A stretch of DNA of 64,000 nucleotides from an uncultured Gammaproteobacteria bacterium. Lineage in GTDB: Bacteria > Pseudomonadota > Gammaproteobacteria > JACCXJ01. This document shows positions 1 to 64,000 of this stretch, one piece after another. Within the stretch, counting starts at the first letter, position 1; the number at the start of each line of letters is the position of its first letter. The translations under genes and the position numbers were made by a program. The stretch is taken from positions 64,001 through 128,000 of the forward strand of contig CAVXTM010000018.1 of assembly GCA_963764725.1 (NCBI GenBank), written 5' to 3'. The notes beneath the pieces are model-generated. The model saw only the letters and a list, made by a program, of their open reading frames with translations, was not told where the DNA came from and ran no database searches.

Positions 1-691
1 GGGGGCACAAGCAACCTCGCTCGCGTCGATGGAGATCTATGTATTCTCGAAGGCGGCGTTCGTGCAAGCGGTCACGGAGATCCGGCGCGCGGCGCCTCCC
101 GGCCCGGTCGATCCCGCCACCGCACTGATCCCGCATTTCATCCGCCAAGGTGCGCGCGTTCTCGCCTACCTCTTCGGCGGGAAGAGGGGACGCGTCACCC
201 AGGACCGGTATTGGCGCCGCATCGAGACCTTGGACGACTACTATGAAGCGAACATGGATCTCCTGCGCCCCGAGCCGCCCATCGACCTTTATCAACGCGA
301 CTGGTCGATCCGGACCTACCACGCTCAAAATCCGCCGGCCCGCACGGTGCCCGGCCGTTCCTCCGCCGAGGGCGTGTGCATTAACTCCATCGTCGCGAGC
401 GGCACAGTGATCGCCGGTGGCGGCGTCAACCACAGCATTCTGTTCCCTCGCGTCTCGGTTGAAGACGGCGCGACGGTCGAAGACTGTATCCTCTTAGCCG
501 GCGTCGAGGTGGGAGACGGAGCGCGCCTGCATCGCTGCATCGTGGACAAGCACGTCCAGATCCCCCCCGGCGAGACCATCGGCTACGATCGCGCGCGGGA
601 CGCGGAACGGTTTACCGTAACGCCGAAAGGCATCGTCGTGGTGCCCAAAGGCTTTCGATTCGCCCGCCCCGCCGATGGACCTCATCACTGA
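1..691 (+). CDS. glgC: Glucose-1-phosphate adenylyltransferase family protein, C-terminal part (runs off window start)
   Basis: Frame open from base 2 (..LASMEIYVF, YYEANMDLL, NSIVASG, CIVDK, VVVPKG); several GlgC motifs are divergent. Confidence 0.75.
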   Translation, partial: GAQATSLASMEIYVFSKAAFVQAVTEIRRAAPPGPVDPATALIPHFIRQGARVLAYLFGGKRGRVTQDRYWRRIETLDDYYEANMDLLRPEPPIDLYQRDWSIRTYHAQNPPARTVPGRSSAEGVCINSIVASGTVIAGGGVNHSILFPRVSVEDGATVEDCILLAGVEVGDGARLHRCIVDKHVQIPPGETIGYDRARDAERFTVTPKGIVVVPKGFRFARPADGPHH

Positions 692-2120
692 GTTACGCCG
701 TCTGCTGCCGCGGGAGGCGGTCATCGCCGATCCCGCCTCGCTCTCCGTCTACGAGTGCGATGCCTTGTCCGCGTATCGCCAATCCCCGAAAGTCGTGGTC
801 TTACCGCGCACGGCCGAAGAGGTGCGAGCGATTCTGCGCCTATGCCACCGCTTGCGCGTGCCGGTCGTGGCTCGCGGCGCCGGCACCGGACTCTCGGGCG
901 GCGCGCTGCCCCATGCCGAAGGGGTATTACTGAGCCTCACGCGGCTAAACCGCATTTTGAACATCGACCCAGTGAACCGGACAGCCACGGTGGAACCGGG
1001 CGTTCGCAATGCGGAGATCTCCGAGGCCGCGGCGCCCCATGGCCTTTGCTATGCCCCCGATCCCTCCTCCCAGATCGCCTGCACTATCGGCGGCAACGTG
1101 GCCGAGAACTCCGGCGGAGTTCACTGCCTGAAATATGGACTTACTCTCAATAATCTCTTGGCCTTAACTGTAATGACCATTGAGGGTGAATGCCTGGAAC
1201 TCGGCGGCCAGGCATTGGATGCGCCGGGATATGACCTGCTCGCGCTCATGACCGGGTCCGAGGGCCTGCTCGGGATCGTTACCTCGGTCACGGTGAAACT
1301 CTTACCTCAACCGCAAGCCGCGCAGGTCTTGCTAGCGGCGTTCAAACGCGTCGAAGACGCCGGTAACGGCGTGGCCGCGGTGATAGCGGCCGGGATCATT
1401 CCCGCGGGTCTCGAGATGATGGACCGCTTAGCGATCGAAGCCGCCGAGGATTTCGTGCATGCCGGTTATCCGCTCGATGCGGAGGCGATTCTGTTGTGCG
1501 AGATCGACGGCCATCCGGCCGAAATCGAGGCGGAATTGCCGCGTGTCGCGGAAATCCTTAAAGCCCAAGGGGCGACGGAAGTACGCGTGGCCAGAGACGA
1601 GAGCGAACGGCAGCGCTTCTGGACCGGGCGCAAAGCCGCTTTCCCGGCCATAGGTAGGATTGCCCCCGATTACTATTGCATGGACGGCACCATCCCGCGC
1701 CGGCAACTCGCCACGGTGCTATCGCGCATCAGCGCGCTGTCGCAAGAGTTCGGGCTGGCGGTGGCCAACGTCTTCCATGCGGGCGATGGTAACCTGCATC
1801 CGCTCATCCTCTATGACGCCAATGCCCCCGGTCAATTGGAACGGGCGGAAGCGTTGGGCGAGAAGATTCTCGAAGTTTGCGTCGAGGTCGGTGGCACCAT
1901 CACCGGGGAACATGGCGTGGGGGTCGAGAAGCTAAACCAGATGTGCGTCCAGTTCAACGCCGAGGAGCTTGAGCAATTTCATGCCGTCAAACGCGCCTTC
2001 GACCCCGACGGTCTTCTCAACCCCGGCAAAGCGATCCCGACGCTTAGGCGTTGCGCCGAATTCGGGGCGCTGCACGTGCACGCCGGCAAGCTGCCGTTTC
2101 CGGAGCTTGAGCGGTTTTAG
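675..2120 (+). CDS. glcD: Glycolate oxidase FAD-linked subunit
   Basis: ARGAGTGLSGG, PDPSSQIACTIGGNVAENSGG, HAGDGNLHP, GEHGVG, LNPGK. Confidence 0.92.
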   Translation: MDLITELRRLLPREAVIADPASLSVYECDALSAYRQSPKVVVLPRTAEEVRAILRLCHRLRVPVVARGAGTGLSGGALPHAEGVLLSLTRLNRILNIDPVNRTATVEPGVRNAEISEAAAPHGLCYAPDPSSQIACTIGGNVAENSGGVHCLKYGLTLNNLLALTVMTIEGECLELGGQALDAPGYDLLALMTGSEGLLGIVTSVTVKLLPQPQAAQVLLAAFKRVEDAGNGVAAVIAAGIIPAGLEMMDRLAIEAAEDFVHAGYPLDAEAILLCEIDGHPAEIEAELPRVAEILKAQGATEVRVARDESERQRFWTGRKAAFPAIGRIAPDYYCMDGTIPRRQLATVLSRISALSQEFGLAVANVFHAGDGNLHPLILYDANAPGQLERAEALGEKILEVCVEVGGTITGEHGVGVEKLNQMCVQFNAEELEQFHAVKRAFDPDGLLNPGKAIPTLRRCAEFGALHVHAGKLPFPELERF

Positions 2121-2143
2121 GGGAAAGGGCGGTCGTAGTGATA

Positions 2144-2637
2144 GGTTCACCCAAAGCTGCACCATTTCGAATAGGCCGCCGCGTGGCGCGTGCCTTCGTT
2201 GAACGTATCGGATGCGTCGGTGAACACGAACACCTCGTAGCCATCTTGGAGCGCCGAGAGGGCAGGGAACGCCACGCACACTTCGGTGAGAACGCGGGCG
2301 ATGAGCAACTGCTTGCCGCCCCGGTCGCCTTGACCGTCTTCACAAAGTCCTCGTTATCCCAGGCATTTATGTTACCTGGACGGGCAATGAAGGGCGCGTT
2401 CGGAAAGGTGTCCTTCAAGTCCGGTAGGATTGGCCCGTTTGGTCCATCCTGAAAGCTGGTGGTTAGAATGGTCGGCAGCTTGAAGTACTTGGCGAGGTCG
2501 GCAAGCGTAAGGACGTTATTCTTGAATTCGGCAGGCGTAGAATCCTGCACAAGATTGCAGAGAGCGCACTGGTGATCCACCAGCAGGCAAGCGGCGTCAT
2601 CTTTCAATAGCCGGGTGTACTTATACGATGTGCTTAT
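2144..2637 (-). pseudogene. YcaC-like isochorismatase/hydrolase pseudogene
   Basis: LLVDHQ, GPNGP and RPGNINAWDNEDF motifs; start codon reads ATA (2637) after a GGAGGAG RBS; frameshift near 2315-2325, with the C-terminus (TEVCVAFPALSALQDGYEVFV) in another frame. Confidence 0.75.
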
Positions 2638-2755
2638 GATTGACTCCTCCTGCGGTTGATTGATCCGAAGTGGATCGGTTGTGGTGCCCAGCGCTCCGGT
2701 TCAGCGGTGGTGCGACAGCACCGGCCGCTGCAACCGGATAGACGTTAACCAGTGC

Positions 2756-3478
2756 TCATAGAGCATTCCGCCGCGCTTCCGCTATCTTGTAGGGGCTCCA
2801 CGTTTTCTCCAAGATCGGCATGAGGCGCGAGCGAGCGGCGCTGATTTCCTGGCTGAGCCTTCTCAATGTATCTGGTCCTTGCCGCAACATCGTGAACAGG
2901 CTTTGACGGCGTGCCTCCAATTCCCGATCTAACGCGCTGATGTCCCGTGGATCGACAGGTTGATTGGGATTGAACCGGAAATTTCGTTCGTGTCCCCGTC
3001 GCCACTGAACCAAATCAGATGTCAGGGCCTCTCCGAAGCCCGGTATCTGGGTGATCTTTTGTCCAGCGATATCTGCCGCAGTTTCGATCCCGTATGACGC
3101 CAGCATCGAGGTCCGCCCCGGCCCGATGCCTCGGATTCCGGCCCGCTCGATGCGAAAGCGATCGAGATAACGTTGCCGCTGCTCGCTCTCGCGCTGCGCT
3201 TCGAGTTTCGCCATTCTCCGCCGGCGTTCATGCGGCAGATCAATTAGCTCTGTGCGCGAATTCTCCAAGCTCTTCAGCTTCTCCGAAAAGGCGTTCCGGG
3301 ACGCTTCGCGCTGCCATCTGCCGAGAGCATTCTGCCATTCGGCATGAGTAGCGGAGTACGTCCGTTCAGCGGCCGATCGCTTGCTGCCTTTTAGCATTGT
3401 AGCTCGTGATTCGATTGCTGTAGCCCGGGAGGTGACTCGAAAGCAGTTTGCCCCAGCCCTTCGATGTCGTTGCGCCAA
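2756..3478 (-). pseudogene. C-terminal (coiled-coil + HhH) fragment of a YegI-like kinase/helix-hairpin-helix protein
   Basis: IRGIGPGRTSMLASYGIETAAD and IPGFG HhH motifs, FRFNP; no N-terminal kinase domain present. Confidence 0.55.
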
Positions 3479-3610
3479 TCACGATGTAGTTCGCTGACGA
3501 CGGCCATTCAGTTTACCAATTGCAGGCCTGCGCCCGCGAGTACGCCGGCAGGAAATGGGTGGAGCACGCAATCGAAAGCTCCGCGCGTCGAGGGGCGACA
3601 GGCTCCCAGC

Positions 3611-3640
3611 TTGACAGTATGCATGGAGCATCCTTACGAT
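3611..3640 (+). promoter_or_regulatory. sigma70 promoter of the TA operon
   Basis: TTGACA(3611-3616)-18 nt-TACGAT(3635-3640); ATG 8 nt downstream with no RBS. Confidence 0.65.
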
Positions 3641-3648
3641 ACATACGC

Positions 3649-3894
3649 ATGAAGACCCGTGTCACCATCACCCTAGATCCTGAAGTGCATGCCCGCGCCA
3701 AGGCGGTGGCACGGGCGCGGCGCACCACCGTCTCCGGCTTGATCGAGGCGTTTCTCCGTTCGGAGCAGGCGGCCGGGACCGGCAGTTCGCTGGTCGATGA
3801 GGTGCTCGGATGTGCCGAACTGCGCACCGTGGATCCCGGACGCGATCCTCTCTATGACGCCTTGCACGCCCGCCACATCGCCCGCCGCCGGTGA
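3649..3894 (+). CDS. RHH-type antitoxin (VapB/DUF6364-like)
   Basis: MKTRVTITLDPEVHARAK..TVSGLIE; GTGA overlap with the PIN gene. Confidence 0.75.
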   Translation: MKTRVTITLDPEVHARAKAVARARRTTVSGLIEAFLRSEQAAGTGSSLVDEVLGCAELRTVDPGRDPLYDALHARHIARRR

Positions 3895-4286
3895 GAGTCC
3901 TGCTGGATACCGACGTCCTACTGGACGTGGCGCTGGCACGTGAGCCGTTTGCCGCAGACAGCGCGGACGTGCTGCGCTGGGCCGAAGCGGGCGGCGCGGC
4001 GGCCGTGGCCTGGCACTCGCTGACTAACTGCGCTTACCTGCTCAAGGGCGGCGGGCGGCCTTTCCTGGAACGCCTGCTGCGCCTCGTCGAGGTGGCGCCT
4101 GTGGCGACCGCCGATGCCCGGCGCGCCCTGGATCTGCCCCTGTCGGACGTCGAGGATGCGTTTCAAGCGGCCGCCGCGCTGGCCTGGCAGGCGGACGTAA
4201 TCGTGACGCGTAACGTTTCGGACTACCGTCGCTCGCCGGTGCGAGCGCTTTCACCCGCGGCCTTCCTCAAGCACGCCGCCACCTGA
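3891..4286 (+). CDS. PIN-domain toxin (VapC family)
   Basis: VLLDTDVLLD, DVEDAFQAAAA, IVTRNVSDY. Confidence 0.88.
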   Translation: MRVLLDTDVLLDVALAREPFAADSADVLRWAEAGGAAAVAWHSLTNCAYLLKGGGRPFLERLLRLVEVAPVATADARRALDLPLSDVEDAFQAAAALAWQADVIVTRNVSDYRRSPVRALSPAAFLKHAAT

Positions 4287-4360
4287 TCCGCCTACGATAT
4301 CTGGCCAACCCGCGCCGCCTCATTCGGGAGAGAATACAGCATTCAAAACGAGCCTCAATG

Positions 4361-5017
4361 TCATCCGCCATAATAACCTCGCGAATTATCTGCCCCCACA
4401 CATATCACCACGAGATGCCGTGGCGCTACCAGCGCCGGAACCTCAAGCCGATGCACCTGCGCTTCCGGGACCGCGGACCCTAGCGCCTCGATTTCCGCCG
4501 CCGGGTAGCTTCCCTTCATCGCTAGGATGCGCCCGTCGTCGCGACTCACGGGCAGGGCCAAACGCACCAGCATGTCCAGCGATCCCACGGCCCGAGAGAT
4601 CACGGTCGAAAAGGCGGTTTCGGGACGATAGTCTTCGGCCCGCGCGTGCACGATCTCGACGCGCCCCGGCCCTAGCTCGATGAGCACTTGGCGCAGGAAA
4701 CGGATCTTCTTGAGGCTCCGATCGAGGAGCACCCACTCTCGATCGGGATCCGCGAGGGCCAACACCATGCCCGGTATACCCGCGCCGCTGCCGATATCGA
4801 GGAGCCGCCCGCCGTAGAGGTAGGGGAGTACGGCGAGGCTGTCCAAGAGGTGCCGCGCCACCATCGCATCGAGATCACGGATCCCGCTGAGATTGTAAAT
4901 GCGATTCCAGCGGTGCAGTAAGCGCAGGAATGCGATCAGGGCTACGCGCCGATCCGCCGCGAGATCGAGTCCCAAGGATCCGAGCCCCGCGTCCAGGTGG
5001 AGCGCGAGCGCATCCAC
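4361..5017 (-). CDS. rsmG: 16S rRNA m7G527 methyltransferase
   Basis: WNRIYNLSGIR, HLLDSL, LDIGSGAGIPG, SRA; directly downstream of mnmG. Confidence 0.95.
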   Translation of the reverse strand: MDALALHLDAGLGSLGLDLAADRRVALIAFLRLLHRWNRIYNLSGIRDLDAMVARHLLDSLAVLPYLYGGRLLDIGSGAGIPGMVLALADPDREWVLLDRSLKKIRFLRQVLIELGPGRVEIVHARAEDYRPETAFSTVISRAVGSLDMLVRLALPVSRDDGRILAMKGSYPAAEIEALGSAVPEAQVHRLEVPALVAPRHLVVICVGADNSRGYYGG

Positions 5018-5021
5018 GAGC

Positions 5022-6905
5022 TTACGCGCTCTGGGCGCAACGTTTCTTCAAATGCACGCGCAGCAATGAAATCGCCGCGGGGGTGATGCCTGAGATCCGC
5101 GAGGCCTGCCCGAGCGTCGCGGGCCGGTATTGCGATAGTTTTTGAACGACCTCGGCCGACAAACCGCGAACGGCTGTATAGTCCAAATCGAGCGCCAGCG
5201 GAGTCTCCTCTTGCGCCAGATTTCTCGTCACCTCTTGCTGTTGCCGATCGATGTAACCGCTGTAGCGGGCTTGGATCTCGATCTGCCCGGCTACGGTGGG
5301 ATCATCGACGCCGGGCCCCGCGCCGGGCAATGACATGAGAGCTGAATAGGCTAAATCTGGCCGCCGTAACAGCTCGGCGAGTGTTTGCTCGCGCGCCAAT
5401 GGCCCGCCGAGCACGCGCAGGGACTCGGCGGGCGGGATATCGTCGGGCCGCAACCAGGTCGCGCGCAGGCGCGTTTGCTCGGATGCGATCCGGTCGCGCT
5501 TGGTTTCAAACCCGCGCCAGCGCGCATCGTCCACCAGACCCAATGTTCGGCCTTTCGGCGTGAGCCTGAGATCGGCGTTATCTTCTCGCAACATCAGGCG
5601 GTACTCGGCGCGGCTGGTGAACATCCGGTACGGTTCGCTCGTGCCGCGGGTAATCAAATCATCGATCAGCACGCCGATATAGGCCTCATCGCGGCGCGGC
5701 GTCCAAGGGTCGCGATCCCGGACCCTCAAGGCGGCGTTCATTCCGGCGATCAATCCCTGCGCGGCCGCCTCCTCGTAGCCGGTCGTGCCGTTGATCTGGC
5801 CGGCGAAAAATAACCCTCGAATATGCTTGGTCTCGAGCGAGGGCTGCAAGTCGCGCGGGTCGAAGAAATCGTATTCGATCGCGTAACCGGGACGGGTGAT
5901 ATGGGCTCGCTCGAAACCTACGATCGATCGAACGAACGCCATCTGGACGTCGAAGGGAAGGCTGGTCGAGATCCCGTTCGGATAGACTTCCTCGGTCTCC
6001 AGGCCTTCCGGCTCGACGAAGATCTGGTGGGTCTCCTTGGCGGCGAAACGCACGACCTTGTCCTCCACCGAGGGACAATAGCGCGGTCCCACCCCTTCGA
6101 TATTGCCGTTGTACATCGGCGAGCGATGCAGCCCCGCGCGGATGCACGCATGGGTTTGTGCGTTGGTGCGGGTGATATGGCATTGGACCTGGCGTGGATG
6201 TTCGGCGTTCGTGCCGAGAAAAGAAAATATCGGTACCGGTTCGTCCCCCGGTTGCGTCTCCATCTTCTCGTAGTCCAGCGTGCGTCCGTCGAGCCGCGGA
6301 GGTGTCCCTGTCTTCAGCCGGCCGACACGGAACGGCATTTCCCGCAGCCGCTGCGCCAAAACGTTGGACGGGGGATCCCCCGCGCGGCCTCCTTGGTGGT
6401 TTTGATCGCCCACATGGATCTTACCGCCGAGAAAAGTCCCCACGGTCAAGACGACACAGGGCGCCTCGAAGCGCAGCCCGATCTGCGTGACGATCCCAGC
6501 GATCCGGTCACCTGCTAGGATCAGGTCCTCGACTGAGTTTTGAAAGATCGTAAGATTGGATTGTGCTTCGAGCGCTCGCCGCACGACGCGCTTGTAGAGG
6601 GTCCGGTCGATCTGCGCACGGGTTGCGCGCACCGCCGGACCTTTGCGGGCGTTCAATATCCTAAACTGGATCCCCGCCCGGTCGGCGGCTCGCGCCATCA
6701 ACCCGCCGAGGGCATCGATCTCCTTGGCCAAATGCCCTTTGCCGATGCCGCCGATCGCCGGGTTGCAGGACATCTGCCCGAGCGTCTCGATGTTCTGCGT
6801 CAATAGCAGCGTTCGGGCGCCGAGCCGCGCCGCGGCTAACGCCGCCTCGGTTCCGGCGTGGCCGCCCCCGACGACGATGACCTCAAAGCTATCGGTATAC
6901 AACAC
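5022..6905 (-). CDS. mnmG: tRNA uridine-5-carboxymethylaminomethyl synthesis enzyme
   Basis: [54 protein letters not shown]. Confidence 0.98.
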
Positions 6906-6958
6906 GCGACCGAGCTAAAGGCGGGACATCCACCTAAGGTTCGATCCAGTTCAATGAG

Positions 6959-7375
6959 CTACTTCGCGCCCAGGATTATCGCGGCGCGTTGGTAGTCCTT
7001 GGGTTTTACCCAGAAGATCATGCCGAAGCGGCCGTTACCGGTGCTAATGGCATCCGCCGCGGTGACATTGATCTTCTTATCCGCAAGCTTTGCCAGCGGG
7101 GCTAAGACGGCGCCCACTTCGTCATCCCCTTGAACCAAGAATCCCTTTCTCGGGTTGCTCACTTTCCATTTGTTAAGCTTGGCGAGCTTGGTCAGATCCG
7201 CCATTTTCTCCGGCATAAGGTCGAACTGCGCCAGACCTTGGCCGCACGGAAACGCGCTTAACGCAAGCAAGTTGACGCCTGCTTCCTTGAGTACTTTTAG
7301 GATCTTCCCACCCTGCCCCGCGCGGCTAGCGATGGTGAGGTAACAGTAGTCCATCTTGCGAACGGTGTGTGCCAT
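6959..7375 (-). CDS. Small hypothetical protein, probably tandem ACT-like domains
   Basis: Clean ORF with AAGGAG RBS; two similar halves (GVNLLAL / KINVTAA). Confidence 0.55.
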   Translation of the reverse strand: MAHTVRKMDYCYLTIASRAGQGGKILKVLKEAGVNLLALSAFPCGQGLAQFDLMPEKMADLTKLAKLNKWKVSNPRKGFLVQGDDEVGAVLAPLAKLADKKINVTAADAISTGNGRFGMIFWVKPKDYQRAAIILGAK

Positions 7376-7427
7376 GTTTTTTCTCCTTGATCGGTGTCCA
7401 CGAATTGTTCAATCGATTCTTAATTCT

Positions 7428-7530
7428 GAATACGCCGCCGTTTTTGGCGGGCACTTTAGCATTGGGGTTTCCAAAGGGGAGTAGTGCAACTCTCCCTTTG
7501 GTCAAGGGCGGGGTTCATACCCGTCCGCGT
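7428..7530 (+). repeat. ~105-bp intergenic palindromic repeat, copy 1
   Basis: GGCACTTTAGCATTGGGGTTTCCAAAGGGGAGTAGTGCAACTCTCCCTTTGGTCAAGGG; near-identical copies at ~16033 and ~20120 (minus strand). Confidence 0.9.
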
Positions 7531-7587
7531 AACATCAATTTCCACTGTAGAATATTACCATATGATTATAGCACTTGAGGGTAACAA

Positions 7588-8436
7588 ATGGCCGCTTCGG
7601 CAAAGCAGCGAGAGCTCGAGTTCAACAAGTTACAGAAGCGCATACGCCGCAACGTAGGTCGTGCGATCGAGGACTTTCGAATGATCGACGAAGGCGACCG
7701 GGTGATGGTGTGCCTTTCGGGTGGCAAGGATTCCTACACGATGCTAGATATCTTGCTCAACCTCAGGCGGCGCGCTCCCGTGGCATTCGAGCTTGTGGCC
7801 GTCAACCTCGATCAAAAACAGCCGGGCTTCCCCGAGGATGTATTGCCGCTTTATTTGCAACGCCTCGGTATTCCCTTCCACATCATCGAGCAGGACACCT
7901 ATAGCATCGTCAAGCGCGTGATCCCAGAGGGCGCGACCCTATGCGGGATCTGTTCGCGGCTGAGACGTGGTGTTTTATACAGATTCGCGCGTGAGCACGG
8001 TATGAGCAAGATCGCGCTCGGTCATCACCGCGATGATATCGTGGAAACGTTTTTCCTGAATATGTTCTTCGCCGGTAAGCTGAAGGCCATGCCGCCCAAG
8101 TTATTGAGCGATGATGGGAAGCACGTGGTGATCCGGCCGCTCGCCTATTGCGCCGAAACCGATATCGCCGCCTACGCGGAGGCGAAACAGTTTCCGATCA
8201 TCCCTTGTAATCTCTGTGGATTGCAAGAGGACCTGCAACGCGTCGCCATCAAGAACATGTTGCAACAGTGGGACAGGCAAACGCCCGGACGGTTGGAGAC
8301 GATTTACCGGAGCCTGCAACACGTGGTTCCCTCGCACCTCGGCGACACCGCGCTCTTTGACTTCGCACGCTTAGGGCGCACGAGAGGCGAGGGACTCCCC
8401 ACCCAAAAATGGCTGGTCGCGGAGGAAGCACAATGA
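7588..8436 (+). CDS. ttcA: tRNA 2-thiocytidine synthetase
   Basis: SGGKDS PP-loop, [24 protein letters not shown]. Confidence 0.96.
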
Positions 8437-9542
8437 GCCCGCTCACTGCGCCCGCCGATGCGCGGGCGCTCATGCATTCGATTCTGCAACGCATCGCCAC
8501 CGGACCGGAGATGAGCAAAAGCATCTCGGAAGCCGATGCCCGGGGCGGGATGCGCGCCGTGCTCGACGCGCAGATCGATCCCGTGCAAGCCGGTATCTTT
8601 CTCATCGCACTGCGCATGAAGCGCGAAACCGATGAGGAGACGCTCGGGGTGCTCCAAGCGCTCCTTGAAATCACGACCACCGTCACCGCTCACGTCGATG
8701 AACTTCTGGTGCTGAGCGACCCGTATGATGGCTGTAAACGCATGCTGCCCGCCTCCCCGTTCTTGCCTGCCCTGCTCGCCGCGTGCGGCGTACCCGCGAT
8801 GACCCACGGCATCGAGATCCTCGGGCCTAAATTCGGCCTTACGGCTCGGCAAGTGCTGCGCGCGGCGGGTCAAGCGGTCGGCCTGAGCATCGCCGAGGCG
8901 GCGGAAAGGGTCGCGGACCCCGGCATCGGTTGGGCCTATGTAGATCAATCGTCATACGCACCCCAACTGCACGCGCTGACGCAGCTACGCAATCTGATCG
9001 TGAAGCGCTCGGTGCTCAACACCGCCGAGATCGCGATCGCGCCCATTCGCGGCCGCCGGAAAACGCATTTGATCACCGGCTATGTGCATAAAAACTATCC
9101 GCGGATCTATGCCCTCCTCGCCCGCGCCGCGCGATTCGACTCGGCCTTGATCGTGAAAGGCTTGGAAGGCGGCGTGATCCCCTCCTTGCAGAAACCCGCA
9201 CGCTTGTTCTACTACCGCGGACAAACGGAACTAGAATCGATCGAAGTTGACCCTACCGGTTTAGGGTTCGATCAAACCGAAAAGGCAACTCGTCCCCCTG
9301 CGCCGGGAGCTTCGGGTCCCTTGGCCGCGGATCCGAAATCCCTTGCACGCGCCGCGGCCCATCAAGGAATGGAGACGCTGGACGGTAAACCAGGATCCAT
9401 GCGGGACGCATTGGCCTTCGGCGCCGCCTTGTGCTTATGGCACATCGGCCGTCACGCCTCCGTGAGTGACGCCGTCGAGGAGGTGCACGGCGTGCTAACA
9501 AGCGGCGCAGCTTTGGGGCGTCTCGCGCGCGGGGAGTCTTGA
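8433..9542 (+). CDS. Anthranilate phosphoribosyltransferase-like (glycosyltransferase family 3) protein
   Basis: [36 protein letters not shown]; ATGA overlap with ttcA. Confidence 0.7.
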
Positions 9543-9548
9543 AGTTGC

Positions 9549-9618
9549 GTAGGATGTGCCGACGTTAGGAGGCGCATCGGTCGCGACCGATGGGCTTCGT
9601 AAACTCAGCCCATCCTGC
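9549..9618. repeat. GTAG-type REP doublet
   Basis: GTAGGATGTGCC..GGCGCATC and GATGGGCT..AGCCCATCCTGC hairpins in inverted arrangement. Confidence 0.55.
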
Positions 9619-9707
9619 ACGCGCTAGTGTAGTGTCTGGTAAATAATTTACATAAAAGCGACTACAAAAATTCCCTCTCCCTCCCGGGAGAGCAACCGTG
9701 TTCAAAG

Positions 9708-10890
<1,183 letters not shown>

Positions 10891-11092
10891 CATACAAGAA
10901 CATACAAGGGCTAGGGTGAGGGGAGGTTAGCACCGTGGTTCTGATCCCCTCATCCCAACCTTCTCCCGGAGGGAGAAGGGGTAAAAATTATGCAAGCTTC
11001 TATCGAGACAGGTTACTAGGCACAGACCGCATAGTCGGCTAAAACGAAGTCGCGCTTATACTTTCCTTATAACTCCACGCATTGGACCGCAC

Positions 11093-13026
11093 ATGCCGCG
11101 CGTCTTTCTCAACTACCGCCGCGATGATAGCGAAGGCATCGCCGGGCGGATCTTCGACCGCTTGCGTGATCGCTTCGGGCCGGAGAACGTCTTCCGAGAC
11201 CTCGACACCATCGCACCCGGGGCGGCGTTCGCGAGCGTGATCGGCGAGGAGATCGCAAAGTGCGATGCGTTGATCGCCATCATCGGCAATGATTGGCTCG
11301 AAGCGAAAGATGTCGAGGGCAAGCGCAGACTCGATAGTCCCCGTGATTTCGTCCGGACCGAAATCTCCGAAGCGTTCTCCCGTAAAAAGCTCGTCATCCC
11401 CACGCTGGTCAACGGCGCACGCATGCCCGGGGCCAAAGATTTGCCAGCGGAGATTACCTTACTGGCGGAACGCAATGCGATCGACATTAGTCCCGCTCGT
11501 TTCGAGCACGATATAGAGAGATTGATACAAGGAATCGCGGGGAACGTCACGCAACCGCAACCTCATCCCGGTGGCGCTGGATCAGCGATCCGAATCATCA
11601 GCGCACGCTCGGTGTCATCGGCGCTTTCATCGCGGCACTCGCCGCCGGAGGATGGCAACTATACGTACACTTCTTCGCTGCCTCAAAACCAGTTTCACCA
11701 ACGAGCGTCTCGGTCGGAGATGGTGGTATCGCCGGAAACGTTAACACTACGGCAGGGCCGGGCGGCGTGGCGGTCACTAATACAGGGGCCAATACCACCA
11801 TCAACATCGGCGTCACGCTCAAGGAACACGAAGAGCGCCTCAAACGCCTGGAACAAGAGCTACGTGCGGAGCTCGCCAAAACCAGCGCCGCCGAGAAAGA
11901 CAGACTTGCGCTCTTGGAGAAAGAGTTGGCCGCGGCCACCGCAAAGCGAGAAACGCCAGAAGCATCGCTGGCTGAGTTTAAGGCAACGCTGGCCGAGGCG
12001 ACCCAGGTCCTAGCGAAGTTCAAGGGAGATCTGCCTGAGGACCAGTTGAAACAAGCCCAGGCAGCGCTAGCCAATGGCAACACGGCCACTGCCGAAGCGC
12101 TCTTCGGCAAGGTGCTTGAGCAGGGCAAGGCGCAAGCCACCGCCATCAACGAAAAGGCAGCGGAAGCGGCATACCAATTAGGGGAGCTTGCCTACGAACA
12201 GATCGACTACAAGAAAGCCTATGCTTATTACCGGGAGGCGGCCAAGCTCGAGCCGGACAATCCGACGTACCTCAATATGGCGGGGAGACTTTCCCAGGAG
12301 GTCGGACGATACGCCGAGGCACAGCCCTTCCTCGAAGAAGCGCTCCAGATCCGCGAGAAGGCCCTCGGCCCCGAGCATCCCGATGTGGCTCTGAGCCTCA
12401 ACAACCTGGCGGCGCTCTACGACGACCAAGGCCAGTACGAGAAGGCCGAGCCGCTTTTCAACGCGCATTCGCCATCAATGAGGTTAAAGCCCTCGGGCCG
12501 GAACAACCACCCAGCGGTGGCCACGAGCCTCAACAACCTGGCGTCGCACTATGGCGACCAAGGCCAGTACGAGAAGGCCGAGCCGCTCTATCAACGCTCA
12601 CTCGCCATCCGCGAGAAGGCGCTCGGCCCCGATCATCCCGATGTGGCTATAAGCCTCAACAACCTGGCGATGCTCTACAACACCCAAGGCCAGTACGAGA
12701 AAGCCGAGCCGCTCTATCAACGCTCGCTCGCCATCCGCGAGAAGGCGCTCGGCCCCGATCATCCCGATGTGGCCGCAAGCCTCAACAACGTGGCGGGGCT
12801 CTACAACACCCAAGGCCAGTACGGGAAGGCCGAGCCACCCTACCAACGCGCACTCCAGATCCTTCAAAAAGCTCTGCCGTCGGACCATCCTAACCTCGTT
12901 CAGGTGATGGAAAATTACTCAGCGTTACTTGCAAAACTCAACCGCGATCCGGAGGCCAAAGAATGGCAGGTTAAGGCAGACGCCGCTCGTCGGCAGCACG
13001 CAGAAAAGAACCGTGGCGCGCCATGA
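11093..13026 (+). pseudogene. TIR domain - TM helix - coiled coil - TPR repeat protein, split by one frameshift
   Basis: VFLNYRRDDS, VFRDLDTI, FVRTEI (TIR); the frame of ORF 11767 is open upstream through a TM helix; likely frameshift at G4 11539-11542; 42-aa KLC-like TPRs. Confidence 0.8.
12310..12880 (+). repeat. Tandem 126-bp TPR-coding repeats
   Basis: Recurrent AGCCTCAACAACCTGGCG / CAAGGCCAGTACGAGAAGGCCGAGCCG. Confidence 0.9.
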
Positions 13027-13111
13027 TGGCTACACGTCGGCAAGCAATGTTAAACCTGTTAGCTCTGTCGGTACGGGCGGGTTTATCTGAGTCCTGATCT
13101 CTAGACAACGC

Positions 13112-14788
13112 TCAGAACAAACCGACGACCTTCCCCTTATCGTCGATATCGATCTTCTCGGCGGCCGGGACTTTCGGCAGACCGGGCATGGTCATGATGT
13201 CGCCGCAGATCATGACAATGAATTCGGCGCCGGCCGAGAGCCTGACCTCACGGATGTTGATCACGTGACCAGCGGGGGCGCCCCGCGCCGCAATGTCGGT
13301 CGAGAATGAGTACTGGGTCTTGGCGACGCACACCGGATAGTGCCCGTAGCCGTCGTCTTGCAGCTTCTGGATCTGGGCCTTCACCTTGGCGTCCGCCGCA
13401 ATTCCCTGCGCGCCATAGGTCTTGGTCGCGATCGCATGCATCTTATCCCACAAGGGGGCCGAGTCCTCGTACAAGAAGCGGAAATTGCTTTGGCCTTTGG
13501 CGATCATGTCCACCACCGTGTGCGCCAGCTCCTCGGCGCCCTTGCCGCCCTCGGCCCAATGCCGCGCAAGCACAACCGGCGCGCCGTGCCCGGACATTTT
13601 GGTCTTGATCAATTCCACCTCGGCTTGGGTGTCCTGCGTGAAGTGATTGAGCGCCACGATACAGGGCAACCCGAACTGCGTGCCTATGTTGGAGACATGC
13701 CGCTCGAGATTCGTGAGTCCTTTCTCGAGCGCGCCGAGATTCTCGATGTTGAGCGATTTTAAATCTACGCCTCCGTGGTACTTGAGCGCGCGGATGGTGG
13801 CCACGATGACCACGGCGTCTGGCCGCAAACCGGATTTCCGGCACTTGATGTCGATGAATTTTTCCGCGCCGAGATCGGCGCCGAACCCGGCCTCGGTCAC
13901 CACATAATCGGAGAGCTTCAGCGCCGCCTTGGTGGCGATGACCGAATTGCAGCCGTGGGCGATGTTGGCAAAGGGCCCACCGTGGATGAAGGCCGGATTG
14001 TTCTCGAGGGTCTGGGCCAGATTCGGTTTCAGCGCGTCCTTCAGCAGCACCGTCATGGCGCCGTGGGCCTTGAGCTCGCGCGCCCGCACCGGTTGCTGTT
14101 CACGGGTGTAACCGACCACGATATTACCCAGTCGTTGTTTGAGATCTTCGACGGAATTCGCGAGACAGAAGATCGCCATGATCTCCGAGGCCACGACGAT
14201 GTCGAAACCGTCCTGCCGCGGGAAGCCGTTAGCAGGACCACCGAGCGCGGCGGTGATATCGCGCAAGGCTCGGTCGTTCATGTCCACGACCCGCCGCCAG
14301 GTGATCCGGCGCACATCCACCCCGAGCGCATTGCCGTGATGGATGTGGTTGTCCAGCAGCGCCGCCAAGAGGTTGTTGGCGAGACCGATAGCGTTGAAAT
14401 CGCCGGTAAAGTGCAGGTTGATGTCCTCCATGGGCACCACCTGGGCATAGCCGCCGCCCGCCGCCCCGCCTTTCATTCCAAAGACCGGTCCGAGCGAGGG
14501 CTCGCGCAGACAAATGCAGGCTTTCTTCCCGAGGCGATTGAGCGCATCCCCGAGTCCGACCGTCGTCGTGGTCTTACCTTCGCCGGCCGGGGTCGGCGTC
14601 ATGGCCGTGACCAGGATCAGCTTCCCGTCTGGACGGCTAGCCAGACTATCGATGTAGTCTAAAGACAGCTTCGCTTTAAAATGGCCGTAGGGTTCGAGGT
14701 GCTCATCCGCGATCCCGAGACGATCGCGGGCCATATCGATGATGCGCTTGAGTCCTGCTGCTTGGGCGATTTCGATGTCAGAAGCCAT
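13112..14788 (-). CDS. fhs: Formate-tetrahydrofolate ligase
   Basis: [48 protein letters not shown]. Confidence 0.98.
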
Positions 14789-14935
14789 GCCAGTCCTCCG
14801 ATGATTTATGGCCGCACACGCTAGGAGTGCGGCCTTGTTTGTCATTTTGCGACAGCGGTTTTTTTAACCGGATTAATAGTACCCCCTTCGTCCGTTGCAG
14901 AAGGAGGTGCGTAACGAACGCCATTTCTTTTGTTA

Positions 14936-14967
14936 CCCTCACCCCAACCCTCTCCCAGAGGGAGAGG
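14936..14967 (+). repeat. REP-like repeat, empty copy
   Basis: CCCTCACCCCAACCCTCTCCCAGAGGGAGAGG. Confidence 0.8.
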
Positions 14968-15070
14968 CAATTGCGTTGTTCCGGCATTAAAGCCACCAGG
15001 GCTATTTTGCGGCTTTATTCTAGCGTAGCGCTGCGAATTGTGAACAAGGTTCAGTCCAGAACGAGACGCT

Positions 15071-15976
15071 TTACTCCAGTTGATCTTTCTCCGAAGCGCC
15101 TACGACCCCAGCCGCCATCTCTTCGGTGCTGGACACCGGGGTTTTCGAACCTGCCATGGCCAAGACCCCTGACGCGCCAATCAAAACCGCGCCCGCGATC
15201 GTCATGCCGTCCGGGATCTCACTCCAGAGGATCCAGCCGATGGCGCTCGCGAAGATCACGGTCGTATAGGTATAAGGACCCACGCGCGCCGCCGGGGCGA
15301 GCGCATAGCCACGGGTGAGCAATAATTGCCCCTTGGTCGCAAACAAACCCGCGAGCGCCATGAGCGCAAGCGCCGGCACGGTGGGCGTTTGCCAGGTCCA
15401 GAGCAAGGGCACGGCGGAAACGACCGTGCTGACGGCGCTAAAGTAAAAAACGGTACGCACCGTGGGCTCGGTCGCGGCCATTCCGCGCACCGATACCATC
15501 GCGACCGCGGCCAGCAAGCCCGATAGGGCTCCGATCATTGCGGCGAAAGTGAAGAGCCCGTGTCCGGGGTTCAGGATCAAGGCCACCCCCAGAAACCCGA
15601 CCACTGCCGCCCAACCCACCCGCCACGACATCGTCTCCCCCAGCCACAGCAACGCGATGGGCGCGATGTAGAGCGGCGCGCTGAAGTTGAGCAGCACGGC
15701 CTCGCCGAGATTCAAGTGCGCAAGCGCATAGAAGAAGCAATACATCGCGGCTAGCCCCGCGAACGATCGCAGCAAGTGCTGCGGGAATTGCGCCGTTGCG
15801 AGGCTCGACACGCCGCCGTAGGCGCGGATCCAAGGCAGCAGCGCCACCAAGCCGAAGCCATTGCGCAGAAACACCACCATCTCGTTCTCGAGCTCGCCGG
15901 AGGCGATGCGGATCGCCGTGCTCATGAGCGCCATCATTAGCGAGGCGCCAACGGCACAAAGGGCGCCACGGGTCAT
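15071..15976 (-). CDS. DMT/EamA family transporter
   Basis: ~10 hydrophobic helices, FLRN, LLWLGE, LWSEIP. Confidence 0.85.
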   Translation of the reverse strand: MTRGALCAVGASLMMALMSTAIRIASGELENEMVVFLRNGFGLVALLPWIRAYGGVSSLATAQFPQHLLRSFAGLAAMYCFFYALAHLNLGEAVLLNFSAPLYIAPIALLWLGETMSWRVGWAAVVGFLGVALILNPGHGLFTFAAMIGALSGLLAAVAMVSVRGMAATEPTVRTVFYFSAVSTVVSAVPLLWTWQTPTVPALALMALAGLFATKGQLLLTRGYALAPAARVGPYTYTTVIFASAIGWILWSEIPDGMTIAGAVLIGASGVLAMAGSKTPVSSTEEMAAGVVGASEKDQLE

Positions 15977-16032
15977 AGCGTGAATTACCATCTCGGCTCT
16001 GCTTCTCAATAAAAACGCGCGTTCATTCAATG

Positions 16033-16135
16033 ATACCCCGCTGCTTGCGGCGGGCACTTTAGCGTTGGGGTTTCCAAAGGGGAGTAGTGCAACTCTCCCC
16101 TTTGGTCAAGGGCGGGGTTCATACCCGCCCGCGAA
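16033..16135 (+). repeat. ~105-bp intergenic palindromic repeat, copy 2
   Basis: Near-identical to 7428-7530. Confidence 0.9.
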
Positions 16136-16332
16136 GTATATTGATTCTATCCCAGGCCCGGGCGCAGGCACGAAATTCCTGGCGCCAAAGCACGGCCCAG
16201 GCCGCTCTCGAGCGTTGACGTTGGCAACATCGGAAACAGCGCCGTCCAAAGTTACCAAATGACCTCTGATCTGGTAGCATCGTGCCGCATGCGCGCTCAA
16301 TGCACCTTATTCGGCCGTCCCAGGCTGCCTAG

Positions 16333-20098
<3,766 letters not shown>

Positions 20099-20119
20099 TT
20101 ACCTGGTAAAATCAATTTT

Positions 20120-20226
20120 ACTTCGCGGGCGGGGTACGAGCCCCTTGACCAAAAGGGGAGAGTTGCACTACTCCCCTTTGGGAACCCCAATGCTAAAGTG
20201 CCTGCCGTAAACGGCGGGGTATTCAG
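20120..20226 (-). repeat. ~105-bp intergenic palindromic repeat, copy 3 (inverted)
   Basis: Reverse complement of copies 1 and 2 with a small internal deletion. Confidence 0.88.
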
Positions 20227-20275
20227 AATGAATCATCGCTACAGGGTGCGTGGAACATTGCGTGATCTCAAGCCG

Positions 20276-20578
20276 ATGACGCCGCTTGCGCTCATTCTCC
20301 TCCTGCTGCTGGGCGGATTGCAGTACAAGCTTTGGAACGGCCAGGGAGGTCTCCTGGAGTGGTGGGCGTTGCGCGAGCAGAAACACAACCAGATCCTTGA
20401 AAACCGGCGGCTCAAAGAGCGCAACAGCAGTTTGGAGGCTGAGGTTGCCGATCTTAAAGACGGGCTGGAAGCCATCGAAGAGCGGGCACGCAGCGAGATG
20501 GGAATGATCAAGACCGACGAGGTGTTCTATCAGATCATCGATACCGGACCGCGTAAATCGATCGACCCGGTCCGCTGA
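20276..20578 (+). CDS. ftsB: Cell division protein FtsB
   Basis: TM helix-LQYKLW, RN..LEAEV.DLK.G.EAIEERAR; eno-ftsB-ispD synteny. Confidence 0.93.
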   Translation: MTPLALILLLLLGGLQYKLWNGQGGLLEWWALREQKHNQILENRRLKERNSSLEAEVADLKDGLEAIEERARSEMGMIKTDEVFYQIIDTGPRKSIDPVR

Positions 20579-20588
20579 GCGGTATTGG

Positions 20589-21266
20589 GTGGCCATCCCC
20601 GCGGCGGGGAAAGGCGCGCGGATCGGCACCGATCTGCCGAAGCAGTATCTTCCCCTTCTCGGCAAACCGATCATCGCGCATACGTTGGAGCGATTTCTCG
20701 AGCTACCGGCCATCGATGGAATCGTGGTTGCTATCGCGGCCGACGACCGTTATTGGGATTCGATAACTATCAGCAATCGAGGCAAAGTCTCTACCGTCGC
20801 GGGCGGCGCCGAACGCTGTCATTCGGTACTGGCGGCCCTGGAAAACCTGTTACGGCGAGCCAGTCCCGGAGACTGGGTATTGGTACACGACGCCGCGCGT
20901 CCCTGTGTTCGGGCTAAAGACATCGGCCGTCTCATAGAGCGCTGCTCGCGGCATGAGACGGGCGGGCTTTTGGCCTTGCCGGTACGCGACACCATGAAGC
21001 GCGCGGATGACGCTCAGGAGGTCGTTGAGACCGTATCGCGCGCGCGCCTTTGGCATGCCCTGACCCCGCAGATGTTTCGTCTCGGCGCGCTCTACCAGGC
21101 GCTCACCGAAGCCCTGCGTGAGGGACGGATCGTCACCGACGAGGCCGAGGCCATGGAGCTCATGGGCCATACGCCCTGTCTGGTGGAAGGCCATCCCGAT
21201 AACATCAAGATCACCCGCTCCGAAGATGTCGCGTTGGCCGAGTCTTTCCTGAGAGCTTGTGAATAA
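20589..21266 (+). CDS. ispD: MEP cytidylyltransferase (start uncertain)
   Basis: [30 protein letters not shown]. Confidence 0.95.
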
Positions 21267-21462
21267 ATCTACTGCGCAGCCCGCCCGCATCGTTGCGCGG
21301 TGCTCGGAATCCTCATGTATTTCCATATACACTGCGGTTGCTCGCCCCATCCTTGGGACTCGCCCCTTCGGGGCTTGCGCTCCGTTTCGCTCCCGGCGAA
21401 ACGGTCCTGCGCGCCGTGCGCCTCGCGGGCGGGCGTGCTCGCTACGATTTCTTCACAAGCTC
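21253..21462. mobile_element. MITE with GAG..CTC TIRs and 3-bp TGA target duplication
   Basis: GAGCTTGTGAATAAATC / GATTTCTTCACAAGCTC; TGA at 21250-21252 and 21463-21465; relative at 55516-55659. Confidence 0.82.
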
Positions 21463-21487
21463 TGAGCAGCTTTCGGCAAGAAGCGCT

Positions 21488-21958
21488 ATGCGAATAGGTC
21501 ACGGCTACGACGCGCATCGTCTCGTCAGCGGGCGCGCGCTTGTCCTAGGCGGGGTGAGCATTCCGCACGACCGCGGCCTGCTCGCCCACTCCGACGGCGA
21601 CGCGCTGATTCACGCTATTTGCGACGCGCTGTTGGGAGCGGCGGCGCTCGGCGATATCGGTAAGTTTTTCCCGGACACCCAAGCGGAATGGAAAGGGGTG
21701 GACAGCCGGGTGCTGCTGCGCGAGGTGGTGGCGATGCTCGCGCGGAAAGGATTCCGCATCGCCAACGTCGATGCCACGATCGTGGCGCAACGCCCGAAGC
21801 TCGCACCTTACTTTCCGGCCATGCGGGAACACCTTGCCGCCGATCTCAAGATCGCGATCGAAAGGGTCAACGTCAAGGGAACGACGACCGAGGGCATGGG
21901 CTTCGCCGGCCGCGAGGAAGGCATCGCCGCCCATGCCGTTGCATTGCTCGAAGAATAG
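21488..21958 (+). CDS. ispF: MECDP synthase
   Basis: [29 protein letters not shown]. Confidence 0.97.
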
Positions 21959-22288
21959 AGAATACGATCTATACTCTTTCGAGTCGCACGCCCCGCCTGG
22001 TACCCAGACATACCCAGACTCGCGCGTGTTTTTTTTAACGTGTGAAAAACCGAGGATCGTTTTCGAGCCGGTAATCCGACAGCGGATATTCCTTCGCTCG
22101 GGTTTTCCGAACTTCGCCATTTCGCAAAGTTTCCCGTCAGACCGTAAAACAACCCGAATTTCGTCCACTCGCAATCGGTGAGCGGCCGTATGTGGTTGCA
22201 CGGCGTATAGAGAGGGCCGGGCAAAGCACCGGAGCCACATAGCCCGCCAAATTCTCTAAACGGGCTATCCACTTAACGCAAGTCACCG

Positions 22289-23254
22289 CTATATGTTGGG
22301 GTCCGGGCTGTTGACGATTTGGCGGTAAGACACTGGCGGCGTCGCCACGGCCTGTTGCATCAGGCGGTAGAAGAGAAGCCCGCGGGAGCGAGAGGTGCGC
22401 CGGTTGAAGCGAAACGTGTATTCGTCGAGGTAGTAGTCGAGGTACCTGCCACTTACCGCGCCTTGGTGAGTTCCGAGCAGCCAGCGTTTGAGCAGAGAGG
22501 CGATGCGGTGGACACCGGGCATCAGGACATGGGCCGGGTCTCCGCTGTCGGAGAGATTCGTCTTGATGCGCGTATATCCAGACTTCGTCATGTCGTTGTA
22601 CCCGCCCCAGGCGTCGGTGAGAACTTCCGAACCGGGCTCAATGCTCTCGCGCACGAAAGGGACGAGATTGGCGCCGGAGGCGTCGGCCACACGTCTCATG
22701 CGCACGCGTCCAAATCCCTTCGGTTCGTGTAGTTCGACGGCGATGACCACAATCTCCTTTCGTTCTGCTCCACGGCCACGCTTACCGCCTTTTTCGCTGC
22801 CTCCTACGAGCGTCTCGTCCACTTCAACGCGACCATGAAGCCGCTCGCGCCCAGCTCGCACCATCGCGCGTCGCAGCTTATGCAACCAGGTCCATGCCGT
22901 TTGATAGCTTCCCAACCCCAGAACCCGCTTCAGGCCGAGAGCGTTGGCTCCATGCTTCTGACTCGTCACAAACCATATCGCCGCCAACCATGTCTTCAAC
23001 GGGATACGCGTTCGCTCGAACATCGTACCTGCCGTGACCGAGATCTCTGCACCGCAATCCCGACAATGCAGGTAACCTCGTCCCGTGATCCAGGGCGCAC
23101 CGCTGGACCCACAGCGTGGACAGTGGTAACCCGCTGGCCAGCGAAGGCCCGCAAGATACTCGCGACAGCCCGCATCGTCCTCGAAAAAATCATTGAACTC
23201 GCCGAATGTCCGAGGGTAGTCGGACCCGCCGACTGGCCCTTCCCCTGTCCCCAT
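22289..23254 (-). CDS. IS1595-family transposase
   Basis: LRWP..CPRC..CRDC zinc ribbon, VEVDET, TDAW, YLDEYTFRFNRR. Confidence 0.93.
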   Translation of the reverse strand: MGTGEGPVGGSDYPRTFGEFNDFFEDDAGCREYLAGLRWPAGYHCPRCGSSGAPWITGRGYLHCRDCGAEISVTAGTMFERTRIPLKTWLAAIWFVTSQKHGANALGLKRVLGLGSYQTAWTWLHKLRRAMVRAGRERLHGRVEVDETLVGGSEKGGKRGRGAERKEIVVIAVELHEPKGFGRVRMRRVADASGANLVPFVRESIEPGSEVLTDAWGGYNDMTKSGYTRIKTNLSDSGDPAHVLMPGVHRIASLLKRWLLGTHQGAVSGRYLDYYLDEYTFRFNRRTSRSRGLLFYRLMQQAVATPPVSYRQIVNSPDPNI

Positions 23255-23269
23255 GGGTAGCAAACACTA

Positions 23270-24523
23270 GTATAACGATTCTATAAAACATTTACTTTTA
23301 TGAGTAGCGGTGTCATCCTGGCTTCCCAGGCTTATCCATGGTCTGGGAGGGTGATGATGGCGGGAAAGACAAGGCGGGCGGCGCTGGAGGTTTCGGCAGA
23401 TGAACGCGAGAGGTTGGAGCGTTTGCGGGATTCGCGCAAGGCGCCGAAGCGGGAAGTCGAACGCGCGGCGATCCTGCTGCGCTACGCCGTGGGTGAGGGT
23501 CCGGCGGCGATCCAACAGGCGTTGGGGGTGAGCCGGCCGACTATTTACAAATGCATCGACAAGGCGCTGGCGGCCGGGGTGGACGCTGGACTGAAAGATC
23601 ACTACCACCGCCCCAAGGAGCCGCTGATTACACAGCAGGCGAAGGCGTGGGTGTTGAGATAGCGTGCACGAAGCCCACCGATCACGGCTTGGCGGCGGAG
23701 TTGTGGACGCTCTCCGCGCTCGCCCGCTATACCCGCGAGCACGCCGCTGTCGCGGGGCATGGGAGCCTGGCGCAGGCGGGCAAGGCGACGATCTGGCGCA
23801 TCCTGCACGCTGCTGAGATCAAACCCCATAAGGTGGAGTACTACCTGGAGCGCCGCGATGCGCAGTTTGAAGAGAAAATGTGCGAGGTGTTGATGGTCTA
23901 CCAGGAAGTCGCCCTTGCCAATGCCGCGCAGGCCTTGGGCGAGGACGCCGGTTCGGTCATTACCGTCAGCGTGGACGAGAAACCGGGCGTTCAGGCGATC
24001 GAGACTACCGCGCCCGATTTGCCGCCGGTGCCAGGGCAGCACGGCACCTGGAGTCGGGACCACGAGTACCAGCGCCATGGAACCCTGTCCATTCTCGCGG
24101 CCGTGGACTTGCACACCGGCGAAGTCATCGCACAAGTTCATCCGCGCCACCGTAGCCGCGAGTTCATCCTGCTGCTCAAGGAACTCGATGAGCACTACCC
24201 GAAGGCGTGCACCATTCGCGTGATCCTGGACAACCATTCAGCGCATATCTCCAAGGAAACCATGGCCTACCTCGCTTCGCGGCCCAACCGGTTCATCTAC
24301 GTCCATACGCCTAAGCACGGCTCTTGGCTGAACCTGATCGAAACCGTGTTCGGAAAAATGGCCCGTACGTTCCTCAAGGCTATACGCGTCAAGTCTCGCG
24401 AGGAACTTAAGAAGCGCATCTTGCAAGGTGTGCATGAGATGAATCTCGCCCCAGTCGTTGTGCGCTGGACGAAGTTCGATCTGGGGCTGGCATAACAGTA
24501 AGCTAATTGATGAATCGTTATAC
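23270..24523 (+). mobile_element. IS630-family element
   Basis: CTAGTATAACGATTC inverted at 23267-23281 / 24512-24526; TA duplication in a CTAG target. Confidence 0.9.
23354..24495 (+). pseudogene. IS630 transposase in two frames (shift near 23650)
   Basis: HTH half then DDE half (VDEKPG, LDNHSAH, TPKHGSWLNLIE); one base short at TGGGTGTTGAG. Confidence 0.85.
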
Positions 24524-24676
24524 TAGATGTTGTGGTGACTTGCGTCAAGTGGATAGCCCGTTTCTCTAAAACACGGCTTGATGTTACGAAGGGCTTAGTG
24601 AAGTTCTCGCGAAGCAACGCGATTCGGTCATATATCATGGCTTAAAGTCGTGTTAATCGACTCGCAGTCACTACTA

Positions 24677-24705
24677 TTGACAACAGCGTTGAGGGCGACT
24701 ACATT
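24677..24705 (+). promoter_or_regulatory. sigma70 promoter of the retron-like operon
   Basis: TTGACA(24677-24682)-17 nt-TACATT(24700-24705). Confidence 0.8.
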
Positions 24706-24714
24706 ACGCTCGGG

Positions 24715-24748
24715 CGCTGGTTATCCGGCGTACTCAGCTCTTTGACAA
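24715..24748 (+). promoter_or_regulatory. boxB-like hairpin + boxA-like antitermination motif
   Basis: CGCTGG-TTAT-CCGGCG then GCTCTTTGACAA (rrn boxA is GCTCTTTAACA). Confidence 0.5.
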
Positions 24749-24762
24749 GACGGAGCCTCAGC

Positions 24763-25051
24763 GCAAGACCTTAAGCGGTACGGATTTGTTCGTGCCGAAG
24801 TTGGGGGCTAAGCCCCCCTGAATGGCCCGCGATATCCTCGTGGGCCGCGTGCTCGAAGCACGCATGCTCCTCTCATCTCGATCTGCTCGGCATGGCAGCA
24901 CGGTAATTCGTTTGACGCCTTGAGATCAGATATGTAGGGGGCAAGAGCGCGCACATGCGCTCGCGAAATCTGAGTCACTCGGTCCACTCGGGCCTCTCTC
25001 GGGGTCTTGCCACACGGGCAAGGGGCAATTTGGCCCCTGTTCAGAGAGGTT
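24763..25051 (+). ncRNA. Putative retron msr-msd-like structured ncRNA
   Basis: GCAAGACCTT(24763-24772)/GGGGTCTTGC(25001-25010) inverted repeat enclosing hairpins at 24776-24797, 24803-24817, 24824-24846, 24847-24863, ~24865-24942 and 24945-24962. Confidence 0.72.
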
Positions 25052-25056
25052 TTGTC

Positions 25057-25284
25057 ATGAAAAGCATTGCGCTGAAGGAAGCACTGCGGCTGATCACCAA
25101 AGTGCAGACTAACCCGAGAGTAGGACCTGGCCAAGGAGATCAGTTGCAAAAGGCGAAACGAGAACTGGAGTCAATCGCACGATCCGGCAAGCTGGATAGG
25201 CAAAAAGTCTTTCTAGCTATCGAGATCGTTGCGACAGTTCTTCTAGAACTCGTTGAGGACGATGCAACCCGAAGGTCGGAGTGA
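25057..25284 (+). CDS. 75-aa helical small protein, putative retron effector
   Basis: AGAGAGG RBS, ATG 25057, GTGA coupling to the HTH gene; hydrophobic C-terminal helix VFLAIEIVATVLLELV. Confidence 0.65.
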   Translation: MKSIALKEALRLITKVQTNPRVGPGQGDQLQKAKRELESIARSGKLDRQKVFLAIEIVATVLLELVEDDATRRSE

Positions 25285-25646
25285 TTCAGAATCTAATGCA
25301 ACAAGACTACGCCAAAGCGTTCCGTATCATCCGCGCGGCCTTCGGACTCCGACAGTCCGAACTGGCCGAGCGGATGCCCATTACCGCGAGCCAGCTCTCG
25401 CTCATAGAAGCCGGGAAGCGCCAGCCGAGTCTGCGTGTAGTGAATGGTTTGGCAAACGCGGTCGGTGTGCCGGCCGCACTGATTTCCCTGCTCGCATCTA
25501 CTGCGAACGACGTTGAATCGAAACCGGACGAGGACATCTCCGACCTCGCTCGTGCGCTCCTGCGGCTCCTCGTGTCAGCGAGGGAAGAGCCTCAGCGCTC
25601 GTTCAAATTTCAGGGAGTAGGAGGTGCAACCGATCCTATCTGTTAG
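25281..25646 (+). CDS. XRE-family HTH protein
   Basis: IRAAFGLRQSELAE..SQLSLIEAGKRQPS..LANAVGV. Confidence 0.88.
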   Translation: MIQNLMQQDYAKAFRIIRAAFGLRQSELAERMPITASQLSLIEAGKRQPSLRVVNGLANAVGVPAALISLLASTANDVESKPDEDISDLARALLRLLVSAREEPQRSFKFQGVGGATDPIC

Positions 25647-26550
25647 GGATCTGGCGTCGCGACTGGGCACGCCTGCTGCTCGGCTTCGTGAAATCGCCGA
25701 CGATATTAAATCGCATTACAAGGTCTGGCCGCTGTTGGATAAAAAGAAGCATAAAGTTAGACACCTGAGGGTTCCCAGCAATGAGCTGAAGGAGATTCAG
25801 CGTCGGATAAAGAACAACATACTCGCGCCGATCACGCTCCGCGAAGGAGTGCATGGTGGAGTTCGCGGCCGATCGCCACGTTCAAACGCCACCCAGCACT
25901 TGGGTCGGCCCTGTGTGGTAAATCTCGACGTCAGGGACTTCTTCCCCAACGTTCGCCACTGCGTGGTTTACCGGTTGTTTCGGCGCGAACTCGGATTCGG
26001 CCGGGACGTAGCGAGACTCTTGACTCGACTGACCACACTCAACAGTCAGCTCCCCCAAGGCGCCCCAACAAGCACAGCCGTCGCCAACGTGCTTCTCGCG
26101 TTGCCCGTCGATGGCCCAATCTCCGTCGAGGCCGAACGCTTTGACGTCCGCTATACACGCTTTGTCAACGACATCACGTTCTCCGGTTCCAATCCGAGAC
26201 CATTGATCAACGTGGTCGGTCGAATGCTGTCGCGAAGACGATTGCCCATGTATCGGAAGAAGGCAAAGTGGCACTCGAAACCAAAGCTTAAGATCACCTC
26301 GAACTCCAAGCCTCAGGAAGTAACGGGCCTAATCGTAAATTCTAGAACAGGCCCAAGTGTCTCTCCACAACACCGAGACAATATCCGGGCTGCTATTTTC
26401 GGGCTTCGCAATACGACTGATGAAGCAGTGCTGCGCGCAGCGGCGAGTTCCATTCGCGGCAGAATCGCTTACGTTCGACAATTCAACCCCGGTTCGGCCA
26501 ACCGTATGCAGCTATGTCTGGAATCAACGCTCGCTCGGTGCGGTAAATAG
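25624..26550 (+). CDS. Retron-type reverse transcriptase with non-canonical FVND motif
   Basis: LKEIQRRI, NATQH (region X NAxxH), LDVRDFFP, LPQGAPTS, YTRFVNDITFS, VTGL (region Y). Confidence 0.9.
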   Translation: MQPILSVRDLASRLGTPAARLREIADDIKSHYKVWPLLDKKKHKVRHLRVPSNELKEIQRRIKNNILAPITLREGVHGGVRGRSPRSNATQHLGRPCVVNLDVRDFFPNVRHCVVYRLFRRELGFGRDVARLLTRLTTLNSQLPQGAPTSTAVANVLLALPVDGPISVEAERFDVRYTRFVNDITFSGSNPRPLINVVGRMLSRRRLPMYRKKAKWHSKPKLKITSNSKPQEVTGLIVNSRTGPSVSPQHRDNIRAAIFGLRNTTDEAVLRAAASSIRGRIAYVRQFNPGSANRMQLCLESTLARCGK

Positions 26551-26747
26551 GGACAGGCCACGGTTTTCTATTGAACGCGGTTGCGCTCAAACCGGCATCA
26601 GCCATGCGTCTTGGGCTCCTGTAGCGCCCAGTGCATGTGCATGAGAGCGACGGCATCGGCCCCCGGCCAAAGCCTTCAGTTGTGGGCTGTTGCTCGTGCG
26701 GCGGCTGCGGTAGTTCGGCATGTAATAACACTCATCGCAGATTCGTT

Positions 26748-27099
26748 ATGAGCCATCGGATCAACATCATTCTCGACGACGATATTTGGGAGTCTCTGCA
26801 AGCCGTTCCCAAGGGTAAGCGCAGCCCGCTCGTGAATCAGGCGATTGCCGCCTGGCTCGTCCAGAATAACCGCCGCGGCGCGCTGGGGAGGCGATGAATA
26901 CATTACGCAAGCGGGATAGACCGCTCGCCGGTGCGGCGGAGGATTGGGTGCGCGAAGACCGCGATCGGCATCGATGAGGATCGTCGTCCCCGACGCCTCA
27001 GTGTTGCTCAAATGGGGGTTCCTGCCGAACGGGAAACGTATATCGAGCCAGCGTTCGCGCTACGGGATGCGGGCAGTGCAGGCTCACATGGATCCATAG
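26748..27099 (+). pseudogene. Decayed vapBC module: frameshifted antitoxin + PIN N-terminal remnant
   Basis: MSHRINIILDDD.. continuing in a shifted frame to WVREDRDRHR*; ATGA-coupled MRIVVPDASVLLKW at 26974, truncated. Confidence 0.65.
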
Positions 27100-27126
27100 C
27101 GGGGAGAAAATGCCCGGCCCCGCTCG

Positions 27127-27984
27127 CTAGCGCTCTCCGCGAGCGCTTACGAAGGCGACCTTCACCCCCGCGTTGCTGACACCCAAGTAGCGAAGGAACA
27201 CGTACCAAAAAAGCGTAATGGCCAGCATCTCGACGGTCTCTTCAAACGCCTTGCCGAAGTGTCTGACCATGCCGAAGGCCGGCGCAGGCGCATCGTCCGC
27301 GATCCAGACTCCGGTATCAAGAAATTGGGCGATGAGTCTGTATATATTCCAGGGGTGCCCGGGCATCAGCCCTTCAATGAAATCAAGACCCACCGCGAAC
27401 GCCTGGAGGCTGAGCGCCGCGATGACAAGCCACCGTTGCCCGGCTTCCCGTAGCTCCCGCCAGAGAAACACGAATAGATACAGCCCGAGCAAGCCGAATA
27501 CCGGAACGAACAGGAGCTGCCAGGGGTAACTCGGGAAACGCTCAAATACCGATCCGGGTGCCCGGGAGAGAGCGTAAAAAGCGCTCCCTAGCCGCTCGTG
27601 GATCTGCACGCCGTCATCGATCGCCATGTAGATGAAAAGCGCGGCCACGATGGCCCAGCCGCGGCCCCTCTGTGAGGCCGAACGAGCCTGTGCCACGAAG
27701 TAGATCATAAGCGCGGTCAGCCCGGTCAGAAGCGTCTGGGTGGCCCCGAACCAAGACGCCGCGCTGTCTTCGCGGGTGATGTTGAAGAGGCGCCGCAGCG
27801 GTCCGATCGCTGCTCCTAGTCGATAGTTCATGACATAGTCGAGCAGGAGAAACGCGAGCCCGAGAAAAATGCCCATCCAAAGCACACGCCGAGCGACCCG
27901 CACGAGGTCCAACGTGAGAGCGGGGGCAGCGATAGCGTCGCTTTCAAAGGTAAAGCGCATGCCGGAGGATGACGACTTGATCAA
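27127..27984 (-). CDS. Multi-pass membrane protein of unknown function
   Basis: ~7 hydrophobic segments; DD..QIHE, EE..EM motifs. Confidence 0.7.
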   Translation of the reverse strand: MIKSSSSGMRFTFESDAIAAPALTLDLVRVARRVLWMGIFLGLAFLLLDYVMNYRLGAAIGPLRRLFNITREDSAASWFGATQTLLTGLTALMIYFVAQARSASQRGRGWAIVAALFIYMAIDDGVQIHERLGSAFYALSRAPGSVFERFPSYPWQLLFVPVFGLLGLYLFVFLWRELREAGQRWLVIAALSLQAFAVGLDFIEGLMPGHPWNIYRLIAQFLDTGVWIADDAPAPAFGMVRHFGKAFEETVEMLAITLFWYVFLRYLGVSNAGVKVAFVSARGER

Positions 27985-28205
27985 TGCAAAGCATACCGCC
28001 TCAAAGCTTCACCGCCCAACGCCACGCCATTCAGTAGCCGTTCAGCTTGGACCTGTAGAGTGTGCATTCGTACAATCGGGATGATCCTCTCCTCTCGAGT
28101 GTGCCAAGGTTAATGCATCGCCGGCGAGAGTGCATCGCGTTTTGGTCTTAGAAAACCATATCTCGCAATACGCAGCGAAGCGGGCATCGGTTCAGGAGGT
28201 TTTTA

Positions 28206-28532
28206 ATGCACGGGGTCGGTACTGGAATTCTCGAGCAAACGCCGCTAACACGTGTGCACAGACGCTTAGCGATTTTGGTTCCCATCGTCGCTTCGTTGGC
28301 CATATCGCCGTGTGTCTTCGCCGACCCCCCGTACCGGACGCCAGCACCTGGATACTACTCTAAACATCACCACTTTCATCACTTCGGCGACGACGATGAT
28401 AGTAGTGATGACGAAAGCAGCGGCCACGGGTATAGACGCTATTCTTATGATTATGATGTGCACCATCACGATCACTATTATGACGGCAATCCCTTCGACG
28501 ATGAGGCCTATGAGGTCGAATACGAATGGTAG
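28206..28532 (+). CDS. Small putatively secreted His/Asp/Tyr-rich protein
   Basis: Signal-peptide-like N-terminus then HHHFHHFGDDDDSSDD, YDYDVHHHDHYYD. Confidence 0.5.
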   Translation: MHGVGTGILEQTPLTRVHRRLAILVPIVASLAISPCVFADPPYRTPAPGYYSKHHHFHHFGDDDDSSDDESSGHGYRRYSYDYDVHHHDHYYDGNPFDDEAYEVEYEW

Positions 28533-28865
28533 TGAGCAGGGCGGAATCACTCGGTTCGCGGCCACGAGATTAGCGATCCACCGGCATTGGACTCGCCCAC
28601 CCTAGGATTTAAACACCCCGTCGCCCCCCACGGCCGCCGGTATTCAACCCAAATCCAACAGACTGCTAGGTCGAGGGCTCGGATGTTTGACAACTCACTA
28701 GCCTAGCACTACCGTGCCTATTGATTCCGGTGCGGGTGCGGAGGCTGCACGTAGGCCGACAGCCGGTCCAGCCACTCCTTATTCATCCTGGCCCCCGCCA
28801 TTGCAGCGGGACATTCTAACAGGCAGGTCAGTAACAACTATTGATCGAGGGATCGTTTAATCGCC

Positions 28866-31023
28866 ATGGAAGAGGATTTGACCATCGCGGATCTGAGCAT
28901 CGCATCAGACGCCGATTGGCACTTACCCGGGACGAAGCTTCATCGGTATCGCGTCGACAGCGTCCTCGGCCAGGGGGACTATTGGTTAACCTATTTAGCC
29001 AGTGACCTGAACCTGGGCCGCCCGGTTATTATTACCGAATACATGCCGTGCGAGATCGCCATACGCGATACGCGCGGCGTGATTCATCCTGCCGCTGCGG
29101 AGCATGGCGCGGAGTATAAGGCTGGGACTTGAGTGCTTCCTGACTGACGCGCAAAAGCTCGCCGGGATCAGGCATCAAAATATCGCCCTAGCGTTGAATG
29201 CCTTCGAAGCGAACAACAGCGCTTATATCGTCGTCGCGCACGAGCAAGGCAAGAAAGCAGAACACCTCTTTGATGGCTCAACTGTGGCGGAAAAGGAGCT
29301 TCTCGCCTTGGTATTACCGATCCTGGACGGGCTCGAAGCGATCCACGCAAGCGGCTATATTCACCGCTACATTCAGCCGTCAAACATTATTATTCGTCCA
29401 GATGGGAGCCCCGTGTTAACGGGCTTCAACCCGGGCGGCGGCGCTCTCTTCAACCCCGCTAGCACATTGACCAAGCATTTCCCATCGGACTTCGCGCCCA
29501 TCGAGCTTTGCTTTGGCGATGGCGAGCTGCATGGCCCGTGGACCGACATTTTCAGCCTTGGCGCAACGCTCTACCAGGCAGTGGTTGGCGTTGCACCGGT
29601 AGCTGCAATCGAGCGCAGTCGCATGGTCGTCCAAGGCGAAACCGATCCGCTGATGTCCGTACTGCCGGTTGGGCAGGAAAACTATAGCGATGCCTTTCTT
29701 AAAGCCATTGATCATGCCTTACGTTTTTTACCCACGCAGCGGCCGCTGACCGTTGCGGCGTGGCGCAAGGAGCTATCCGGGAACGACTCGCTCGACATCG
29801 ACTTTGTGATCCGGCCTAAATCAGAGCACGTGGTCAAGCTGCGTGATGATGTCGAGACACTACGAGCCCAGGAAGATCACAAGCGGCGCGTGGCCGAAGA
29901 GGAGCGGACCGTCAGGAAGCTTCTCGACCTCGCGCGCACCGCCATAAGCGAACACGATCTGCAGACGGCTCAGACCAGGCTCGACGAGGCCGCGGGAATC
30001 GCACCGACATCGGAAGCCGTAGCCCACCTTCGCGAGGAGCTCAAGGCGCGCGAGACCGCGGTCGTAGAGCAACGCCTCGTGAAGGAGACGCGGCACCTAC
30101 AGGCCGAAGAGACCGCGAACGAGTTAGTTACGCTTGGCCGCGATCCGACGGGCAACCAAGCACGGCCCGCCGTTGCAGGGAGGAGGGACGGGAAAATTGA
30201 GAGCATCCCGGCGTTAAATCGGTCATTACAACCAGCGGATGTTCCGGTGAACATCCCGATAATGAACGACTGGGTACGGAGCACGGTCGATCCCTCCAAT
30301 GAAACGGCGGGCGGCAGTCCCCCCGAACGGGACCTGCGACGACGGCACCGCGGCAAGTGGCTCGGATACTCTGCCGCGACCGCAGGGATAGTGGGTCTGG
30401 GACTCTCCTTGGCGTGGATGCGTCCGGGTTCGTTTGCTATCCTCTACGATGCGGCAGACGAATGGCTTTCCGGAAACCTCTTTCGTGACGAGCCAACCGA
30501 AACCCTGCCCAAGCCGGCGGCCCAAGTACCCGTACCGGGACGTGAGGATCCAGCCGGAGCGCCGCCCGTTTTCCAACCGCGCTTGGATCAGGAGCAATGG
30601 GACGCGGCTCGGACCAGGCTCGACGAGGCCGCCGTGAACGCACCGGAATCGGAAACCGTAGCCGGCCTTCGCGACGAGCTCAAGGCGCGCGAGACCAGGC
30701 AAGTAGCGATCCGAGAGGTCACCCCCTCGCGTGTTCGTGTGAGGCCGGGCGAGACCGTACGGTTTTATACCGAATATTCTCTAAGCCTTCCGGCGAGCGA
30801 CAAGGAAGCTCATGTGAAAGCCACCTGGGTGCTGCTTCGAGGCGGCCGGAAAATCGGGCGAGAAGGTATCGACAATCGATACGCAAGGGCAGGCCTCAAT
30901 ACCGCGGTAACCGAGCTGACATTACCACCCCGGACCGCATCCGGGGAATACACCGTCGAGCATCGGGTGCAGGTGGGTGATAGCTTCGATGTGGCGCACT
31001 CGCGTTTTGTCCTAGCGAGGTAG
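28866..31023 (+). pseudogene. Ser/Thr kinase-like (pseudokinase) - TM - extracytoplasmic protein, +1 frameshift at ~29121
   Basis: VLGQG..TYLA, TEYMP, HRYIQPSNI, APIE, GPWTDIFSLGATLY; ORFs 28866 and 29104 join by removing one G. Confidence 0.72.
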
Positions 31024-34000
31024 TGCGACCCTGGCCTCCGCGTCGAACACGGTTGCGACGGCGGGCGTGGAGCGCCGGCGGGCGAGCAGCGTATAGGCCG
31101 TAGGGATCACGAACAAGGTCAGGAGCGTCCCGAGCGACAGTCCGCCTACGATAACCCAGCCGATGGGTTGGCGGCTCTCGGCACCGGCGCCTACCGCCAA
31201 TGCCAATGGTGCGGCGCCGAGGATCATCGCGAAGGTGGTCATCAGGATCGGCCGTAACCGCAACCCCGCCGCCTCGATCACGGCATCGAGCCTGGCGTGT
31301 CCCCGGCCCTGAAGCTGGTTAGCGAACTCCACAATCAAGATACCGTTCTTCGTGATAAGGCCGACCAACATCACCAGTCCGATCTGGCTATACACGTTGA
31401 GCGTGCCGCCGGAGGCCTTCAGCGCCAACAGCGCGCCGGCGACGGCAAGCGGTACGGTCAAGAGGATGACCAAGGGATCGATAAAGCTCTCGAATTGAGC
31501 CGCCAAGACGAGGTAAATGAATATTAGTGCCAAGGCAAAGGTCGTATACAAGGTCGTGCTGGACTCACGAAACTCCCGTGATTGCCCGTCAAGATCGGTA
31601 CGTGCCGCCGGCGGCAAAACTTCCTTGGCAGTTTCTTCCAGGAACCGTAGCCCATCACCTAATGAATAACCGGGAGCTATGCCCGCGCTAATAATTGCGG
31701 CGCGCAGCCGATTGAAGTGATTGAGCGCCACGGGAGCGACGGTCTCCGTCACGGCAACCACGTTGTCAAGCTGCACTAACTGGCCAGCCCCGCCGCGCAC
31801 ATAGATCGACGTCAGATCGTCCGGCGTTCTACGCTCGGCATCCGCGACTTTCACGATGACGTCGTACTGTTCTCCCTCCCGCTTGAAACGCGTAACCTGG
31901 CGGCCGCCGAGCAGAGTTTCGAGCGTGCGGCCGATCTCCGCCACCTCGACGCCGACGTCCGCCGCCTTGTCGCGGTTGACCGCGATCCGCAACTGAGGCT
32001 TGTTAAGCTTAAGATCAACGTCAAGATTCACGAGCCCAGCAAACTGCTGCCCTTTGTTGACGAGTGCGTCCACCAAAGTTTGCAGCTCGGCATAGGAATT
32101 TGCCTGCACCACGAATTGCACCGGCCGGCTGGCAAAGCTTTGGCCGAGCGAAGGGGGATTGCTCGGGAACGCTAAGACGCCAGGCAAGGAAAAGAGCTTG
32201 GGCTGTAGTGCCGCCGCTAGTTCCTGCTGGCTGAGCGTGCGTTCCGACCACGGCTTGAGGTTAATAAAGGCCAAGGCCGAGTTGACCGGGTTGGGTCGCT
32301 GGAGGCCGGGGGCCACCACCATGAAATACCCTTTCACCTCGGGGATCCGGCTTAGAATGTCCTCGATCCGTCGCGCGTAGCGGTCGGTGTAGGCCATCGT
32401 AGCCCCTTCCGGGGCGCTGACGCTAGCGATGATGATGGATCGATCCTCAATCGGCGCAAGTTCCGACTTGAGCTCGGTGAACAGAACCGCGCTCATGGCC
32501 GCGACGCCAAGCACCCCAAGCAAGACCATCCCCCTGTGCTTCAATGCCGCCGTTAGAACCTTGCGATAGGCGAGCGTCAGACTCGCCAACCAACGCTCGG
32601 AAGCCGTATATATCCAGCCGTGCGCCGACCGGGCCACGAGCATCTTGGAGCACATCATCGGCGTCAGGGTCAAGGCCACGAACCCCGAGACCATCACGGC
32701 CGCGGATACCGCCAAGGCGAATTCCCGAAACAACCTGCCGGTGTTGCCGCTCATATACGCAAGCGGGGCAAAAACGGTGGCAAGCGTCAAGGTCATCGCG
32801 ATCACCGCGAAGGCGATCTCGCGGCTCCCTTCGAACGCCGCACGGACCGGAGCCATACCCTGCTCGATGCGGCGGTAGATGTTCTCGAGCATGACGATGG
32901 CATCATCGACGACCAATCCGATGGCCAGGACGAGTGCAAGCAAGGTGAGCACATTGACCGTGAAACCGAAGGCATAGATAAAGATAAAGGCCCCGATGAG
33001 CGATACCGGGATAGTGACGAACGGAATGAGCGTCGCGCGCACCGAACGCAGAAACACGAAGGTCACCGCCAAGACCAGCAGCAAGGCCTGCCCCAGCGTG
33101 TAAAACACCTCTTCGATCGAGCGTTCAATAAACAGCGCGCTGTCATAGGCCACGCGCAGTTGCATTCCCGGCGGCAGGCTTGCCGTGATCGCGGGTAGCT
33201 CGTTCTTAACCGCTTGCGCCACCTCGAGCGTATTAGCGGTGGATTGCTTGACGACCCCGAGCCCCACGGCCGGCTGCCCGTTAACGCGTACGGCGTTGCG
33301 ATCATCCTCCGCGCCGAGCTCGGCGCGGCCAACGTCCCGCAAGCGAACCGGGTAACCGTCAACCTCACGGATAATCAGTTGATTGAACTGTTCGGGCGTG
33401 CGTAAATCGGACTCGGTCAGTACCGAGAATTCGCGCTCGCGGCTTTCGATGCGGCCCGCGGGGATCTCGACGTTGCGTTGATTCAAGGCGTCTTCGATAT
33501 CCTGGGGCGACAACTCGTAGCCTGCGAGCCGCGCCCGGTTCAGCCAGATCCGCATGGCATAGCGGCGCTCTCCGCCGATGATGATGCTGGCGACACCCGC
33601 TAAGGATTGCAACCGATCCTCGACATAACGATCGGCGAAATCGGTGATCTCTAGCGGTGTATGCCGATCACTGAAAAATGCCAGCCAGATGATGGCCTGG
33701 TCATCGACATCGACCTTCGAGATAACAGGTTCATCCGCTTCGCGCGGGAGCTGATCGCGCGCCCGCGAAACTCTGTCTCGTACGTCCGCCGCCGCGGCAT
33801 CCGGATCGCGATCGGGTTGGAACGTGATACTGATCTGGCTGACTTCCTCGCGGCTGACGGATTTCAAGGTTTTGATACCCTCAATACCCGCGACCGAGTC
33901 CTCGATCGGCCGGGTGACTTGGCTTTCGATGACTTCGCTCGAGGCGCCTGGGTAGACGGTGCGCACCGTCATCGCCGGCGCATCGATGTCGGGATACTCG

Positions 34001-34104
34001 CGCACCGGCAAGCGCTCATAAGCCATGAGCCCGAGCAACACCAGCACCAGGCTCATGACCGTGGCCAGCACGGGACGGCGGATCGAGAGATCGGAGAGGA
34101 CCAT
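31012..34104 (-). CDS. RND efflux permease (AcrB/AcrD/AcrF family)
   Basis: IRRPV, GLVVDDAIV, ALTLTP, KNGILIVEFA, RLRPILMT. Confidence 0.96.
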   Translation of the reverse strand: MVLSDLSIRRPVLATVMSLVLVLLGLMAYERLPVREYPDIDAPAMTVRTVYPGASSEVIESQVTRPIEDSVAGIEGIKTLKSVSREEVSQISITFQPDRDPDAAAADVRDRVSRARDQLPREADEPVISKVDVDDQAIIWLAFFSDRHTPLEITDFADRYVEDRLQSLAGVASIIIGGERRYAMRIWLNRARLAGYELSPQDIEDALNQRNVEIPAGRIESREREFSVLTESDLRTPEQFNQLIIREVDGYPVRLRDVGRAELGAEDDRNAVRVNGQPAVGLGVVKQSTANTLEVAQAVKNELPAITASLPPGMQLRVAYDSALFIERSIEEVFYTLGQALLLVLAVTFVFLRSVRATLIPFVTIPVSLIGAFIFIYAFGFTVNVLTLLALVLAIGLVVDDAIVMLENIYRRIEQGMAPVRAAFEGSREIAFAVIAMTLTLATVFAPLAYMSGNTGRLFREFALAVSAAVMVSGFVALTLTPMMCSKMLVARSAHGWIYTASERWLASLTLAYRKVLTAALKHRGMVLLGVLGVAAMSAVLFTELKSELAPIEDRSIIIASVSAPEGATMAYTDRYARRIEDILSRIPEVKGYFMVVAPGLQRPNPVNSALAFINLKPWSERTLSQQELAAALQPKLFSLPGVLAFPSNPPSLGQSFASRPVQFVVQANSYAELQTLVDALVNKGQQFAGLVNLDVDLKLNKPQLRIAVNRDKAADVGVEVAEIGRTLETLLGGRQVTRFKREGEQYDVIVKVADAERRTPDDLTSIYVRGGAGQLVQLDNVVAVTETVAPVALNHFNRLRAAIISAGIAPGYSLGDGLRFLEETAKEVLPPAARTDLDGQSREFRESSTTLYTTFALALIFIYLVLAAQFESFIDPLVILLTVPLAVAGALLALKASGGTLNVYSQIGLVMLVGLITKNGILIVEFANQLQGRGHARLDAVIEAAGLRLRPILMTTFAMILGAAPLALAVGAGAESRQPIGWVIVGGLSLGTLLTLFVIPTAYTLLARRRSTPAVATVFDAEARVALPR

Positions 34105-34111
34105 GGGAAAG

Positions 34112-35209
34112 CTACCCGGCGGCTGGATCGACGCCGCGGGCGTCGGACCAGTCCGTGGCTTGGATCGGGACGCCGTCCTGGAGCTTGGCGTAGCCCTCCG
34201 TCACGACAATGTCACCTACCCCCAAACCGGCGGTGATTTCGACCTCTCCGGGGACGCGCGTCCCGGTGGTGACCTGGGTCAGCACGGCTTTACCGCCGAC
34301 CGCGCGGTACACGAACTGGCCACTCGCCATCGGCACCAGGGCCTGTTCCGGCACCCACAACGCGTCCTTCCGCACCGACAGGATGAGGCTGGCGCGGGCG
34401 AACATGCCTGGCCGTAACTTGAGGTGCTCATTGGGGATGCGACCCCGGACCCGAAGGCTACGGGAGGCTTCGTCGATGCGCGGGTCGACGGCGTAGATCT
34501 CGCCCTCGAAGATGGTCTCCGGAAAGGCTTCGACTTGAACGACGATCCGCTGGGCCGGCCGCACCTCGGCCGCGTGGCGCTCCGGGATGCGGAGATCGAT
34601 CTTGATGGGATCGATGGCCTCCAGGTTGACCAGATCCTGGCCCTTCTTGACATAATCGCCGGGACTGATCCGCCGCAAACCGAGGATGCCGCTGAAGGGC
34701 GCGCGCAGCACGGTCTTGTTCAAGCGTGCCCGGGCCAAGGCGAGAGTGGCGCGCGCCTCCTTGAGGACCGCGTCCATCTCGTCGTATTCTTGCTTGCTCA
34801 TCACCCGCTTGGTGAGGAGATCGCGGGCGCGTTTGAATTTCAATTCCCCGAGTGCCAGGCCGGCTTCACGCTGATCGACCTCCGCCCGGTATTCGACGGG
34901 ATTGAGCATGACCAACACGTGGTCCTTGTCGACCGGCTGGCCTTCTTGAACATCGAGGGCGCCGACCCGCCCGTCGATCTCCGAGCGGATCACGACCGCC
35001 TCGTCCGCGAGGAGCGTACCGACGCTCTCTACTCTTTGGTTGGCGGGGCCCCTGCGCACGCCCGAGGTCACCACCGCAACCGCGGGGCTGCTCAACGCGG
35101 CCGGCGCCGGGCCGAGGCTTTGAGGGTGGGGCGTTACGGGGCGCAAGTAGTACCCCACCGTGCCGGCACATAGAAAAAGTGCCAATAGTATCGCTAGAGC
35201 CTTCTTCAC
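34112..35209 (-). CDS. RND periplasmic adaptor subunit (start uncertain)
   Basis: TM anchor, RAPFSG, LRPGMF; upstream of the RND permease. Confidence 0.9.
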   Translation of the reverse strand: MKKALAILLALFLCAGTVGYYLRPVTPHPQSLGPAPAALSSPAVAVVTSGVRRGPANQRVESVGTLLADEAVVIRSEIDGRVGALDVQEGQPVDKDHVLVMLNPVEYRAEVDQREAGLALGELKFKRARDLLTKRVMSKQEYDEMDAVLKEARATLALARARLNKTVLRAPFSGILGLRRISPGDYVKKGQDLVNLEAIDPIKIDLRIPERHAAEVRPAQRIVVQVEAFPETIFEGEIYAVDPRIDEASRSLRVRGRIPNEHLKLRPGMFARASLILSVRKDALWVPEQALVPMASGQFVYRAVGGKAVLTQVTTGTRVPGEVEITAGLGVGDIVVTEGYAKLQDGVPIQATDWSDARGVDPAAG

Positions 35210-35293
35210 CTTGCGGGGAGCGATCGGTTTTGCTGGGGGGACGGGTCGTGGATAATGGCGTCCTTTGAGCGAGTGACAGTAGCATACGTGCTT

Positions 35294-36412
35294 ATGGGGC
35301 AAAATACACGGGGCGCCACGAGTGATTCCAGTGAGCCGTATACACGCGACGCGGCGAGCACCCGGCCCATCGCGCTGTGGCTACTTTACTGCTGTGCCCT
35401 GATCGCCATCATGGTCCTGCTCGGCGGCGTCACGCGGCTCAGGCACGCCGGGCTCTCGATCGTCGAATGGCAACCTCTGACGGGCGTAGTACCGCCGCTC
35501 AGCGCGCCCGCGTGGGAGGATGCCTTCGCTCAATACCAACGCTATCCCGAATACCAAAAACTCAACCGGGGTATGACGCTAGCCGAGTTCAAATCCATAT
35601 TTTGGTTGGAATACCTGCACCGGCTCTGGGGGCGGCTCATCGGGATCGCGTTCCTCGTGCCGTGCCTTTATTTCGCGCTCCGCCGCCGGATTGGGCGCGC
35701 GCTCATTCCCAAGCTCGCCGTCCTATTCGCACTCGGCGGGCTTCAGGGTGCTCTCGGCTGGTATATGGTGAAGAGCGGCCTCGTGGATCGGCCTGATGTC
35801 AGCCAATATCGCCTGAGCGCCCATCTCGGTCTGGCGGCGTTGATCTATGGTTATATGCTCTGGGTGGCGTTCGGCCTCTTGCGCCCCCGGATTGCGGCCG
35901 AAGGAGCGTTACCGCGTTATTGCTTTGCCGTCCTCGGTCTCGTCTTCGCGACCCTGGTCTCGGGCGGCTTCGTGGCCGGACTCGACGCCGGATTCGCCTA
36001 CAACACCTTTCCGCTCATGCAAGGCCAGTGGCTCCCCAAAGGACTTTGGCACATGCAGCCGTTCTATCGAAACCTCTTCGAGAACCTCATCACCGTGCAG
36101 TTTATGCACCGCGTTCTGGCCCTCGCCAGCTTGCTGGCCGTCGGTCTCCTGTGGCTCGCGGCGCGCCGCTCGCACCTCCCGGCGCGCGCGCATCGGGCCT
36201 GCCACTGGCTCTTGGGCGCTTGCGCCTTGCAGATCACACTCGGGATCTCCACCTTGATCCTCGTGGTGCCGCTACCCCTCGCCTTGGCCCATCAGGCGGG
36301 GGCGCTGCTGCTCCTGACGATGGCCATATGGACGTTGCACGAGATGCACGGTCCCCCTTTCAGATCTCGATCTGTGTCCCCAGCTCTATTACCCGGTTCG
36401 TCGGGATCCTGA
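35294..36412 (+). CDS. Heme A synthase (COX15/CtaA)
   Basis: GGVTRL..AGLSIVEW, EYLHRLWGR, GWYMVKSG, AHQAGA. Confidence 0.92.
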   Translation: MGQNTRGATSDSSEPYTRDAASTRPIALWLLYCCALIAIMVLLGGVTRLRHAGLSIVEWQPLTGVVPPLSAPAWEDAFAQYQRYPEYQKLNRGMTLAEFKSIFWLEYLHRLWGRLIGIAFLVPCLYFALRRRIGRALIPKLAVLFALGGLQGALGWYMVKSGLVDRPDVSQYRLSAHLGLAALIYGYMLWVAFGLLRPRIAAEGALPRYCFAVLGLVFATLVSGGFVAGLDAGFAYNTFPLMQGQWLPKGLWHMQPFYRNLFENLITVQFMHRVLALASLLAVGLLWLAARRSHLPARAHRACHWLLGACALQITLGISTLILVVPLPLALAHQAGALLLLTMAIWTLHEMHGPPFRSRSVSPALLPGSSGS

Positions 36413-38231
36413 AGAAATCCATCGCGCTCGCCGCGTTGCGTGACATCGTGATGAAGAGCTTTTCCCGCCAGCGCGCCATGCCCGGCCTCATGGTGGGGAT
36501 CATGGTCTCGCGGCTCAAGAAATACGAGGTTTCGAGCTGATTGAACTCGAGGCCGAAGGGACGGCAGCGCGCCAAGGCTTTGGGGACATCGGGGTCGTCC
36601 TGGAATCCGTAGCGGACAATGATACGGTAAAAATTATTCGCAAGCGGCAGAACCTCGAGGCGGCGACCCTCCGTGACCCAGGGAATGTCCTCGGTGATCA
36701 CGGTCAAGAACACCACCCGTTCGTGCAGGACCTTGTTGTGGGCTAAGTTATGCAGTAAGGCATGGGGAGCGCCTTCGCGATTGGCCGTGAGGAAGACAGC
36801 AGTTCCGGGTACGCGGTGCGGCGCGCCCTCGGCGAAACCGTATAGCACCGATTCGAGGGCGATGGCCTCCTCGCGCAGGCGGTCGGCGAGCAACGCCCGC
36901 CCCCGTTTCCAGGTGGTGAGCAGAGTGAATACCCCCGCCGCCACCACGATCGGGACCCACCCTCCTTGGAAGATCTTGAGCGAATTGGCACCGAAAAAGG
37001 CGAGATCGATGCCAAGGAAGAACAGGGCGCCGATGACCGTGGCCAGCCAACTCCATCCCCATAAACCCCGGATCACTACGAAGGCCAGCACGGTATCGAT
37101 GGCCATGGTTCCGGTGACCGCGATGCCATAGGCCGCCGCCAGATTGCTCGACGATTCGAAGCCAAGCACCAAGCCCACGGTCCCGATCAGCAATCCCCAG
37201 TTGATGGCGGGGAGATAAATCTGGCCCATCTCGGCTGCCGAGGTGTGCACGACCCGTAACCGCGGACAATAGCCGAGCTGCATCGCCTGGCGCGTGATCG
37301 AAAACGCCCCCGAGATGACGGCTTGCGAAGCGATCACGGTAGCGGCGGTCGCCAATGCCACCAGCGGATAGAGCGCCCAAGAAGGGGCCAAGAGATAAAA
37401 CGGGTTTTGGGCGGCGCCGGGATCGCGCAGGAGCAACGCACCTTGACCGAAGTAGTTGATGAGGAGGGCGGGCAGCACAAACCCGAACCACGCGAAGCGG
37501 ATGGGGCGTTTGCCGAAATGCCCGAGATCGGCATACAAGGCCTCCCCGCCCGTGATGGCCAGCACCACGACGCCCAACGATAAAAATGCAGCGCGCGGGT
37601 GGCCGGCGAAGAATTGGAAGCCGTAGACCGGATTCAGCGCCCGAAGCACCCGGGGCTCGTCGATGATCGCCATCGCCCCGAGCGCCGCGAGGCTCAAAAA
37701 CCAAACGCACATGATGGGGCTGAAGGCCGCCGCCACGCGCGCCGTGCCCCGGCGCTGAAACATAAAGAGGGTGCAGAGCACGGCCAGGGTGATCGGGGTC
37801 ACATAGGGCGCGAGCGCTGTGGTTCCGACCTTGAGGCCCTCCACGGCGCTCAACACCGAGATGGCCGGCGTGATGATGCCATCGCCGTAAAACAGCGCCG
37901 CACCGAAGAGCCCGAGCAACATCAATAACCCGACCGGCCGCGATTCGCGCGACACCGTGCGCCTGACCAGGGCCATCAGCGCCATAATCCCCCCCTCACC
38001 GTTATTGTCGGCCTGCAGAATAAGCACCACGTATTTGAGCGAGACCACGATCAGCAAGGCCCAGACGATGAGAGACAAGATCCCGAGTACGTTGCCGTGC
38101 GTGACCGCGATCCCGTACGGGCCGCCGAACGCCTCCCGGATCGTGTACAAGGGACTGGTGCCGATGTCGCCGTAGACCACGCCGATGGCGCCCACGGCAA
38201 GGCTTGTGACGGTGTTACGCGGCGGCTGCAT
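36360..38231 (-). CDS. kup: Potassium transporter Kup
   Basis: GVVYGDIGTSPLY, TPAISVLSAVEG, GGEALYADLGHFG. Confidence 0.97.
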   Translation of the reverse strand: MQPPRNTVTSLAVGAIGVVYGDIGTSPLYTIREAFGGPYGIAVTHGNVLGILSLIVWALLIVVSLKYVVLILQADNNGEGGIMALMALVRRTVSRESRPVGLLMLLGLFGAALFYGDGIITPAISVLSAVEGLKVGTTALAPYVTPITLAVLCTLFMFQRRGTARVAAAFSPIMCVWFLSLAALGAMAIIDEPRVLRALNPVYGFQFFAGHPRAAFLSLGVVVLAITGGEALYADLGHFGKRPIRFAWFGFVLPALLINYFGQGALLLRDPGAAQNPFYLLAPSWALYPLVALATAATVIASQAVISGAFSITRQAMQLGYCPRLRVVHTSAAEMGQIYLPAINWGLLIGTVGLVLGFESSSNLAAAYGIAVTGTMAIDTVLAFVVIRGLWGWSWLATVIGALFFLGIDLAFFGANSLKIFQGGWVPIVVAAGVFTLLTTWKRGRALLADRLREEAIALESVLYGFAEGAPHRVPGTAVFLTANREGAPHALLHNLAHNKVLHERVVFLTVITEDIPWVTEGRRLEVLPLANNFYRIIVRYGFQDDPDVPKALARCRPFGLEFNQLETSYFLSRETMIPTMRPGMARWREKLFITMSRNAASAMDFFRIPTNRVIELGTQIEI

Positions 38232-38255
38232 CGGCGAGGAAATCGATACCGCGGG

Positions 38256-38894
38256 CTAGGGTAAAGGCAGAGCGCCGGATACAATGCGCTCGAGCGTCGC
38301 CACCAACAAGCGATGCTCGCAAGCCAAGACCCGCTCGGCAAGTGTCTTGACCGTATCCCCGAGCTCGACAGGCACCCGGCACTGGGCGAGGATCGGTCCG
38401 CAGTCGTATTCGGCATCCACCAGATGAATGCTCACCCCGGTCTCCGTCTCACCCGCCGCCAAGACCGCCGCGTGCACGCGATCCCCGTACATGCCCTGCC
38501 CGCCGAAGCGGGGCAACAAGGCAGGATGAATGTTGATCACCCGCCCTCGATAGTGCCCGAGCACCCGGGGACCGAGCCGTTTCATGTACCCTGCCAATAC
38601 CACGAGTCCGGCCTCGTGGCGCGTCAATGCCGTCAAAATCTCCATATCGAGCGCCACCGGATCGGGGTGGGTCCGCAGGCTCAGATGGTAATCCGGAATG
38701 CGCTCGCGGCGCGCCCGCAGCAAGGCTTCCGCATCCCCGTTGTTGCTGATGACCACGCGGGGCTCGGCCGCTAAGCGTCCGCTGTTGCAGGCGTCGATGA
38801 CTGCCTGCATGTTGCTTCCGCGATGGGATGCGAGCAACCCGAGCTGATTCAAGGGGGGTAGGCTCCCTGAACGGGGCACGCGGCGATCGATCAT
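38256..38894 (-). CDS. purN: Phosphoribosylglycinamide formyltransferase
   Basis: SHRGSN, LAGYMK, NIHPALLP.FGG, YDCGPI. Confidence 0.85.
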   Translation of the reverse strand: MIDRRVPRSGSLPPLNQLGLLASHRGSNMQAVIDACNSGRLAAEPRVVISNNGDAEALLRARRERIPDYHLSLRTHPDPVALDMEILTALTRHEAGLVVLAGYMKRLGPRVLGHYRGRVINIHPALLPRFGGQGMYGDRVHAAVLAAGETETGVSIHLVDAEYDCGPILAQCRVPVELGDTVKTLAERVLACEHRLLVATLERIVSGALPLP

Positions 38895-39436
38895 CGCCGG
38901 CGTTCGATTTGCGCTAAGATCTCCTCGTAGCTCCGATCCACGATGCCGCCAAAGAGCGGATCCTCGCTCGCTGCGGCGGCGGCCGTCAGTTCTTTCCAAT
39001 CTTCATCGCTCAGCACCGTGATTAACCTTGGAAATATATCGCTCTCCTCGCGCGCGGAATGTGCGCGACTGAGCGCGACGTATTCGTGGCCCAGCGTGCT
39101 GAGCTTATCCACGGAGGTGATCCCTCCGCCGACCACGCCCCGCACCAGATCGGAGAAGGCCTTACCCGTGTACCGCAAGCGCTCATGCTCCCCGATGAGC
39201 TCAGCGACCGGATCGCTGCTACCCGGATCGAGTTGAGCGAGCCGGGTAAAGATTCTGTCTTCCAAAGGATGATGGGCCACGTCCGGGTAGACGGCCATGT
39301 AGTCCATGATGTCCGCCATCAAGCGAAAGTTACCGTTCTCCCCGCGGTCAACGGTCTCGATCTCCGCATCGAGCAAGGCTAAGAGCTTGGAAAAATTATC
39401 ATGCTCGCCTTGCAGCCGCCGTATCAACTCAGACAT
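38891..39436 (-). CDS. Hemerythrin-like domain protein
   Basis: EH, HHPLED, EHE, H..REE..IFP. Confidence 0.8.
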   Translation of the reverse strand: MSELIRRLQGEHDNFSKLLALLDAEIETVDRGENGNFRLMADIMDYMAVYPDVAHHPLEDRIFTRLAQLDPGSSDPVAELIGEHERLRYTGKAFSDLVRGVVGGGITSVDKLSTLGHEYVALSRAHSAREESDIFPRLITVLSDEDWKELTAAAAASEDPLFGGIVDRSYEEILAQIERRR

Positions 39437-39507
39437 CCGCCCCTCCTCGGCCACTCTGATGTGAGTTACATTTACATTTCTAACGGGACATGCGTTTGGG
39501 CTCGCAC

Positions 39508-40782
39508 CTATAGCTTTACGGTGTACGTCCTCTGCACATAGTCATCCACCAACTGCTGGAATTCCTCGGCGATCCTCTCCCCGCGCAGGGTCAAGGCCTT
39601 TTGCCCATCGATGAAGACCGGCGCCGCGGGCGCCTCGCCGGTGCCGGGAAGGCTGATCCCGATGTTGGCGTGCTTGCTCTCGCCGGGTCCGTTGACCACG
39701 CAGCCCATGACCGCCAAGCTCATGTCTTCCACCCCCGAGTACTTTTCGCGCCAGAGGGGCATTTGAGCGCGGACATAGGACTGGATCTTGTCCGCTAGTT
39801 CTTGAAAAACGGTGCTCGTCGTACGCCCGCAGCCGGGACAGGCGGTCACCAGGGGCGTGAACGAACGCAAACCCATGGTTTGCAGGATCTCTTGTGCCAC
39901 GACTACTTCGGTGCTCCGCTCACCCCCAGGCTCAGGCGTGAGTGAGACGCGGATCGTATCGCCCACGCCTTGCTGAAGTAACATCGCCAAGGCCGCGGTC
40001 GAGGCCACGATCCCCTTCGAGCCCATCCCCGCCTCCGTCAGGCCCAGATGCAAGGCGTAATCGCAGCGCCGAGCGAGCTGCGTATACACGGCGATCAAAT
40101 CCTGTACGCCGCTGACCTTACACGAGAGCACGATATGATCTCGGCCGAGCCCAAGCGCCTCGGCGCGCCGGGCGCTGTCAAGGGCGGATACGATCAAAGC
40201 CTCCTGGGTGACTTCCCGCGCATCCCGCGGCTGCGCCAGCCGGGCGTTTTCGTCCATGAGGCGGGTTAGCAAGGCCCCGTCCAAGCTGCCCCAATTCACG
40301 CCGATCCGGACGGGCTTACCGTACTGCAGCGCAGCCTCGATCATGACGCTGAACTGTGGATCGCGCTTGGGTCCGAAGCCGACGTTACCCGGATTGATAC
40401 GGTACTTGGCCAAGGCCTGAGCGCAATCAGGATACTTCGTTAACAAGAGATGGCCGTTGTAATGGAAGTCACCGATGAGCGGCACGTGGCAGCCGGAGGC
40501 ATCCAGCATCCCGCGAATGCGGCCCACCTGGCGGGCTGCATCCTCGGTATTGACGGTGACGCGAACCAGCTCGGATCCGGCCGTGGCTAACTCCTGTACT
40601 TGCTTTACGGTCGCCACCGCATCGGCGGTGTCCGTGTTGGTCATCGACTGCACCACCACCGGCGCGCCGCCTCCGATGACGACCGATCCCACCTTAACAG
40701 CGACACTGCGCCGACGCGGCGAAGCCGCGTAGAGCCGCTGCCCGGAGGGCTCCGAGACAGGATTTTTAACGGGTTCTAGCAT
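39508..40782 (-). CDS. ispG: HMBPP synthase
   Basis: [38 protein letters not shown]. Confidence 0.97.
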
Positions 40783-40867
40783 GCGTCCCCCAGATATTCT
40801 AAATCTTGCGTTTAATGTTATCTTAGAAGTGTGAATGGGCGCAAAAGCGACTAGAGGAGGCTAACGC

Positions 40868-41320
40868 ATGGCTCGAGGTATTAACAAGGTGATTCTCATC
40901 GGTAATCTCGGTGCCGACCCCGAGGTCCGGTTCATGCCGAGCGGCCAAGCGGTGGCCAACGTGCGCTTGGCGACTAATGAAACCTGGCGCGATCGTGAGA
41001 CCGGGGAGAGCCAAGAACGCACCGAGTGGCATCGCGTGGTGTTCTTCGGCAAGCTCGCCGACATCGTCAAGGAATACCTGCATAAAGGCTCGCAGATCTT
41101 CGTCGAAGGGCGAATACAGACCAAGAAGTGGCAAGACAAGGACGGCCATGACCGGTACACGACCGAGATCATCGCGAACGAGATGCAGATGCTGGGCGCG
41201 CGTGGCGGGGGTACGGTGCCCTTCGAGAACGAACCTCCGGACGAGCGAGCGCCGGCGCCTTCCGCGTCTCCGGCAAGCCCAACGGCCCCCGCCGATCTCG
41301 ACGACGATATTCCATTTTAG
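40868..41320 (+). CDS. ssb: Single-stranded DNA-binding protein
   Basis: [21 protein letters not shown] tail. Confidence 0.98.
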
Positions 41321-41359
41321 CGAGCGCTCGCGGCCGGAGGGGCCTATAGCACGGCGGAC

Positions 41360-41971
41360 GTGGACAGGTATGGAAGCTACGCTGAACTCTGCGCGTCCGA
41401 AATCGAAGGGCGCGACTACCGTGTGCACGTTCGGCTTGCGGATTCTCCATTTGCCGTGGTCGCTCCGCACGGCGGCCGCATCGAACGAGGCACCATGCCG
41501 ATCGCCGAGGCGATTGCCGGCAACGAGTACACGTATTATTGTTTTGAAGGGATCAAACCGCGCCGCAACTACTCCCTCCATATCACCAGCGATAATTTCG
41601 ATGAGCCGCGCGCCCTAGCCGCCGTCGAGCGCGCACGCACCGTCGTAACTATCCACGGCGCAGGCGGATCGGACCGTGTGGTTTATCTCGGGGGACTGGA
41701 TGGCGCGCTGCGCGCACGTTTAATTTCCGCGCTCGACGCATCGGGCTTCGCCGCGGCCGAGGACCCGAGCGCCACGCGCCAAGGCACCGGGAAGACCAAT
41801 ATCTGCAACCGCGGACGCTCGGGGCGAGGGGTACAAATCGAGCTGCCCGTCGGCCTTCGCAAGCAGATGTTTCACCAATCCGCGCCCGGACTATGGGGCC
41901 CGAACGCGCTATGCCACCGCTTCGTGGACAGCATACGCGCGGTGTTGAGCGAGTATGCGCAAGCATCCTAA
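41360..41971 (+). CDS. Poly-gamma-glutamate hydrolase family (DUF867-like)
   Basis: APHGGRIERGT, LHITS..FDEP, IHG, NICN, GVQIE. Confidence 0.8.
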   Translation: MDRYGSYAELCASEIEGRDYRVHVRLADSPFAVVAPHGGRIERGTMPIAEAIAGNEYTYYCFEGIKPRRNYSLHITSDNFDEPRALAAVERARTVVTIHGAGGSDRVVYLGGLDGALRARLISALDASGFAAAEDPSATRQGTGKTNICNRGRSGRGVQIELPVGLRKQMFHQSAPGLWGPNALCHRFVDSIRAVLSEYAQAS

Positions 41972-42021
41972 GCGTTTTTCCCCCGCGGTCCGAAGGACGC
42001 GATCCGATCTTTCACCCCGCG

Positions 42022-44169
42022 TCAGTCGAGTGGCCTCGGCATGGCGATCCCATAGCCCTGCGCATAGTTGACGCCGATGGCCTTGAGCAGATCGAGCGTC
42101 GCCGGGGTCTCAACACATTCCGCTATCGTGGTGATCCCCATCACGCTCCCGACTCGGTGTATGGCCTCGACCATGGCGCAGTCGATTTCATCCGTCAGCA
42201 TGTTTCTCACGAAACCGCCGTCGATCTTGAGGCAATCGACCGGCAGGCTCTTTAGGTAACTGAACGAGGCCAAGCCGCTGCCGAAATCGTCTAAGGCGAA
42301 GCAACAGCCGCGGGCGCTGAGGGCGCCCATAAAGCGCCTTGCGTTGCTGAGGTCGGCCACCGCCGCGGTTTCCGTGATCTCGAAACAAAGGCAGGGTGAC
42401 GGCCCGTCCCATCGATCCAATTCTCCGAGGACAAAGTCTAAGAAGGCCTCATCGCCCAGGGACGGCCCCGAGAGATTGATGGCAAAGCGGACACGGCATT
42501 GATCGGGGCCGCGCGCCCGCAGCACCGCCAGAACCTGCCGCACGACCCAGCGATCGACGGATTGGATCAGACCGTAGCGTTCCGCCGCTGGGATAAAGGC
42601 TTCCGCGGGCACGACGACCCCATCCTCATTGAGGAGCCGTATCAGTACTTCCGCGCGTTCGAACTCCGCCTCCCGTTCCCCCAAGGGCGCGATCGGCTGT
42701 TCGTACAACCGGCAGCGTCCCTCCGCAAAGGCACGGTGGATGCGCGGCACCCATTGCATCTCGCTATGGCGTAGCGCCAGGTTGCTGTCGTCGGCCTTAT
42801 AGACATGCACGCGATTGCGCCCCCTTTCCTTCGCGGCGTAACAGGCGCTGTCGGCGGCCATCAGCACCTGGGGCAGGCTATCCGCGGCGGCCGGGATCGG
42901 CACCAGACCGATGCTGACACCGACGGCGAAAATCCGATCCTGGCAAGTAAACCGTAAGTCACTCACCGCGCGCCGGAGATCATCGGCGATGCGCAGCGCT
43001 TGGGTCGCCGTGCAATACTCGAGCAGGACGCCAAACTCGTCGCCCCCGAAGCGCGCGAGGGTGTCGCGTTTGCGCACCTTGGATCGCAACTGCGTCGTGA
43101 TCTGGCGCAATAGATCATCGCCGGCGGCATGGCCGCACGTGTCGTTCACCACTTTGAACTGATCCAGATCCAGGTACAGCAGCGCATGCTGTGCGTCACT
43201 TGCATTAGTGCCGAGGACGCGTTCGAGGCGGCGTTCGAACTCATGGCGATTAATGAGCCCGGTCAATGCGTCGTGGGTCGCCTGGTAGGTCAAGCGCTCG
43301 AACATCTCGCGCGCGTCGCTGATATCGCGAAAAACGAACACGGCCCCGTAGAGTTTTCCCCCGCCATCCTGGATCGGGGTGACCGAAGCCGAGACCGCGA
43401 GCGCTACCTGATCGCGGCGTAACAGGATAGCGTGCTCGTCCACGGCGGTGCATAGCTCCCCGAGGCGGCCTTCCGCCAGCAATCGCGCCAGCGGTTCATC
43501 CGCGGCCGGCCGATGCGCGCGGATGATTTTCAGGACTTGCTGCAGCGGCAACCCCTGCGCCTCGGCCTCGCTCCAGCCCGTGAGCCGCTCGGCCTCGGAA
43601 TTTAACAAGCTGACGCGGCCCTCGACATCGGTGGTGATGACCCCTTCGCCGATCGAGGCGAGCGTCGCGCGATAGCACTCCTTTTGGCTCTCGATCTGCA
43701 GCATCTTGTCTTCGAGCTTGCGCACCAGACGCGAGTTGTACTCTTTGAGATAGACGGCATCGTCGGCCGGCGGTTCTTGCGGGCTCGCGAGCGCCCCGAC
43801 CGCCCCCTGCGTGATCACTTCCCGCAAGATCCCTATGAAGTTCTCGGGTTCCTGAGGCTTGATGATGAATCGCGCCGCCCCCAGGCTCAGCGCGAAAGCC
43901 TCGTCGCGCGGGTCGGTGTAGGTCGCCGTGTAAAAGACAAACGGGATCTGCCGGTAGCGGCCGTCGCCCTTCACGGCGCGACAGAGCTGAAAGCCGTCCA
44001 TGCGTGGCATGAGGATGTCGGAGACGACCAGGTCGAAGGGTTGCTCGGAAAGCCGCTCCAGAGCCTCGGTCCCATCGCTCGCCGAGCGCACCCGGTAGCC
44101 GCTGGCGGGCAGGAGCGTCTCCAGCAGATAGCGGTTTGCCTGGTTATCGTCGACGATCAGAATGTTCAT
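42022..44169 (-). CDS. REC-PAS-GGDEF-EAL protein
   Basis: ILIVDD, DILMP, GGDEF, EVLIR, DDFGSG. Confidence 0.93.
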   Translation of the reverse strand: MNILIVDDNQANRYLLETLLPASGYRVRSASDGTEALERLSEQPFDLVVSDILMPRMDGFQLCRAVKGDGRYRQIPFVFYTATYTDPRDEAFALSLGAARFIIKPQEPENFIGILREVITQGAVGALASPQEPPADDAVYLKEYNSRLVRKLEDKMLQIESQKECYRATLASIGEGVITTDVEGRVSLLNSEAERLTGWSEAEAQGLPLQQVLKIIRAHRPAADEPLARLLAEGRLGELCTAVDEHAILLRRDQVALAVSASVTPIQDGGGKLYGAVFVFRDISDAREMFERLTYQATHDALTGLINRHEFERRLERVLGTNASDAQHALLYLDLDQFKVVNDTCGHAAGDDLLRQITTQLRSKVRKRDTLARFGGDEFGVLLEYCTATQALRIADDLRRAVSDLRFTCQDRIFAVGVSIGLVPIPAAADSLPQVLMAADSACYAAKERGRNRVHVYKADDSNLALRHSEMQWVPRIHRAFAEGRCRLYEQPIAPLGEREAEFERAEVLIRLLNEDGVVVPAEAFIPAAERYGLIQSVDRWVVRQVLAVLRARGPDQCRVRFAINLSGPSLGDEAFLDFVLGELDRWDGPSPCLCFEITETAAVADLSNARRFMGALSARGCCFALDDFGSGLASFSYLKSLPVDCLKIDGGFVRNMLTDEIDCAMVEAIHRVGSVMGITTIAECVETPATLDLLKAIGVNYAQGYGIAMPRPLD

Positions 44170-44198
44170 GTCCCCCCCGCGGGCGGCCGGTTGCCGTT

Positions 44199-44561
44199 TT
44201 AAAGATACTGAGCTATCTGCGCTACAAAGGTCTCCGGAACAATGGGCTTCTCGATATACCCAGAACAACCGAGGCGAAGGGCCTTATCGCGATCGCCCAC
44301 CATGGCGTAGGAGCTGACGGCAACGATGGGAATTTGGGCGGTCTCGGGCAGAGACTTGATCCGTTGAATGGCCTCGTAGCCGTCCATCTCGGGCATGTGA
44401 ATATCCATCAGGATCAAGTCCGGGTGCTGCGCCTGGGCTTGCGCGATCGCCTCGAACCCGTCGCGCGCAATGATGACCTCATAGCCGTGCGTGCGCAGCA
44501 GAAATACCGACAGGTAACGGCTCTCATCGTTGTCCTCGGTTACCAGGATTTTCTTGCTCAT
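44199..44561 (-). CDS. Single-domain response regulator (DivK-like)
   Basis: EDN, LMDIHMP, KP. Confidence 0.9.
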   Translation of the reverse strand: MSKKILVTEDNDESRYLSVFLLRTHGYEVIIARDGFEAIAQAQAQHPDLILMDIHMPEMDGYEAIQRIKSLPETAQIPIVAVSSYAMVGDRDKALRLGCSGYIEKPIVPETFVAQIAQYL

Positions 44562-46210
44562 CTGTTTTCACCCACGCCGAGCGGTAGCGTCAAGGTAAAC
44601 CGCGAGCCCTTCCCGTATTCGCTCTCCGCCCGGATGTCTCCGCCCAAAAGCCCGGCCAGCCGGCGGCTCAGGTGCAGCCCGAGTCCCGCGCCTTCATAAC
44701 GGCGCCGGGCGGAGCCGTCCACCTGCCGGAAGGCCTCGAAGAGCAGCGCCATGTTCTCGGGCTTGATCCCGATCCCGGTGTCCGTCACATGGAATTCAAG
44801 CGCCTCGCCGCTGGCTACGCAACCGATGCGGACCTCCCCCTCTTCGGTGAATTTAACCCCGTTAGTGGCCAGATTCAACAAGATCTGAAAGATCCGCTTG
44901 CGGTCGCTCTGGACTTCGGGGAGCGGCGCGGGGATGTCGCTCACCAACTTGAGCGCCTTTCCGGCCACCGCGGGCGCCAAGCTCGCGATCACTTCCGCGA
45001 TGACTTCTTCGCACTGGAACGGCTCGCGCTGGAACTCCGCGCGGCCCGATTCTATCCGGGAGAGATCCAAGAGATCATTGATGAGCGTCAAGAGATGCTT
45101 GGCGGAGCCATAGACCATGGAGATCTGCTTGTGCTGCTCCGCGTTGAGCTCGCCGGCGATACCTTGCTTGAGGATCCCCGTGAACCCGATAATCGAGTTT
45201 AGCGGGGTCCGAAGCTCATGGCTCATGGTGGCCAGGAACTCGGACTTGAGCCGGTCGAGCTCCTTGAGCCGTTCGTTGGCTTCCTGCAACTCGCGGGTGC
45301 GCTCGGCGACCCGCGCCTCCAGATCCTCGCGCGCCGCTTCGAGCATCCGCCGCGCCTGCTCGTGCTGCGCAATCTCCAGAGCCAAGGCGGCCAGATCGGC
45401 GACGGACCCGGCAAAGTTTTGCTCATCCAGCGTCCAACGGCGCGCGGGGCCTATGTGTTCATGACAGACAATCCCGACAAGCTGAACTCCACGGCGCACC
45501 GGCGCATCCAGCATCGAAGTGATCCCCAAGGGCACGAGATAGTTGCTATCAAACTCTCTAGTGCGCGGATCGTTGCGGGCGTCATCGGCGGCCAGGGCCC
45601 AACATCCCCGTAGCGCCTGGAAATACGCGGGATACTCCGCCGCGCTGAGCTCTCCGCCCACGCTGTGCCGGTCTTGATCGCTTTCGTAGATCTCCAGGCA
45701 TTCCAGCTTGGACTGATCATCGCTGAACCTCCACACGCTGACGCGCGCCACGCCGAGCGTCCGAGCCGCCCGCTCGGTCAGCTCCTGCATCGCCCGCCGG
45801 AGATCCAAAAAACGAATGACCCGGTTACTCGTCAACGCCATGAGAGCAGCGTTCTGCCGTTCCAGGCGTGCTTCGCTCGCACGCAGAGATCGCTCCGAGT
45901 GTTCACGCTGCTCGATTTCCTGAGCGAGCGCCCCCGCCATTTCTTGACTCCTCCGCGTGCGCCGTAAGCTGGAACCCAAGAAACCGCTGGTCACGGCAAA
46001 CATCAGCAACAAGCCGATCACCACGGACCAGGCGGCCCATCGAAGGTGCGTCAACTCCCGCACCAGAAAAACCCCCAAACCCATGACTGCAAGTCCCAGG
46101 ACTACGGTGATGAGCAAAGGTGCATAGAGCCACCGGCCGGCGCGGCGCTCGCCAGCGGCGGACCCAGGCGAGTCGGCGGATGGCCCTGCCTGGTCGCGAG
46201 TCTTGCCCAT
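44558..46210 (-). CDS. Membrane GAF-histidine kinase
   Basis: 2 TM helices, GAF, SHELRTPL, DTGIG, GAGLGL. Confidence 0.92.
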   Translation of the reverse strand: MGKTRDQAGPSADSPGSAAGERRAGRWLYAPLLITVVLGLAVMGLGVFLVRELTHLRWAAWSVVIGLLLMFAVTSGFLGSSLRRTRRSQEMAGALAQEIEQREHSERSLRASEARLERQNAALMALTSNRVIRFLDLRRAMQELTERAARTLGVARVSVWRFSDDQSKLECLEIYESDQDRHSVGGELSAAEYPAYFQALRGCWALAADDARNDPRTREFDSNYLVPLGITSMLDAPVRRGVQLVGIVCHEHIGPARRWTLDEQNFAGSVADLAALALEIAQHEQARRMLEAAREDLEARVAERTRELQEANERLKELDRLKSEFLATMSHELRTPLNSIIGFTGILKQGIAGELNAEQHKQISMVYGSAKHLLTLINDLLDLSRIESGRAEFQREPFQCEEVIAEVIASLAPAVAGKALKLVSDIPAPLPEVQSDRKRIFQILLNLATNGVKFTEEGEVRIGCVASGEALEFHVTDTGIGIKPENMALLFEAFRQVDGSARRRYEGAGLGLHLSRRLAGLLGGDIRAESEYGKGSRFTLTLPLGVGENR

Positions 46211-46230
46211 GGGAGAACCGCGCTCCGCGG

Positions 46231-46764
46231 CTAATCCTCCGCTAACGCCTTCGGGACCCTATGCGTCTCGATCTGGCCGCACCCCGGCTGTAAACCGGCC
46301 CACGATTCGGGTAAGCGGATGCCGACGACGGCGCCGGTCGGCATGAGCTTTCCCTGCGTCGGCAACCCGCCCGTGCCTGCGGCGAGATAAACAACCAATG
46401 CTTCCAAGCCCGGGTTATGGCCCACCAGCAATAGCCGTTGGGTTTTCTTTGGACAACTGGCAAGGACCTTCAGTAAGGTCGTGACCTCTGCGCCGTAGAT
46501 CGCGGGCTCCCAATGAATCTGGCCCTTCTTGATATCGAGCACCTCGCAGACCAGGAGGCAGGTCTGGCGCGCGCGCACGGCCGGTGAGCTCACGACCCGG
46601 TCCGGGATCAACGCTTGCTCGCGCAACCAGCGCCCCATGCGCGGCGCGTCTCGCTCCCCGCGCTTCGCTAAGGGGCGGTCAAAGTCCGATCCGGGGCCGC
46701 TGTCCCAGGCGGATTTCGCGTGCCGCATCACCAGTAAGCGCCGCGCTGCAGGCGAAATCGTCAT
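46231..46764 (-). CDS. Phosphohistidine phosphatase SixA family
   Basis: MRHAKS, SSPA.RA.QT, VGHNP. Confidence 0.88.
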   Translation of the reverse strand: MTISPAARRLLVMRHAKSAWDSGPGSDFDRPLAKRGERDAPRMGRWLREQALIPDRVVSSPAVRARQTCLLVCEVLDIKKGQIHWEPAIYGAEVTTLLKVLASCPKKTQRLLLVGHNPGLEALVVYLAAGTGGLPTQGKLMPTGAVVGIRLPESWAGLQPGCGQIETHRVPKALAED

Positions 46765-47960
46765 CGCACGCGCGCCTCGCCATGCTGCTCGGCCTCTTCA
46801 CGCCCGCAAGCACCGGCGCCGTTCACCCACTGGTCCCGATAGTCAAGGTAATCGTAGCGCTTCTTGAGCACGATCCTGCCCGTGCTTTCCTTGGCATAGA
46901 TTCCTGGGAGATTGATCCCATTGAAGCGCGAAGCCTTGACCAGGCTATAGGCACCGATGCCGTCGAACGTGATCCGATCGCCCACCCCGAGCAGCTCGCT
47001 GAATTCGTAGTCCCCGAAGAGGTCGCCCGCAAGGCAGCTCGAGCCGGCGATGAGGTACCGATACCGCCCGCCGCGTACCGCTTCCCGCAAGGCCGGGCTC
47101 GTCTGATATTCGAACACTTCCGGCAGATGCGCGACGGTGGTGTCCAAGACAGCCACTTGGCGGCCTTCGCTAGGGAACACATCGACCACGCTAGCGATGA
47201 GACAGGCCCCTTCTCCGACCACGGCCTTACCGGGTTCAAACAGCACTTCCAACCCATAGCGCCGTTGCAAACCTCCCACGATGCGCGCGAATTCTTCGAC
47301 CGCTTCCGGCCGATCGACATAATAACCGCCGCCGAGATTGATCCACTCGAGCCTCCCCAGCCATGCGCCGAGCACTTTCTCGACCCGTACGAGCGTGGCG
47401 GCGAGCGGGCTGAGATCGCGCGCCGCGTGCATGGTGTGAAAGTGGACACCGCTGAGCCCGGCAAGATCAGCGCCGCCTGCGTCCAAAGCGCTCCTAACGA
47501 CGCCGAGCGCGGCGCCGAGTTTGGAATACGGCCGACAGGGGTCATAGCGCGGATCGCCGAGATGCGAGACACCGGGATTGATGCGCAATCCCCGGCGCCC
47601 GCCCGCGAGCTGCCCGCGCTCGCGGCAGCGCTGCCATTGCGCGAGGGAATTAAAGCTTACATAGTCGCAGCGCCGGGTGATTTCGGGCACCTCGTCCGCT
47701 CTCAATCCGGGGGTCGTGATGTGAATCACGCCCTTATCGGTGAGCACCTCGCGCGCTAACCTGGCCTCGAACAAGGAGCTCACGGAGAACCCGTCGAGCA
47801 GCGGCCGCAGGCACTCGAGGATATCGACGAACGGTAAGGCTTTGATGGAGAATAAGAGCTTGAAACCCCTCTCCTCGCGGAGGGGCGCGAGCCAAGACAA
47901 GGCCCGGCGCAGAGCTGCTTCGTCGTAAACAAAGGCGGGAGTAAGGATAGAGACACTCAT
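46761..47960 (-). CDS. PLP decarboxylase, carboxynorspermidine decarboxylase-like
   Basis: YDPCRPYSKLG, NLGGG, EPGKA, SCLAGD, FNGI.LP. Confidence 0.8.
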   Translation of the reverse strand: MSVSILTPAFVYDEAALRRALSWLAPLREERGFKLLFSIKALPFVDILECLRPLLDGFSVSSLFEARLAREVLTDKGVIHITTPGLRADEVPEITRRCDYVSFNSLAQWQRCRERGQLAGGRRGLRINPGVSHLGDPRYDPCRPYSKLGAALGVVRSALDAGGADLAGLSGVHFHTMHAARDLSPLAATLVRVEKVLGAWLGRLEWINLGGGYYVDRPEAVEEFARIVGGLQRRYGLEVLFEPGKAVVGEGACLIASVVDVFPSEGRQVAVLDTTVAHLPEVFEYQTSPALREAVRGGRYRYLIAGSSCLAGDLFGDYEFSELLGVGDRITFDGIGAYSLVKASRFNGINLPGIYAKESTGRIVLKKRYDYLDYRDQWVNGAGACGREEAEQHGEARVR

Positions 47961-48087
47961 GCAACCGATGACCTGTGTGGTAAGACGCTCATATTACGCA
48001 CGCTAGAAAACGCGGACCAAAAGATAACACAGCATGAGGGACCGTGCGCCGTTAAGCGGCATGCTCTGAACCCATCAGCACTCGTGA

Positions 48088-49248
48088 ATGACGGAGAACC
48101 CAATGCCCGAGAGCCCGCTTGACGATAACGCGCGACCCGCCCCCATCGCGGTGAGCGCCGCATTCAAGAACCTCAGCCTGGCCGCGATCGCCCACGTCAA
48201 TCACGGCGAGGAGATCCGCGTCCGGCCGATCATGGATGGGACTCAAGACCTATTCGAGAAAACCTTGCGGCTTTTGGATCAACACCAGGCGCCGGCCGAA
48301 GCCCCGGCGAACGCCGAGGCGCCGGAGCCGGACCGTTTCATACCGGAACACCAAGACCTTCGAAAACGCTTCCTCTACGCCGAGGCCGTCGGCGGTTATG
48401 CGACGCTGAGCGATCTCATCGACTCCTACTCGCCGGGCTACAAATTCTATGACCAATTCGACAAGAACGGCGCGGATGCGACCCTGACCCCCGCCACGGT
48501 TCGGACCCTGGAGAGCTACTTCGCGCGCATGAGCGACGCGCTAGCGCACGCCCACGACTATCTCCATAAACACGCCGCGCAGGATTTTGACCACGCGGAC
48601 ATCGGCGAGCTGCACGAGATCATGATCCGATCCCGCGAGCGCGCGCGGAAAGTATCCGCCATTCTGGGCCATCATCTAATGCAAGAGATCGAGCGCGCGG
48701 TGCAGATGTTAAACGCGATCTGTGAGAAGATCCGCACAGTCGAGAAGGGGATCAACGGCATCTTTCTGGTCGAAAGTGAGATCATGTTTGTGCCGGCGAC
48801 CGATCTCATCGAATGCATCAATAACATTTTTAAGGGCGTGGGTAACCCTTACCTCACGAGCAAGATCGACGGGCTGCTGTTGCTTGCGGCCAGAAACCTG
48901 ATGATCGAGGTGGTTTCGTTTTATTCCTACTACGGCAAGGAACAAATCTATCATAGCTATAAGAAAAGCGGCGGCAGGCTCGGTAACTCCACGATCAGCC
49001 GTGTCATCCGCAAGGAGATGAAGACCGTGTTCGATGCCTGTAAGGAGAAAAACAAACTGGTATTAATCCGCGTGATGAAGGGGGCCGAGCGCAGCTTCGA
49101 GCTGTCGATCGAGGCTATCCAGCGCGAGGCGGAGCGCACCGCCGTACAAGCCGTGCGAGCCATCCTGCCCGCACCCGCACCCCTCGGCCCGCCGGCACCG
49201 AAACGCGGTTGGCTGCAAACCCTGCTGGCACGCTTATTCGGCCGCTGA
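48088..49248 (+). CDS. Hypothetical helical protein
   Basis: 386-codon ORF filling the gap between two genes; no recognised motif. Confidence 0.7.
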   Translation: MTENPMPESPLDDNARPAPIAVSAAFKNLSLAAIAHVNHGEEIRVRPIMDGTQDLFEKTLRLLDQHQAPAEAPANAEAPEPDRFIPEHQDLRKRFLYAEAVGGYATLSDLIDSYSPGYKFYDQFDKNGADATLTPATVRTLESYFARMSDALAHAHDYLHKHAAQDFDHADIGELHEIMIRSRERARKVSAILGHHLMQEIERAVQMLNAICEKIRTVEKGINGIFLVESEIMFVPATDLIECINNIFKGVGNPYLTSKIDGLLLLAARNLMIEVVSFYSYYGKEQIYHSYKKSGGRLGNSTISRVIRKEMKTVFDACKEKNKLVLIRVMKGAERSFELSIEAIQREAERTAVQAVRAILPAPAPLGPPAPKRGWLQTLLARLFGR

Positions 49249-49293
49249 CCGGCCCCGCGGCTCGCCACCGGAACACTCCGGTCCGCCGAACCC

Positions 49294-50223
49294 ATGCCAG
49301 CCCTCTCGATCAAAAACCTGCACAAGACCTACAAAAACGGTTTTCAAGCCTTAAAAGGCATCGATCTAGAGGTAGAAAGCGGTGATTTTTTTGCCTTGCT
49401 CGGCCCAAACGGCGCGGGCAAGTCGACGACTATCGGAATCATCACCGGCCTGGTCATCAAGTCCGGCGGATCGGTAAGCGTCTACGGGCATAACATCGAG
49501 GATGAGATCGAGGCGGCCAAGACACACATCGGACTCGTGCCCCAAGAGATCAATTTCTCCCAATTCGAACCGGTCATCGATATCGTCGTCAACCAAGCCG
49601 GTTACTATGGCCTGGAACGCACCCTTGCTAAACAACGCGCCGCAAAGTACTTGAAGGCGCTAGGGCTGTGGGAGAAACGAAATGATCGCTCTCGTACACT
49701 GTCGGGGGGCATGAAGCGGCGGCTGATGATCGCTCGGGCGCTGGTGCACGAGCCCAAGCTTCTCATCCTGGATGAACCAACGGCGGGCGTGGACATCGAG
49801 CTGCGGCGTTCGATGTGGGAATTTCTGCGCGCAACCAATCTTGAAGGCACGACGATTATCTTGACCACGCACTATCTGGAAGAGGCCGAGCGCCTGTGCC
49901 GCAAAATCGCCATCATCGACCAAGGGGAAATCATAGAAAATACGTCGATGAAGCGCCTGCTGGCGCAGCTCAACATGGAGACCTTCGTCTTGGACATTCG
50001 CCAGCATCTCATAGAGCCTCCCCTCGTCAACGGCTACCATCTGCGCTTTGTCGATGAGACCACGCTCGAGGTCGATGTCAGCAAGGCCTTGGGTATCAAT
50101 GAGCTGTTTCGTGGCCTCTCCGAACGGGGAGTCGAGGTTGTCAGCATGCGCAACAAGGCCAACCGGCTCGAAGAGCTCTTCATGCGCTTACTCGACAAGT
50201 CCGCTAATAATTCCCATGCTTAG
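49294..50223 (+). CDS. ABC transporter ATP-binding protein (YadG-like)
   Basis: GPNGAGKST, LSGGMKRR, LDEPTAGVD. Confidence 0.92.
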   Translation: MPALSIKNLHKTYKNGFQALKGIDLEVESGDFFALLGPNGAGKSTTIGIITGLVIKSGGSVSVYGHNIEDEIEAAKTHIGLVPQEINFSQFEPVIDIVVNQAGYYGLERTLAKQRAAKYLKALGLWEKRNDRSRTLSGGMKRRLMIARALVHEPKLLILDEPTAGVDIELRRSMWEFLRATNLEGTTIILTTHYLEEAERLCRKIAIIDQGEIIENTSMKRLLAQLNMETFVLDIRQHLIEPPLVNGYHLRFVDETTLEVDVSKALGINELFRGLSERGVEVVSMRNKANRLEELFMRLLDKSANNSHA

Positions 50224-50998
50224 CGGCGCAGCGCGGCGCTACGCCATCGCCTATCGCACCATCGTCATCAAAGAGGTTGTGCGGTTTCTGCGGATTTGGG
50301 TGCAAACGATTCTGCCCGCGGCCATCACCATGACCCTGTATTTTCTTATTTTCGGGAACCTCATCGGTCCGCGCATCGGCGCGATGGAAGGTTTCCGCTA
50401 TGTGCAATACATTGCGCCCGGAATCATCATGATGGCGGTCATCACGAATTCCTACGCCAACGTCGTATCGTCGTTCTTCGGCTCCAAGTTTCAAAAGCAT
50501 ATCGAGGAGATGCTGGTCGCACCCATCCCGAACTGGATCATCATGGCCGGATTCGTCACCGGTGGCGTCGCGCGCGGATTATGTGTCGGTATCGTAGTCA
50601 CGGCCGTCGCGCTCGTCTTTACCGATCTCCACGTTCACTCCCTCACCGTGATGGCCTCCACGATCCTGCTCACGGCCATGCTGCTTTCGCTGGGCGGACT
50701 CATCAACGGGCTGTTCGCCCGTAACTTCGACGACACCTCGATTATACCCACCTTCGTGCTCACGCCGCTCACCTATCTCGGCGGGGTCTTCTATTCCATC
50801 AACCTCCTGCCCGAAACGTGGCAGATAGTCTCCTTCGGGAATCCGATTCTCTATATGGTCAACGCCTTCCGCTATGGGGTGTTGGGCGTGTCCGACATCC
50901 CCTTGCCCGCCGCTTATGGGGTGATCCTCCTTTTGATTGCTGCACTCTGGTGGTTCAGCTTACGTTTGTTCAATCAGGGGATCGGGATAAGGACTTGA
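50216..50998 (+). CDS. ABC-2 permease (YadH-like)
   Basis: RFLRIWVQT, NSYANV.SSFF, LTPLTYLGGVFYS. Confidence 0.9.
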   Translation: MLSGAARRYAIAYRTIVIKEVVRFLRIWVQTILPAAITMTLYFLIFGNLIGPRIGAMEGFRYVQYIAPGIIMMAVITNSYANVVSSFFGSKFQKHIEEMLVAPIPNWIIMAGFVTGGVARGLCVGIVVTAVALVFTDLHVHSLTVMASTILLTAMLLSLGGLINGLFARNFDDTSIIPTFVLTPLTYLGGVFYSINLLPETWQIVSFGNPILYMVNAFRYGVLGVSDIPLPAAYGVILLLIAALWWFSLRLFNQGIGIRT

Positions 50999-51100
50999 TG
51001 GTGCCACATGCGCGCGCGCCGACTACGTCTCCAGAGGACCGGTCCCGTGGAAATTCCTTGGGCCGTCCATCCCGATCCGGACGGTAGCCGCAAACGCGAC

Positions 51101-51820
51101 ATGGCGCGGCGAAAGTATGCTGGGTGGCGAACGCCGATGCGTGTCCTGCGCAGCGCCCTGCTCGCCTTTTTCCTGATCCCCGTGCTCCTCGTGCTGTGCC
51201 TGCGCTGGTTCGATCCGTGGGTGACGAGCTTCATGCTGCGCGATCTCACGCTGGCCCTTGTCGAAGGGCGCGAGGATCATGCTTTTCACTACCGCTGGGT
51301 TGATTGGCATAAGATTTCTCCGCATGCGAAGCTCGCCGTGGTGGCCTCGGAGGATCAGAAGTTTCCTCGGCACTTCGGTTTCGACCTCGATGCCATCGCG
51401 CAGGTCTGGCGCGGTAACCGGCTCGGCGGCCACATGCGCGGGGCAAGCACCATCTCCCAGCAACTCGCGAAGAATCTGTTTCTCTGGCCCGGGAAAAGTT
51501 ATCTGCGCAAAGGCCTCGAGGCTTATCTCACGATATTAATCGAAACGCTCTTACCCAAGCGCCGGATCCTGGAAGTGTATCTCAACGTGGTTCAGTTCGG
51601 GGACGGTGTCTTCGGGATCCGGGCCGCGAGCGAGACGTACTTCGGCAAACCACCTGCTATGCTGGCCGCGCGTGAGGCCGCGCTCCTTGCGGCGGTGTTG
51701 CCGAATCCCGAGCGCTACCGCGCCGCGCCGCGCCCCTCGCGGCATGTTCAGGCCCGCCAGACATGGATCTTAAGGCAGATGACGCGCCTCGGCGGGAGCG
51801 CATACCTGGCGCAGTTGTAA
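51101..51820 (+). CDS. mtgA: Monofunctional peptidoglycan transglycosylase
   Basis: [33 protein letters not shown]. Confidence 0.92.
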
Positions 51821-51840
51821 GGGATGCTCGAGGTAAGCTA

Positions 51841-52662
51841 ATGCAACGCGCTATATCCCTAACCCCTCGACCTCCCGTGGCGATGACACTCTGCCTTCTG
51901 ATCGCGTTGATCCAAACGTCTTTGGCCGCGCCGATCGAGGTACGACTCCACTATGTCGGCGCGCGCGAGGACGCGGCCTTTCTCGGCGTCTCCCAGGGGC
52001 TGGAAGAGGCCAACCTTCAGGGCGGGTTTTTAGGTCAGCGTTACGTGTTGGACGTCGAGCGCGACACACCGGTCCGGCTCACCGCTATCCTGGCGGCGAT
52101 CGAGGAGGAGGCGCTCGTTGCCCTTGCCGGGCAGCATCCCGGCATACCGGTGTTTAATCTTAGCTCGGAGACCGACGCGCTGCGTGATAAATGCCTTACT
52201 AACCTGCTGCACGTTATTCCTAGCCGCGAGATGAAACGCGATGCGCTGGCCCAATGGCGTAAACTGCACCCCGGGTCGAAGGCGCTTGCGCAGGCTTGGC
52301 ATCCGGAATTCAAAAAATACTCCGCCGAGCAGCTCAGCAAGCGGTTTCTGAAGGCGCGCGGACAGGCCATGGACGATGGCGCCTGGGCCGGTTGGGCCGC
52401 AGTCAAGCTGCTCTCCGATAGCGTGGCGCGGCTCGGAACGGCGGAACCGGAAAGTTTACTCGACTATATTAGGACCGAGCTTGCTTTCGATGGACAAAAG
52501 GGGATCGATATGAACTTCCGGCCGAACGGCCAGTTGCGGCAACCGTTGTTCCTCGTGGAAGGCGGCAAGATCGCCGGCGAAGCCCCGGTCAAGGATGTGG
52601 TGGATATCGAAGATCTCGACAGCCTCGGAAGCAGCGCCTGCCCGCAACCGGATAGTCAATAA
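51841..52662 (+). CDS. ABC substrate-binding-like protein of PQQ-dehydrogenase clusters
   Basis: EEAN.QG.FLGQ.Y, AWAGWAAVK, FDGQKG..FR.NGQLRQP. Confidence 0.6.
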   Translation: MQRAISLTPRPPVAMTLCLLIALIQTSLAAPIEVRLHYVGAREDAAFLGVSQGLEEANLQGGFLGQRYVLDVERDTPVRLTAILAAIEEEALVALAGQHPGIPVFNLSSETDALRDKCLTNLLHVIPSREMKRDALAQWRKLHPGSKALAQAWHPEFKKYSAEQLSKRFLKARGQAMDDGAWAGWAAVKLLSDSVARLGTAEPESLLDYIRTELAFDGQKGIDMNFRPNGQLRQPLFLVEGGKIAGEAPVKDVVDIEDLDSLGSSACPQPDSQ

Positions 52663-52680
52663 TCATAGGAGAGTTCGTTC

Positions 52681-53628
52681 ATGAAAGCGTTTTTCATACT
52701 CGTGCTGATCACCTACGTTTCATCGGCCTCGGGCGCACCGACCGGGCGAGTATTCGTCACCAATGAACGCGGTAATACGGTCTCGGTCATCTCCGGTGGA
52801 ACGCTAAGAGTCGAAGCCACGATCGCGGTCGGCAAGCAACCTCGCGGGATCGGGATCGCCCCGGATGGAAGCGCCCTGTACGTAGCGCTCGGGCGGGAAA
52901 ATGCGATCGCGGTTATCGATCCGAAGACCCTGAAGGTGCTGCGTAAGATCCCCTCGGGCGATGATCCGGAAGCCTTCGGCGTGCATCCGAACGGCAACAT
53001 CTATATTTCCAACGAAGATGCTGCCAAGGCCTCGGTGATCGATCCGGCGAGCGCTAAGGTCATCGCCGAGATCCCGGTGGGTCTCGAACCCGAAGGCGTC
53101 GCTATTTCCCCCGATGGCAAGCAAGTGATCGTAACCAGCGAATCGACCAACATGCTGCACATCATTGCCGTACCGGAGCACAAAGTGGTCGCGAACATCT
53201 TGGTGGGCGCGCGCCCGCGCGCCGCGGTTTTCGCGCGCGACGGGAAAACCGCCTACGCGACCTCCGAAATCGGCGGTGAGGTCAAACGGGTGGACATGGT
53301 GGCCCACAAGGTACTGAATAAGGTGCCGCTCGGAGATGACAAGATCAAGCCCAAGGACGTGCTGCTCAGCAGGGACGAGGCGACGCTCTATGTCGCCGGC
53401 GGCCGCGCTGACCAGATCATCGTCCTCGATGCAAAGACCTTACAGGTCAGGACCCGCATCCCCGTAGGCGAACGGGTGTGGGGCCTGGCCCTGACGCGTG
53501 ACGGGCGCCGTCTTTATTGCACCAATGGTGTCAGTAACAGTGTCTCGGTGATCGACACCGCCACCGACAAAGTAATACAAACGATCGCCGTGGGCGAGGC
53601 ACCTTGGGGGGTCGTCATCGACGACTGA
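52681..53628 (+). CDS. YVTN beta-propeller protein (PQQ-catabolism-associated type)
   Basis: FVTNE, VG..PRG, PEG repeats; signal peptide. Confidence 0.8.
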   Translation: MKAFFILVLITYVSSASGAPTGRVFVTNERGNTVSVISGGTLRVEATIAVGKQPRGIGIAPDGSALYVALGRENAIAVIDPKTLKVLRKIPSGDDPEAFGVHPNGNIYISNEDAAKASVIDPASAKVIAEIPVGLEPEGVAISPDGKQVIVTSESTNMLHIIAVPEHKVVANILVGARPRAAVFARDGKTAYATSEIGGEVKRVDMVAHKVLNKVPLGDDKIKPKDVLLSRDEATLYVAGGRADQIIVLDAKTLQVRTRIPVGERVWGLALTRDGRRLYCTNGVSNSVSVIDTATDKVIQTIAVGEAPWGVVIDD

Positions 53629-53650
53629 AAAAACTCACTCGCGATCGCCT

Positions 53651-54847
53651 TTATGCCGCTTTGTTCAGCGTATTCGCCCAAGCAACGCTTGCGAGATAGA
53701 TCTGCCCGATTTGGTAGACCTTGAGGTTCTGGTAGGTTACTTGATCCAGATTCCAGCTCTCGTAATTAACGACGCAATCGAGCGCCTGCCCGGCATCGCC
53801 TGTCCTGTAGACGAGGGCATTCGTAATTTCCTCGGAAAGCGGTAAATCATGCGCGATTTGCTCCAGCGGAGCATCCAACATCTCATCCAACAGAGACAGC
53901 AAGCCCACCAGGAAATACTGTTCCGAGGGTTTGTCGCATTGCAGCGCCAGAAGTTCGCACATCTTGGCGCGAATTAACGCAATGAAGGTCAATTCGTCAG
54001 GTGAATACGGCGCCGTGGTCAAGGAAAGCAGGTCGGCCCAACGGCGGATGTCCGCAGCGCCGAGGCGGGTAAGCGCCTGCCGGATCGAGTCGATGTCGCG
54101 CCGCGTGTCATGCGACTCCGCGTTCGCGTAGCGTAACAGTTTATAGCTCAGCGCCACGTCCAAGGACACGGCTTGCGAAAGCGCGTCGATATCGAGGGCC
54201 GGCGCCTCGATCGCGGCGAGCACCTGGACGATGGCCCGATGATGGGTTTCCAGGCGGCGGCCGCGCATGATCTTGGGCCGATCAAAGTGAAACCCTTGAA
54301 AGTACTCGAATCCGAGCTCGCGGTATAGGGTGTACTGGTCATCCGACTCGACCTTTTCGGCAAGCAATTTGGCCCGATAAGGCTGGAGCAGTTTGATCAG
54401 ATCCGCGAGCTCCTGAGGGGATTGCTGCAGAATATCAATCTTGATGATGTCCGCGACCTCAATGAGCGGCCGCCACATCTCCGAAAAGACGAAATCGTCC
54501 AGTGCGATGTGGTAGCCTTGGCGCGCCAGATTCTGGACGGCCATCACCACCGGTGTGTCGATGCGGACGGTTTCCAGGACCTCCACGACGACCCGGTCCT
54601 TCGGTAACAACAACGGCACGCCATCGATCAAGTTTCGCCGCGCGAAGTTGATAAAGGCGCGATGCGGCCCAACCAACCGATCGAGCCCCTGCTCAAGCAA
54701 TGCATCGACGACCACTTGATTGCTGACGAGGGCGCCCACCATCGTGTCGGCCGGATCGACGGTGACATCGCGAACCAGGAGCTCATAGCCGAACACGCGT
54801 AAATCACGGTCGAAGATCTGCTGGCGGCCTATTACGAAATCCGGCAT
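53651..54847 (-). CDS. EAL + HDOD domain protein
   Basis: RQQIFD, YELL, ALDDF, LAEKVE, SYKLLRY.N. Confidence 0.88.
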   Translation of the reverse strand: MPDFVIGRQQIFDRDLRVFGYELLVRDVTVDPADTMVGALVSNQVVVDALLEQGLDRLVGPHRAFINFARRNLIDGVPLLLPKDRVVVEVLETVRIDTPVVMAVQNLARQGYHIALDDFVFSEMWRPLIEVADIIKIDILQQSPQELADLIKLLQPYRAKLLAEKVESDDQYTLYRELGFEYFQGFHFDRPKIMRGRRLETHHRAIVQVLAAIEAPALDIDALSQAVSLDVALSYKLLRYANAESHDTRRDIDSIRQALTRLGAADIRRWADLLSLTTAPYSPDELTFIALIRAKMCELLALQCDKPSEQYFLVGLLSLLDEMLDAPLEQIAHDLPLSEEITNALVYRTGDAGQALDCVVNYESWNLDQVTYQNLKVYQIGQIYLASVAWANTLNKAA

Positions 54848-55030
54848 GGGTGGGTCTCTACATCAACTCGGGTTGCGATTTTTGCACGCTATCCTCGCAT
54901 ATGCTTTAGGATCGCGCCACAATCCCGGAAATTGGCAACCCTTGATCCCTATCCATGCTTTATTTGGATTTCATAGTAAACTTTAAACTATTCATTGCCC
55001 GCGATTGACGAAAATATCAAGGAGACGACC

Positions 55031-55486
55031 ATGCCCGTAGCAAAGCTTAAGGATTTCTTAGACCAAAATCAGGTGAAATACGTCACCATCGCGCATTCGC
55101 GCGCGTTTACGGCCCAAGAGATCGCCCAATCGGCGCATATTCCCGGAAACGAATTAGCCAAAGCCGTAATGGTGAGAACCGACGGCCGTTTGGCCATGGC
55201 GGTTCTGCCGGCGTCGTACCAGATCGACTTTGATCGCCTGCGGCAAGGCGCGGGGGCCTCCAGCGTGGAGCTCGCAAGCGAGAAGGACTTCCAGGATAAA
55301 TTTCCGGGCTGTGAGCTCGGCGCCATGCCGCCGTTCGGGAATCTCTACGCAATGGATGTCTATGTGTCGCAGCGGCTCACCGAGGATCGGTACATCGCCT
55401 TTAGCGCCGGCTCTCATACCGAGCTGATTAAGCTTTCGTACACGGACTATGAGCGCTTGGTCCGTCCCAAAATCATCGACTTTTAG
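55031..55486 (+). CDS. YbaK/EbsC aminoacyl-tRNA editing family protein
   Basis: LAKAV, CELGAMPPFG, AGSH. Confidence 0.88.
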   Translation: MPVAKLKDFLDQNQVKYVTIAHSRAFTAQEIAQSAHIPGNELAKAVMVRTDGRLAMAVLPASYQIDFDRLRQGAGASSVELASEKDFQDKFPGCELGAMPPFGNLYAMDVYVSQRLTEDRYIAFSAGSHTELIKLSYTDYERLVRPKIIDF

Positions 55487-55515
55487 CACCCGGTCGCCGC
55501 GCCTTGCAAAGCACA

Positions 55516-55659
55516 GAGTTTGTGAAGAAATCGTCAGCGAGCGAAGGAAGCTCGTGTTTCGCCGGAGCGGAGGAACCGGAGCGTATATGGAAATACATGA
55601 GGATTCCGAGCACCGCCGGAACGCGAGGTCCCGAGCGCAGTAGATTTATTCGCAAACTC
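55516..55659. mobile_element. MITE, shorter inverted relative of 21253-21462
   Basis: GAGTTTGTGAAGAAATC / GATTTATTCGCAAACTC TIRs; shared core GTATATGGAAATACATGAGGATTCCGAGCACC. Confidence 0.78.
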
Positions 55660-55664
55660 TCAGG

Positions 55665-56747
55665 CTAAGTGCATGAGCCAAGCGGTAACACGATCTCTAT
55701 GAAGATCAGCAGGATGATGATCCACTCGAGGACTTCCATCCGGACCGCCGCCAAGCGATCGGCCATCTTCTCGTAAATGCTTTCGAGGGTATCCAGCTTG
55801 CGCAGAATACTCGAATCCCATTCGGCCAGATGGAAGCGTTGGGACACCAGGCGGTAAACGCGCGCGAGATATTGGTCGCCTAAAAGCTTCAAGGCGTTAT
55901 TTACACCCTCGAATAAGATCGCGCCGTCCACCTGCAGTTGCCCGATGTGCTCGAGATCCGTGCTGGGCCTCAAGACTTTGATAAAGCGTTTGTAGGACCG
56001 GGCAAGGCTGTCATAAGCGTGACCCAAGGCCTGATCAAGGCGCGAGTCTAGGTAGCGCATCTCCACCAGCTCGACGTTGGCGAATTCCAGCACCGCCCGG
56101 ACGTCATCCCCATTGGCATCGAAAAGTATAGAGGCGTGCCAATCGATGATCGCCAGGTCGCCTGGGCCGAAGGAGATGCGATGGGAAATCGCGTCGCTGA
56201 CCTCTTCTTCGGATAACTCACCTCGTTCGGCGCGCAGGATCTGAGCGAGTTGCTGGGCGCGAGACAAATAAAAACCTTTTACGTTGACGGGTTCGCCGAA
56301 GGACTCGATTTCGAAGATCACATAATCTTCTACAAATTCCGCGATGCTTTGGCGATCGACCGCCGCAGCTATGACCTCAAGCAGGCGCTCGACCCGGCGC
56401 CGCGCATCGGCCAATAGCTCGGCGTTGTCATACAGAGTTTCGCTGAGATCGAGCAAGAAGGCGAAGGGCCCGATGAGCGGGATGCTGTAGGCAACCAAAA
56501 CAGCGCCGAAATCGTACAGGACCAGGTCCACGTTGGAACGCGTCTCGATGGCTCCGAGCAGAAGCGGCGCCGTCTCCTCGGAGACTCGCAGCGGTGCGGG
56601 TCGATAGTCAAAATACCGCGGCGCCCGGCGTTTGTGCCGGAGCGCGGCGCGCTCGGTGGCAACGATGCGCTGGGTACGATCGAGATCGATGGCCACCGCC
56701 ACATCGAAGGCGAATAAGGCATAGCAACTACCGCTCTTTATCTCCAT
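55665..56747 (-). CDS. Conserved hypothetical, RMD1/CorA-like C-terminal TM helix
   Basis: LEFAN.EL.E.RY.D, GDQYLARVY, LEWIIILLI. Confidence 0.6.
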   Translation of the reverse strand: MEIKSGSCYALFAFDVAVAIDLDRTQRIVATERAALRHKRRAPRYFDYRPAPLRVSEETAPLLLGAIETRSNVDLVLYDFGAVLVAYSIPLIGPFAFLLDLSETLYDNAELLADARRRVERLLEVIAAAVDRQSIAEFVEDYVIFEIESFGEPVNVKGFYLSRAQQLAQILRAERGELSEEEVSDAISHRISFGPGDLAIIDWHASILFDANGDDVRAVLEFANVELVEMRYLDSRLDQALGHAYDSLARSYKRFIKVLRPSTDLEHIGQLQVDGAILFEGVNNALKLLGDQYLARVYRLVSQRFHLAEWDSSILRKLDTLESIYEKMADRLAAVRMEVLEWIIILLIFIEIVLPLGSCT

Positions 56748-56825
56748 CCGCTGATCGCAATTCAGGCCTATAGCACATTTTGCTCGCTGCCACGGACCGG
56801 ATGCCGTTGCACCGCGAGCCCCTTC

Positions 56826-58427
56826 TCAATAGCCGCGCGCTGTCAGGTACTGTTCGATATCTTCCCGTGCGAAGCCAAGCTTGCGCGCCACTCTGTCCGC
56901 GTGGCTGACCTTGGAAATCCCATCTACGAGGCGGTAGGTGGGCGCTTCGTGGTTAAAATCGACCTGCCGGTACAGTCCGATCCGATCCTTGCGAAAACGC
57001 TCGACCAGCTCGTGGTTATGGGTGATAAGAATCGTCGTATTCCCGATGCGCCGGAAGCCGTTCAAGATTGCATGCGAGATCGTGAGCTTTTCCTCGTAGG
57101 TCGTCCCCTCGGCCATCTCATCGAGGATCACGAGCGAGCGCGGCGTGGTGGCAAGGAAGATTTCCTTGGTGCGCTGTAATTCCGTCCCGAAGCGGCCTTC
57201 GAGATCGGCGAGCGAACCCGTTTCCGGCGCTTGATAATAGATGCGATCCGCGACCGCCATCTCGGCGTCCGCCGCCGGCACATAACACCCGATCTGCGCC
57301 AAGATCTGCACCTGGGCGAGGGTCTTGCAAAAGGCCGTCTTGCCGCCGCTGTTTGGACCCGTGACGAAACCCAAACGCGCCGCGCCGAGGTCGATATCGT
57401 TGGCGACGTAGGCCGGATTGCTCTTGGCCAAAACCGGATTTCTTACCTGCTTAAGGGCCAATCTATGGCGGCCCGCATCGAGGATCTGCGGCAATACCAT
57501 GGCGCTCCCGAAGCCGCTGGCATACTGATGGAACGCGAGCAACTCGTCGATCGCGCCCAAGGCAGCCAGGGTGTTTTGCGTCTCCTCGGACTCGCGGTAG
57601 CGATCTCGCAGCGGATAAATGAAGCTATCGCGATCGAAACTACCCACGGCCGGCACGTAAAACACGAGCAAGGGCAGCAGCGAAACCATGAGCACCGGAT
57701 TGGCCGGCGTCGCGATGTAAGCGGCTAGCCAGGGGTTAGTCAGCACGAAATACCCAAGAGCGGCCGCCCCCAGCAGCAGCGGTTTAAACAGCGACGGCCG
57801 AAAGCGGATTGCCGGTGAATAGCGGCGTTTCTCGCCGCCGAGCTTCAGCCCACGCTCCGTGAGGTACACCGGACCGCGCATCAACCTATGCGCGGCCGTT
57901 GCCTCGTAACCGCGGATCGCTTCCACCCGTGCCGCAAGGTAGGGGCTTTCGGGCGTCGGCAGATGCCGCGCGTCGCCGGTGAGTTCAAGCATAAAGCGCG
58001 TGCCGCGCTTATAGGCCGCGTAGCCATAGCCTTCGTACTCCATCTTGTTGGGTGTGGCGCCCAGAAACCCCGTGAAGCTACCGAAGAGTAACTCGTAAAA
58101 AGGCTGCTCGTGGACCGCGGCGGCTCGGACAAACTGCTGCAGCCGCTCTCGTAGCGCGGCGTTCGATGCGAGCTCGCGCAACGCCTCGTGTTTGGAACGG
58201 ATCGCCTCTGATGAGACCGAGGGGTAGGCTAGAGAATGATACAGGGTGGCCTGCCCGGCGCGGGTATGGCAGCCGTTGATGGCATCGAAGATCCGGTCCA
58301 CCTCTAAGATCCGGAAGCTTGCGGCATCGAGCACCCCCTGGCGGAAGCCGCTCAGCACGCGCACCGAGCTTGCGACATCGCGGTTCCGCGCGATCCTCGC
58401 GTAGAAATCTCTTACGGCTTCACTCAT
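56826..58427 (-). CDS. MutS-domain-V ATPase with TM helices
   Basis: TGPNSGGKT, LAQIG..VPA, LDE..EGT, ITH. Confidence 0.8.
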   Translation of the reverse strand: MSEAVRDFYARIARNRDVASSVRVLSGFRQGVLDAASFRILEVDRIFDAINGCHTRAGQATLYHSLAYPSVSSEAIRSKHEALRELASNAALRERLQQFVRAAAVHEQPFYELLFGSFTGFLGATPNKMEYEGYGYAAYKRGTRFMLELTGDARHLPTPESPYLAARVEAIRGYEATAAHRLMRGPVYLTERGLKLGGEKRRYSPAIRFRPSLFKPLLLGAAALGYFVLTNPWLAAYIATPANPVLMVSLLPLLVFYVPAVGSFDRDSFIYPLRDRYRESEETQNTLAALGAIDELLAFHQYASGFGSAMVLPQILDAGRHRLALKQVRNPVLAKSNPAYVANDIDLGAARLGFVTGPNSGGKTAFCKTLAQVQILAQIGCYVPAADAEMAVADRIYYQAPETGSLADLEGRFGTELQRTKEIFLATTPRSLVILDEMAEGTTYEEKLTISHAILNGFRRIGNTTILITHNHELVERFRKDRIGLYRQVDFNHEAPTYRLVDGISKVSHADRVARKLGFAREDIEQYLTARGY

Positions 58428-58607
58428 AGTCCGCCTCCGAGAGTCAATTTTAGATTTCGCCACCACGGGGTATGCAACCCGTGGGAAACCCCATCGCTAA
58501 GGTCCCCGCGGTGGGTATTGTATGCCAGCGGGTTAACTAAATCGAAAGGTACGCCCTCCCCATCAAACCATTGCAAAACTGCGTGAGATGAGAATAATAA
58601 CGCCGCC

Positions 58608-59570
58608 ATGAGCGCGGATATCCTCATCGACGTGCAGCACCTCTACCGCTACTACGGCGAGGTCTGCGCCGTCAATGACGTGAGCTTTTCGGTCCGCCGC
58701 GGCGAGGTGTTGGGTTTTCTGGGTCCCAATGGCGCGGGTAAAACCAGCACTATGCAAATGATCAGTGGAACCCTGGCTCCAAGCGCTGGCGGCATCACGG
58801 TCGGCGGTATCGACATCCTCGAATCACCCAAGGCGGCCAAAGCCAATCTCGGCTATCTTCCCGAGCATCCCCCCTTGTATCGGGACATGACCGTCGACGA
58901 ATATCTCCTTTATTGCGCGCGGCTGCATCGGATTCACCGCCATCAATGCGGCGCCGCGCTCGCCAAAACCAAGTCGCGCTGCGGCTTAGGGGACGCCGGA
59001 CAGCGGCTCATCGGCAACCTGTCGAAGGGCTATCAGCAACGCGTCGGAATCGCGCAGGCGATTCTGCATGCGCCCGCGGTGGTGATTCTCGATGAACCGA
59101 CGGTCGGGCTCGACCCCATCCAGATCCGGGAAATTCGGGATCTCATCGGCGAGCTGCGTGGCGATCACAGCGTCATCCTCTCGACCCATATCCTTCCCGA
59201 GGTGCAAGCCGTCTGCGACCGAGTGCTGATCATTCACCAAGGCCGCCTGGTGCTGGACGATTCCGTGGAGCGCCTGACGCGTCAACAGTCGGTGGCCGGG
59301 CTTCGCATTGCCCTGCGGCAACCGCCCGATGTAGCGCAACTGCAAGCCATTGCGGGCGTGGAACAGGTCGAGCGATTGGACTCCAACCGCTTTGTTCTGC
59401 GCCATCCGCCGGATCGCAATCCCACGGATGGCGTGGTCGATCTCGCGGTGCAGCGGCGCTGGGGCTTATTCGAGCTTGTTCCAGAAACCCGTTCGCTGGA
59501 AGAGACCTTCGTGCACCTGACCGCCGGTGAGAAGCTGACAGGAGTGGAGCAGCAGGAGGCGTCCCGGTGA
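58608..59570 (+). CDS. ABC ATP-binding protein (GldA-like)
   Basis: GPNGAGKT, LSKGYQQRVG, LDEPTVGLD. Confidence 0.9.
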   Translation: MSADILIDVQHLYRYYGEVCAVNDVSFSVRRGEVLGFLGPNGAGKTSTMQMISGTLAPSAGGITVGGIDILESPKAAKANLGYLPEHPPLYRDMTVDEYLLYCARLHRIHRHQCGAALAKTKSRCGLGDAGQRLIGNLSKGYQQRVGIAQAILHAPAVVILDEPTVGLDPIQIREIRDLIGELRGDHSVILSTHILPEVQAVCDRVLIIHQGRLVLDDSVERLTRQQSVAGLRIALRQPPDVAQLQAIAGVEQVERLDSNRFVLRHPPDRNPTDGVVDLAVQRRWGLFELVPETRSLEETFVHLTAGEKLTGVEQQEASR

Positions 59571-60316
59571 TCGCCGTCATCGCCGATCGCGAGTTCCGCG
59601 CACTTTTCGGATCGCCTTTAGCATGGGCGATCCTGACCGTCGTCCAGGTGCTCCTAGCCTACATTTTTCTAACGCGCATCCAGCTCTTCGGGGAATTTCA
59701 GCCGCGTCTTTTGGGCTTGGAACGCTCTCCGGGACTGACCGATATTGTCGTCGCCCCGCTCTTCGGCAGCGCCGGCATCGTGTTCCTCCTGGTGGCGCCC
59801 ATGCTCACCATGCGCATGATCGCCGAGGAACGGCGGAACGGGACCTTGCGGCTCCTCTACGCCGCCCCGGTCTCCATGCTTGAGATCGTGCTTGGGAAAT
59901 TCCTCGGACTCATGGCCTTTTTCCTGGTGACGCTGCTAATGATCGCCGCCATGCCGCTGTCGCTGCTTCTGGGCGGGGGCCTCGACCTCGGACAGTTCGC
60001 TGCAGGATTTTTGGGTCTTGGTTTGCTCGTAGCGGCGTTTGTCGCCGTGGGCCTGTTCCTGTCTTCCGTGACGGACCACCCCACCGTCGCAGGGATCTCC
60101 AGCTTCGGCGCGCTCTTGCTCCTTTGGATCATCGAGTGGCCCGGCGGATCCGCGGAGGGCACGGGCCTTTTTGCCTACTTATCCATGGCGCGTCACTTTC
60201 AATCCTTGCTCAAGGGGGTGTTCAATTCGGTGGACGTGTTTTACTACCTGCTACTGATCGCCGTGTTCCTGATTCTCACCATGTGGCGGCTCGACGCGGA
60301 CCGGCTGCAACACTAG
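59567..60316 (+). CDS. ABC permease (GldF-like)
   Basis: F.SPLAW, TMR..AEERR.GT, IVLGKF. Confidence 0.85.
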   Translation: MIAVIADREFRALFGSPLAWAILTVVQVLLAYIFLTRIQLFGEFQPRLLGLERSPGLTDIVVAPLFGSAGIVFLLVAPMLTMRMIAEERRNGTLRLLYAAPVSMLEIVLGKFLGLMAFFLVTLLMIAAMPLSLLLGGGLDLGQFAAGFLGLGLLVAAFVAVGLFLSSVTDHPTVAGISSFGALLLLWIIEWPGGSAEGTGLFAYLSMARHFQSLLKGVFNSVDVFYYLLLIAVFLILTMWRLDADRLQH

Positions 60317-60333
60317 AAACGAGACGTCTAAGG

Positions 60334-61734
60334 ATGTTGATCTCCGCCAAGACCCGCCGTCATCTCCGCATCAACAGTACGCTTTTCGCCGCGTTTCTTA
60401 TCGGGATAGCCGGCATGCTCGCGTGGCTCAGCACCCGCTATAGCATCACGGCCGATTGGACCAGCACCGGCCGCCATACCCTGTCGGAAGCGAGCGCGGC
60501 TCTGCTGAAGCGCTTGGATAAACCGGTGGAAATAACGGCCTATGCCCGCCCCGATCCCGCGCTCCGCGATCTGATCCAGGACCTCGTGGACCGTTACCGC
60601 CGCGTTCAGCCGAATATCGCGCTGCGCTTTGTGAACCCCGATACCGCGCCTGATGAGCTGCGCGAGCGCGGCATCCGTGTGGACGGAGAGCTCGTGGTCC
60701 GTTATGCCGGCCGTGGCGAACAGGTTCAGGAACATAGCGAAGAAGCGTTGAGCAACGCGTTGCAGCGGCTGCTGCGCACCGAGGAGCGTTGGATCGTGTT
60801 CCTCGAAGGCCACGGCGAGCGCAATGCCCAAGGCGATGCCAACCACGATCTATCGCAATGGGCGCAACGTTTGACGAGCCGGGGACTTAAGGTGCAAGGA
60901 CTCAACCTCGGCGCCAACGCGGTTATCCCTGACAACACCTCCGTGCTGGTGATCGCGAGCCCTCAGGTCCGGCTCCTGCCCGGCGAGGTCGATCTCGTCC
61001 TGCGCTACCTCGACAGGGGCGGTAATCTGCTCTGGCTGACCGAGCCCGGCTCGCTCCAGGGCCTCGAACGCCTCGCCGAGGCGCTCGGCCTGGTTCTCGA
61101 AGGCGGTACGATCGTGGACCCGGCGACGGCGCTTTTCGGCATCGATCATCCTGCCATGGCGCCGGTGACCAGCTACGGCCCCGAGATCCCCGTCGCGGGG
61201 TCGCGGTTTATCACGGTATTTCCCTACGCCCGCGCCATCAAGCTAAATCCCAAGGAGAGCTGGCGGGGCGCGCCCATTCTGAGCGTCGGATCACAAGCAT
61301 GGGCCGAGACAGGCAAACTCGAAGGCGAGATCGCTTACGATCCAGGGAAGGATCTGAAAGGGCCGCTCGATATCGGCGTGCGCCTGACTCGCGAGCGGCC
61401 GGCGCGGCAAAAAAGCGCGGGAGCACCACGCACCGCAACGGATAAGAACGCCAAAGAAACCGGCGAACAGCGCGTTATCGTGCTCGGCGATGGCGATTTT
61501 CTATCCAACAGTTATCTCGGGAACAGCGGCAACCTCGACCTGGGCCTCAGGATCATTAACTGGCTCGCGACAGATGATATTCTTGTCGATGTGCCCGCCC
61601 ACCGCAGCGTGGATACCAAGCTCGATCTTACCGATACCGAAAGCGCGATCATCGGCTTCGGATTCCTGTTCCTGTTGCCGGCCTTGCTCGGGGGCATCGG
61701 GTTCTATGTGTGGCTGCGGCGCCGGCGCGCATAA
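60334..61734 (+). CDS. GldG-family ABC auxiliary component
   Basis: D.T...HTLS, GHGE, GD.DFLSN, C-terminal TM helix + RRRR. Confidence 0.85.
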   Translation: MLISAKTRRHLRINSTLFAAFLIGIAGMLAWLSTRYSITADWTSTGRHTLSEASAALLKRLDKPVEITAYARPDPALRDLIQDLVDRYRRVQPNIALRFVNPDTAPDELRERGIRVDGELVVRYAGRGEQVQEHSEEALSNALQRLLRTEERWIVFLEGHGERNAQGDANHDLSQWAQRLTSRGLKVQGLNLGANAVIPDNTSVLVIASPQVRLLPGEVDLVLRYLDRGGNLLWLTEPGSLQGLERLAEALGLVLEGGTIVDPATALFGIDHPAMAPVTSYGPEIPVAGSRFITVFPYARAIKLNPKESWRGAPILSVGSQAWAETGKLEGEIAYDPGKDLKGPLDIGVRLTRERPARQKSAGAPRTATDKNAKETGEQRVIVLGDGDFLSNSYLGNSGNLDLGLRIINWLATDDILVDVPAHRSVDTKLDLTDTESAIIGFGFLFLLPALLGGIGFYVWLRRRRA

Positions 61735-61742
61735 ACCGTGCG

Positions 61743-62660
61743 ATGAGTGTTATAGGTGCGCGGCTGCGCCTCAATGCCATCCTGCTGGCGGTACTCTCAG
61801 TGCTTGTGTTGGTCGCCATCTCGGAACCGGGCAAGCAAGAGGAAGCGCCCCGGCCGAAGATCAGCTCCATCGCGCCGCAAAGCGTGAACAGCATCCGCAT
61901 CACCCGTCCCGGCGGTGAAAACATTGAACTTCACAAAGAAAGCGGGCACTGGTTGTTGAAACAACCCTTCTCGGTGCGCGCCAATGAACTGCGGGTCCAG
62001 GCACTACTCGACTTTTTAGCAGGCGAGACTCGAGACGCGTTCCCGGCCAAGGATCACGATCTCAAGCGCTTCGGCCTCGCAGAACCAGCGCTACAGTTGC
62101 GATTCGACGACTTGCTCTTTACCTTCGGAGACGCGAATCCCTTGAGCGGTCAGCGCTACGTGCTTCACGAGGATACGATTCACCTCACCGCCGACACGAT
62201 CTACCCGGCCCTTACGGGCTCGGCGGAGGATCTCGCGACTCCGCGTCTCCTCGACGAGGGAACCGAGCCGGTCAAATTGACCTTGCCGAAATATGTGCTT
62301 TCACGCAACCCCAAGGGCCTCTGGAAATTATCGTCGCCCGACCCGCAGATAAGCTCCGCCGCGCTGCAAGAGCTGGTGGATGAGTGGCGGTATGCACAGG
62401 CTCCCACCGTTCGCCGGAAGCAGGAAAGAACATCGCAAGGGACAATAAGGATCGAATTTCAGGCAGGGCCACCCGTCCAATTTGAGATCCTTGCGAAAAG
62501 CCCTGAATTAATTTTGGCGCGTTCCGATCTCGAGTTGGAGTACGCAATGCCCGCCGAGACGGGTAAGCGTCTGCTCGAACCTAAAATGGCTAACAAGCCA
62601 CCAGCGGCGGCGAAGAGTACGCCCGCCTCGCCCGAAAAGCCGATAACCCCCCGGCGATAG
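61743..62660 (+). CDS. DUF4340-like membrane-anchored protein
   Basis: N-terminal TM helix, FGL.EP, FGD.NP; last gene of the gldAFG-like operon. Confidence 0.7.
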   Translation: MSVIGARLRLNAILLAVLSVLVLVAISEPGKQEEAPRPKISSIAPQSVNSIRITRPGGENIELHKESGHWLLKQPFSVRANELRVQALLDFLAGETRDAFPAKDHDLKRFGLAEPALQLRFDDLLFTFGDANPLSGQRYVLHEDTIHLTADTIYPALTGSAEDLATPRLLDEGTEPVKLTLPKYVLSRNPKGLWKLSSPDPQISSAALQELVDEWRYAQAPTVRRKQERTSQGTIRIEFQAGPPVQFEILAKSPELILARSDLELEYAMPAETGKRLLEPKMANKPPAAAKSTPASPEKPITPRR

Positions 62661-62705
62661 CGGTGTCGCAGTGCGTGCGCGGCCAAGCTATAGGACCGGA
62701 TCCGC

Positions 62706-63239
62706 TTAAGCCGCTGCTTGACCCAAATGATCGGCGAGGACCATGCGATCGCGGCCTTCCCGCTTTGCCTGAGAAAGCGCGTGCTCCGCAAGCTGCAGCA
62801 ATTCGTTCGGCTTCGAATCTATCTCGGGGACGCGGGTAGCGAGGCCGAGGCTTACGGTCACGTGGGGCGCGACAGTCGAATGGGCATGGGGTATGTCGAG
62901 CTGCGCTATCGCGGCGCGGATCGACTCCGCGAGGCTTATCGCGCCCATCTGGTCGATCTCGGGAAAAATCAACGCGAACTCCGTTTCCCCGAAACGTGCG
63001 ACTAGATCACCGGCGCGCTTGCCCACGGTGTAGAGCTTCTGGGCTACACGACGCAGGCACTCGTCGCCGGCTGCGGCTCCGTATTCGACGCTGAAGCTGT
63101 TAAAACTGTCAACAGCGACCAAAACCAAGGAGACGGGTCTTCCGCTACGCTTGGCGCGTTGCCATTCTACCGGTAACACCTCGTCGAATTTGCAGCGGTC
63201 GGCGATCGCGATACCCGTCAAACTGTCAATCTGCATCAT
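62706..63239 (-). CDS. Stand-alone degenerate GGDEF protein
   Basis: GDECL, RAGD I-site, RFGETEF, VTVSLG. Confidence 0.8.
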   Translation of the reverse strand: MMQIDSLTGIAIADRCKFDEVLPVEWQRAKRSGRPVSLVLVAVDSFNSFSVEYGAAAGDECLRRVAQKLYTVGKRAGDLVARFGETEFALIFPEIDQMGAISLAESIRAAIAQLDIPHAHSTVAPHVTVSLGLATRVPEIDSKPNELLQLAEHALSQAKREGRDRMVLADHLGQAAA

Positions 63240-63494
63240 AGCGTTATCCTACAAAGCGTTGCGGAGCCCTTGACCAGCGCAACGATGGCAACCAAGATGT
63301 TCGTGGACTCGACTCCGTTCCGTGTTACACGTTGCGATATCGTAGTTCTAATAGACGAAAGCAATCCTTATACCTAGGCCAAGGGAACCTCGAGCCCGCG
63401 ATACAAGGGGGGAGCCTGCTTTACGTCATCATGCCGGCCACGCACGGGATAGCGCGTTAGCGTAGAATCCACACGAAATCCTCGCGCTGAATCC

Positions 63495-64000
63495 ATGCCC
63501 GAGCTCCCGGAAGTCGAAACCACGTTGCGCGGGATCACACCGTATCTTCTCGGCAACACCGTGGCCGCCGTGCGGGTGCGGGACGGGCGTTTGCGCTGGC
63601 CCGTCGCGCCGGAACTGCGGCGTGAGCTGCCCGGCCGATCGGTGGCCGGGGTGCGGCGGCGCGGCAAGTATCTTCTCATCAGTTTTGAGCATGGGCATGT
63701 CATCCTTCACCTAGGCATGTCGGGCAGCTTGCGGATACTCCCCAGCGATACGCCACCGGAGAAACATGATCACGTCGATCTTGTATTAATTAACGCGCTT
63801 TGTTTGCGGCTGCGCGATCCGCGTCGCTTCGGCGCCGTACTCTGGACCCGCGAACCGGCGTTAACCCATCCGCTGCTGGCAAATTTGGGACCGGAGCCCT
63901 GGGATGTCCACGGTGATTATCTCCATCAACGGGCGCAAGGACGGCGGCAAGCGGTTAAATCCTTTATCATGAACAGTAAAACGCTGGTAGGCGTGGGGAA
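63495..64000 (+). CDS. mutM: Formamidopyrimidine-DNA glycosylase (runs off window end)
   Basis: Translated manually: MPELPEVET, RRGKYL, HLGMSG, DPRRFG, LGPEP. Confidence 0.95.
   Translation, partial: MPELPEVETTLRGITPYLLGNTVAAVRVRDGRLRWPVAPELRRELPGRSVAGVRRRGKYLLISFEHGHVILHLGMSGSLRILPSDTPPEKHDHVDLVLINALCLRLRDPRRFGAVLWTREPALTHPLLANLGPEPWDVHGDYLHQRAQGRRQAVKSFIMNSKTLVGVG

What the first reader, a model, noticed from the sequence alone, without database searches (positions are those of the whole stretch)
24677..26550. Retron-like four-part system: structured ncRNA + small protein + XRE-HTH + reverse transcriptase
Seen: a TTGACA-17-TACATT promoter, then ~340 nt of dense hairpins, then three overlapping ORFs (75-aa protein, XRE-HTH, 308-aa RT). 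The RT carries both retron signatures, NAxxH (NATQH) and VTG. Established: retrons are RT + msr/msd + effector anti-phage modules, and an HTH-associated class exists (type VI in the Mestre et al. scheme, from memory). Inference: this is a compact defence operon inserted after ispF among IS and TA debris, and its effector is a small protein I do not recognise.
Basis: partly seen in the sequence, partly recalled or inferred. Interest (0 to 1): 0.9.

Follow-up and report, generated by a model that had tools for sequence, protein, structure and literature searches.

The report
Type VI retron with mutated RT
This is an ordinary member of a recently characterised bacterial anti-phage system (a Type VI retron: structured RNA, small toxin, repressor-like antitoxin and reverse transcriptase), notable mainly because this copy carries a mutation in the enzyme's catalytic centre that probably switches its defence off.

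Summary
There is a promoter at 24677-24705, a ~350-nt highly structured leader, a 75-aa ORF, an XRE/Cro-type HTH and a 308-aa retron RT with NATQH and VTG.

PADLOC profiles name the RT RT_VI (9.1e-63) and the HTH HTH_VI (1.6e-17). The gene order SP-HTH-RT recurs in 51 of 56 related loci.

The leader is a canonical retron ncRNA, supported by covariation. It has an a1/a2 stem, an invariant AGC (branching G at 24775), four msr hairpins and a hypervariable msd hairpin. Two further covarying pairings tie it to the small ORF: an anti-RBS stem over the SP start, and an IR1-IR2 stem closing the RNA at the SP stop. This is the 'hybrid RNA' architecture published for Retron-Vpa2 (2025) and Retron-Sen3 (2026).

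The 'unrecognised' small protein is therefore the known SP toxin class: 75 aa, three helices, hydrophobic C-terminal core.

New here: the RT reads FVND where 120 of 120 protein homologues and 155 of 155 related loci read xxDD. This is the only deviation at 59 conserved columns. Closely related environmental contigs read Asp. Catalytic-site RT mutants of both studied Type VI retrons lose defence without becoming toxic, so this copy is probably disarmed.

Verdict: new member of a known kind, modest interest.

The parts
24667..24681 (+). Operator-like palindrome GTCA-N7-TGAC overlapping the -35 box. It is a candidate binding site for the HTH protein (inferred).
   Evidence: The exact motif occurs at a fixed distance (70-78 nt upstream of the conserved CTCTTT) in 25 of 46 upstream regions. 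Among the 30 regions where the promoter lies inside the extracted stretch, 25 carry it. 1.8% of shuffled sequences carry a match.
24677..24705 (+). Sigma-70-type promoter TTGACA-17-TACATT
   Evidence: 10 of 12 consensus positions. The -35 TTGAC is conserved in the alignment of related loci.
24713..24733 (+). Conserved 5' stem-loop (SL0) upstream of a1, followed by the conserved GCTCTTT at 24737-24743
   Evidence: Helix 2: 96.1% of cells paired, and 5 of 8 pairs carry compensatory changes. An equivalent stem-loop is reported as essential for defence in Retron-Sen3.
24746..24759 (+). Anti-RBS segment pairing with the SP ribosome-binding site and start codon (25046-25059)
   Evidence: window MFE. 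In one search, across 33 loci, cognate duplexes average -13.76 kcal/mol against -7.42 for non-cognate pairs, and 0 of 2000 permutations were as stable.
24763..24770 (+). a1 inverted repeat, which pairs with a2 at 25003-25010
   Evidence: Helix 6: 85.3% paired, and 6 of 8 pairs carry compensatory changes. Also predicted by RNAalifold.
24774..24776 (+). Invariant AGC. G24775 is the putative branching (priming) guanosine.
   Evidence: A73 G74 C75 are invariant in 44 of 44 sequences. The position just 3' of a1 matches canonical retrons. The assignment as branching G is inferred.
24776..24863 (+). msr-like domain: four hairpins at 24776-24797, 24803-24817, 24824-24846 and 24847-24863
   Evidence: Helices 7, 8, 10 and 11: 90.3, 73.5, 92.9 and 96.2% paired, with 8/9, 5/5, 7/9 and 5/6 pairs carrying compensatory changes.
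24865..25002 (+). msd-like template. It comprises a hypervariable long hairpin (24865-24943), a GC hairpin (24945-24962), IR1 (24969-24980) and CTCGG direct repeats.
   Evidence: The variable segment is 48-144 nt long (median 71). It folds as one long hairpin or hairpin-dominated structure in most of the 44 sequences despite no sequence conservation. GC hairpin: 80% paired. The msr/msd boundary and the template role are inferred.
25003..25010 (+). a2 inverted repeat
25057..25284 (+). SP: a 75-aa small protein and the presumed toxin. RBS AGAGAGG lies at 25043-25049.
   Evidence: No Pfam or PADLOC family. Conserved family in 62 ORFs of related loci. Predicted as three helices (3-17, 24-43, 48-74), pLDDT 90.2. 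Hydrophobic core at residues 51-66.
25279..25290 (+). IR2, which pairs with IR1 (24969-24980). It overlaps the SP stop codon and lies just upstream of the HTH start.
   Evidence: 86.0% of cells paired against 22-52% with slid partners; 11 of 15 pairs carry compensatory changes; 0 of 500 shuffles reach the observed pairing.
25296..25646 (+). Cro/C1 (XRE)-type HTH protein and presumed antitoxin/repressor. It is 116 aa from ATG 25296; an alternative GTG start at 25281 gives 121 aa.
   Evidence: PADLOC HTH_VI 1.6e-17; Pfam HTH_31 3.6e-11 and HTH_3 4.7e-10. Start inferred from homologues.
25624..26550 (+). Retron reverse transcriptase, 308 aa, Type VI
   Evidence: PADLOC RT_VI 9.1e-63 (210 bits); Pfam RVT_1 1.4e-08; NCBIfam retron St85 RT 7.8e-46, below that model's cut-off. 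984 homologues with E <= 0.001.
26167..26169 (+). Codon AAC = Asn182, at the first Asp of the YxDD catalytic box (FVND)
   Evidence: 120 of 120 protein homologues read DD, as do 155 of 155 related loci. It is the only deviation at 59 columns that are >=95% conserved. Related environmental DNA contigs read G at 26167.

Best explanation
The locus is a Type VI retron in the canonical order: promoter, ncRNA, SP, HTH, RT.

One transcript from the promoter at 24677-24705 carries a retron msr-msd RNA. This comprises a1/a2, the branching G at 24775, four msr hairpins and a variable msd hairpin. It is fused to the coding sequence of a 75-aa toxin (SP), forming a 'hybrid RNA'.

In the resting fold, a 5' anti-RBS segment (24746-24759) base-pairs with the SP ribosome-binding site and start codon. 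IR1, which lies inside the template region, pairs with IR2 at the SP stop codon. Translation of the toxin is therefore held down.

By homology with Retron-Vpa2 and Retron-Sen3, the HTH protein neutralises SP and restrains the RT, and probably represses the promoter through the GTCA-N7-TGAC palindrome. Also by homology, phage inhibition of RecBCD or phage recombination proteins triggers reverse transcription and/or release of SP, and the infected cell is arrested (abortive infection). Reverse transcription starting next to a2 would have to run through IR1 within about 35 nt. This gives a plausible physical link between cDNA synthesis and refolding of the mRNA (inferred).

In this particular copy the first catalytic Asp of the RT's YxDD box is Asn. 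The RT probably cannot polymerise, so the system is probably a tolerated, defence-dead ('disarmed') retron whose SP-HTH pair may still act as a toxin-antitoxin module.

Shown here: family assignment, synteny, RNA architecture with covariation, and the substitution with its uniqueness. Inferred: every functional step.

My odds: Type VI retron about 0.95; RT of this copy inactive about 0.6.
For: Family assignment:
- RT_VI is the best of 51 PADLOC RT families (210 bits; the next scores 178).
- HTH_VI hits at 1.6e-17.
- Retron signatures NAxxH and VTG are present.

Synteny: 51 of 56 loci with an RT >=45% identical and more than 650 nt of upstream DNA encode both SP and HTH.

RNA:
- z = -6.96 for the leader.
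- RNAalifold predicts 35 pairs, 29 with compensatory changes.
- With the window's own fold, 72.0% of cells are paired against 38.7-46.2% for slid partners. The covariation score is 0.231 against 0.086-0.117, and 0 of 500 shuffles reach it.
- AGC is invariant in 44 of 44 sequences.
- A variable msd hairpin is present across the 44 sequences.
- The IR1-IR2 and anti-RBS pairings covary.

Expression hint: in two small metatranscriptome runs of one study, the contigs that are 100% identical to the window cover only 24779-25286, and 24795-25077 plus 25077-25278. That is the ncRNA plus the SP coding sequence. One further 61-nt piece at 25207-25267 differs at 7 positions. No contig covers HTH or RT.

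SP:
- Three-helix model, pLDDT 90.2.
- C-terminal hydrophobic core.
- Size matches Mestre's 75-79-aa class.
- HTH-SP complex prediction gives weak support: ipSAE 0.56 against 0.01 for the best of 3 controls. That mark was reached by 58 of 80 solved complexes and 2 of 110 mismatched pairs, but scores of 0.60 or under came from only 7 of those 80 and from both mismatches. The three runs agree in >=86% of contacts and the partner's pLDDT is >=74.

Mechanism by homology:
- Vpa2 sections read: hyRNA, SP toxic, dRT not toxic but defence lost, HTH represses reverse transcription.
- Sen3 sections read: SP toxin, HTH antitoxin, RBS in the basal stem, IR1-IR2, catalytic mutant loses defence.

D182N:
- Searches show it is unique and is the only conserved-column deviation.
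- Relatives read G at 26167: X1 in 1 of 1 covering contigs, X2 in 2 of 2.
- The same substitution in HIV-1 RT (D185N) 'genetically ablates RT' (PMC7871456, passage read).

Accessory status:
- Single copy in the genome.
- Not found in 8 same-genus or 6 same-family genomes (this count rests partly on unpublished genomes G001, G002, G005, G007 and G008).
- It lies in a ~6.7-kb variable island after ispF (published genomes G003 and G006 only).
Against: - No experiment. msDNA, toxicity, defence and HTH binding are all untested for this lineage.
- Type VI membership of the RT rests on HMM scores with a moderate margin (32 bits), not on a phylogeny with labelled references.
- Which published SP cluster (cl2075, cl3272, other) this family belongs to could not be determined.
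- No sequencing run holds more than 34% of the sampled words of the stretch. The A at 26167 therefore could not be checked against source reads and could be an assembly or consensus error.
- Asn at a metal-binding Asp is not proven to be inactivating in retron RTs.
- Apart from this one codon, SP, HTH, RT and RNA all look intact. That fits a very recent mutation, but equally fits an error.
- The two published Type VI systems differ in how activation works: translational for Vpa2, post-translational for Sen3. Which applies here is open.
- The RNA evidence comes from assembled contigs of a single study. It cannot show transcript ends, strand or level.
- The complex prediction gives only weak support.
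Confidence: 0.8

Rival explanations
1. A fully functional Type VI retron. On this reading, the Asn at residue 182 is either an assembly or sequencing error (a single A for G), or is tolerated, for example with Mn2+ or because Asp183 and the motif-A Asp suffice.
For: Everything except this codon is intact. The RT deviates from its 120 homologues at only 1 of 59 highly conserved columns. SP, HTH and all RNA helices are canonical. No source reads could be found to verify the base.
Against: The deviation sits exactly on a catalytic residue that is invariant in 120 of 120 proteins and 155 of 155 loci. The equivalent D185N ablates HIV-1 RT. Loss of RT catalysis is non-toxic in Vpa2 and Sen3, so such a mutation would be tolerated and could drift in. 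The genome is 96.9% complete in 19 contigs, which does not suggest a poor consensus.
Confidence: 0.3
2. A toxin-antitoxin pair (SP-HTH) that now persists as an addiction or stabilisation module of the IS-rich island. On this reading the RT and ncRNA are relics on the way to decay, and the system has no defence role.
For: In Sen3 the HTH-SP module works independently of RT and ncRNA (abstract). The RT catalytic box is mutated here. Related loci L156-L159 carry only a 162-aa RT stump without SP or HTH, showing that these retrons do decay. The locus sits next to IS1595- and IS630-type transposases.
Against: There is only one lesion in about 1.9 kb. All RNA helices needed for reverse transcription are intact in this copy (mapped onto). 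The hybrid RNA seems to be abundant in metatranscriptomes.
Confidence: 0.15
3. Not a retron: a different RT-based element (group II intron, DRT/UG, Abi or DGR) with a coincidental structured leader.
For: Pfam sees only a generic RVT_1 domain. Rfam has no family for the leader (3 matches, all far below gathering scores). NCBIfam retron models score below their cut-offs.
Against: Group II intron RT scores 27.7 bits against a 300-bit cut-off, and Drt2 22 bits against 390. All top PADLOC hits are retron RTs. NAxxH and VTG are present. The a1/a2 stem plus invariant AGC plus msd hairpin covary.
Confidence: 0.01

Closest known systems
Retron-Sen3 (Type VI retron, cl2075 lineage, Salmonella enterica; bioRxiv 10.64898/2026.04.27.721009)
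   Same: - SP-HTH-RT order.
- A small helical SP with a C-terminal hydrophobic core (79 aa there, 75 aa here).
- Cro/C1 HTH as antitoxin.
[quoted passage not shown] - A long internal stem-loop with a non-conserved centre.
- A long-range IR1-IR2 pairing that brackets the SP gene (searches compared).
   Different: - Host and lineage differ. All close relatives here are soil or sediment Beta-/Gammaproteobacteria MAGs and metagenome contigs, and no enterobacterial locus was among the 80 best.
- The IR1-IR2 stem covaries strongly here (11 of 15 pairs), whereas the authors found no significant covariation for it in cl2075.
- IR2 here overlaps the SP stop codon instead of lying downstream of it.
- The RT here has FVND.
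Retron-Vpa2 (Type VI retron, 'Large' lineage, Vibrio parahaemolyticus; bioRxiv 10.1101/2025.10.22.683967)
   Same: - A hybrid RNA that joins msr-msd and a translationally repressed toxin ORF.
- The transcript's 3' part anneals back to the ncRNA.
- The RBS and start codon are held in stems.
- The RT, HTH and RNA form one system.
- RNA coverage is confined to ncRNA plus SP (one search compared).
   Different: - The Vpa2 SP is 55 aa and lacks the N-terminal extension.
- Its hyRNA is about 470 nt, against about 580 nt here (about 24712 to 25290).
- The SP profile built here does not reach loci outside its own RT subclade.
- The RT is catalytically intact in Vpa2.
Canonical retrons (e.g. Ec86/Eco1; Mestre et al. 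2020, PMC7736814)
   Same: An RT with NAxxH and VTG; a1/a2 inverted repeats; a branching G in a conserved AGC; msr hairpins; a variable msd stem-loop (one search compared).
   Different: In canonical retrons the ncRNA is a separate non-coding unit and abundant msDNA acts as the antitoxin. In Type VI the toxin ORF is part of the same RNA, and msDNA is scarce or uncoupled from neutralisation.
Type II toxin-antitoxin modules with XRE/HipB-like HTH antitoxins
   Same: A small toxin next to an HTH antitoxin. A palindromic operator lies over the promoter, suggesting autoregulation. Direct binding is weakly supported by prediction.
   Different: The gene order is toxin first. The toxin is additionally controlled at the level of mRNA structure. 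The module is embedded in a retron with its own RT.

Membership tests
Retron (RT + msr-msd ncRNA) | RT with region X NAxxH and region Y VTG | tested here: met
   NATQH at residues 88-92 and VTG at 233-235. VTG is found in 109 of 121 aligned sequences and ITG in 9. The definition is from PMC7736814.
Retron (RT + msr-msd ncRNA) | Adjacent ncRNA with a1/a2 inverted repeats, a branching G, msr hairpins and a variable msd stem-loop | tested here: met
   a1/a2 is 85.3% paired and 6 of 8 pairs carry compensatory changes. AGC is invariant in 44 of 44. The msr helices are 73-96% paired. The msd hairpin is 48-144 nt long across the 44 sequences. That G24775 is the actual branch point is inferred.
Retron (RT + msr-msd ncRNA) | Catalytically competent RT (YxDD box) | tested here: not met
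   The box reads FVND. 120 of 120 homologues and 155 of 155 loci read xxDD. Related DNA contigs read GAC. This concerns the present activity of this copy, not its ancestry.
Retron (RT + msr-msd ncRNA) | Production of msDNA | not testable with these tools
   This needs expression and nucleic-acid analysis. Type VI retrons often show none under basal conditions.
Type VI retron (Mestre et al. 2020) | RT belongs to the Type VI clade (clade 3) | tested here: inconclusive
   The best PADLOC profile is RT_VI (210 bits, 9.1e-63), against 178 bits for RT_III-A. No phylogeny with labelled references was possible, because the supplements are closed. A profile built from this RT's relatives also retrieved loci in Ca. 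Levybacteria, Bacteroides and Pseudomonas. The Sen3 paper names these taxa among tested Type VI representatives.
Type VI retron (Mestre et al. 2020) | Cro/C1-type HTH protein (cluster 2_1, 91-110 aa) immediately upstream of or overlapping the RT | tested here: met
   HTH_VI 1.6e-17 and HTH_31/HTH_3 hits. The protein is 116-121 aa and overlaps the RT by 23 nt. It is present in 51 of 56 related loci.
Type VI retron (Mestre et al. 2020) | Small (75-79 aa) helical auxiliary protein (SP) upstream of the HTH, with a three-helix fold and a C-terminal hydrophobic core | tested here: met
   75 aa; helices at 3-17, 24-43 and 48-74, pLDDT 90.2. Hydrophobic core at 51-66. Descriptions were read. Assignment to a named SP cluster was not possible.
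Type VI retron (Mestre et al. 2020) | Hybrid RNA: ncRNA and SP ORF on one structured transcript, with a sequestered SP RBS and a long-range closing stem | tested here: met
   The anti-RBS pairing and the IR1-IR2 pairing both covary. The RNA contigs identical to the window cover only 24779-25286. This last point is a weak hint: one study, contigs only.
Type VI retron (Mestre et al. 2020) | SP toxic, neutralised by HTH; phage defence by abortive infection | not testable with these tools
   There is only a weak in-silico hint for HTH-SP binding: ipSAE 0.56 against 0.01 for the best control.

The most novel reading that the evidence does not exclude
On this reading, the Asn182 allele is real and is kept rather than merely tolerated. 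The retron's RT would have been converted into a non-catalytic RNA-binding scaffold. The hybrid RNA, SP and HTH would then work as an RNA-gated toxin-antitoxin switch without any cDNA. This would be a natural 'RT-dead' retron state, for example selected after self-triggering by resident mobile elements. It would show that Type VI retrons can lose reverse transcription yet remain functional.
Probability: 0.08. Interest if true: 0.55.

Novelty: new member of a known kind. Interest (0 to 1): 0.3.

Why it matters
The class is already known and its mechanism is being worked out in two model systems, so this locus does not open a new question. It still adds three modest things.

1. A large, purely environmental sub-lineage of Type VI retrons: at least 51 related loci carry the full SP-HTH-RT arrangement. 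Its RNA carries unusually clear covariation for the two regulatory pairings (anti-RBS/RBS and IR1/IR2) that the published models depend on. One of these (IR1-IR2) lacked significant covariation in the Sen3 lineage.

2. Metatranscriptome contigs suggest that the ncRNA plus SP part accumulates in nature.

3. A natural single-codon knockout of the RT catalytic box. If real, it is a ready-made control for testing what reverse transcription contributes, and an example of how bacteria may silence a costly abortive-infection system without losing the toxin's antidote.

Tried and rejected
- Rfam scan of 24400-26900 at E <= 10 gave 3 matches (RT-12, mir-1471, STnc320), all far below their gathering scores. 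No described RNA family covers the leader.
- A single-protein scan of genome contigs with the RT found nothing. The profile scan worked.
- Foldseek of the SP model against the PDB gave 277 matches at E <= 10 but 0 at E <= 0.001. All were generic helical bundles, so there is no clue to the toxin's target.
- NCBIfam for SP gave one chance-level match (ClpG, E = 0.032). Pfam and PADLOC gave none.
- Whole-segment RNAduplex of the leader against the SP 3' end gave uninformative over-long duplexes. I replaced it with the column-wise test.
- The idea that the conserved GCTCTTT (24737-24743) is the anti-SD for SP or HTH: it is complementary to AGAGAG, but both partners are nearly invariant, so there is no covariation to test. 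Left open.
- Pfam on the small ORFs downstream of the RT (26748-26894, 26944-27096) and on the 284-aa ORF at 27127-27981 gave nothing at E <= 0.01, and only chance-level hits at E <= 5. 'TA debris' is unsupported.
- Finding the source reads: no run holds more than 0.34 of the sampled words, so the base at 26167 could not be verified.
- The habitat labels of the runs were not used as evidence.
- No RT phylogeny was built, because no labelled reference RTs of other retron types were at hand.
Full report
**What is there**

ORF listing and direct reading of the sequence give four features on the + strand:
- a promoter-like TTGACA-17-TACATT at 24677-24705;
- a 351-nt leader;
- a 75-aa ORF (SP, 25057-25284) and an HTH ORF (25281 or 25296 to 25646);
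- a 308-aa RT ORF (25624-26550).

The leader folds far better than shuffles: -169 against -134.5 +/- 5.0 kcal/mol, z = -6.96. The RT carries NATQH and VTG.

The YxDD box of the RT reads FVND.

**Family assignment**

- Pfam sees RVT_1 in the RT and HTH_31/HTH_3 in the middle ORF, and nothing in SP.
- Among PADLOC profiles the RT matches RT_VI best (9.1e-63, 210 bits; next is RT_III-A at 178 bits).
- The HTH matches HTH_VI (1.6e-17; next is RmrA at 8.5e-07).
- NCBIfam retron models hit below their cut-offs. Non-retron RT families are negligible: group II intron 27.7 of 300 bits, Drt2 22 of 390 bits.
- Rfam has no family for the leader.

**Literature**

A full-text search for 'type VI retron' found 4 papers.

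Mestre et al. 2020 (PMC7736814; passages read) defined Type VI as clade-3 RTs with a Cro/C1 HTH protein. [quoted passage not shown]

Zhang et al. (bioRxiv 10.1101/2025.10.22.683967; abstract and sections 7, 8 and 25 read) studied Retron-Vpa2. They showed that:
- the msr-msd and the small ORF lie on one 'hybrid RNA';
- SP is the toxin;
- RT, HTH and the RNA form a complex;
- a catalytically dead RT is not toxic but abolishes defence;
- msDNA accumulates only on triggering and derepresses SP translation.

Garcia-Rodriguez et al. (bioRxiv 10.64898/2026.04.27.721009; abstract and sections 25, 27, 28, 29, 31 and 33 read) studied Retron-Sen3. They showed:
- an SP toxin and an HTH antitoxin;
- the SP RBS buried in the basal stem;
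- an IR1-IR2 pairing bracketing SP;
- RecBCD inhibition as the trigger;
- loss of defence in the RT catalytic mutant.

The 'unrecognised small protein' therefore belongs to a known component class.

**Relatives and synteny**

The RT has 984 homologues with E <= 0.001, the closest at 89% identity. A profile of 34 of them (A1) brought in 80 loci from species-representative genomes and 80 from metagenome contigs. A single-sequence scan had found none.

Of the 82 loci whose RT is >=45% identical, 56 have more than 650 nt upstream of the RT. Of these, 51 encode both a homologue of SP and of the HTH, none has the HTH alone, and 5 have neither. The 5 exceptions are:
- L156-L159, where the RT is a 162-aa stump next to unrelated genes;
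- L033, which is only a partial match.

A profile of the SP family finds 62 ORFs (61 in related loci, plus the window's own copy, L161). It reaches loci with RTs only 37-40% identical (L011, L153-L155), but not the Bacteroidota, Pseudomonas or Moraxella loci. This fits the published observation that RT subclades track SP clusters.

Close relatives are soil or sediment Beta-/Gammaproteobacteria MAGs.

**The RNA**

I aligned 44 distinct leaders (A2).

RNAalifold predicts 35 pairs, and 29 of them carry compensatory changes. I then mapped the window's own minimum-energy fold onto the alignment:

| Measure | Observed | Partners slid by 1-3 columns |
|---|---|---|
| Cells paired | 72.0% | 38.7-46.2% |
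| Covariation score | 0.231 | 0.086-0.117 |

0 of 500 shuffles reach the observed values. One caveat applies: a structure taken from one of the aligned sequences favours itself in such a test.

The well-supported helices give a canonical retron ncRNA:

| Element | Window position | Cells paired | Pairs with compensatory changes |
|---|---|---|---|
| 5' stem-loop SL0 | 24713-24733 | 96.1% | 5 of 8 |
| a1 with a2 | 24763-24770 with 25003-25010 | 85.3% | 6 of 8 |
| msr hairpin 1 | 24776-24797 | 90.3% | 8 of 9 |
| msr hairpin 2 | 24803-24817 | 73.5% | 5 of 5 |
| msr hairpin 3 | 24824-24846 | 92.9% | 7 of 9 |
| msr hairpin 4 | 24847-24863 | 96.2% | 5 of 6 |
| GC hairpin | 24945-24962 | 80% | 5 of 6 |

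An AGC just 3' of a1 is invariant in 44 of 44 sequences (24774-24776; putative branching G at 24775).

A segment of 48-144 nt (median 71) has no sequence conservation, yet folds into one long hairpin, or a structure dominated by one, in most of the 44 sequences. Its z-score is below -2 in 22 of 44. This is the msd-type stem-loop.

Two further pairings connect the ncRNA to the SP gene.

1. **Anti-RBS.** The variable segment between the conserved GCTCTTT and a1 (window 24746-24759) is complementary in each locus to that locus's own SP Shine-Dalgarno-to-AUG region (window 25046-25059). Across 33 loci, cognate duplexes average -13.76 kcal/mol against -7.42 for non-cognate pairs. The cognate partner ranks in the top three in 29 of 33 loci, and 0 of 2000 permutations are as stable.

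2. **IR1-IR2.** IR1 (24969-24980) lies inside the presumed template, 22 nt from a2. It pairs with IR2 (25279-25290), which overlaps the SP stop codon and lies just upstream of the HTH start. 86.0% of cells are paired against 22-52% for slid partners, 11 of 15 pairs carry compensatory changes, and 0 of 500 shuffles reach the observed pairing.

Both features were described for Sen3. There the IR1-IR2 stem did not covary significantly. Here it does.

**Promoter**

A palindrome GTCA-N7-TGAC overlaps the -35 box (window 24667-24681). It recurs at a fixed position in 25 of 46 upstream regions. Among the 30 regions where the promoter lies within the extracted stretch, 25 carry it, against 1.8% of shuffles. 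I read it as the likely HTH operator (inferred).

**Proteins**

- The SP family is well conserved (A3).
- The AlphaFold model has three helices (3-17, 24-43, 48-74), pLDDT 90.2 and pTM 0.75.
- Residues 51-66 form the hydrophobic maximum. This matches the published descriptions.
- Foldseek against the PDB gives no significant match.
- Most HTH homologues start MxQDYAKAF, so ATG 25296 is the likelier start.

An HTH-SP complex prediction gave 'weak support'. The ipSAE score was 0.56 against 0.01 for the best of 3 controls. The pass mark was reached by 58 of 80 solved complexes and 2 of 110 mismatched pairs. Scores of 0.60 or under, however, came from only 7 of those 80 solved complexes and from both mismatches that passed. 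The runs agree in >=86% of contacts and the partner's pLDDT is >=74.

**The catalytic box**

- In an alignment of the window RT with its 120 best homologues, all 120 read [FY][VI]DD where the window reads FVND.
- In 155 of 155 related loci whose match covers the box, the last two residues are DD.
- Of 59 columns that are >=95% conserved among the homologues, the window deviates only at this one. A typical homologue deviates at a median of 1 such column, so the RT is not generally decayed.
- The codon is AAC (26167-26169), one transition from GAC.

No public run holds more than 34% of the stretch's sampled words, so the source reads could not be checked.

In two DNA metagenome runs holding close relatives, every contig covering 26167 reads G. 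That is 1 contig in X1 and 2 contigs in X2. Asp is therefore the state in the nearest relatives.

The same change at the first Asp of HIV-1 RT (D185N) ablates reverse transcription (PMC7871456, passage read). In Vpa2 and Sen3 the catalytic-box mutants lose defence without toxicity. I conclude, at about 0.6, that this copy is a tolerated, defence-dead retron. The main alternative is a consensus error.

**Expression hint**

Two small metatranscriptome runs of one study were laid over the whole 1.9-kb stretch. The contigs that are 100% identical to the window cover only 24779-25286 (one 508-nt contig), and 24795-25077 plus 25077-25278. That is the ncRNA from just after the branching G to the SP stop codon. 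One further short piece from the second run (25207-25267) differs at 7 of 61 positions and looks like a relative's. No contig lies on HTH or RT.

This agrees with an abundant hybrid RNA. It is weak evidence, because it rests on contigs from a single study and shows no ends or strand.

**Genomic setting**

- Upstream lie pyrG, kdsA, eno, ftsB, ispD and ispF.
- Next come an IS1595-family transposase on the minus strand and a two-ORF IS630-type transposase.
- The retron is single-copy in the 4.2-Mb genome.
- It was not found in 8 same-genus and 6 same-family genomes. This count rests partly on unpublished genomes G001, G002, G005, G007 and G008.
- In the published same-genus genome G003, ispF is followed after about 0.8 kb by DNA that matches window 28773-36367 at 93% identity. 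In G006 similarity ends at window 22076.
- Window ~22077-28772 is therefore a ~6.7-kb strain-specific island that holds the IS elements and the retron.

**Verdict**

This is a genuine Type VI retron with complete hybrid-RNA architecture. It is a new environmental member of a kind that has been described and is under mechanistic study.

Its one unusual trait is the Asn in the catalytic box. That is worth a check of the base and a simple N182D comparison, but it is not a new kind of system.

Noticed in passing
window about 21249-21466 (between ispD and ispF): A ~215-nt multi-copy repeat (MITE-like) is inserted between ispD and ispF. In same-genus genomes ispD abuts ispF at this locus, yet each genome carries dozens of copies of the repeat elsewhere; the window's own genome has 45 matches. 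The repeat explains the apparent N-terminal extension of the ispF ORF. The copy counts rest partly on unpublished genomes G001, G002, G005, G007 and G008.
   Followed up: partly
window about 22077-28772: A ~6.7-kb strain-specific island after ispF. It holds an IS1595-family transposase (22289-23263, minus strand), an IS630-type pair (23300-23662 and 23551-24495), the retron, two small unassigned ORFs and a 285-aa membrane-like ORF (27127-27984, minus strand). In G003 it is replaced by about 0.8 kb.
   Followed up: partly
L156-L159 (metagenome contigs), RT match at 2001-2450: Four related loci carry only the first ~150 residues of the RT (a 162-aa ORF in L156). They lack SP, HTH or a leader, and sit next to a Fic-like gene and a sensor kinase. 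These are apparent retron remnants.
   Followed up: partly
window 24737-24743: A nearly invariant GCTCTTT lies just after the 5' stem-loop. It is complementary to AGAGAG, which occurs both in the SP RBS (25043-25049) and at the 5' edge of IR2 near the HTH start. It may take part in an alternative fold. There is no covariation to test it.
   Followed up: partly
window 24977-25003: Three direct repeats of CTCGG lie between IR1 and a2. They are conserved in sequence rather than by pairing. Direct repeats in loops were also noted for the Vpa2 hybrid RNA.
   Followed up: no
window 24779: The 508-nt RNA contig identical to the window starts 4 nt 3' of the putative branching G (24775). Whether this reflects RNA processing, a block at a branch point during library preparation, or chance in assembly is unknown.
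   Followed up: no
   Followed up: partly

Follow-up and report, generated by a model that had tools for sequence, protein, structure and literature searches.

A probable msr-msd domain, defined by covariation and base-paired with a small-protein gene, in a type VI retron locus of an uncultured gammaproteobacterium

Background

Is the + strand RNA at positions 24763-25010 of this locus the non-coding part of a retron and, if so, of which type, how far does it extend, and how is it related to the small open reading frame that follows it? Positions are those of the window, i.e., of the whole 64,000-nucleotide stretch of DNA from an uncultured Gammaproteobacteria bacterium that was analysed. The initial annotation proposed an unusually long msr-msd region with terminal repeats a1 and a2 and a candidate branching G; all the elements that it named are present where it had placed them, and the sequence agrees base for base.

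According to the text of Mestre et al. 2020 (PMC7736814), the canonical geometry consists of an a1/a2 duplex with a G just past its 3' end, and the type VI layout includes an HTH protein of the Cro/C1 type (~91-110 aa), encoded upstream of the reverse transcriptase (RT) gene or overlapping it. Two preprints describe in their text a toxic small protein of type VI retrons, which is controlled by msDNA in Retron-Vpa2 (Zhang et al., bioRxiv 10.1101/2025.10.22.683967; below, the Vpa2 preprint) and by the HTH protein in Retron-Sen3 (Garcia-Rodriguez et al., bioRxiv 10.64898/2026.04.27.721009; below, the Sen3 preprint). The text of the latter also refers to six type VI retrons without detectable ssDNA in E. 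coli (Khan et al. 2025).

Results

Genes of the locus and the type of the retron

Three genes follow the RNA (Table 1), which encode a small protein (SP), an HTH protein and an RT. The profile RT_VI (9.1e-63, 210 bits) is followed by RT_III-A (6.4e-53), and the best 25 PADLOC matches of the RT are all to retron RT. The Pfam RVT_1 match is above the cut-off; the NCBIfam retron models are under theirs (best 156.6 vs 235). The RT alignment contains the NAxxH motif and the VTG triplet. The HTH frame is open from a GTG at 25281, and the gene overlaps the RT start by 23 nt. Considering that the best PADLOC profiles are HTH_VI and RT_VI, we assign the locus to the type VI retrons; the HTH_VI match of 116 aa overlapping the RT gene is likewise a feature of this type. 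The initial annotation, which had read the region as a retron ncRNA, is supported in that a + strand RNA is found upstream of a retron RT. Pfam gave no matches for the small ORFs downstream of the RT. On the other side, two transposase genes are found directly upstream of the RNA, with ispD/ispF before them.

The search with SP returned 72 homologues at E <= 0.001 among 75 candidates, and no family in Pfam, PADLOC or NCBIfam; the best score in the ESM Atlas (0.89) is uninformative. The predicted structure consists of three helices (4-17, 24-43 and 48-74; pLDDT 89.1). In size, position and the three-helix model SP agrees with the published description of the small helical accessory proteins encoded upstream of HTH in type VI retrons (75-79 aa; clusters 2075, 2760, 3272 and 3897). 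We infer its toxicity from Retron-Vpa2 and Retron-Sen3 only. A complex of HTH and SP is weakly supported by complex prediction, which scored 0.57 for the pair and at best 0.00 for 3 controls. Of 80 solved complexes 58 attain the score mark, as do 2 of 110 mismatches; among the passing scores, those at <= 0.60 account for only 7 of the 80 solved complexes and for both passing mismatches. At least 87% of the contacts agree between the prediction runs, with a pLDDT of 75 or more for the partner.

Alignment A1 comprises 38 of the 72 SP homologues. We collected 29 related loci, of which 25 are metagenome loci (query A1) and 4 belong to genome assemblies (query, a 12-sequence subset); the latter are titled Gammaproteobacteria, one being Steroidobacteraceae. 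The gene order SP-HTH-RT, which is the type VI layout in the texts of Mestre et al. 2020 and the Sen3 preprint, is kept: the HTH gene comes after SP in 26 of the 29 loci (the remaining 3 contigs stop no more than 49 nt past SP), the RT gene follows in 21 (the other 8 contigs end first), and SP is upstream in all loci long enough to tell.

The active site of the RT requires a separate comment. Codon 182 (26167-26169) encodes Asn, in contrast to the Asp of relatives, and motif C thus reads FVND. The motif is F[VI]DD in all 15 related loci covering it; among the database homologues listed, it is xxDD in 117 of 120 and ND in none. An intact active site of the YxDD type is therefore a property of the lineage (as FVDD), not of the window copy. 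An Asn that replaces the first catalytic Asp of motif C would be expected to cripple polymerisation, and catalysis by the RT of this genome is probably impaired. FVND is known from one assembly; the Asn may have arisen recently or may stem from an error of assembly.

Table 1. Features of the locus with their positions in the window and the evidence for each
Feature	Position	Strand	Evidence or partner
Sigma-70-like promoter (TTGACA, 17 nt, TACATT); predicted start ~24712	24677..24705	+	scan, 10/12 matches
P0, conserved 7-bp hairpin at the predicted RNA 5' end	24714..24731	+	covariation (helix 1); minimum-energy fold
Near-invariant 7-nt motif GCTCTTT	24737..24743	+	A3 columns
P1ext 5' strand, extension of the basal stem	24749..24759	+	pairs with 25046-25056
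a1 repeat, pairs with a2	24763..24772	+	fold and covariation
Candidate branching G, unpaired, invariant	24775..24775	+	A3 column and fold
H1-H4, four msr-type hairpins (24776-97, 24803-17, 24824-46, 24847-63)	24776..24863	+	minimum-energy fold and covariation
H5, long irregular stem, candidate template of the msDNA stem-loop	24865..24943	+	minimum-energy fold; closed ends in relatives
H6 hairpin	24945..24962	+	minimum-energy fold; pairing counts on A3 and A6
IR1	24969..24980	+	pairs with IR2 across the whole SP ORF
J helix 5' strand	24981..24992	+	pairs with SP codons 19-24 (25113-25127)
a2 repeat	25001..25010	+	fold and covariation
H8, hairpin following a2 and preceding the ribosome binding site	25022..25037	+	covariation (helix 9)
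Shine-Dalgarno (25043-25049) and spacer of SP; 25046-25056 is the P1ext 3' strand	25043..25056	+	sequence, fold, duplex test
SP, 75-aa small protein, putative toxic effector	25057..25284	+	homologues; position upstream of HTH and RT
IR2, overlaps the SP stop codon and ends 5 nt ahead of the HTH ATG	25279..25290	+	covariation with IR1
Cro/C1-type HTH protein, 116 aa from ATG	25296..25646	+	PADLOC HTH_VI 1.6e-17; Pfam HTH_31 3.6e-11
Retron reverse transcriptase, 308 aa	25624..26550	+	PADLOC RT_VI 9.1e-63; RVT_1 35.2 bits
RNA-library cover, run X2	24779-25286		single 508-nt contig
RNA-library cover, run X12	24781-25068 and 25106-25260
RNA-library cover, run X6	24795-25077 and 25077-25278
RNA-library cover, run X11	24912-25281

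Fold and conservation of the local helices

The minimum free energy of 24763-25010 (248 nt) is -120.7 kcal/mol against -91.7 +/- 4.64 in 200 dinucleotide shuffles (z = -6.25), none of which is as stable; for the longer stretch 24712-25300, z = -6.83. The fold consists of a closing stem, 5 unpaired bases up to G24775, four hairpins, the long irregular stem and a 6-bp hairpin. The initial annotation preferred the + strand, and this choice stands: the minus strand folds worse by 16 kcal/mol (-104.5 kcal/mol, z -4.87), and the frequency of G-U pairs among the conserved stems supports a + strand RNA. Rfam has no matching family; its four matches are all far under the gathering scores, with none inside 24763-25010.

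Conservation was counted on A3, an alignment from promoter to AUG of the window and 23 loci (24 sequences); L007, L013, L022 and L028 were left out for having less than 300 nt upstream, and L009 and L020 as identical here to a kept row. Nine helices (64 pairs) are paired in 83.8% of the cells; shuffled alignments give 77.6% (the observed value is attained in 0 of 500), and sliding the partners gives 33-47%. The initial annotation had made its reading depend on covariation in homologues, which is found: 41 of the 64 pairs carry changes on both sides. In particular, the four short stems, the long irregular stem and the stem at 24945-62 that it listed are all present in the minimum-energy fold and recur with compensatory changes in the 23 related loci.

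For H1-H4 (helices 3-6) the paired fractions are 94.1, 62.3, 90.7 and 83.9%, the helix with 62.3% being poorly aligned, and the pairs changed on both sides number 8, 6, 6 and 4. H1, H3 and the 5' hairpin P0 exceed 90%; P0 is paired in 96.4% of the cells, with both-sided changes in 3 of 7 pairs and many U-G pairs. H6 is paired at 75.7% on A3 and at 85.4% on the model-fitted alignment A6, with both-sided changes in 5 of 6 pairs; H8 (helix 9) reaches 87.4%, with such changes in 4 of 5 pairs. Two further hairpins were considered and set aside: the one that the 248-nt fold has at 24981-24994 (76.5% paired, with a both-sided change in 1 pair) is superseded by the J helix described below, and the one at 25007-25021, which overlaps a2, is weak (67.7%).

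H5 behaves differently. Its length varies from 54 to 141 nt among relatives, neither sequence nor length is conserved, and it cannot be aligned; its ends nevertheless pair in 23 of the 24 loci. A stem that is variable and unalignable, yet closed end to end in nearly all loci, fits the msd stem, and the succession of short stems and then a long variable stem agrees with the earlier assignment of msr to the short stems and msd to the 3' half.

The region was also called unusually elaborate. This holds against classic retrons such as Ec86 and does not hold for type VI, where such a number and size of stems are normal; the statement is limited to Ec86-like retrons because the text of the Sen3 preprint gives six stem-loops, SL1-SL6, within ~280 nt of the small-protein start.

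The a1/a2 stem and the candidate branching G

The proposed 10-pair duplex of a1 and a2 exists, with 8 Watson-Crick and 2 G-U pairs. Eight of the 10 pairs form in the 248-nt fold, and all 10 form if the msd tail is kept single-stranded. On A3 (helix 2) the stem is 77% paired, with both-sided changes in 5 of 10 pairs; the count is only 77% because indels misalign some rows. An alignment-free duplex test gave -14.06 kcal/mol for cognate against -9.78 for non-cognate partners (p 1e-8), and the control pairing of a1 with the ribosome-site region was not significant. The cognate test together with the covariation leads us to accept the a1/a2 stem as real.

G24775, described earlier as unpaired, is unpaired in both the minimum-energy and the centroid fold. 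It is invariant in 24 of 24 sequences (A3, column G102) and no other G between a1 and the first hairpin is both invariant and unpaired. The text of neither the Vpa2 nor the Sen3 preprint mentions an invariant candidate primer G; the words "branch" and "branching" are absent from both texts.

The 5' region and the ribosome site of the small protein

The -35 hexamer of the promoter is aligned in 23 of the 24 sequences of A3. No covarying partner was found on A3 for the motif GCTCTTT at 24737-24743.

Outside a1/a2, the helix P1ext adds 11 bp to the basal stem in the minimum-energy fold constrained to a single-stranded msd tail; it reaches the base before the AUG. Its cognate duplex has -12.24 against -7.58 kcal/mol for non-cognate ones (p 8e-9), the cognate partner being best or tied in 11 of 23 cases. 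The ribosome site and the start of SP are thus contained in the RNA structure by means of P1ext. Taken together, covariation supports a 5' hairpin and a basal stem, of which a1/a2 is the inner and P1ext the outer part; inside it lie the four msr hairpins, the long variable stem and the short hairpin.

Other candidates for the control of this site were tried. The pyrimidine tract 24993-24999, 5' of a2, was considered as an anti-Shine-Dalgarno sequence (cognate -10.99 vs -8.45; in a second test, -12.16 vs -10.18); it is 60% paired on the model-fitted alignment, is weaker than P1ext and was not adopted. It is tempting to propose that the ribosome site becomes free once the msd tail is copied or removed; however, with 24969-24999 held single-stranded the predicted accessibility of the site fell from 0.37 to 0.27 (20 loci), the control mask having no effect (0.37). 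Since the predicted accessibility fell and the tract pairs weakly, the simple release model is unsupported; the ribosome site is held by P1ext instead. The idea that the 5' end of msDNA acts as a decoy, by pairing with the strand 5' of a1, was rejected as well (cognate -8.48 vs -8.12, p 0.33).

The same data bear on another explanation, namely, that the structure is a cis-acting leader which represses and stabilises the SP mRNA and, the RT being inactive, is not reverse transcribed, at least in this genome. FVND in the place of a motif that is DD in 15 of 15 loci and in 117 of 120 of the database homologues listed speaks for it, as do the sequestration of the ribosome site by P1ext and the folding of the ORF onto the leader (see below). 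A plain leader, however, needs none of a1/a2, an invariant G, msr hairpins or a long stem, and all of these, the stem with its variability, are kept in a lineage whose other members have intact RTs; the Asn itself may be recent or erroneous. We regard this explanation as possible but the less convincing one, and prefer that of an msr-msd domain.

Long-range helices with the small-protein ORF

The RNA does not end at 25010. The initial annotation was right about the 5' domain and too short about the 3' end, as the RNA runs on through the small ORF to ~25290. IR1, in the msd tail, and IR2, downstream of or at the SP stop, form 12 bp in the full-length minimum-energy fold. Eleven pairs were counted on A4 (20 sequences; L006, L017 and L025, where contigs end, and L023, with a truncated SP, were dropped): 95.0% are paired, with both-sided changes in 8 of 11; 0 of 500 shuffles reach this value, and slid partners give 27-46%. 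The IR2 motif holds the stop codon in 8 of the 20 loci and lies downstream of it in 12, hence it is not explained by coding. An inverted repeat that follows the SP ORF and anneals to the msr-msd arm is therefore present.

The strand next to IR1 forms the J helix with the ORF itself. All 20 of the 20 loci form the duplex, at one and the same position of the alignment; cognate partners reach -19.01 and non-cognate ones -13.16 (p 3e-8), and three windows of the ORF taken as controls gave p 0.29-0.85. Its 6-bp half is 88.3% paired, with all 6 pairs changed on both sides; its 5-bp half, misaligned by MAFFT, shows 49%. Synonymous codons are fixed in this region: among sequences with the residue in question, Arg21 is AGA in 87% and Gly23 is GGA in 100%. 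Since 24969-24992 is paired with SP codons 19-24 and the stop region, the putative toxin ORF is folded back on the presumed RT template.

One may ask whether the priming duplex is IR1/IR2 rather than a1/a2, with the branching G among the conserved Gs after IR1 (24981-24982). Of the long-range helices, IR1/IR2 has the best support, G24981 and G24982 hardly vary, and the wording in the text of the Vpa2 preprint counts for it. Yet the template beside IR2 would then be the end of the small ORF, whereas the same text maps the Vpa2 msDNA to the msr-msd part, namely to its long stem-loop; the J helix engages G24981-82 in pairs, and it is a1/a2 with its adjoining G that has the geometry given as canonical in the text of Mestre et al. 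2020. We consider priming from IR1/IR2 improbable and retain a1/a2 as the priming stem.

P1ext with a1/a2 crosses IR1/IR2 with J, but no nucleotide is common to both sets, so they could coexist as one pseudoknot. The nested fold of the full RNA takes IR1/IR2 without a1/a2 (-252.4), and a1/a2 with P1ext appears only if the msd tail is blocked (-235.1); the programs used are nested only and cannot model pseudoknots, and the choice between a pseudoknot and two conformers is beyond them. The two sets may accordingly be alternative conformers of a switch, as is proposed for Sen3, for which the text of the Sen3 preprint describes an alternative conformation. That the sets cross, and that nested folding picks one of them, is in keeping with a switch; nothing forces a choice, however, between helices without a shared nucleotide, and the programs could not have returned a pseudoknot in any case. 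We hold the switch to be a serious contender, though somewhat short of an even chance.

If the sets do coexist, a reciprocal lock can be proposed, and we do so tentatively: the first 24 nt of the template (24969-24992) would be held by the toxin ORF, and the stretch from the Shine-Dalgarno sequence to the AUG by the strand 5' of a1. Reverse transcription would then unzip the toxin mRNA, and translation would unzip the stem that positions the primer G; the connection of toxin translation with msDNA synthesis that is seen in Retron-Vpa2 would thereby acquire a physical basis. Such a lock may already be part of the Vpa2 and Sen3 models (in figures or supplements).

Distribution and cover in RNA libraries

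The element is sporadic in its distribution. A protein search with the RT in 100 relatives of the genome found two distant retron RTs only (31% identity). The covariance model of the 3' domain has one match in its own genome, the copy of the window, and none in the 150 further genomes of the class that were searched. A scan of the genome collection with the RT alone and a scan of viral contigs with the SP alignment found nothing.

It could be objected that the structure consists of chance inverted repeats or of remnants of neighbouring insertion sequences, in view of the two transposase genes directly upstream. The z of -6.25, the compensatory changes in 23 loci on other contigs and the single match of the 3'-domain model in the genome are against this, and we assign the objection next to no probability; it is refuted already by the fold, the local covariation and IR1/IR2.

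A transcript across the region was the other point on which the earlier reading had been made to depend. Metatranscriptome contigs that are 100% identical to the window were found in 4 runs (X2, X6, X11, X12) of 1 study and cover 24779-25286; they define neither the RNA ends (24779-24795 and 25260-25286 are the contig ends), nor the strand, nor the level. The single contig of run X2 means that everything from the first msr hairpin through the SP stop is one piece in the RNA library; the msr-msd region and the SP ORF are thus on one RNA. Contig cover is lacking on 24300-24778 and 25287-26800, which is not evidence that RNA is absent there. Two contigs start near G24775, which may be a coincidence.

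Discussion

In our view, the RNA in question is probably a type VI retron's msr-msd domain, which makes up the 5' half of a ~580-nt hybrid RNA. It is a genuine conserved member of a known retron type and not a new kind. FVND in the RT of this copy speaks against this reading, as do the six type VI retrons that gave no detectable ssDNA in E. coli (Khan et al. 2025, according to the Sen3 preprint).

The likeness to classic retrons (Ec86/Eco1), taken from the text of Mestre et al. 2020, concerns a1 and a2 flanking the RNA, the conserved unpaired G 3' of a1, the msr hairpins followed by a long msd stem, and an RT with NAxxH and VTG. Unlike in classic retrons, two genes separate the ncRNA from the RT, there are four msr hairpins and ~250 nt, the RNA runs into the effector ORF and base-pairs with it, and motif C of the lineage is FVDD rather than YxDD.

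Retron-Sen3/cl2075, as described in the text of the Sen3 preprint, is similar in many respects: the order SP-HTH-RT; a multi-stem ncRNA that has terminal inverted repeats and lies less than ~300 nt from the start of SP; a hairpin, likewise conserved, upstream of its 5' repeat, and a long internal stem that varies; a basal stem that holds the SP ribosome site; pairing of IR1 of the ncRNA with IR2 downstream of the SP stop; constraint at the RNA level within the SP ORF; and a helical SP of 75-79 aa in hosts from Beta- and Gammaproteobacteria. The differences are as follows. IR1/IR2 covaries strongly here (8 of 11 pairs), whereas the text of the preprint reports no significant IR1-IR2 covariation; the 5' hairpin is 31 nt before a1 here and immediately upstream in Sen3; the helix sets have no common nucleotide here, whereas Sen3 is described as needing a rearrangement of SL4-SL6; and the RT of the window copy has FVND. 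As far as that text goes, the locus and its relatives are a further lineage, in which the helix closing the ORF covaries more strongly. Some of the helices described here may already be contained in published models (figures or supplements).

With Retron-Vpa2, according to the text of its preprint, the locus shares one transcript carrying msr-msd and the SP ORF, stems that hold the ribosome site and the start codon, a 3' end that anneals back to the msr-msd arm, arms that meet at a central node, and a size of the same order (~470 nt in Vpa2, at least 508 nt of RNA-library contig here). The Vpa2 SP differs in having 55 aa and belonging to the "Large" clade (in the text of the Sen3 preprint). 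No conserved pair was found here that would correspond to the 7-nt direct repeats which the Vpa2 text proposes as the contact between msDNA and riboregulator.

Transcription is predicted to start at the conserved promoter, near 24712. By analogy with canonical retrons, Vpa2 and Sen3, the following course of events may be proposed. The RT, together with the HTH protein, would prime DNA synthesis from the 2'-OH of G24775 and copy leftwards from ~25000 to ~24865. SP would be a growth-arresting effector, as in Vpa2 and Sen3, and would be restrained until phage infection, either through sequestration of its ribosome site or through the HTH protein, or both.

Conclusions

Type VI was a class of retrons without a recognised ncRNA until the two preprints of 2025-2026 and, as far as their text goes, the two systems studied are the only ones and apparently have opposite control logics. 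The locus with its 29 relatives is a third, environmental lineage, divergent enough for the helices to be defined by compensatory change. It offers targets for mutation: the invariant candidate primer G, the covarying closure of the putative toxin ORF on the presumed RT template, and the sequestration of the ribosome site directly under the priming stem. For annotation, the search for ncRNA upstream of type VI RTs should be extended across the small ORF. The FVND variant together with the RNA-library cover suggests, furthermore, that the hybrid RNA is produced even in the presence of a possibly dead RT.

Reverse transcriptase

Codon 182 of the retron reverse transcriptase (RT), which occupies the first Asp position of polymerase motif C, is AAC and encodes Asn (window positions 26167-26169). 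Asp is found at this position in all 15 related loci, and among the 120 database homologues listed, motif C reads xxDD in 117 and ND in none. The RT encoded here may have lost its activity in nature, or codon 182 may contain an assembly error.

Conserved RNA elements

The 5' hairpin is separated from the basal stem by a stretch that includes a 7-nt motif (24737-24743), which is invariant or almost invariant in the alignment of 24 sequences; considering that no covarying partner was found for it in the same sequences, it may be a protein-binding site. Further downstream, codons 11-16 (25087-25104) of the small protein (SP), the putative toxic effector, constitute a second run of fixed synonymous codons (CGG for Arg11 in 89%, ACC for Thr14 in 94% and GTG for Val16 in 95%), which suggests an additional RNA-level constraint within the SP reading frame.

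In three runs of one study, RNA-library contigs start at 24779-24795, i.e., 4-20 nt 3' of the candidate branching residue G24775, and none of them covers the 5' hairpin or a1, the inner part of the 5' arm of the basal stem. Such contigs are unable to define RNA ends; therefore, we regard the position of these starts near G24775 as no more than a coincidence of possible interest.

Divergent relatives

The related locus L023 (487-908) encodes a shortened SP of 58 aa, and its match to HTH begins at residue 19, although the upstream RNA is retained; the locus appears to have decayed through a deletion spanning the SP-HTH junction. Another relative, L017 (1336-1761), retains the 3' domain of the RNA, while its 5' domain (from a1 to the second hairpin) is divergent and may represent a module swap.

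Genomic neighbourhood

Features flanking the retron
Feature	Window position	Strand	Description
Two transposase genes	20589-24495	IS1595-type on -, DDE_3 on +	directly upstream of the retron
Two small ORFs	26748-27099		49 and 41 aa; directly 3' of the RT gene
Ser/Thr protein kinase gene	29104-31023		639 aa; kinase domain matches PADLOC PD-T4-6 profiles (6.4e-19)

The housekeeping genes ispD and ispF are followed by the transposase genes and then by the retron, an arrangement that looks like an inserted island. The Pfam search of the two small ORFs gave no matches; on visual inspection, their sequences are similar to those of a ribbon-helix-helix antitoxin and the beginning of a PIN-domain toxin, for which they are considered candidates. 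The kinase gene is possibly a further defence gene close by.

What the first reader, a model, noticed from the sequence alone, without database searches (positions are those of the whole stretch)
24991..25059. ncRNA can mask the small protein's RBS: possible RT-controlled translational switch
Seen: GGCCTCTCT (24991-24999) is complementary to AGAGAGGTT (25043-25051), which contains the Shine-Dalgarno of the 75-aa ORF. The enclosed loop holds hairpins CTTGCC/GGCAAG (25006-25022) and GGGGC/GCCCC (25022-25037). The first uses the same bases as the 3' a1/a2 arm, so the RBS-masked fold and the RT-priming fold compete. Inference: reverse transcription starting at ~25000 would copy the anti-SD first. 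The cDNA, or RNase H removal of the template, could free the RBS, so the toxin would be controlled at translation rather than by a protein-msDNA complex.
Basis: inference. Interest (0 to 1): 0.82.

Follow-up and report, generated by a model that had tools for sequence, protein, structure and literature searches.

The report
Retron RNA helix masking toxin ribosome site
The short RNA pairing that hides the ribosome-binding site of a small toxin gene is real and conserved. It belongs to a type VI retron phage-defence system whose control of toxin translation by reverse-transcribed DNA was already described in 2025, so this is a new example of a known kind.

Summary
The letters and coordinates are correct. 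The locus is a type VI retron: ncRNA, 75-aa SP toxin, HTH, RT.

On the window alone the 9-bp anti-SD/SD pairing is not beyond chance (local fold z -1.39). Across 20 related loci the two arms covary: cognate duplexes average -10.1 versus -7.8 kcal/mol for non-cognate ones, and 0 of 20000 permutations match.

The helix is the innermost stem of a riboregulator arm. Two more covarying long-range helices close that arm: IR1:IR2, and 24981-92 with SP codons 25113-27.

In the a1:a2 priming fold, a covarying 5' arm (24740-59) pairs with the SD and AUG. The RBS is therefore masked in both folds, and the contrast is not masked versus free.

IR1, the next strand and the anti-SD form one 31-nt strand that ends 3 nt before a2. 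By inference this is the first template copied. That fits Retron-Vpa2, where the msDNA 5' end is needed for SP translation.

Caveats:
- HTH-SP binding is predicted, as in Retron-Sen3, so control may also act on the protein.
- This copy's RT has Asn at the first catalytic Asp; all 15 relatives have Asp.

Verdict: new member of a known kind.

The parts
24677..24705 (+). Promoter-like site: TTGACA, 17-nt spacer, TACATT. The predicted transcript start is near 24712.
   Evidence: 10 of 12 matches. The TTGAC box is conserved in the alignment of related loci.
24714..24731 (+). [quoted passage not shown]
   Evidence: MFE helices and a conserved block. It matches the feature described for cl2075 type VI retrons (Sen3 preprint, section 27).
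24740..24759 (+). 5' distal arm (D5). It pairs with the SD, spacer and AUG (24749-59 with 25046-56; CA with UG of the AUG; CUUU with AAAG 25061-64).
   Evidence: Cognate vs non-cognate: -14.02 vs -10.04, 0 of 20000, 20 loci.
24763..24770 (+). a1 (GCAAGACC), the 5' arm of the priming stem. It is followed by the conserved TTAAGCGG, with a candidate branching G at 24775.
   Evidence: The landmark was found in 20 of 21 loci. The branching G is inferred from canonical retrons (recalled).
24776..24863 (+). Four conserved msr-like hairpins.
24865..24943 (+). Long stem-loop, variable in length and sequence; the candidate msd (cDNA template) stem.
   Evidence: Inferred by analogy with SL3 of Sen3 and the msd of Vpa2.
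24945..24962 (+). Conserved hairpin GAGCGC/GCGCUC.
24969..24980 (+). IR1 (UCUGAGUCACUC). It pairs with IR2 across the whole SP gene.
   Evidence: Cognate vs non-cognate: -22.52 vs -18.07, 0 of 20000, 17 loci.
24981..24992 (+). R2 strand (GGUCC-A-CUCGGG). It forms a small hairpin in the compact fold and pairs with SP codons 25113-27 in the extended fold.
   Evidence: Cognate vs non-cognate: -19.73 vs -15.68, 0 of 20000, 20 loci.
24991..24999 (+). Anti-SD (GGCCUCUCU), the 5' arm of the helix in the finding.
25003..25010 (+). a2 (GGUCUUGC), the 3' arm of the priming stem. It overlaps the 5' arm of hairpin H1.
25005..25023 (+). Hairpin H1 (UCUUGCC/GGCAAGG). It is mutually exclusive with a1:a2.
   Evidence: Paired in 76.6% of cells, and 3 of 5 pairs change on both sides. 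The duplex test was not significant (1914 of 20000).
25022..25037 (+). Hairpin H2 (GGGGC/GCCCC).
   Evidence: 100% of cells paired in 23 sequences, and 2 of 4 pairs change on both sides.
25043..25051 (+). SD-containing 3' arm (AGAGAGGUU; core GAGG at 25046-49, 7 nt before the AUG).
25057..25284 (+). SP, a 75-aa small protein and presumed toxic effector.
   Evidence: 72 homologues; no Pfam or PADLOC family; three-helix model with pLDDT 90.9. Toxicity is inferred from Vpa2 and Sen3.
25112..25127 (+). CDS box (CCCGAG-AGUA-GGACC, codons for P-R-V-G-P), the partner of the R2 strand.
   Evidence: The Arg codon at this site is AGA in 18 of 20 loci, against 18 of 192 Arg codons elsewhere in SP genes.
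25279..25290 (+). IR2 (GAGUGAUUCAGA). It spans the SP stop codon (25282-84).
25296..25646 (+). Cro/C1-type HTH protein. The conserved start is at ATG 25296.
   Evidence: PADLOC HTH_VI 1.6e-17, Pfam HTH_31 and HTH_3, conserved N-terminus in 16 loci.
25624..26550 (+). Retron reverse transcriptase. Codon 26167-26169 (AAC) puts Asn at the first Asp of the FVDD catalytic box.
   Evidence: PADLOC RT_VI 9.1e-63. D182N is the only private change at an otherwise invariant column among 16 RTs.

Best explanation
**What it is.** The pairing is the innermost helix of the riboregulator arm of a type VI retron 'hybrid RNA'. This is one transcript that carries the retron ncRNA (msr-msd) and the mRNA of the small toxic protein SP.

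**Shown here by comparing about 20 related loci.** The SP Shine-Dalgarno can be held by two mutually exclusive partners, and both covary with it.

1. Extended fold. The local anti-SD (24991-99) holds the SD. Two further covarying helices close the arm: IR1 24969-80 with IR2 25279-90, and 24981-92 with SP codons 25113-27.
2. Compact fold. The 5' arm 24740-59 holds the SD and AUG, and a1:a2 (24763-70 with 25003-10) forms beside it. That stem is the one a retron RT needs for priming.

The RBS is therefore masked in both folds.

**Inferred.** IR1, R2 and the anti-SD are one uninterrupted 31-nt strand (24969-24999) that ends 3 nt before a2. [quoted passage not shown] Removing or covering that strand would undo all three closing helices at once and expose the RBS. 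This could happen in two ways:
- in cis, by cDNA synthesis followed by RNase H, which also cuts the 5' arm off the mRNA;
- in trans, by msDNA acting as an antisense strand.

This would be the Vpa2 type of msDNA-dependent derepression. A second, protein-level lock (HTH binding SP) is predicted as well.

In this genome the RT carries Asn at the first catalytic Asp, so its own RT probably cannot work the switch.
For: **Locus type.** RT_VI 9.1e-63 and HTH_VI 1.6e-17. The SP family has 72 members.

**Covariation, cognate vs non-cognate duplexes (kcal/mol).**
- anti-SD with SD: -10.09 vs -7.81, 0 of 20000. Core only: -8.33 vs -6.23, 0 of 20000. The neighbouring R2 strand used as a control is much weaker: -8.63 vs -7.89, 837 of 20000.
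- a1:a2: -10.93 vs -7.65, 0 of 20000.
- 5' arm with SD..AUG: -14.02 vs -10.04, 0 of 20000.
- IR1:IR2: -22.52 vs -18.07, 0 of 20000.
- R2 with CDS box: -19.73 vs -15.68, 0 of 20000. Codon evidence: AGA at 18 of 20 sites vs 18 of 192 elsewhere.

**Predicted partner of the SD.**
- In the arm enclosed by R2:CDS box, the SD core pairs with the anti-SD zone with mean probability 0.55. It is 0.5 or more in 12 of 20 loci and 0.91 in the window.
- The seven core pairs have probability 0.84-0.91 in the window.
- The predicted partner changes with transcript length. For the ncRNA alone it is the 5' arm (0.38) and the anti-SD scores 0.01. For the full hybrid RNA the anti-SD scores 0.36 and the 5' arm 0.08.
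- Cutting the RNA at a2 raises the SD unpaired probability from 0.26 to 0.46.

**RNA libraries.** Contigs identical to the window span 24779-25286 in one piece.

**Literature.**
- Vpa2: the RBS and AUG lie in stems, msDNA is necessary for SP translation, msDNA given in trans is sufficient, and the msDNA 5' end is essential (10.1101/2025.10.22.683967, sections 7-10 read).
- Sen3: the RBS lies in the basal stem, and in the IR1-IR2 conformation it moves to another stem (10.64898/2026.04.27.721009, sections 27-28 read).
Against: - No experiment exists on this locus. The start of cDNA synthesis and the branching G are inferred.
- The permutation tests do not correct for relatedness of the loci. The number of independent changes is perhaps 7-10.
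- With one fixed register, only 59.3% of cells in the helix are paired.
- For the window's full-length RNA the MFE (-252.5) pairs the anti-SD with the CDS box in a shifted register (24993-25003 with 25113-24) and leaves the SD about half open.
- The rival conformations lie within 7 kcal/mol of each other: -245.5 to -246.8.
- Blocking the template without cutting the RNA does not free the SD in silico, because the 5' arm takes over.
- In Sen3, which has very similar RNA architecture, SP is made constitutively and is controlled by HTH (abstract and discussion read).
- The RT of this copy has FVND in place of FVDD.
Confidence: 0.6

Rival explanations
1. Sen3-like system. The helices are a structural scaffold of the RNA, for binding RT and HTH and for stability. 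SP is made constitutively and is held in check after translation by the HTH antitoxin. Reverse transcription does not control SP translation.
For: - HTH-SP complex model: score 0.61, best of 3 controls 0.02. This mark was reached by 58 of 80 solved complexes and 2 of 110 mismatched pairs. The runs agree in at least 89% of contacts, and partner pLDDT is at least 76. The tool says the model supports binding but does not show it.
- The RNA features listed for the cl2075 lineage are all present: a conserved stem-loop before the 5' repeat, the RBS in the basal stem, and IR1-IR2 around SP (Sen3 preprint sections 27-28).
- In Sen3 the SP is constitutive although its RBS is predicted to be sequestered (abstract and discussion read).
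- The window's full-length MFE leaves the SD about half unpaired.
Against: - Two separate covarying maskers of the same SD are hard to explain without selection on translation.
- The Vpa2 data show translational repression in a type VI retron.
- Whether this SP belongs to cl2075 could not be tested.
- The two layers are not exclusive.
Confidence: 0.25
2. The masker that matters is the 5' arm (basal stem). The local anti-SD helix is a transient co-transcriptional intermediate. The RBS is released by processing of the 5' end of the transcript, not by reverse transcription.
For: - The 5' arm duplex is the stronger one: -14.0 vs -11.5 kcal/mol on the same target window.
- It dominates predictions for the ncRNA alone.
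- Only removing the 5' part raises SD accessibility in silico.
- RNA-library contigs of three runs (one study) start at 24779-24795, downstream of the 5' arm and a1. Contig ends at depth 4-6 are only a weak hint.
Against: - Once IR2 is present, predictions shift to the anti-SD.
- The anti-SD core covaries with the SD specifically.
- Contigs cannot show RNA ends.
Confidence: 0.1
3. Chance complementarity between a pyrimidine-rich stretch and a purine-rich SD, with no function.
For: On the window alone the local fold is not unusual: z -1.39, and 18 of 200 shuffles fold as well.
Against: Matched changes on both arms across loci. High pair probability inside the arm defined by comparison.
Confidence: 0.03

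Closest known systems
Retron-Vpa2 (type VI retron of Vibrio parahaemolyticus): hybrid RNA and msDNA-dependent derepression of SP translation (Zhang et al., bioRxiv 10.1101/2025.10.22.683967)
   Same: - SP-HTH-RT order.
- One RNA holds msr-msd and the SP coding sequence.
- The RBS and AUG lie in stems of a second arm.
- The 3' end pairs back to the first arm.
- The proposed role of the msDNA 5' end fits the position of the 31-nt strand here.
   Different: - The SP is longer here (75 aa vs 55 aa; the Vpa2 length is taken from the Sen3 preprint).
- Here the proposed target of the msDNA 5' end is the anti-SD/IR1 strand itself, with or without RNase H. The authors instead proposed a pair of 7-nt loop repeats.
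- A second SD masker (the 5' arm) is documented here.
- Nothing here was tested experimentally.
- Their covariance figures are in supplements that I could not see.
Retron-Sen3 and the cl2075 lineage (Garcia-Rodriguez et al., bioRxiv 10.64898/2026.04.27.721009)
   Same: - A conserved stem-loop before the 5' inverted repeat.
- An ncRNA within about 300 nt of the SP start.
- The RBS lies in the basal stem and moves to another stem in the IR1-IR2 conformation.
- RNA structure selection inside the SP coding sequence.
- A predicted HTH-SP contact.
   Different: - Sen3 makes ssDNA and SP constitutively and is controlled post-translationally.
- Membership of this SP in cl2075 was not tested.
- This copy's RT has a catalytic-box substitution.
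hok/sok-type mRNAs of type I toxin-antitoxin systems (recalled, no call)
   Same: A toxin mRNA is kept untranslatable by long-range 5'-3' pairing and by RBS-masking stems. Removing one strand triggers refolding.
   Different: There the trigger is 3' exonucleolytic trimming and an antisense RNA. Here the proposed trigger is a reverse-transcribed DNA. The two are not homologous.

Membership tests
Type VI retron (Mestre 2020 scheme, as implemented in PADLOC) | The RT matches the type VI retron RT profile best. | tested here: met
   RT_VI 9.1e-63 (210 bits). The next best is RT_III-A at 6.4e-53.
Type VI retron (Mestre 2020 scheme, as implemented in PADLOC) | A Cro/C1-type HTH gene lies directly upstream of the RT or overlaps it. 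| tested here: met
   HTH_VI 1.6e-17; HTH_31 and HTH_3. The HTH gene (25296-25646) overlaps the RT start at 25624.
Type VI retron (Mestre 2020 scheme, as implemented in PADLOC) | A small accessory protein lies upstream of the HTH (SP-HTH-RT order). | tested here: met
   A 75-aa ORF with 72 homologues. The order SP then HTH is kept in 18 of the 20 loci examined; in the other 2 no HTH ORF was found after SP. The RT was found by tblastn in 17 distinct related loci.
Type VI retron (Mestre 2020 scheme, as implemented in PADLOC) | An ncRNA with a1/a2 inverted repeats flanking msr-msd. | tested here: met
   a1:a2 covaries: -10.93 vs -7.65, 0 of 20000. ncRNA fold z -5.31. No Rfam family matched.
Type VI retron (Mestre 2020 scheme, as implemented in PADLOC) | An intact RT catalytic box (YXDD equivalent, FVDD in this family). 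| tested here: not met
   The window reads FVND; 15 of 15 relatives read FVDD. The family assignment stands, but this copy may be inactive.
Type VI retron (Mestre 2020 scheme, as implemented in PADLOC) | Production of RT-dependent ssDNA (msDNA). | not testable with these tools
   Needs an experiment.
Vpa2-type hybrid RNA riboregulator | msr-msd and the SP coding sequence lie on one abundant transcript. | tested here: inconclusive
   One RNA-library contig of 508 nt, identical to the window, lies on 24779-25286. Contigs do not prove a single transcript or its ends.
Vpa2-type hybrid RNA riboregulator | The RBS and start codon are sequestered in stems. | tested here: met
   Two covarying maskers. 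In silico and comparative evidence only.
Vpa2-type hybrid RNA riboregulator | The 3' end after SP pairs back to the ncRNA. | tested here: met
   IR1:IR2 is 12 bp in the window and is present in 17 of 17 loci: -22.52 vs -18.07, 0 of 20000.
Vpa2-type hybrid RNA riboregulator | Conserved 7-nt direct repeats in an msd loop and a riboregulator loop. | tested here: inconclusive
   Found: CACTCGG(T/G)C in tandem (24976-93), CUCGG three times, and GAAGCAC at 24855 and 25078. The published repeat is shown only in a supplementary figure that I could not see.
Vpa2-type hybrid RNA riboregulator | msDNA is required for SP translation. | not testable with these tools
   Needs an experiment.
Sen3-type (cl2075) post-translational toxin-antitoxin control | HTH binds and neutralises SP. 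| tested here: inconclusive
   Complex model score 0.61, best control 0.02. This supports binding but does not show it.
Sen3-type (cl2075) post-translational toxin-antitoxin control | The SP belongs to cluster cl2075. | not tested
   No cl2075 sequence was on hand. The supplements were closed.

The most novel reading that the evidence does not exclude
The first roughly 31 template bases copied by the RT (24969-24999) are a 'master strand'. It supplies the 5' arm of all three nested helices that lock the toxin mRNA: IR1:IR2, R2 with SP codons, and anti-SD:SD. [quoted passage not shown] It could act in cis with RNase H, or in trans. This would give a concrete molecular explanation for why the msDNA 5' end is essential in type VI retrons. 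It would replace the loop-repeat model and predict dependence on RNase H. The same RNA also has a second lock, the 5' arm that pairs with the SD and AUG in the priming fold. Translation and priming would then be alternatives on one molecule.
Probability: 0.3. Interest if true: 0.6.

Novelty: new member of a known kind. Interest (0 to 1): 0.35.

Why it matters
Type VI retrons are the one retron class in which the reverse-transcribed DNA is reported to switch a toxin on rather than hold it off. How the DNA opens the toxin mRNA is still open.

This locus and its roughly 20 relatives give a comparatively well-resolved map of the RNA: two alternative RBS maskers, three nested closing helices, and one contiguous strand next to the priming stem. 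That map turns the question into simple experiments, such as antisense oligonucleotides, compensatory mutants and an RNase H mutant.

It also shows RNA pairing constraining codon choice inside a toxin gene.

For this genome itself the finding is ordinary: a known defence system, possibly with an inactive RT.

Tried and rejected
- **Rfam scan of 24000-27000.** No retron family. Three weak hits at E 0.4-4.7, all far below gathering scores.
- **Fixed-register pair counts.** On the MAFFT alignment helix 1 is 55.0% paired. Re-aligning with a covariance model raised this only to 59.3%, because linker lengths differ among loci. I therefore relied on alignment-free cognate vs non-cognate duplex tests.
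- **SD..AUG with early SP codons.** This pairing appears in the window's MFE but shows no covariation: -6.70 vs -6.67, 9345 of 20000. Rejected as a conserved masker.
- **Hairpin H1 arms.** Not significant in the duplex test: -9.33 vs -8.87, 1914 of 20000.
- **Anti-SD plus CGGGG with the CDS box (shifted register).** Weak signal: 190 of 20000 and 117 of 20000. The R2 register is the supported one.
- **Simulated cDNA hybrid.** Blocking the template did not free the SD.
- **SP searches.** SP was found in 1 of 61 genomes, its own only, among the relatives searched. There was no match in the plasmid or phage collections.
- **Pfam on three ORFs downstream of the RT.** Nothing found.
- **RNA-library contigs.** They do not cover 24650-24778 or 25298-25700. 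This is a gap in contigs at depth 3-6 from one study and shows nothing about expression of HTH or RT.
- **Literature.** No paper holds 'retron' together with 'anti-Shine-Dalgarno'. Only the Vpa2 preprint holds 'hyRNA'. 'RNase H' occurs in neither preprint's main text.
- **The search of earlier findings.** No earlier findings were seen.
- **Supplements.** These were closed, so the covariance figures, cluster lists and sequences of Vpa2 and Sen3 were not compared.

**Rows dropped before counts.**
- L007, L018 and L020: duplicates of L006, L017 and L019.
- L005 and L011: only 52 nt upstream.
- L026: partial SP match.
- L015: dropped from the 5'-arm tests because it lacks the 5' landmarks.
- L004, L015 and L023 (SP cut by the contig end) and L021 (SP frame broken): dropped from the IR1:IR2 test.
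- L004: dropped as a near-duplicate of L002.
- L016: its RT reference contains a stop codon, so it was dropped from alignment A6.
Full report
**Observation.** The sequence is as described. GGCCTCTCT (24991-24999) can pair with AGAGAGGTT (25043-25051) through 7 Watson-Crick and 2 G-U pairs. The downstream arm holds the SD (GAGG 25046-49), 7 nt before ATG 25057. The two enclosed hairpins are present, and the first shares bases with a2 (25003-10). On the window alone this is not unusual: for 24985-25062 the MFE is -29.0, z -1.39, and 18 of 200 shuffles fold as well.

**What the locus is.** The ORFs downstream are:
- a 75-aa protein with no Pfam or PADLOC family;
- an HTH protein (PADLOC HTH_VI 1.6e-17);
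- a reverse transcriptase (RT_VI 9.1e-63).

This is the SP-HTH-RT order of type VI retrons. A promoter-like site (TTGACA, 17 nt, TACATT; 24677-24705) predicts a start near 24712. The upstream 330 nt fold far better than shuffles (z -5.31), and so does the RNA extended through SP (z -5.91). No Rfam family matches. IS630-like and IS1595 transposase genes lie upstream.

**Literature.** Two preprints bear directly on the finding.
- Zhang et al. (10.1101/2025.10.22.683967; abstract and sections 7-10 read) show for Retron-Vpa2 that msr-msd and the SP coding sequence form one 'hybrid RNA' and that the RBS and AUG sit in stems. msDNA is necessary for SP translation and is sufficient in trans. A 23-nt 5' extension of the msDNA is essential. 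They suggest 7-nt loop repeats as the contact.
- Garcia-Rodriguez et al. (10.64898/2026.04.27.721009; abstract, sections 25-29 and 35 read) show for Retron-Sen3 a conserved ncRNA with the RBS in its basal stem, an IR1-IR2 pairing around SP, and an alternative fold that moves the RBS to another stem. SP is nevertheless constitutive and is restrained by HTH.

Neither main text mentions RNase H. No paper in the library pairs 'retron' with 'anti-Shine-Dalgarno'.

**Relatives.** SP has 72 homologues down to 56% identity, almost all metagenomic. I obtained 25 metagenome loci and one genome locus, Sinimarinibacterium flocculans. After removing duplicates and truncated loci, 20-21 sequences cover the upstream RNA. 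The ncRNA is conserved block by block:
- a 5' stem-loop;
- a 5' arm;
- a1 followed by TYAAGCGG (found in 20 of 21 loci);
- four hairpins;
- a variable long stem;
- a hairpin;
- the stretch TCTGAGTCACTCGGTCC-CTCGGGCC-anti-SD-CGGGG-a2, then H1, H2 and the SD.

**Is the helix selected?** Linker lengths differ among loci, so a fixed register understates pairing. Helix 1 is 55.0% paired on MAFFT and 59.3% after covariance-model re-alignment. The whole-structure covariation score is 0.196 against 0.155 shuffled (1 of 500), and the unshifted register is best.

I therefore compared each locus's own arm pair with all mismatched pairs.
- Anti-SD with SD: cognate duplexes average -10.09 vs -7.81 kcal/mol, 0 of 20000 permutations.
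- The 9-nt core alone: -8.33 vs -6.23, 0 of 20000.
- The neighbouring strand as a control: only -8.63 vs -7.89, 837 of 20000.
- Matched variants are plain to see, for example CCTTTC/GAAAGG, CCTCC/GGAGG, CCTTCA/TGAAGG, TCCTTCC/GGAAGGA and TCTCTG/CAGAGA.
- The duplex covers at least 5 of 6 SD-core bases in 13 of 21 loci.

These permutations do not correct for shared ancestry.

The SD has a second covarying partner. In the compact fold of the ncRNA (MFE -166.7) the 5' arm 24749-59 pairs with 25046-56. Flanking pairs reach the AUG, and a1:a2 forms next to it. Both covary: 5' arm -14.02 vs -10.04, a1:a2 -10.93 vs -7.65, each 0 of 20000. The priming fold therefore also masks the RBS.

**The extended fold.**
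- IR1 (24969-80) pairs with IR2 (25279-90, across the SP stop) in 17 of 17 loci: -22.52 vs -18.07, 0 of 20000.
- The next strand (24981-92) pairs with SP codons 25113-27: -19.73 vs -15.68, 0 of 20000. Double changes occur even at the cost of amino-acid changes.
- The Arg codon at that site is AGA in 18 of 20 loci, against 18 of 192 Arg codons elsewhere in SP genes.
- Inside the arm that these helices enclose, the SD core pairs with the anti-SD zone with mean probability 0.55. It is 0.5 or more in 12 of 20 loci and 0.91 in the window. The seven core pairs score 0.84-0.91.
- Predictions shift with transcript length. For the ncRNA alone the SD goes to the 5' arm (0.38) and the anti-SD scores 0.01. 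For the full RNA the anti-SD scores 0.36 and the 5' arm 0.08.

**Limits for the window itself.** The full-length MFE (-252.5) uses a shifted register in which 24993-25003 pairs with the CDS box and the SD is about half open. The comparatively supported folds score -245.5 to -246.8. Energy alone cannot rank them.

**Mechanism.** IR1, R2 and the anti-SD are contiguous (24969-24999) and end 3 nt before a2. If priming is canonical (inferred), these bases are copied first, and the msDNA 5' end is their complement. That fits the Vpa2 requirement for the msDNA 5' end.

In simulations, covering the template alone does not free the SD (0.26 to 0.29 or 0.24), because the 5' arm takes over. Separating the mRNA at a2 does (0.46). 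This favours a version with RNase H cleavage, or action in trans on RNAs that lack the 5' arm.

RNA-library contigs identical to the window lie on 24779-25286 in one piece. They come from three runs of one study, so this is a weak hint only.

**Protein layer and state of this copy.**
- The SP model has three helices (pLDDT 90.9).
- An HTH-SP complex model scores 0.61 against a best control of 0.02. The mark was reached by 58 of 80 solved and 2 of 110 mismatched pairs, contact agreement is at least 89%, and partner pLDDT is at least 76. The tool says this supports binding but does not show it.
- The window's RT reads FVND where 11 of 11 family members and 4 of 4 cluster mates at 88-90% identity read FVDD. 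This is its only private change at an invariant column. That the first Asp of YXDD is essential is recalled knowledge. A sequencing error cannot be excluded.

**Verdict.** This is a new member of a known kind. The contiguous strand next to a2 is a testable refinement.

Noticed in passing
window 26167-26169: The RT catalytic box reads FVND in the window and FVDD in all 15 relatives examined. It is the RT's only private change at an otherwise invariant column, so this copy may be unable to make cDNA.
   Followed up: yes
window 24779-25286: RNA-library contigs (three runs, one study), 100% identical to the window, cover msr through the SP stop. One 508-nt contig spans the whole interval. Its left end lies 4 nt after the candidate branching G at 24775.
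   Followed up: partly
window 25112-25127 with 24981-24992: SP codons for P-R-V-G-P pair with the strand after IR1. The pairing covaries strongly, and the Arg codon AGA is nearly fixed at this site (18 of 20) although rare elsewhere in SP genes (18 of 192).
   Followed up: yes
window 25266-25280: A second, 80% identical copy of the CDS box (AACCCGAAGGTCGGA) lies just before IR2. It could extend IR1:IR2 or compete for the R2 strand.
   Followed up: no
window 24976-25004: CUCGG occurs three times in 27 nt, including the tandem CACTCGGTC/CACTCGGGC. This allows register slippage of the CDS-box pairing, and the window's full-length MFE uses the shifted register.
   Followed up: partly
window 22289-23263 (-) and 23551-24495 (+): IS1595-family and DDE_3 (IS630-like) transposase genes lie directly upstream of the retron promoter.
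   Followed up: partly
L015, L021, L016: Some related copies look damaged. L015 lacks the 5' half of the ncRNA. L021 has a shortened SP (58 aa) and HTH. The RT reading frame of L016 contains a stop.
   Followed up: no
window 25329-25375 (-): Weak match to Rfam RT-12 RNA (23.9 bits, E 0.4; gathering score 44.2) inside the HTH gene on the opposite strand. Probably chance.
   Followed up: no

Follow-up and report, generated by a model that had tools for sequence, protein, structure and literature searches.

Type VI retrons are the class of Mestre et al. (2020), as summarised in the preprint on the Salmonella enterica retron Sen3 (Garcia-Rodriguez et al., 2026, bioRxiv 10.64898/2026.04.27.721009). 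According to the same preprint, only about one in four HTH-encoding Type VI entries contains SP, and the published SP clusters are cl2075, cl2760, cl3272 and cl3897. The closest described systems are Sen3 itself and Vpa2 of Vibrio parahaemolyticus, also of Type VI (Zhang et al., 2025, bioRxiv 10.1101/2025.10.22.683967). The available text of the Vpa2 preprint reports that RT occurs in a complex with the HTH protein and the hybrid RNA and that phage triggers raise msDNA, by which the translation of SP is derepressed. When the RT was made catalytically dead (YADD to YAAA), defence was lost and, according to that text, the mutant was not toxic. In the corresponding text on Sen3, the HTH protein is reported to neutralise SP without RT or ncRNA and to bind the RT regardless of RT activity. 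The same source states that ssDNA is made constitutively and that a catalytic mutant of the RT (DD to AA) loses defence. In canonical retrons, by contrast, msDNA is described in the Vpa2 preprint as the antitoxin, and a dead RT should there release the toxin and be counter-selected. Ec86 (Eco1) belongs to this canonical type, in which a harmless dead RT would be unexpected.

The window studied here, that is, the whole stretch of 64,000 nucleotides that was analysed, contains a locus that, judged by its sequence, belongs to an already described kind, being a complete Type VI retron with promoter, ncRNA, SP, HTH and RT (Table 1). Among 45 RT models of PADLOC, RT_VI gave the best match to the RT (9.1e-63, profile positions 5-276 of 279), the runner-up being RT_III-A (6.4e-53). 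The protein was also matched by Pfam RVT_1 (1.4e-08) and by the Ec86 RT (7v9u, 4.8e-21). Sequence tests placed the RT in the Type VI clade and found with it the HTH gene, SP and the structured ncRNA of this class, and the order ncRNA-SP-HTH-RT is kept across 14 related loci. As in Vpa2, the ncRNA and a small toxin gene share one predicted transcript and are followed by HTH and RT, a likeness in the parts and their order. An SP with a hydrophobic C-terminal part is also common to Vpa2 and the window, and the SP-HTH-RT organisation is likewise that of Sen3.

Table 1. Features of the retron locus and of its upstream border, in window coordinates.
Feature	Position	Strand	Basis or remarks
Nested IS directly upstream of the retron	22289-24562		Pfam, inverted repeats, contig depth
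Promoter with operator-like inverted repeat	24668-24705	+	-35 TTGACA at 24677-24682, 17-nt spacer, -10 TACATT at 24700-24705
Structured ncRNA, msr-msd-like 5' part of the Type VI 'hybrid RNA'	24707-25056	+	Alignment, RNAalifold; ends approximate
SP, 75 aa, hydrophobic C-terminal segment, predicted toxin	25057-25284	+	MKSIALKEALRL...
XRE/Cro-type HTH	25296-25646	+	Alternative GTG start at 25281; Pfam, PADLOC, 14-homologue alignment
RT, retron Type VI, 308 aa	25624-26550	+	PADLOC RT_VI, Pfam RVT_1, Ec86 match
Motif A of the RT, catalytic Asp D102 (NLDVRDFF), intact	25927-25929	+	Invariant column in the homologue alignment
Motif C of the RT, F-V-N-D	26161-26172	+	A at 26167 gives AAC (N182); relatives GAC (Asp)

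The elements located 5' of the RT were compared with those of the related loci. A promoter consensus scan gave 10 matches out of 12 for the -35 and -10 boxes separated by 17 nt. The inverted repeat GTCA-N7-TGAC (24668-24682) overlaps the -35 box, and the pattern GT[CA]-N6-9-TTGAC[AT] was present at a constant distance 5' of SP in all 14 loci, the window included. This repeat is likely a binding site for the HTH protein, by which the operon could be autoregulated. In the loci L002-L004 and L014-L024, GTCA-N7/8-TGAC overlaps the -35 box at the matching place. Upstream of SP there is an ncRNA of about 350 nt with conserved blocks in a 13-sequence alignment, for which RNAalifold predicted 37 consensus pairs; compensatory changes occur in 19 of these. 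Of the 37 pairs, 35 form in the window sequence and 29-37 in the other rows, and no Rfam family was found in the region 22000-30000, even at E ≤ 1.

In each of the 14 related loci compared, a small ORF homologous to SP occupies the identical place, and neither a Pfam nor a PADLOC family matched SP. By analogy with Vpa2 and Sen3, SP is predicted to be the toxic effector. The HTH protein, predicted to act as antitoxin and repressor, was matched by Pfam HTH_31 (3.6e-11) and HTH_3 (4.7e-10) and by PADLOC HTH_VI (1.6e-17). Both in SP and in the HTH protein, the window deviates at a single column of those at least 80% conserved among the other sequences. The HTH gene overlaps the start of the RT by 23 nt. 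Its window copy has an extra base at 25611, which is missing in the relatives of all four metagenome runs in which relatives were found, and the resulting shift is compensated 9-11 nt later (25620-25622, where the relatives have an insertion). As a consequence of these compensating indels, the window protein has an unusual tail, ending in ...KFQGVGGATDPIC with the 11 aa QGVGGATDPIC (relatives end in ...KFRE), and overlaps the RT start.

The retron RT is present in one copy in its own genome. No match to it above 34% identity was found in 60 related genomes, including the unpublished G001, and the absence of a similar RT from these genomes indicates that the retron is accessory. The match in the congener G001 (E 5.5e-4, 30% identity) was rejected as an orthologue, being a different RT encoded in a 458-aa frame. 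Immediately 5' of the retron, an IS1595-family transposase is encoded on the minus strand at 22289-23263 (DDE_Tnp_IS1595, 2.7e-31), in an element whose end lies near 24562. An IS630-family copy (about 23265-24528; Pfam DDE_3, 2e-22) with the terminal inverted repeat CTAGTATAACGATTC splits this element close to that end. At about 24561 the contig depth drops from thousands to tens, and loose ends corresponding to the empty site were seen at 24522. The uninterrupted junction and the very high depth in metagenome contigs indicate that both IS are widespread and multicopy. We also considered that an IS had inserted into the retron itself. This was rejected, since the IS end lies about 115 nt before the -35 box and the contig of a relative aligns from 24562 onward. 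The transcription unit of the retron is therefore uninterrupted.

Other observations were made in the neighbourhood of the retron. Downstream of it, a Ser/Thr kinase is seemingly split over two overlapping frames (28866-31023). In the ORF at 29104-31023 the Pkinase match begins at profile position 47, and the 88-aa ORF at 28866-29132, for which there was no Pfam match, contains by eye a glycine-loop-like LGQGDY. The region 26748-27100 carries a 49-aa ORF that continues in another frame, followed by a 51-aa ORF; by eye these give the impression of a frameshifted antitoxin followed by a truncated PIN toxin; Pfam gave no family for either the 49-aa or the 51-aa ORF. Farther upstream, there is an overlap of 244 nt between two ORFs, one with a TIR domain (11093-12010) and one with TPR repeats (11767-13023), which could be either one frameshifted TIR-TPR gene of defence type or two genes. 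An IS110-family transposase (9711-10655) adjoins them.

The feature that distinguishes this retron is found in motif C of the RT. An earlier note on this DNA had read the active site as FVND, with the Asp of motif A and the PQG left intact. The frame of the RT ORF indeed gives YTRFVNDITFS, in which codons 180-183 (TTT GTC AAC GAC) read F-V-N-D with AAC as codon 182, and both of the other elements were found in the sequence, the PQG of motif B at 26053-26061. The Ec86 RT (solved structures 7v9u/7v9x) has, judged by sequence, a homologous RT fold, and its motif C aligns residue for residue with that of the window. In the HMMER alignment with 7v9u (YTRFVNDITFS against YTRYADDLTLS), N182 pairs with the first Asp of YADD, so that Ec86 has Asp where the window RT has Asn. 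Of the three Asp residues that RVT_1 competence requires, D102 and D183 are kept and the first one of the YxDD box is replaced by N182.

The same residue with the same replacement is known from HIV-1 RT. There, D185N (first Asp of YMDD) is described as a genetic ablation of RT (PMC7871456, in the part of the article available), and D185N/D186N is used as the catalytic mutant (PMC10415136, likewise). These are engineered changes in a distant RT family, from which the effect is carried over to a retron RT by analogy. On the basis of these other RTs, loss of RT activity by N182 is most likely.

The replacement was then compared with the residue present in relatives. Homologues of the RT numbered 984 at E ≤ 0.001, and the best 120 of these 984 (54-92% identity) were compared at motif C, as the earlier note had advised. 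Asp occupied the N182 column in all 120 of these listed homologues, in the variants FVDD (112), YVDD (4), FIDD (2), YLDD (1) and WVDD (1). Moreover, among the 27 columns that are invariant in the homologues, N182 was the sole mismatch of the window. As a second set, 150 representatives of clusters at 50% identity were used (33-91% identity; two also occur in the first set). Of these, 147 covered the motif, with DD in 142, DN in five and ND in none. At the nucleotide level, base 26167 was G at full depth in all 13 covering Logan contigs, which came from four metagenome runs of four studies (2, 2, 8 and 1 contigs) and derive from relatives and not from the source sample, the best run sharing 0.23 of the sampled words. 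One X2 piece that had G at 26167 differed from the window at only 9 positions in 213 nt.

As all these contigs read G at this base, one G>A step on the terminal branch of the window accounts for the codon, and the single change from FVDD proposed previously is confirmed. This Asn is a private feature of the assembly and not family variation. An alignment-based contig scan, with RFVDD among its three patterns, additionally retrieved 36 loci (a single-protein scan retrieved none). The DD present in 29 of 29 RT motifs of these loci was discarded as evidence because, RFVDD having been a search pattern, the result is circular.

Five of the 147 covering representatives (P0178, P0197, P0199, P0229 and P0250) carried Y-x-D-N, in the forms YLDN, YADN and YCDN. 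Like the window RT, these natural retron-type RTs have Asn inside the YxDD box of an otherwise well-kept protein. However, it is their second Asp that is replaced, and the change recurs across clusters, whereas the window has a singleton change that affects the first Asp. The presence of this Asn in several separate 50%-identity clusters makes it look inherited and not accidental. Regarding natural inactive or pseudogenised retron RTs, a literature search brought up engineered mutants alone, which does not prove that none is in print.

Asp-to-Asn mutants of polymerases can show altered metal use. We considered whether the FVND RT still polymerises, slowly or with another metal, so that the locus would be a hypomorph with a higher firing threshold. 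The Y-x-D-N representatives, which tolerate Asn at the neighbouring position, agree with such residual activity. Nevertheless, the Asp changed here is the first one, which was never Asn in any sequence examined, and the ablation of HIV-1 RT by D185N also argues against it. We regard residual activity as quite unlikely, and as the least probable of the explanations weighed here.

We also considered that the RT could be under general decay, and this was rejected: only one of the 27 invariant columns is changed, and the private residues are within the range of the homologues. At columns at least 65% conserved, the window RT has three private residues (Y113C, D182N and R248P), and the homologues have from 0 to 9, three homologues of similar nearest-neighbour identity also having three. 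Among the 40 of 459 differences listed by the tool, 13 fall in the RT when it is compared with the metagenome relatives, nine of them synonymous and four not. In this tool-chosen sample, such a ratio fits with long purifying selection.

The remaining parts of the retron look intact beside the private change in motif C, and this same picture could arise if the base were wrong. The A at 26167 may stem from an error in assembly, consensus or base calling, or the assembler may have chosen a minority variant; the true RT would then read FVDD and the retron would be fully functional. This explanation has a real probability, although clearly below that of a genuine substitution, since no run with the source reads was found (the best share of words being the 0.23 mentioned above). 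The change is a single transition seen in no relative and the remaining operon looks functional, both of which are expected from an error. Furthermore, six of the 120 homologues also have singleton changes at otherwise invariant columns; such changes are not unusual in data derived from metagenomes, and errors may account for some of them. It could also be speculated that the ancestral site was prone to miscalling. The ancestral motif-C codons contain GTCGAC, which the G>A destroys and which is under-represented in the genome (G000; 902 observed against 1507 expected, O/E 0.60) and perhaps methylated. However, base calling is normal at the 902 GTCGAC sites of the genome.

The quality of the assembly also speaks against an error, as it has 19 contigs and no N, and its long core genes are full length. 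Within the window, long housekeeping genes match their Pfam profiles from one end to the other (for example GIDA 1-390 of 391, FTHFS 2-556 of 556, ACR_tran 2-1020 of 1021), which argues against indel noise but has little bearing on substitution errors. In addition, the compensating indels of the HTH gene are a second private difference of the window and are unlikely to be an artefact. We take the base call to be probably real.

Differences of the type GAC to AAC were seen at 25111, 25506 and 26167, two of them sharing AACGAC and one not; at 25111 and 25506 the homologues vary between N and D. Among the six-base palindromes counted in G000, CAGCTG (O/E 0.59) and GTCGAC were the most under-represented, and this deficit may reflect past or present restriction-modification systems. 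Avoidance of a restriction site as the cause of the G>A was rejected, because the genome still contains 902 GTCGAC sites and this one could have been lost through a cost-free synonymous change.

The explanation that we favour, with moderate confidence, is that the window carries a recent loss-of-catalysis allele, by which the N182 RT disarms a Type VI retron located in a decaying, IS-rich accessory island. The private G>A would have converted FVDD into FVND, with the loss of the first metal-binding Asp of YxDD, and DNA synthesis would be abolished or nearly so. The SP toxin would be held back by the HTH protein and the RNA and not by msDNA, RT activity being needed only to fire the defence. 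An FVND RT would still bind its partners and make no DNA, which would leave the cell unharmed and the defence gone. What would then remain of the disarmed locus is SP-HTH as a toxin-antitoxin pair, together with an RT that binds RNA.

If the HTH protein and not msDNA restrains SP, the cell should tolerate a dead RT that is accompanied by an intact toxin, and we infer on this ground that the allele is not toxic. The earlier note had proposed that such an RT would fit a system whose toxin is activated and not neutralised by RT activity. The dead-RT mutants of Vpa2 and Sen3, non-toxic and defence-negative in the available texts of both preprints, agree with that proposal. The dead RT of Vpa2 was engineered, whereas the window RT has Asn naturally at the first catalytic Asp. 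Among the three origins that had been suggested for the Asn, the silenced allele is the one that fits best; a sequencing error retains the lesser probability given above, and an RT kept as a dead scaffold lacks any homologue carrying N.

In this last case, the dead RT would have been selected as a non-enzymatic part, for example as a scaffold for the RT-HTH-RNA assembly, or because it keeps SP-HTH silent as an addiction module or decoy. The complex of RT, HTH and hybrid RNA in Vpa2 and the independence of HTH-RT binding from catalysis in Sen3, both as reported in the available texts, would be consistent with it, and so would the window RT, which shows no further decay and keeps its other motifs. 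An intact frame is, however, equally expected of a very young neutral mutation. Asn at the first Asp was absent from the 120 homologues, the 147 covering representatives and the 13 metagenome contigs. As no homologue in either protein set has N, a dead-scaffold RT is without comparative support. Besides, a dead RT loses defence in Vpa2 and Sen3 according to the same texts, so that no benefit of it is known. We consider selection of the dead RT as a structural part improbable.

Equally improbable, in our opinion, is a related proposal in which the Asn allele is kept as beneficial. A retron newly arrived on a mobile island would be disarmed through the loss of RT catalysis and the risk of self-triggered abortive infection removed, the dead RT would hold the HTH protein and the hybrid RNA, and SP-HTH would stay as an addiction module. 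If this were true, inactivation of the RT first would be the typical decay route of Type VI retrons, opposite to what is expected of canonical retrons.

The observation concerns one allele from one assembly, most likely represents no new kind of enzyme, and leaves what is known of the family unchanged. If the base call is real, the locus would be a natural case of the asymmetry of Type VI retrons, in which a missense knockout of the RT stands beside an intact toxin, antitoxin and RNA, and the pair of N and D alleles would be ready-made for studies of the arming of Type VI retrons by reverse transcription.
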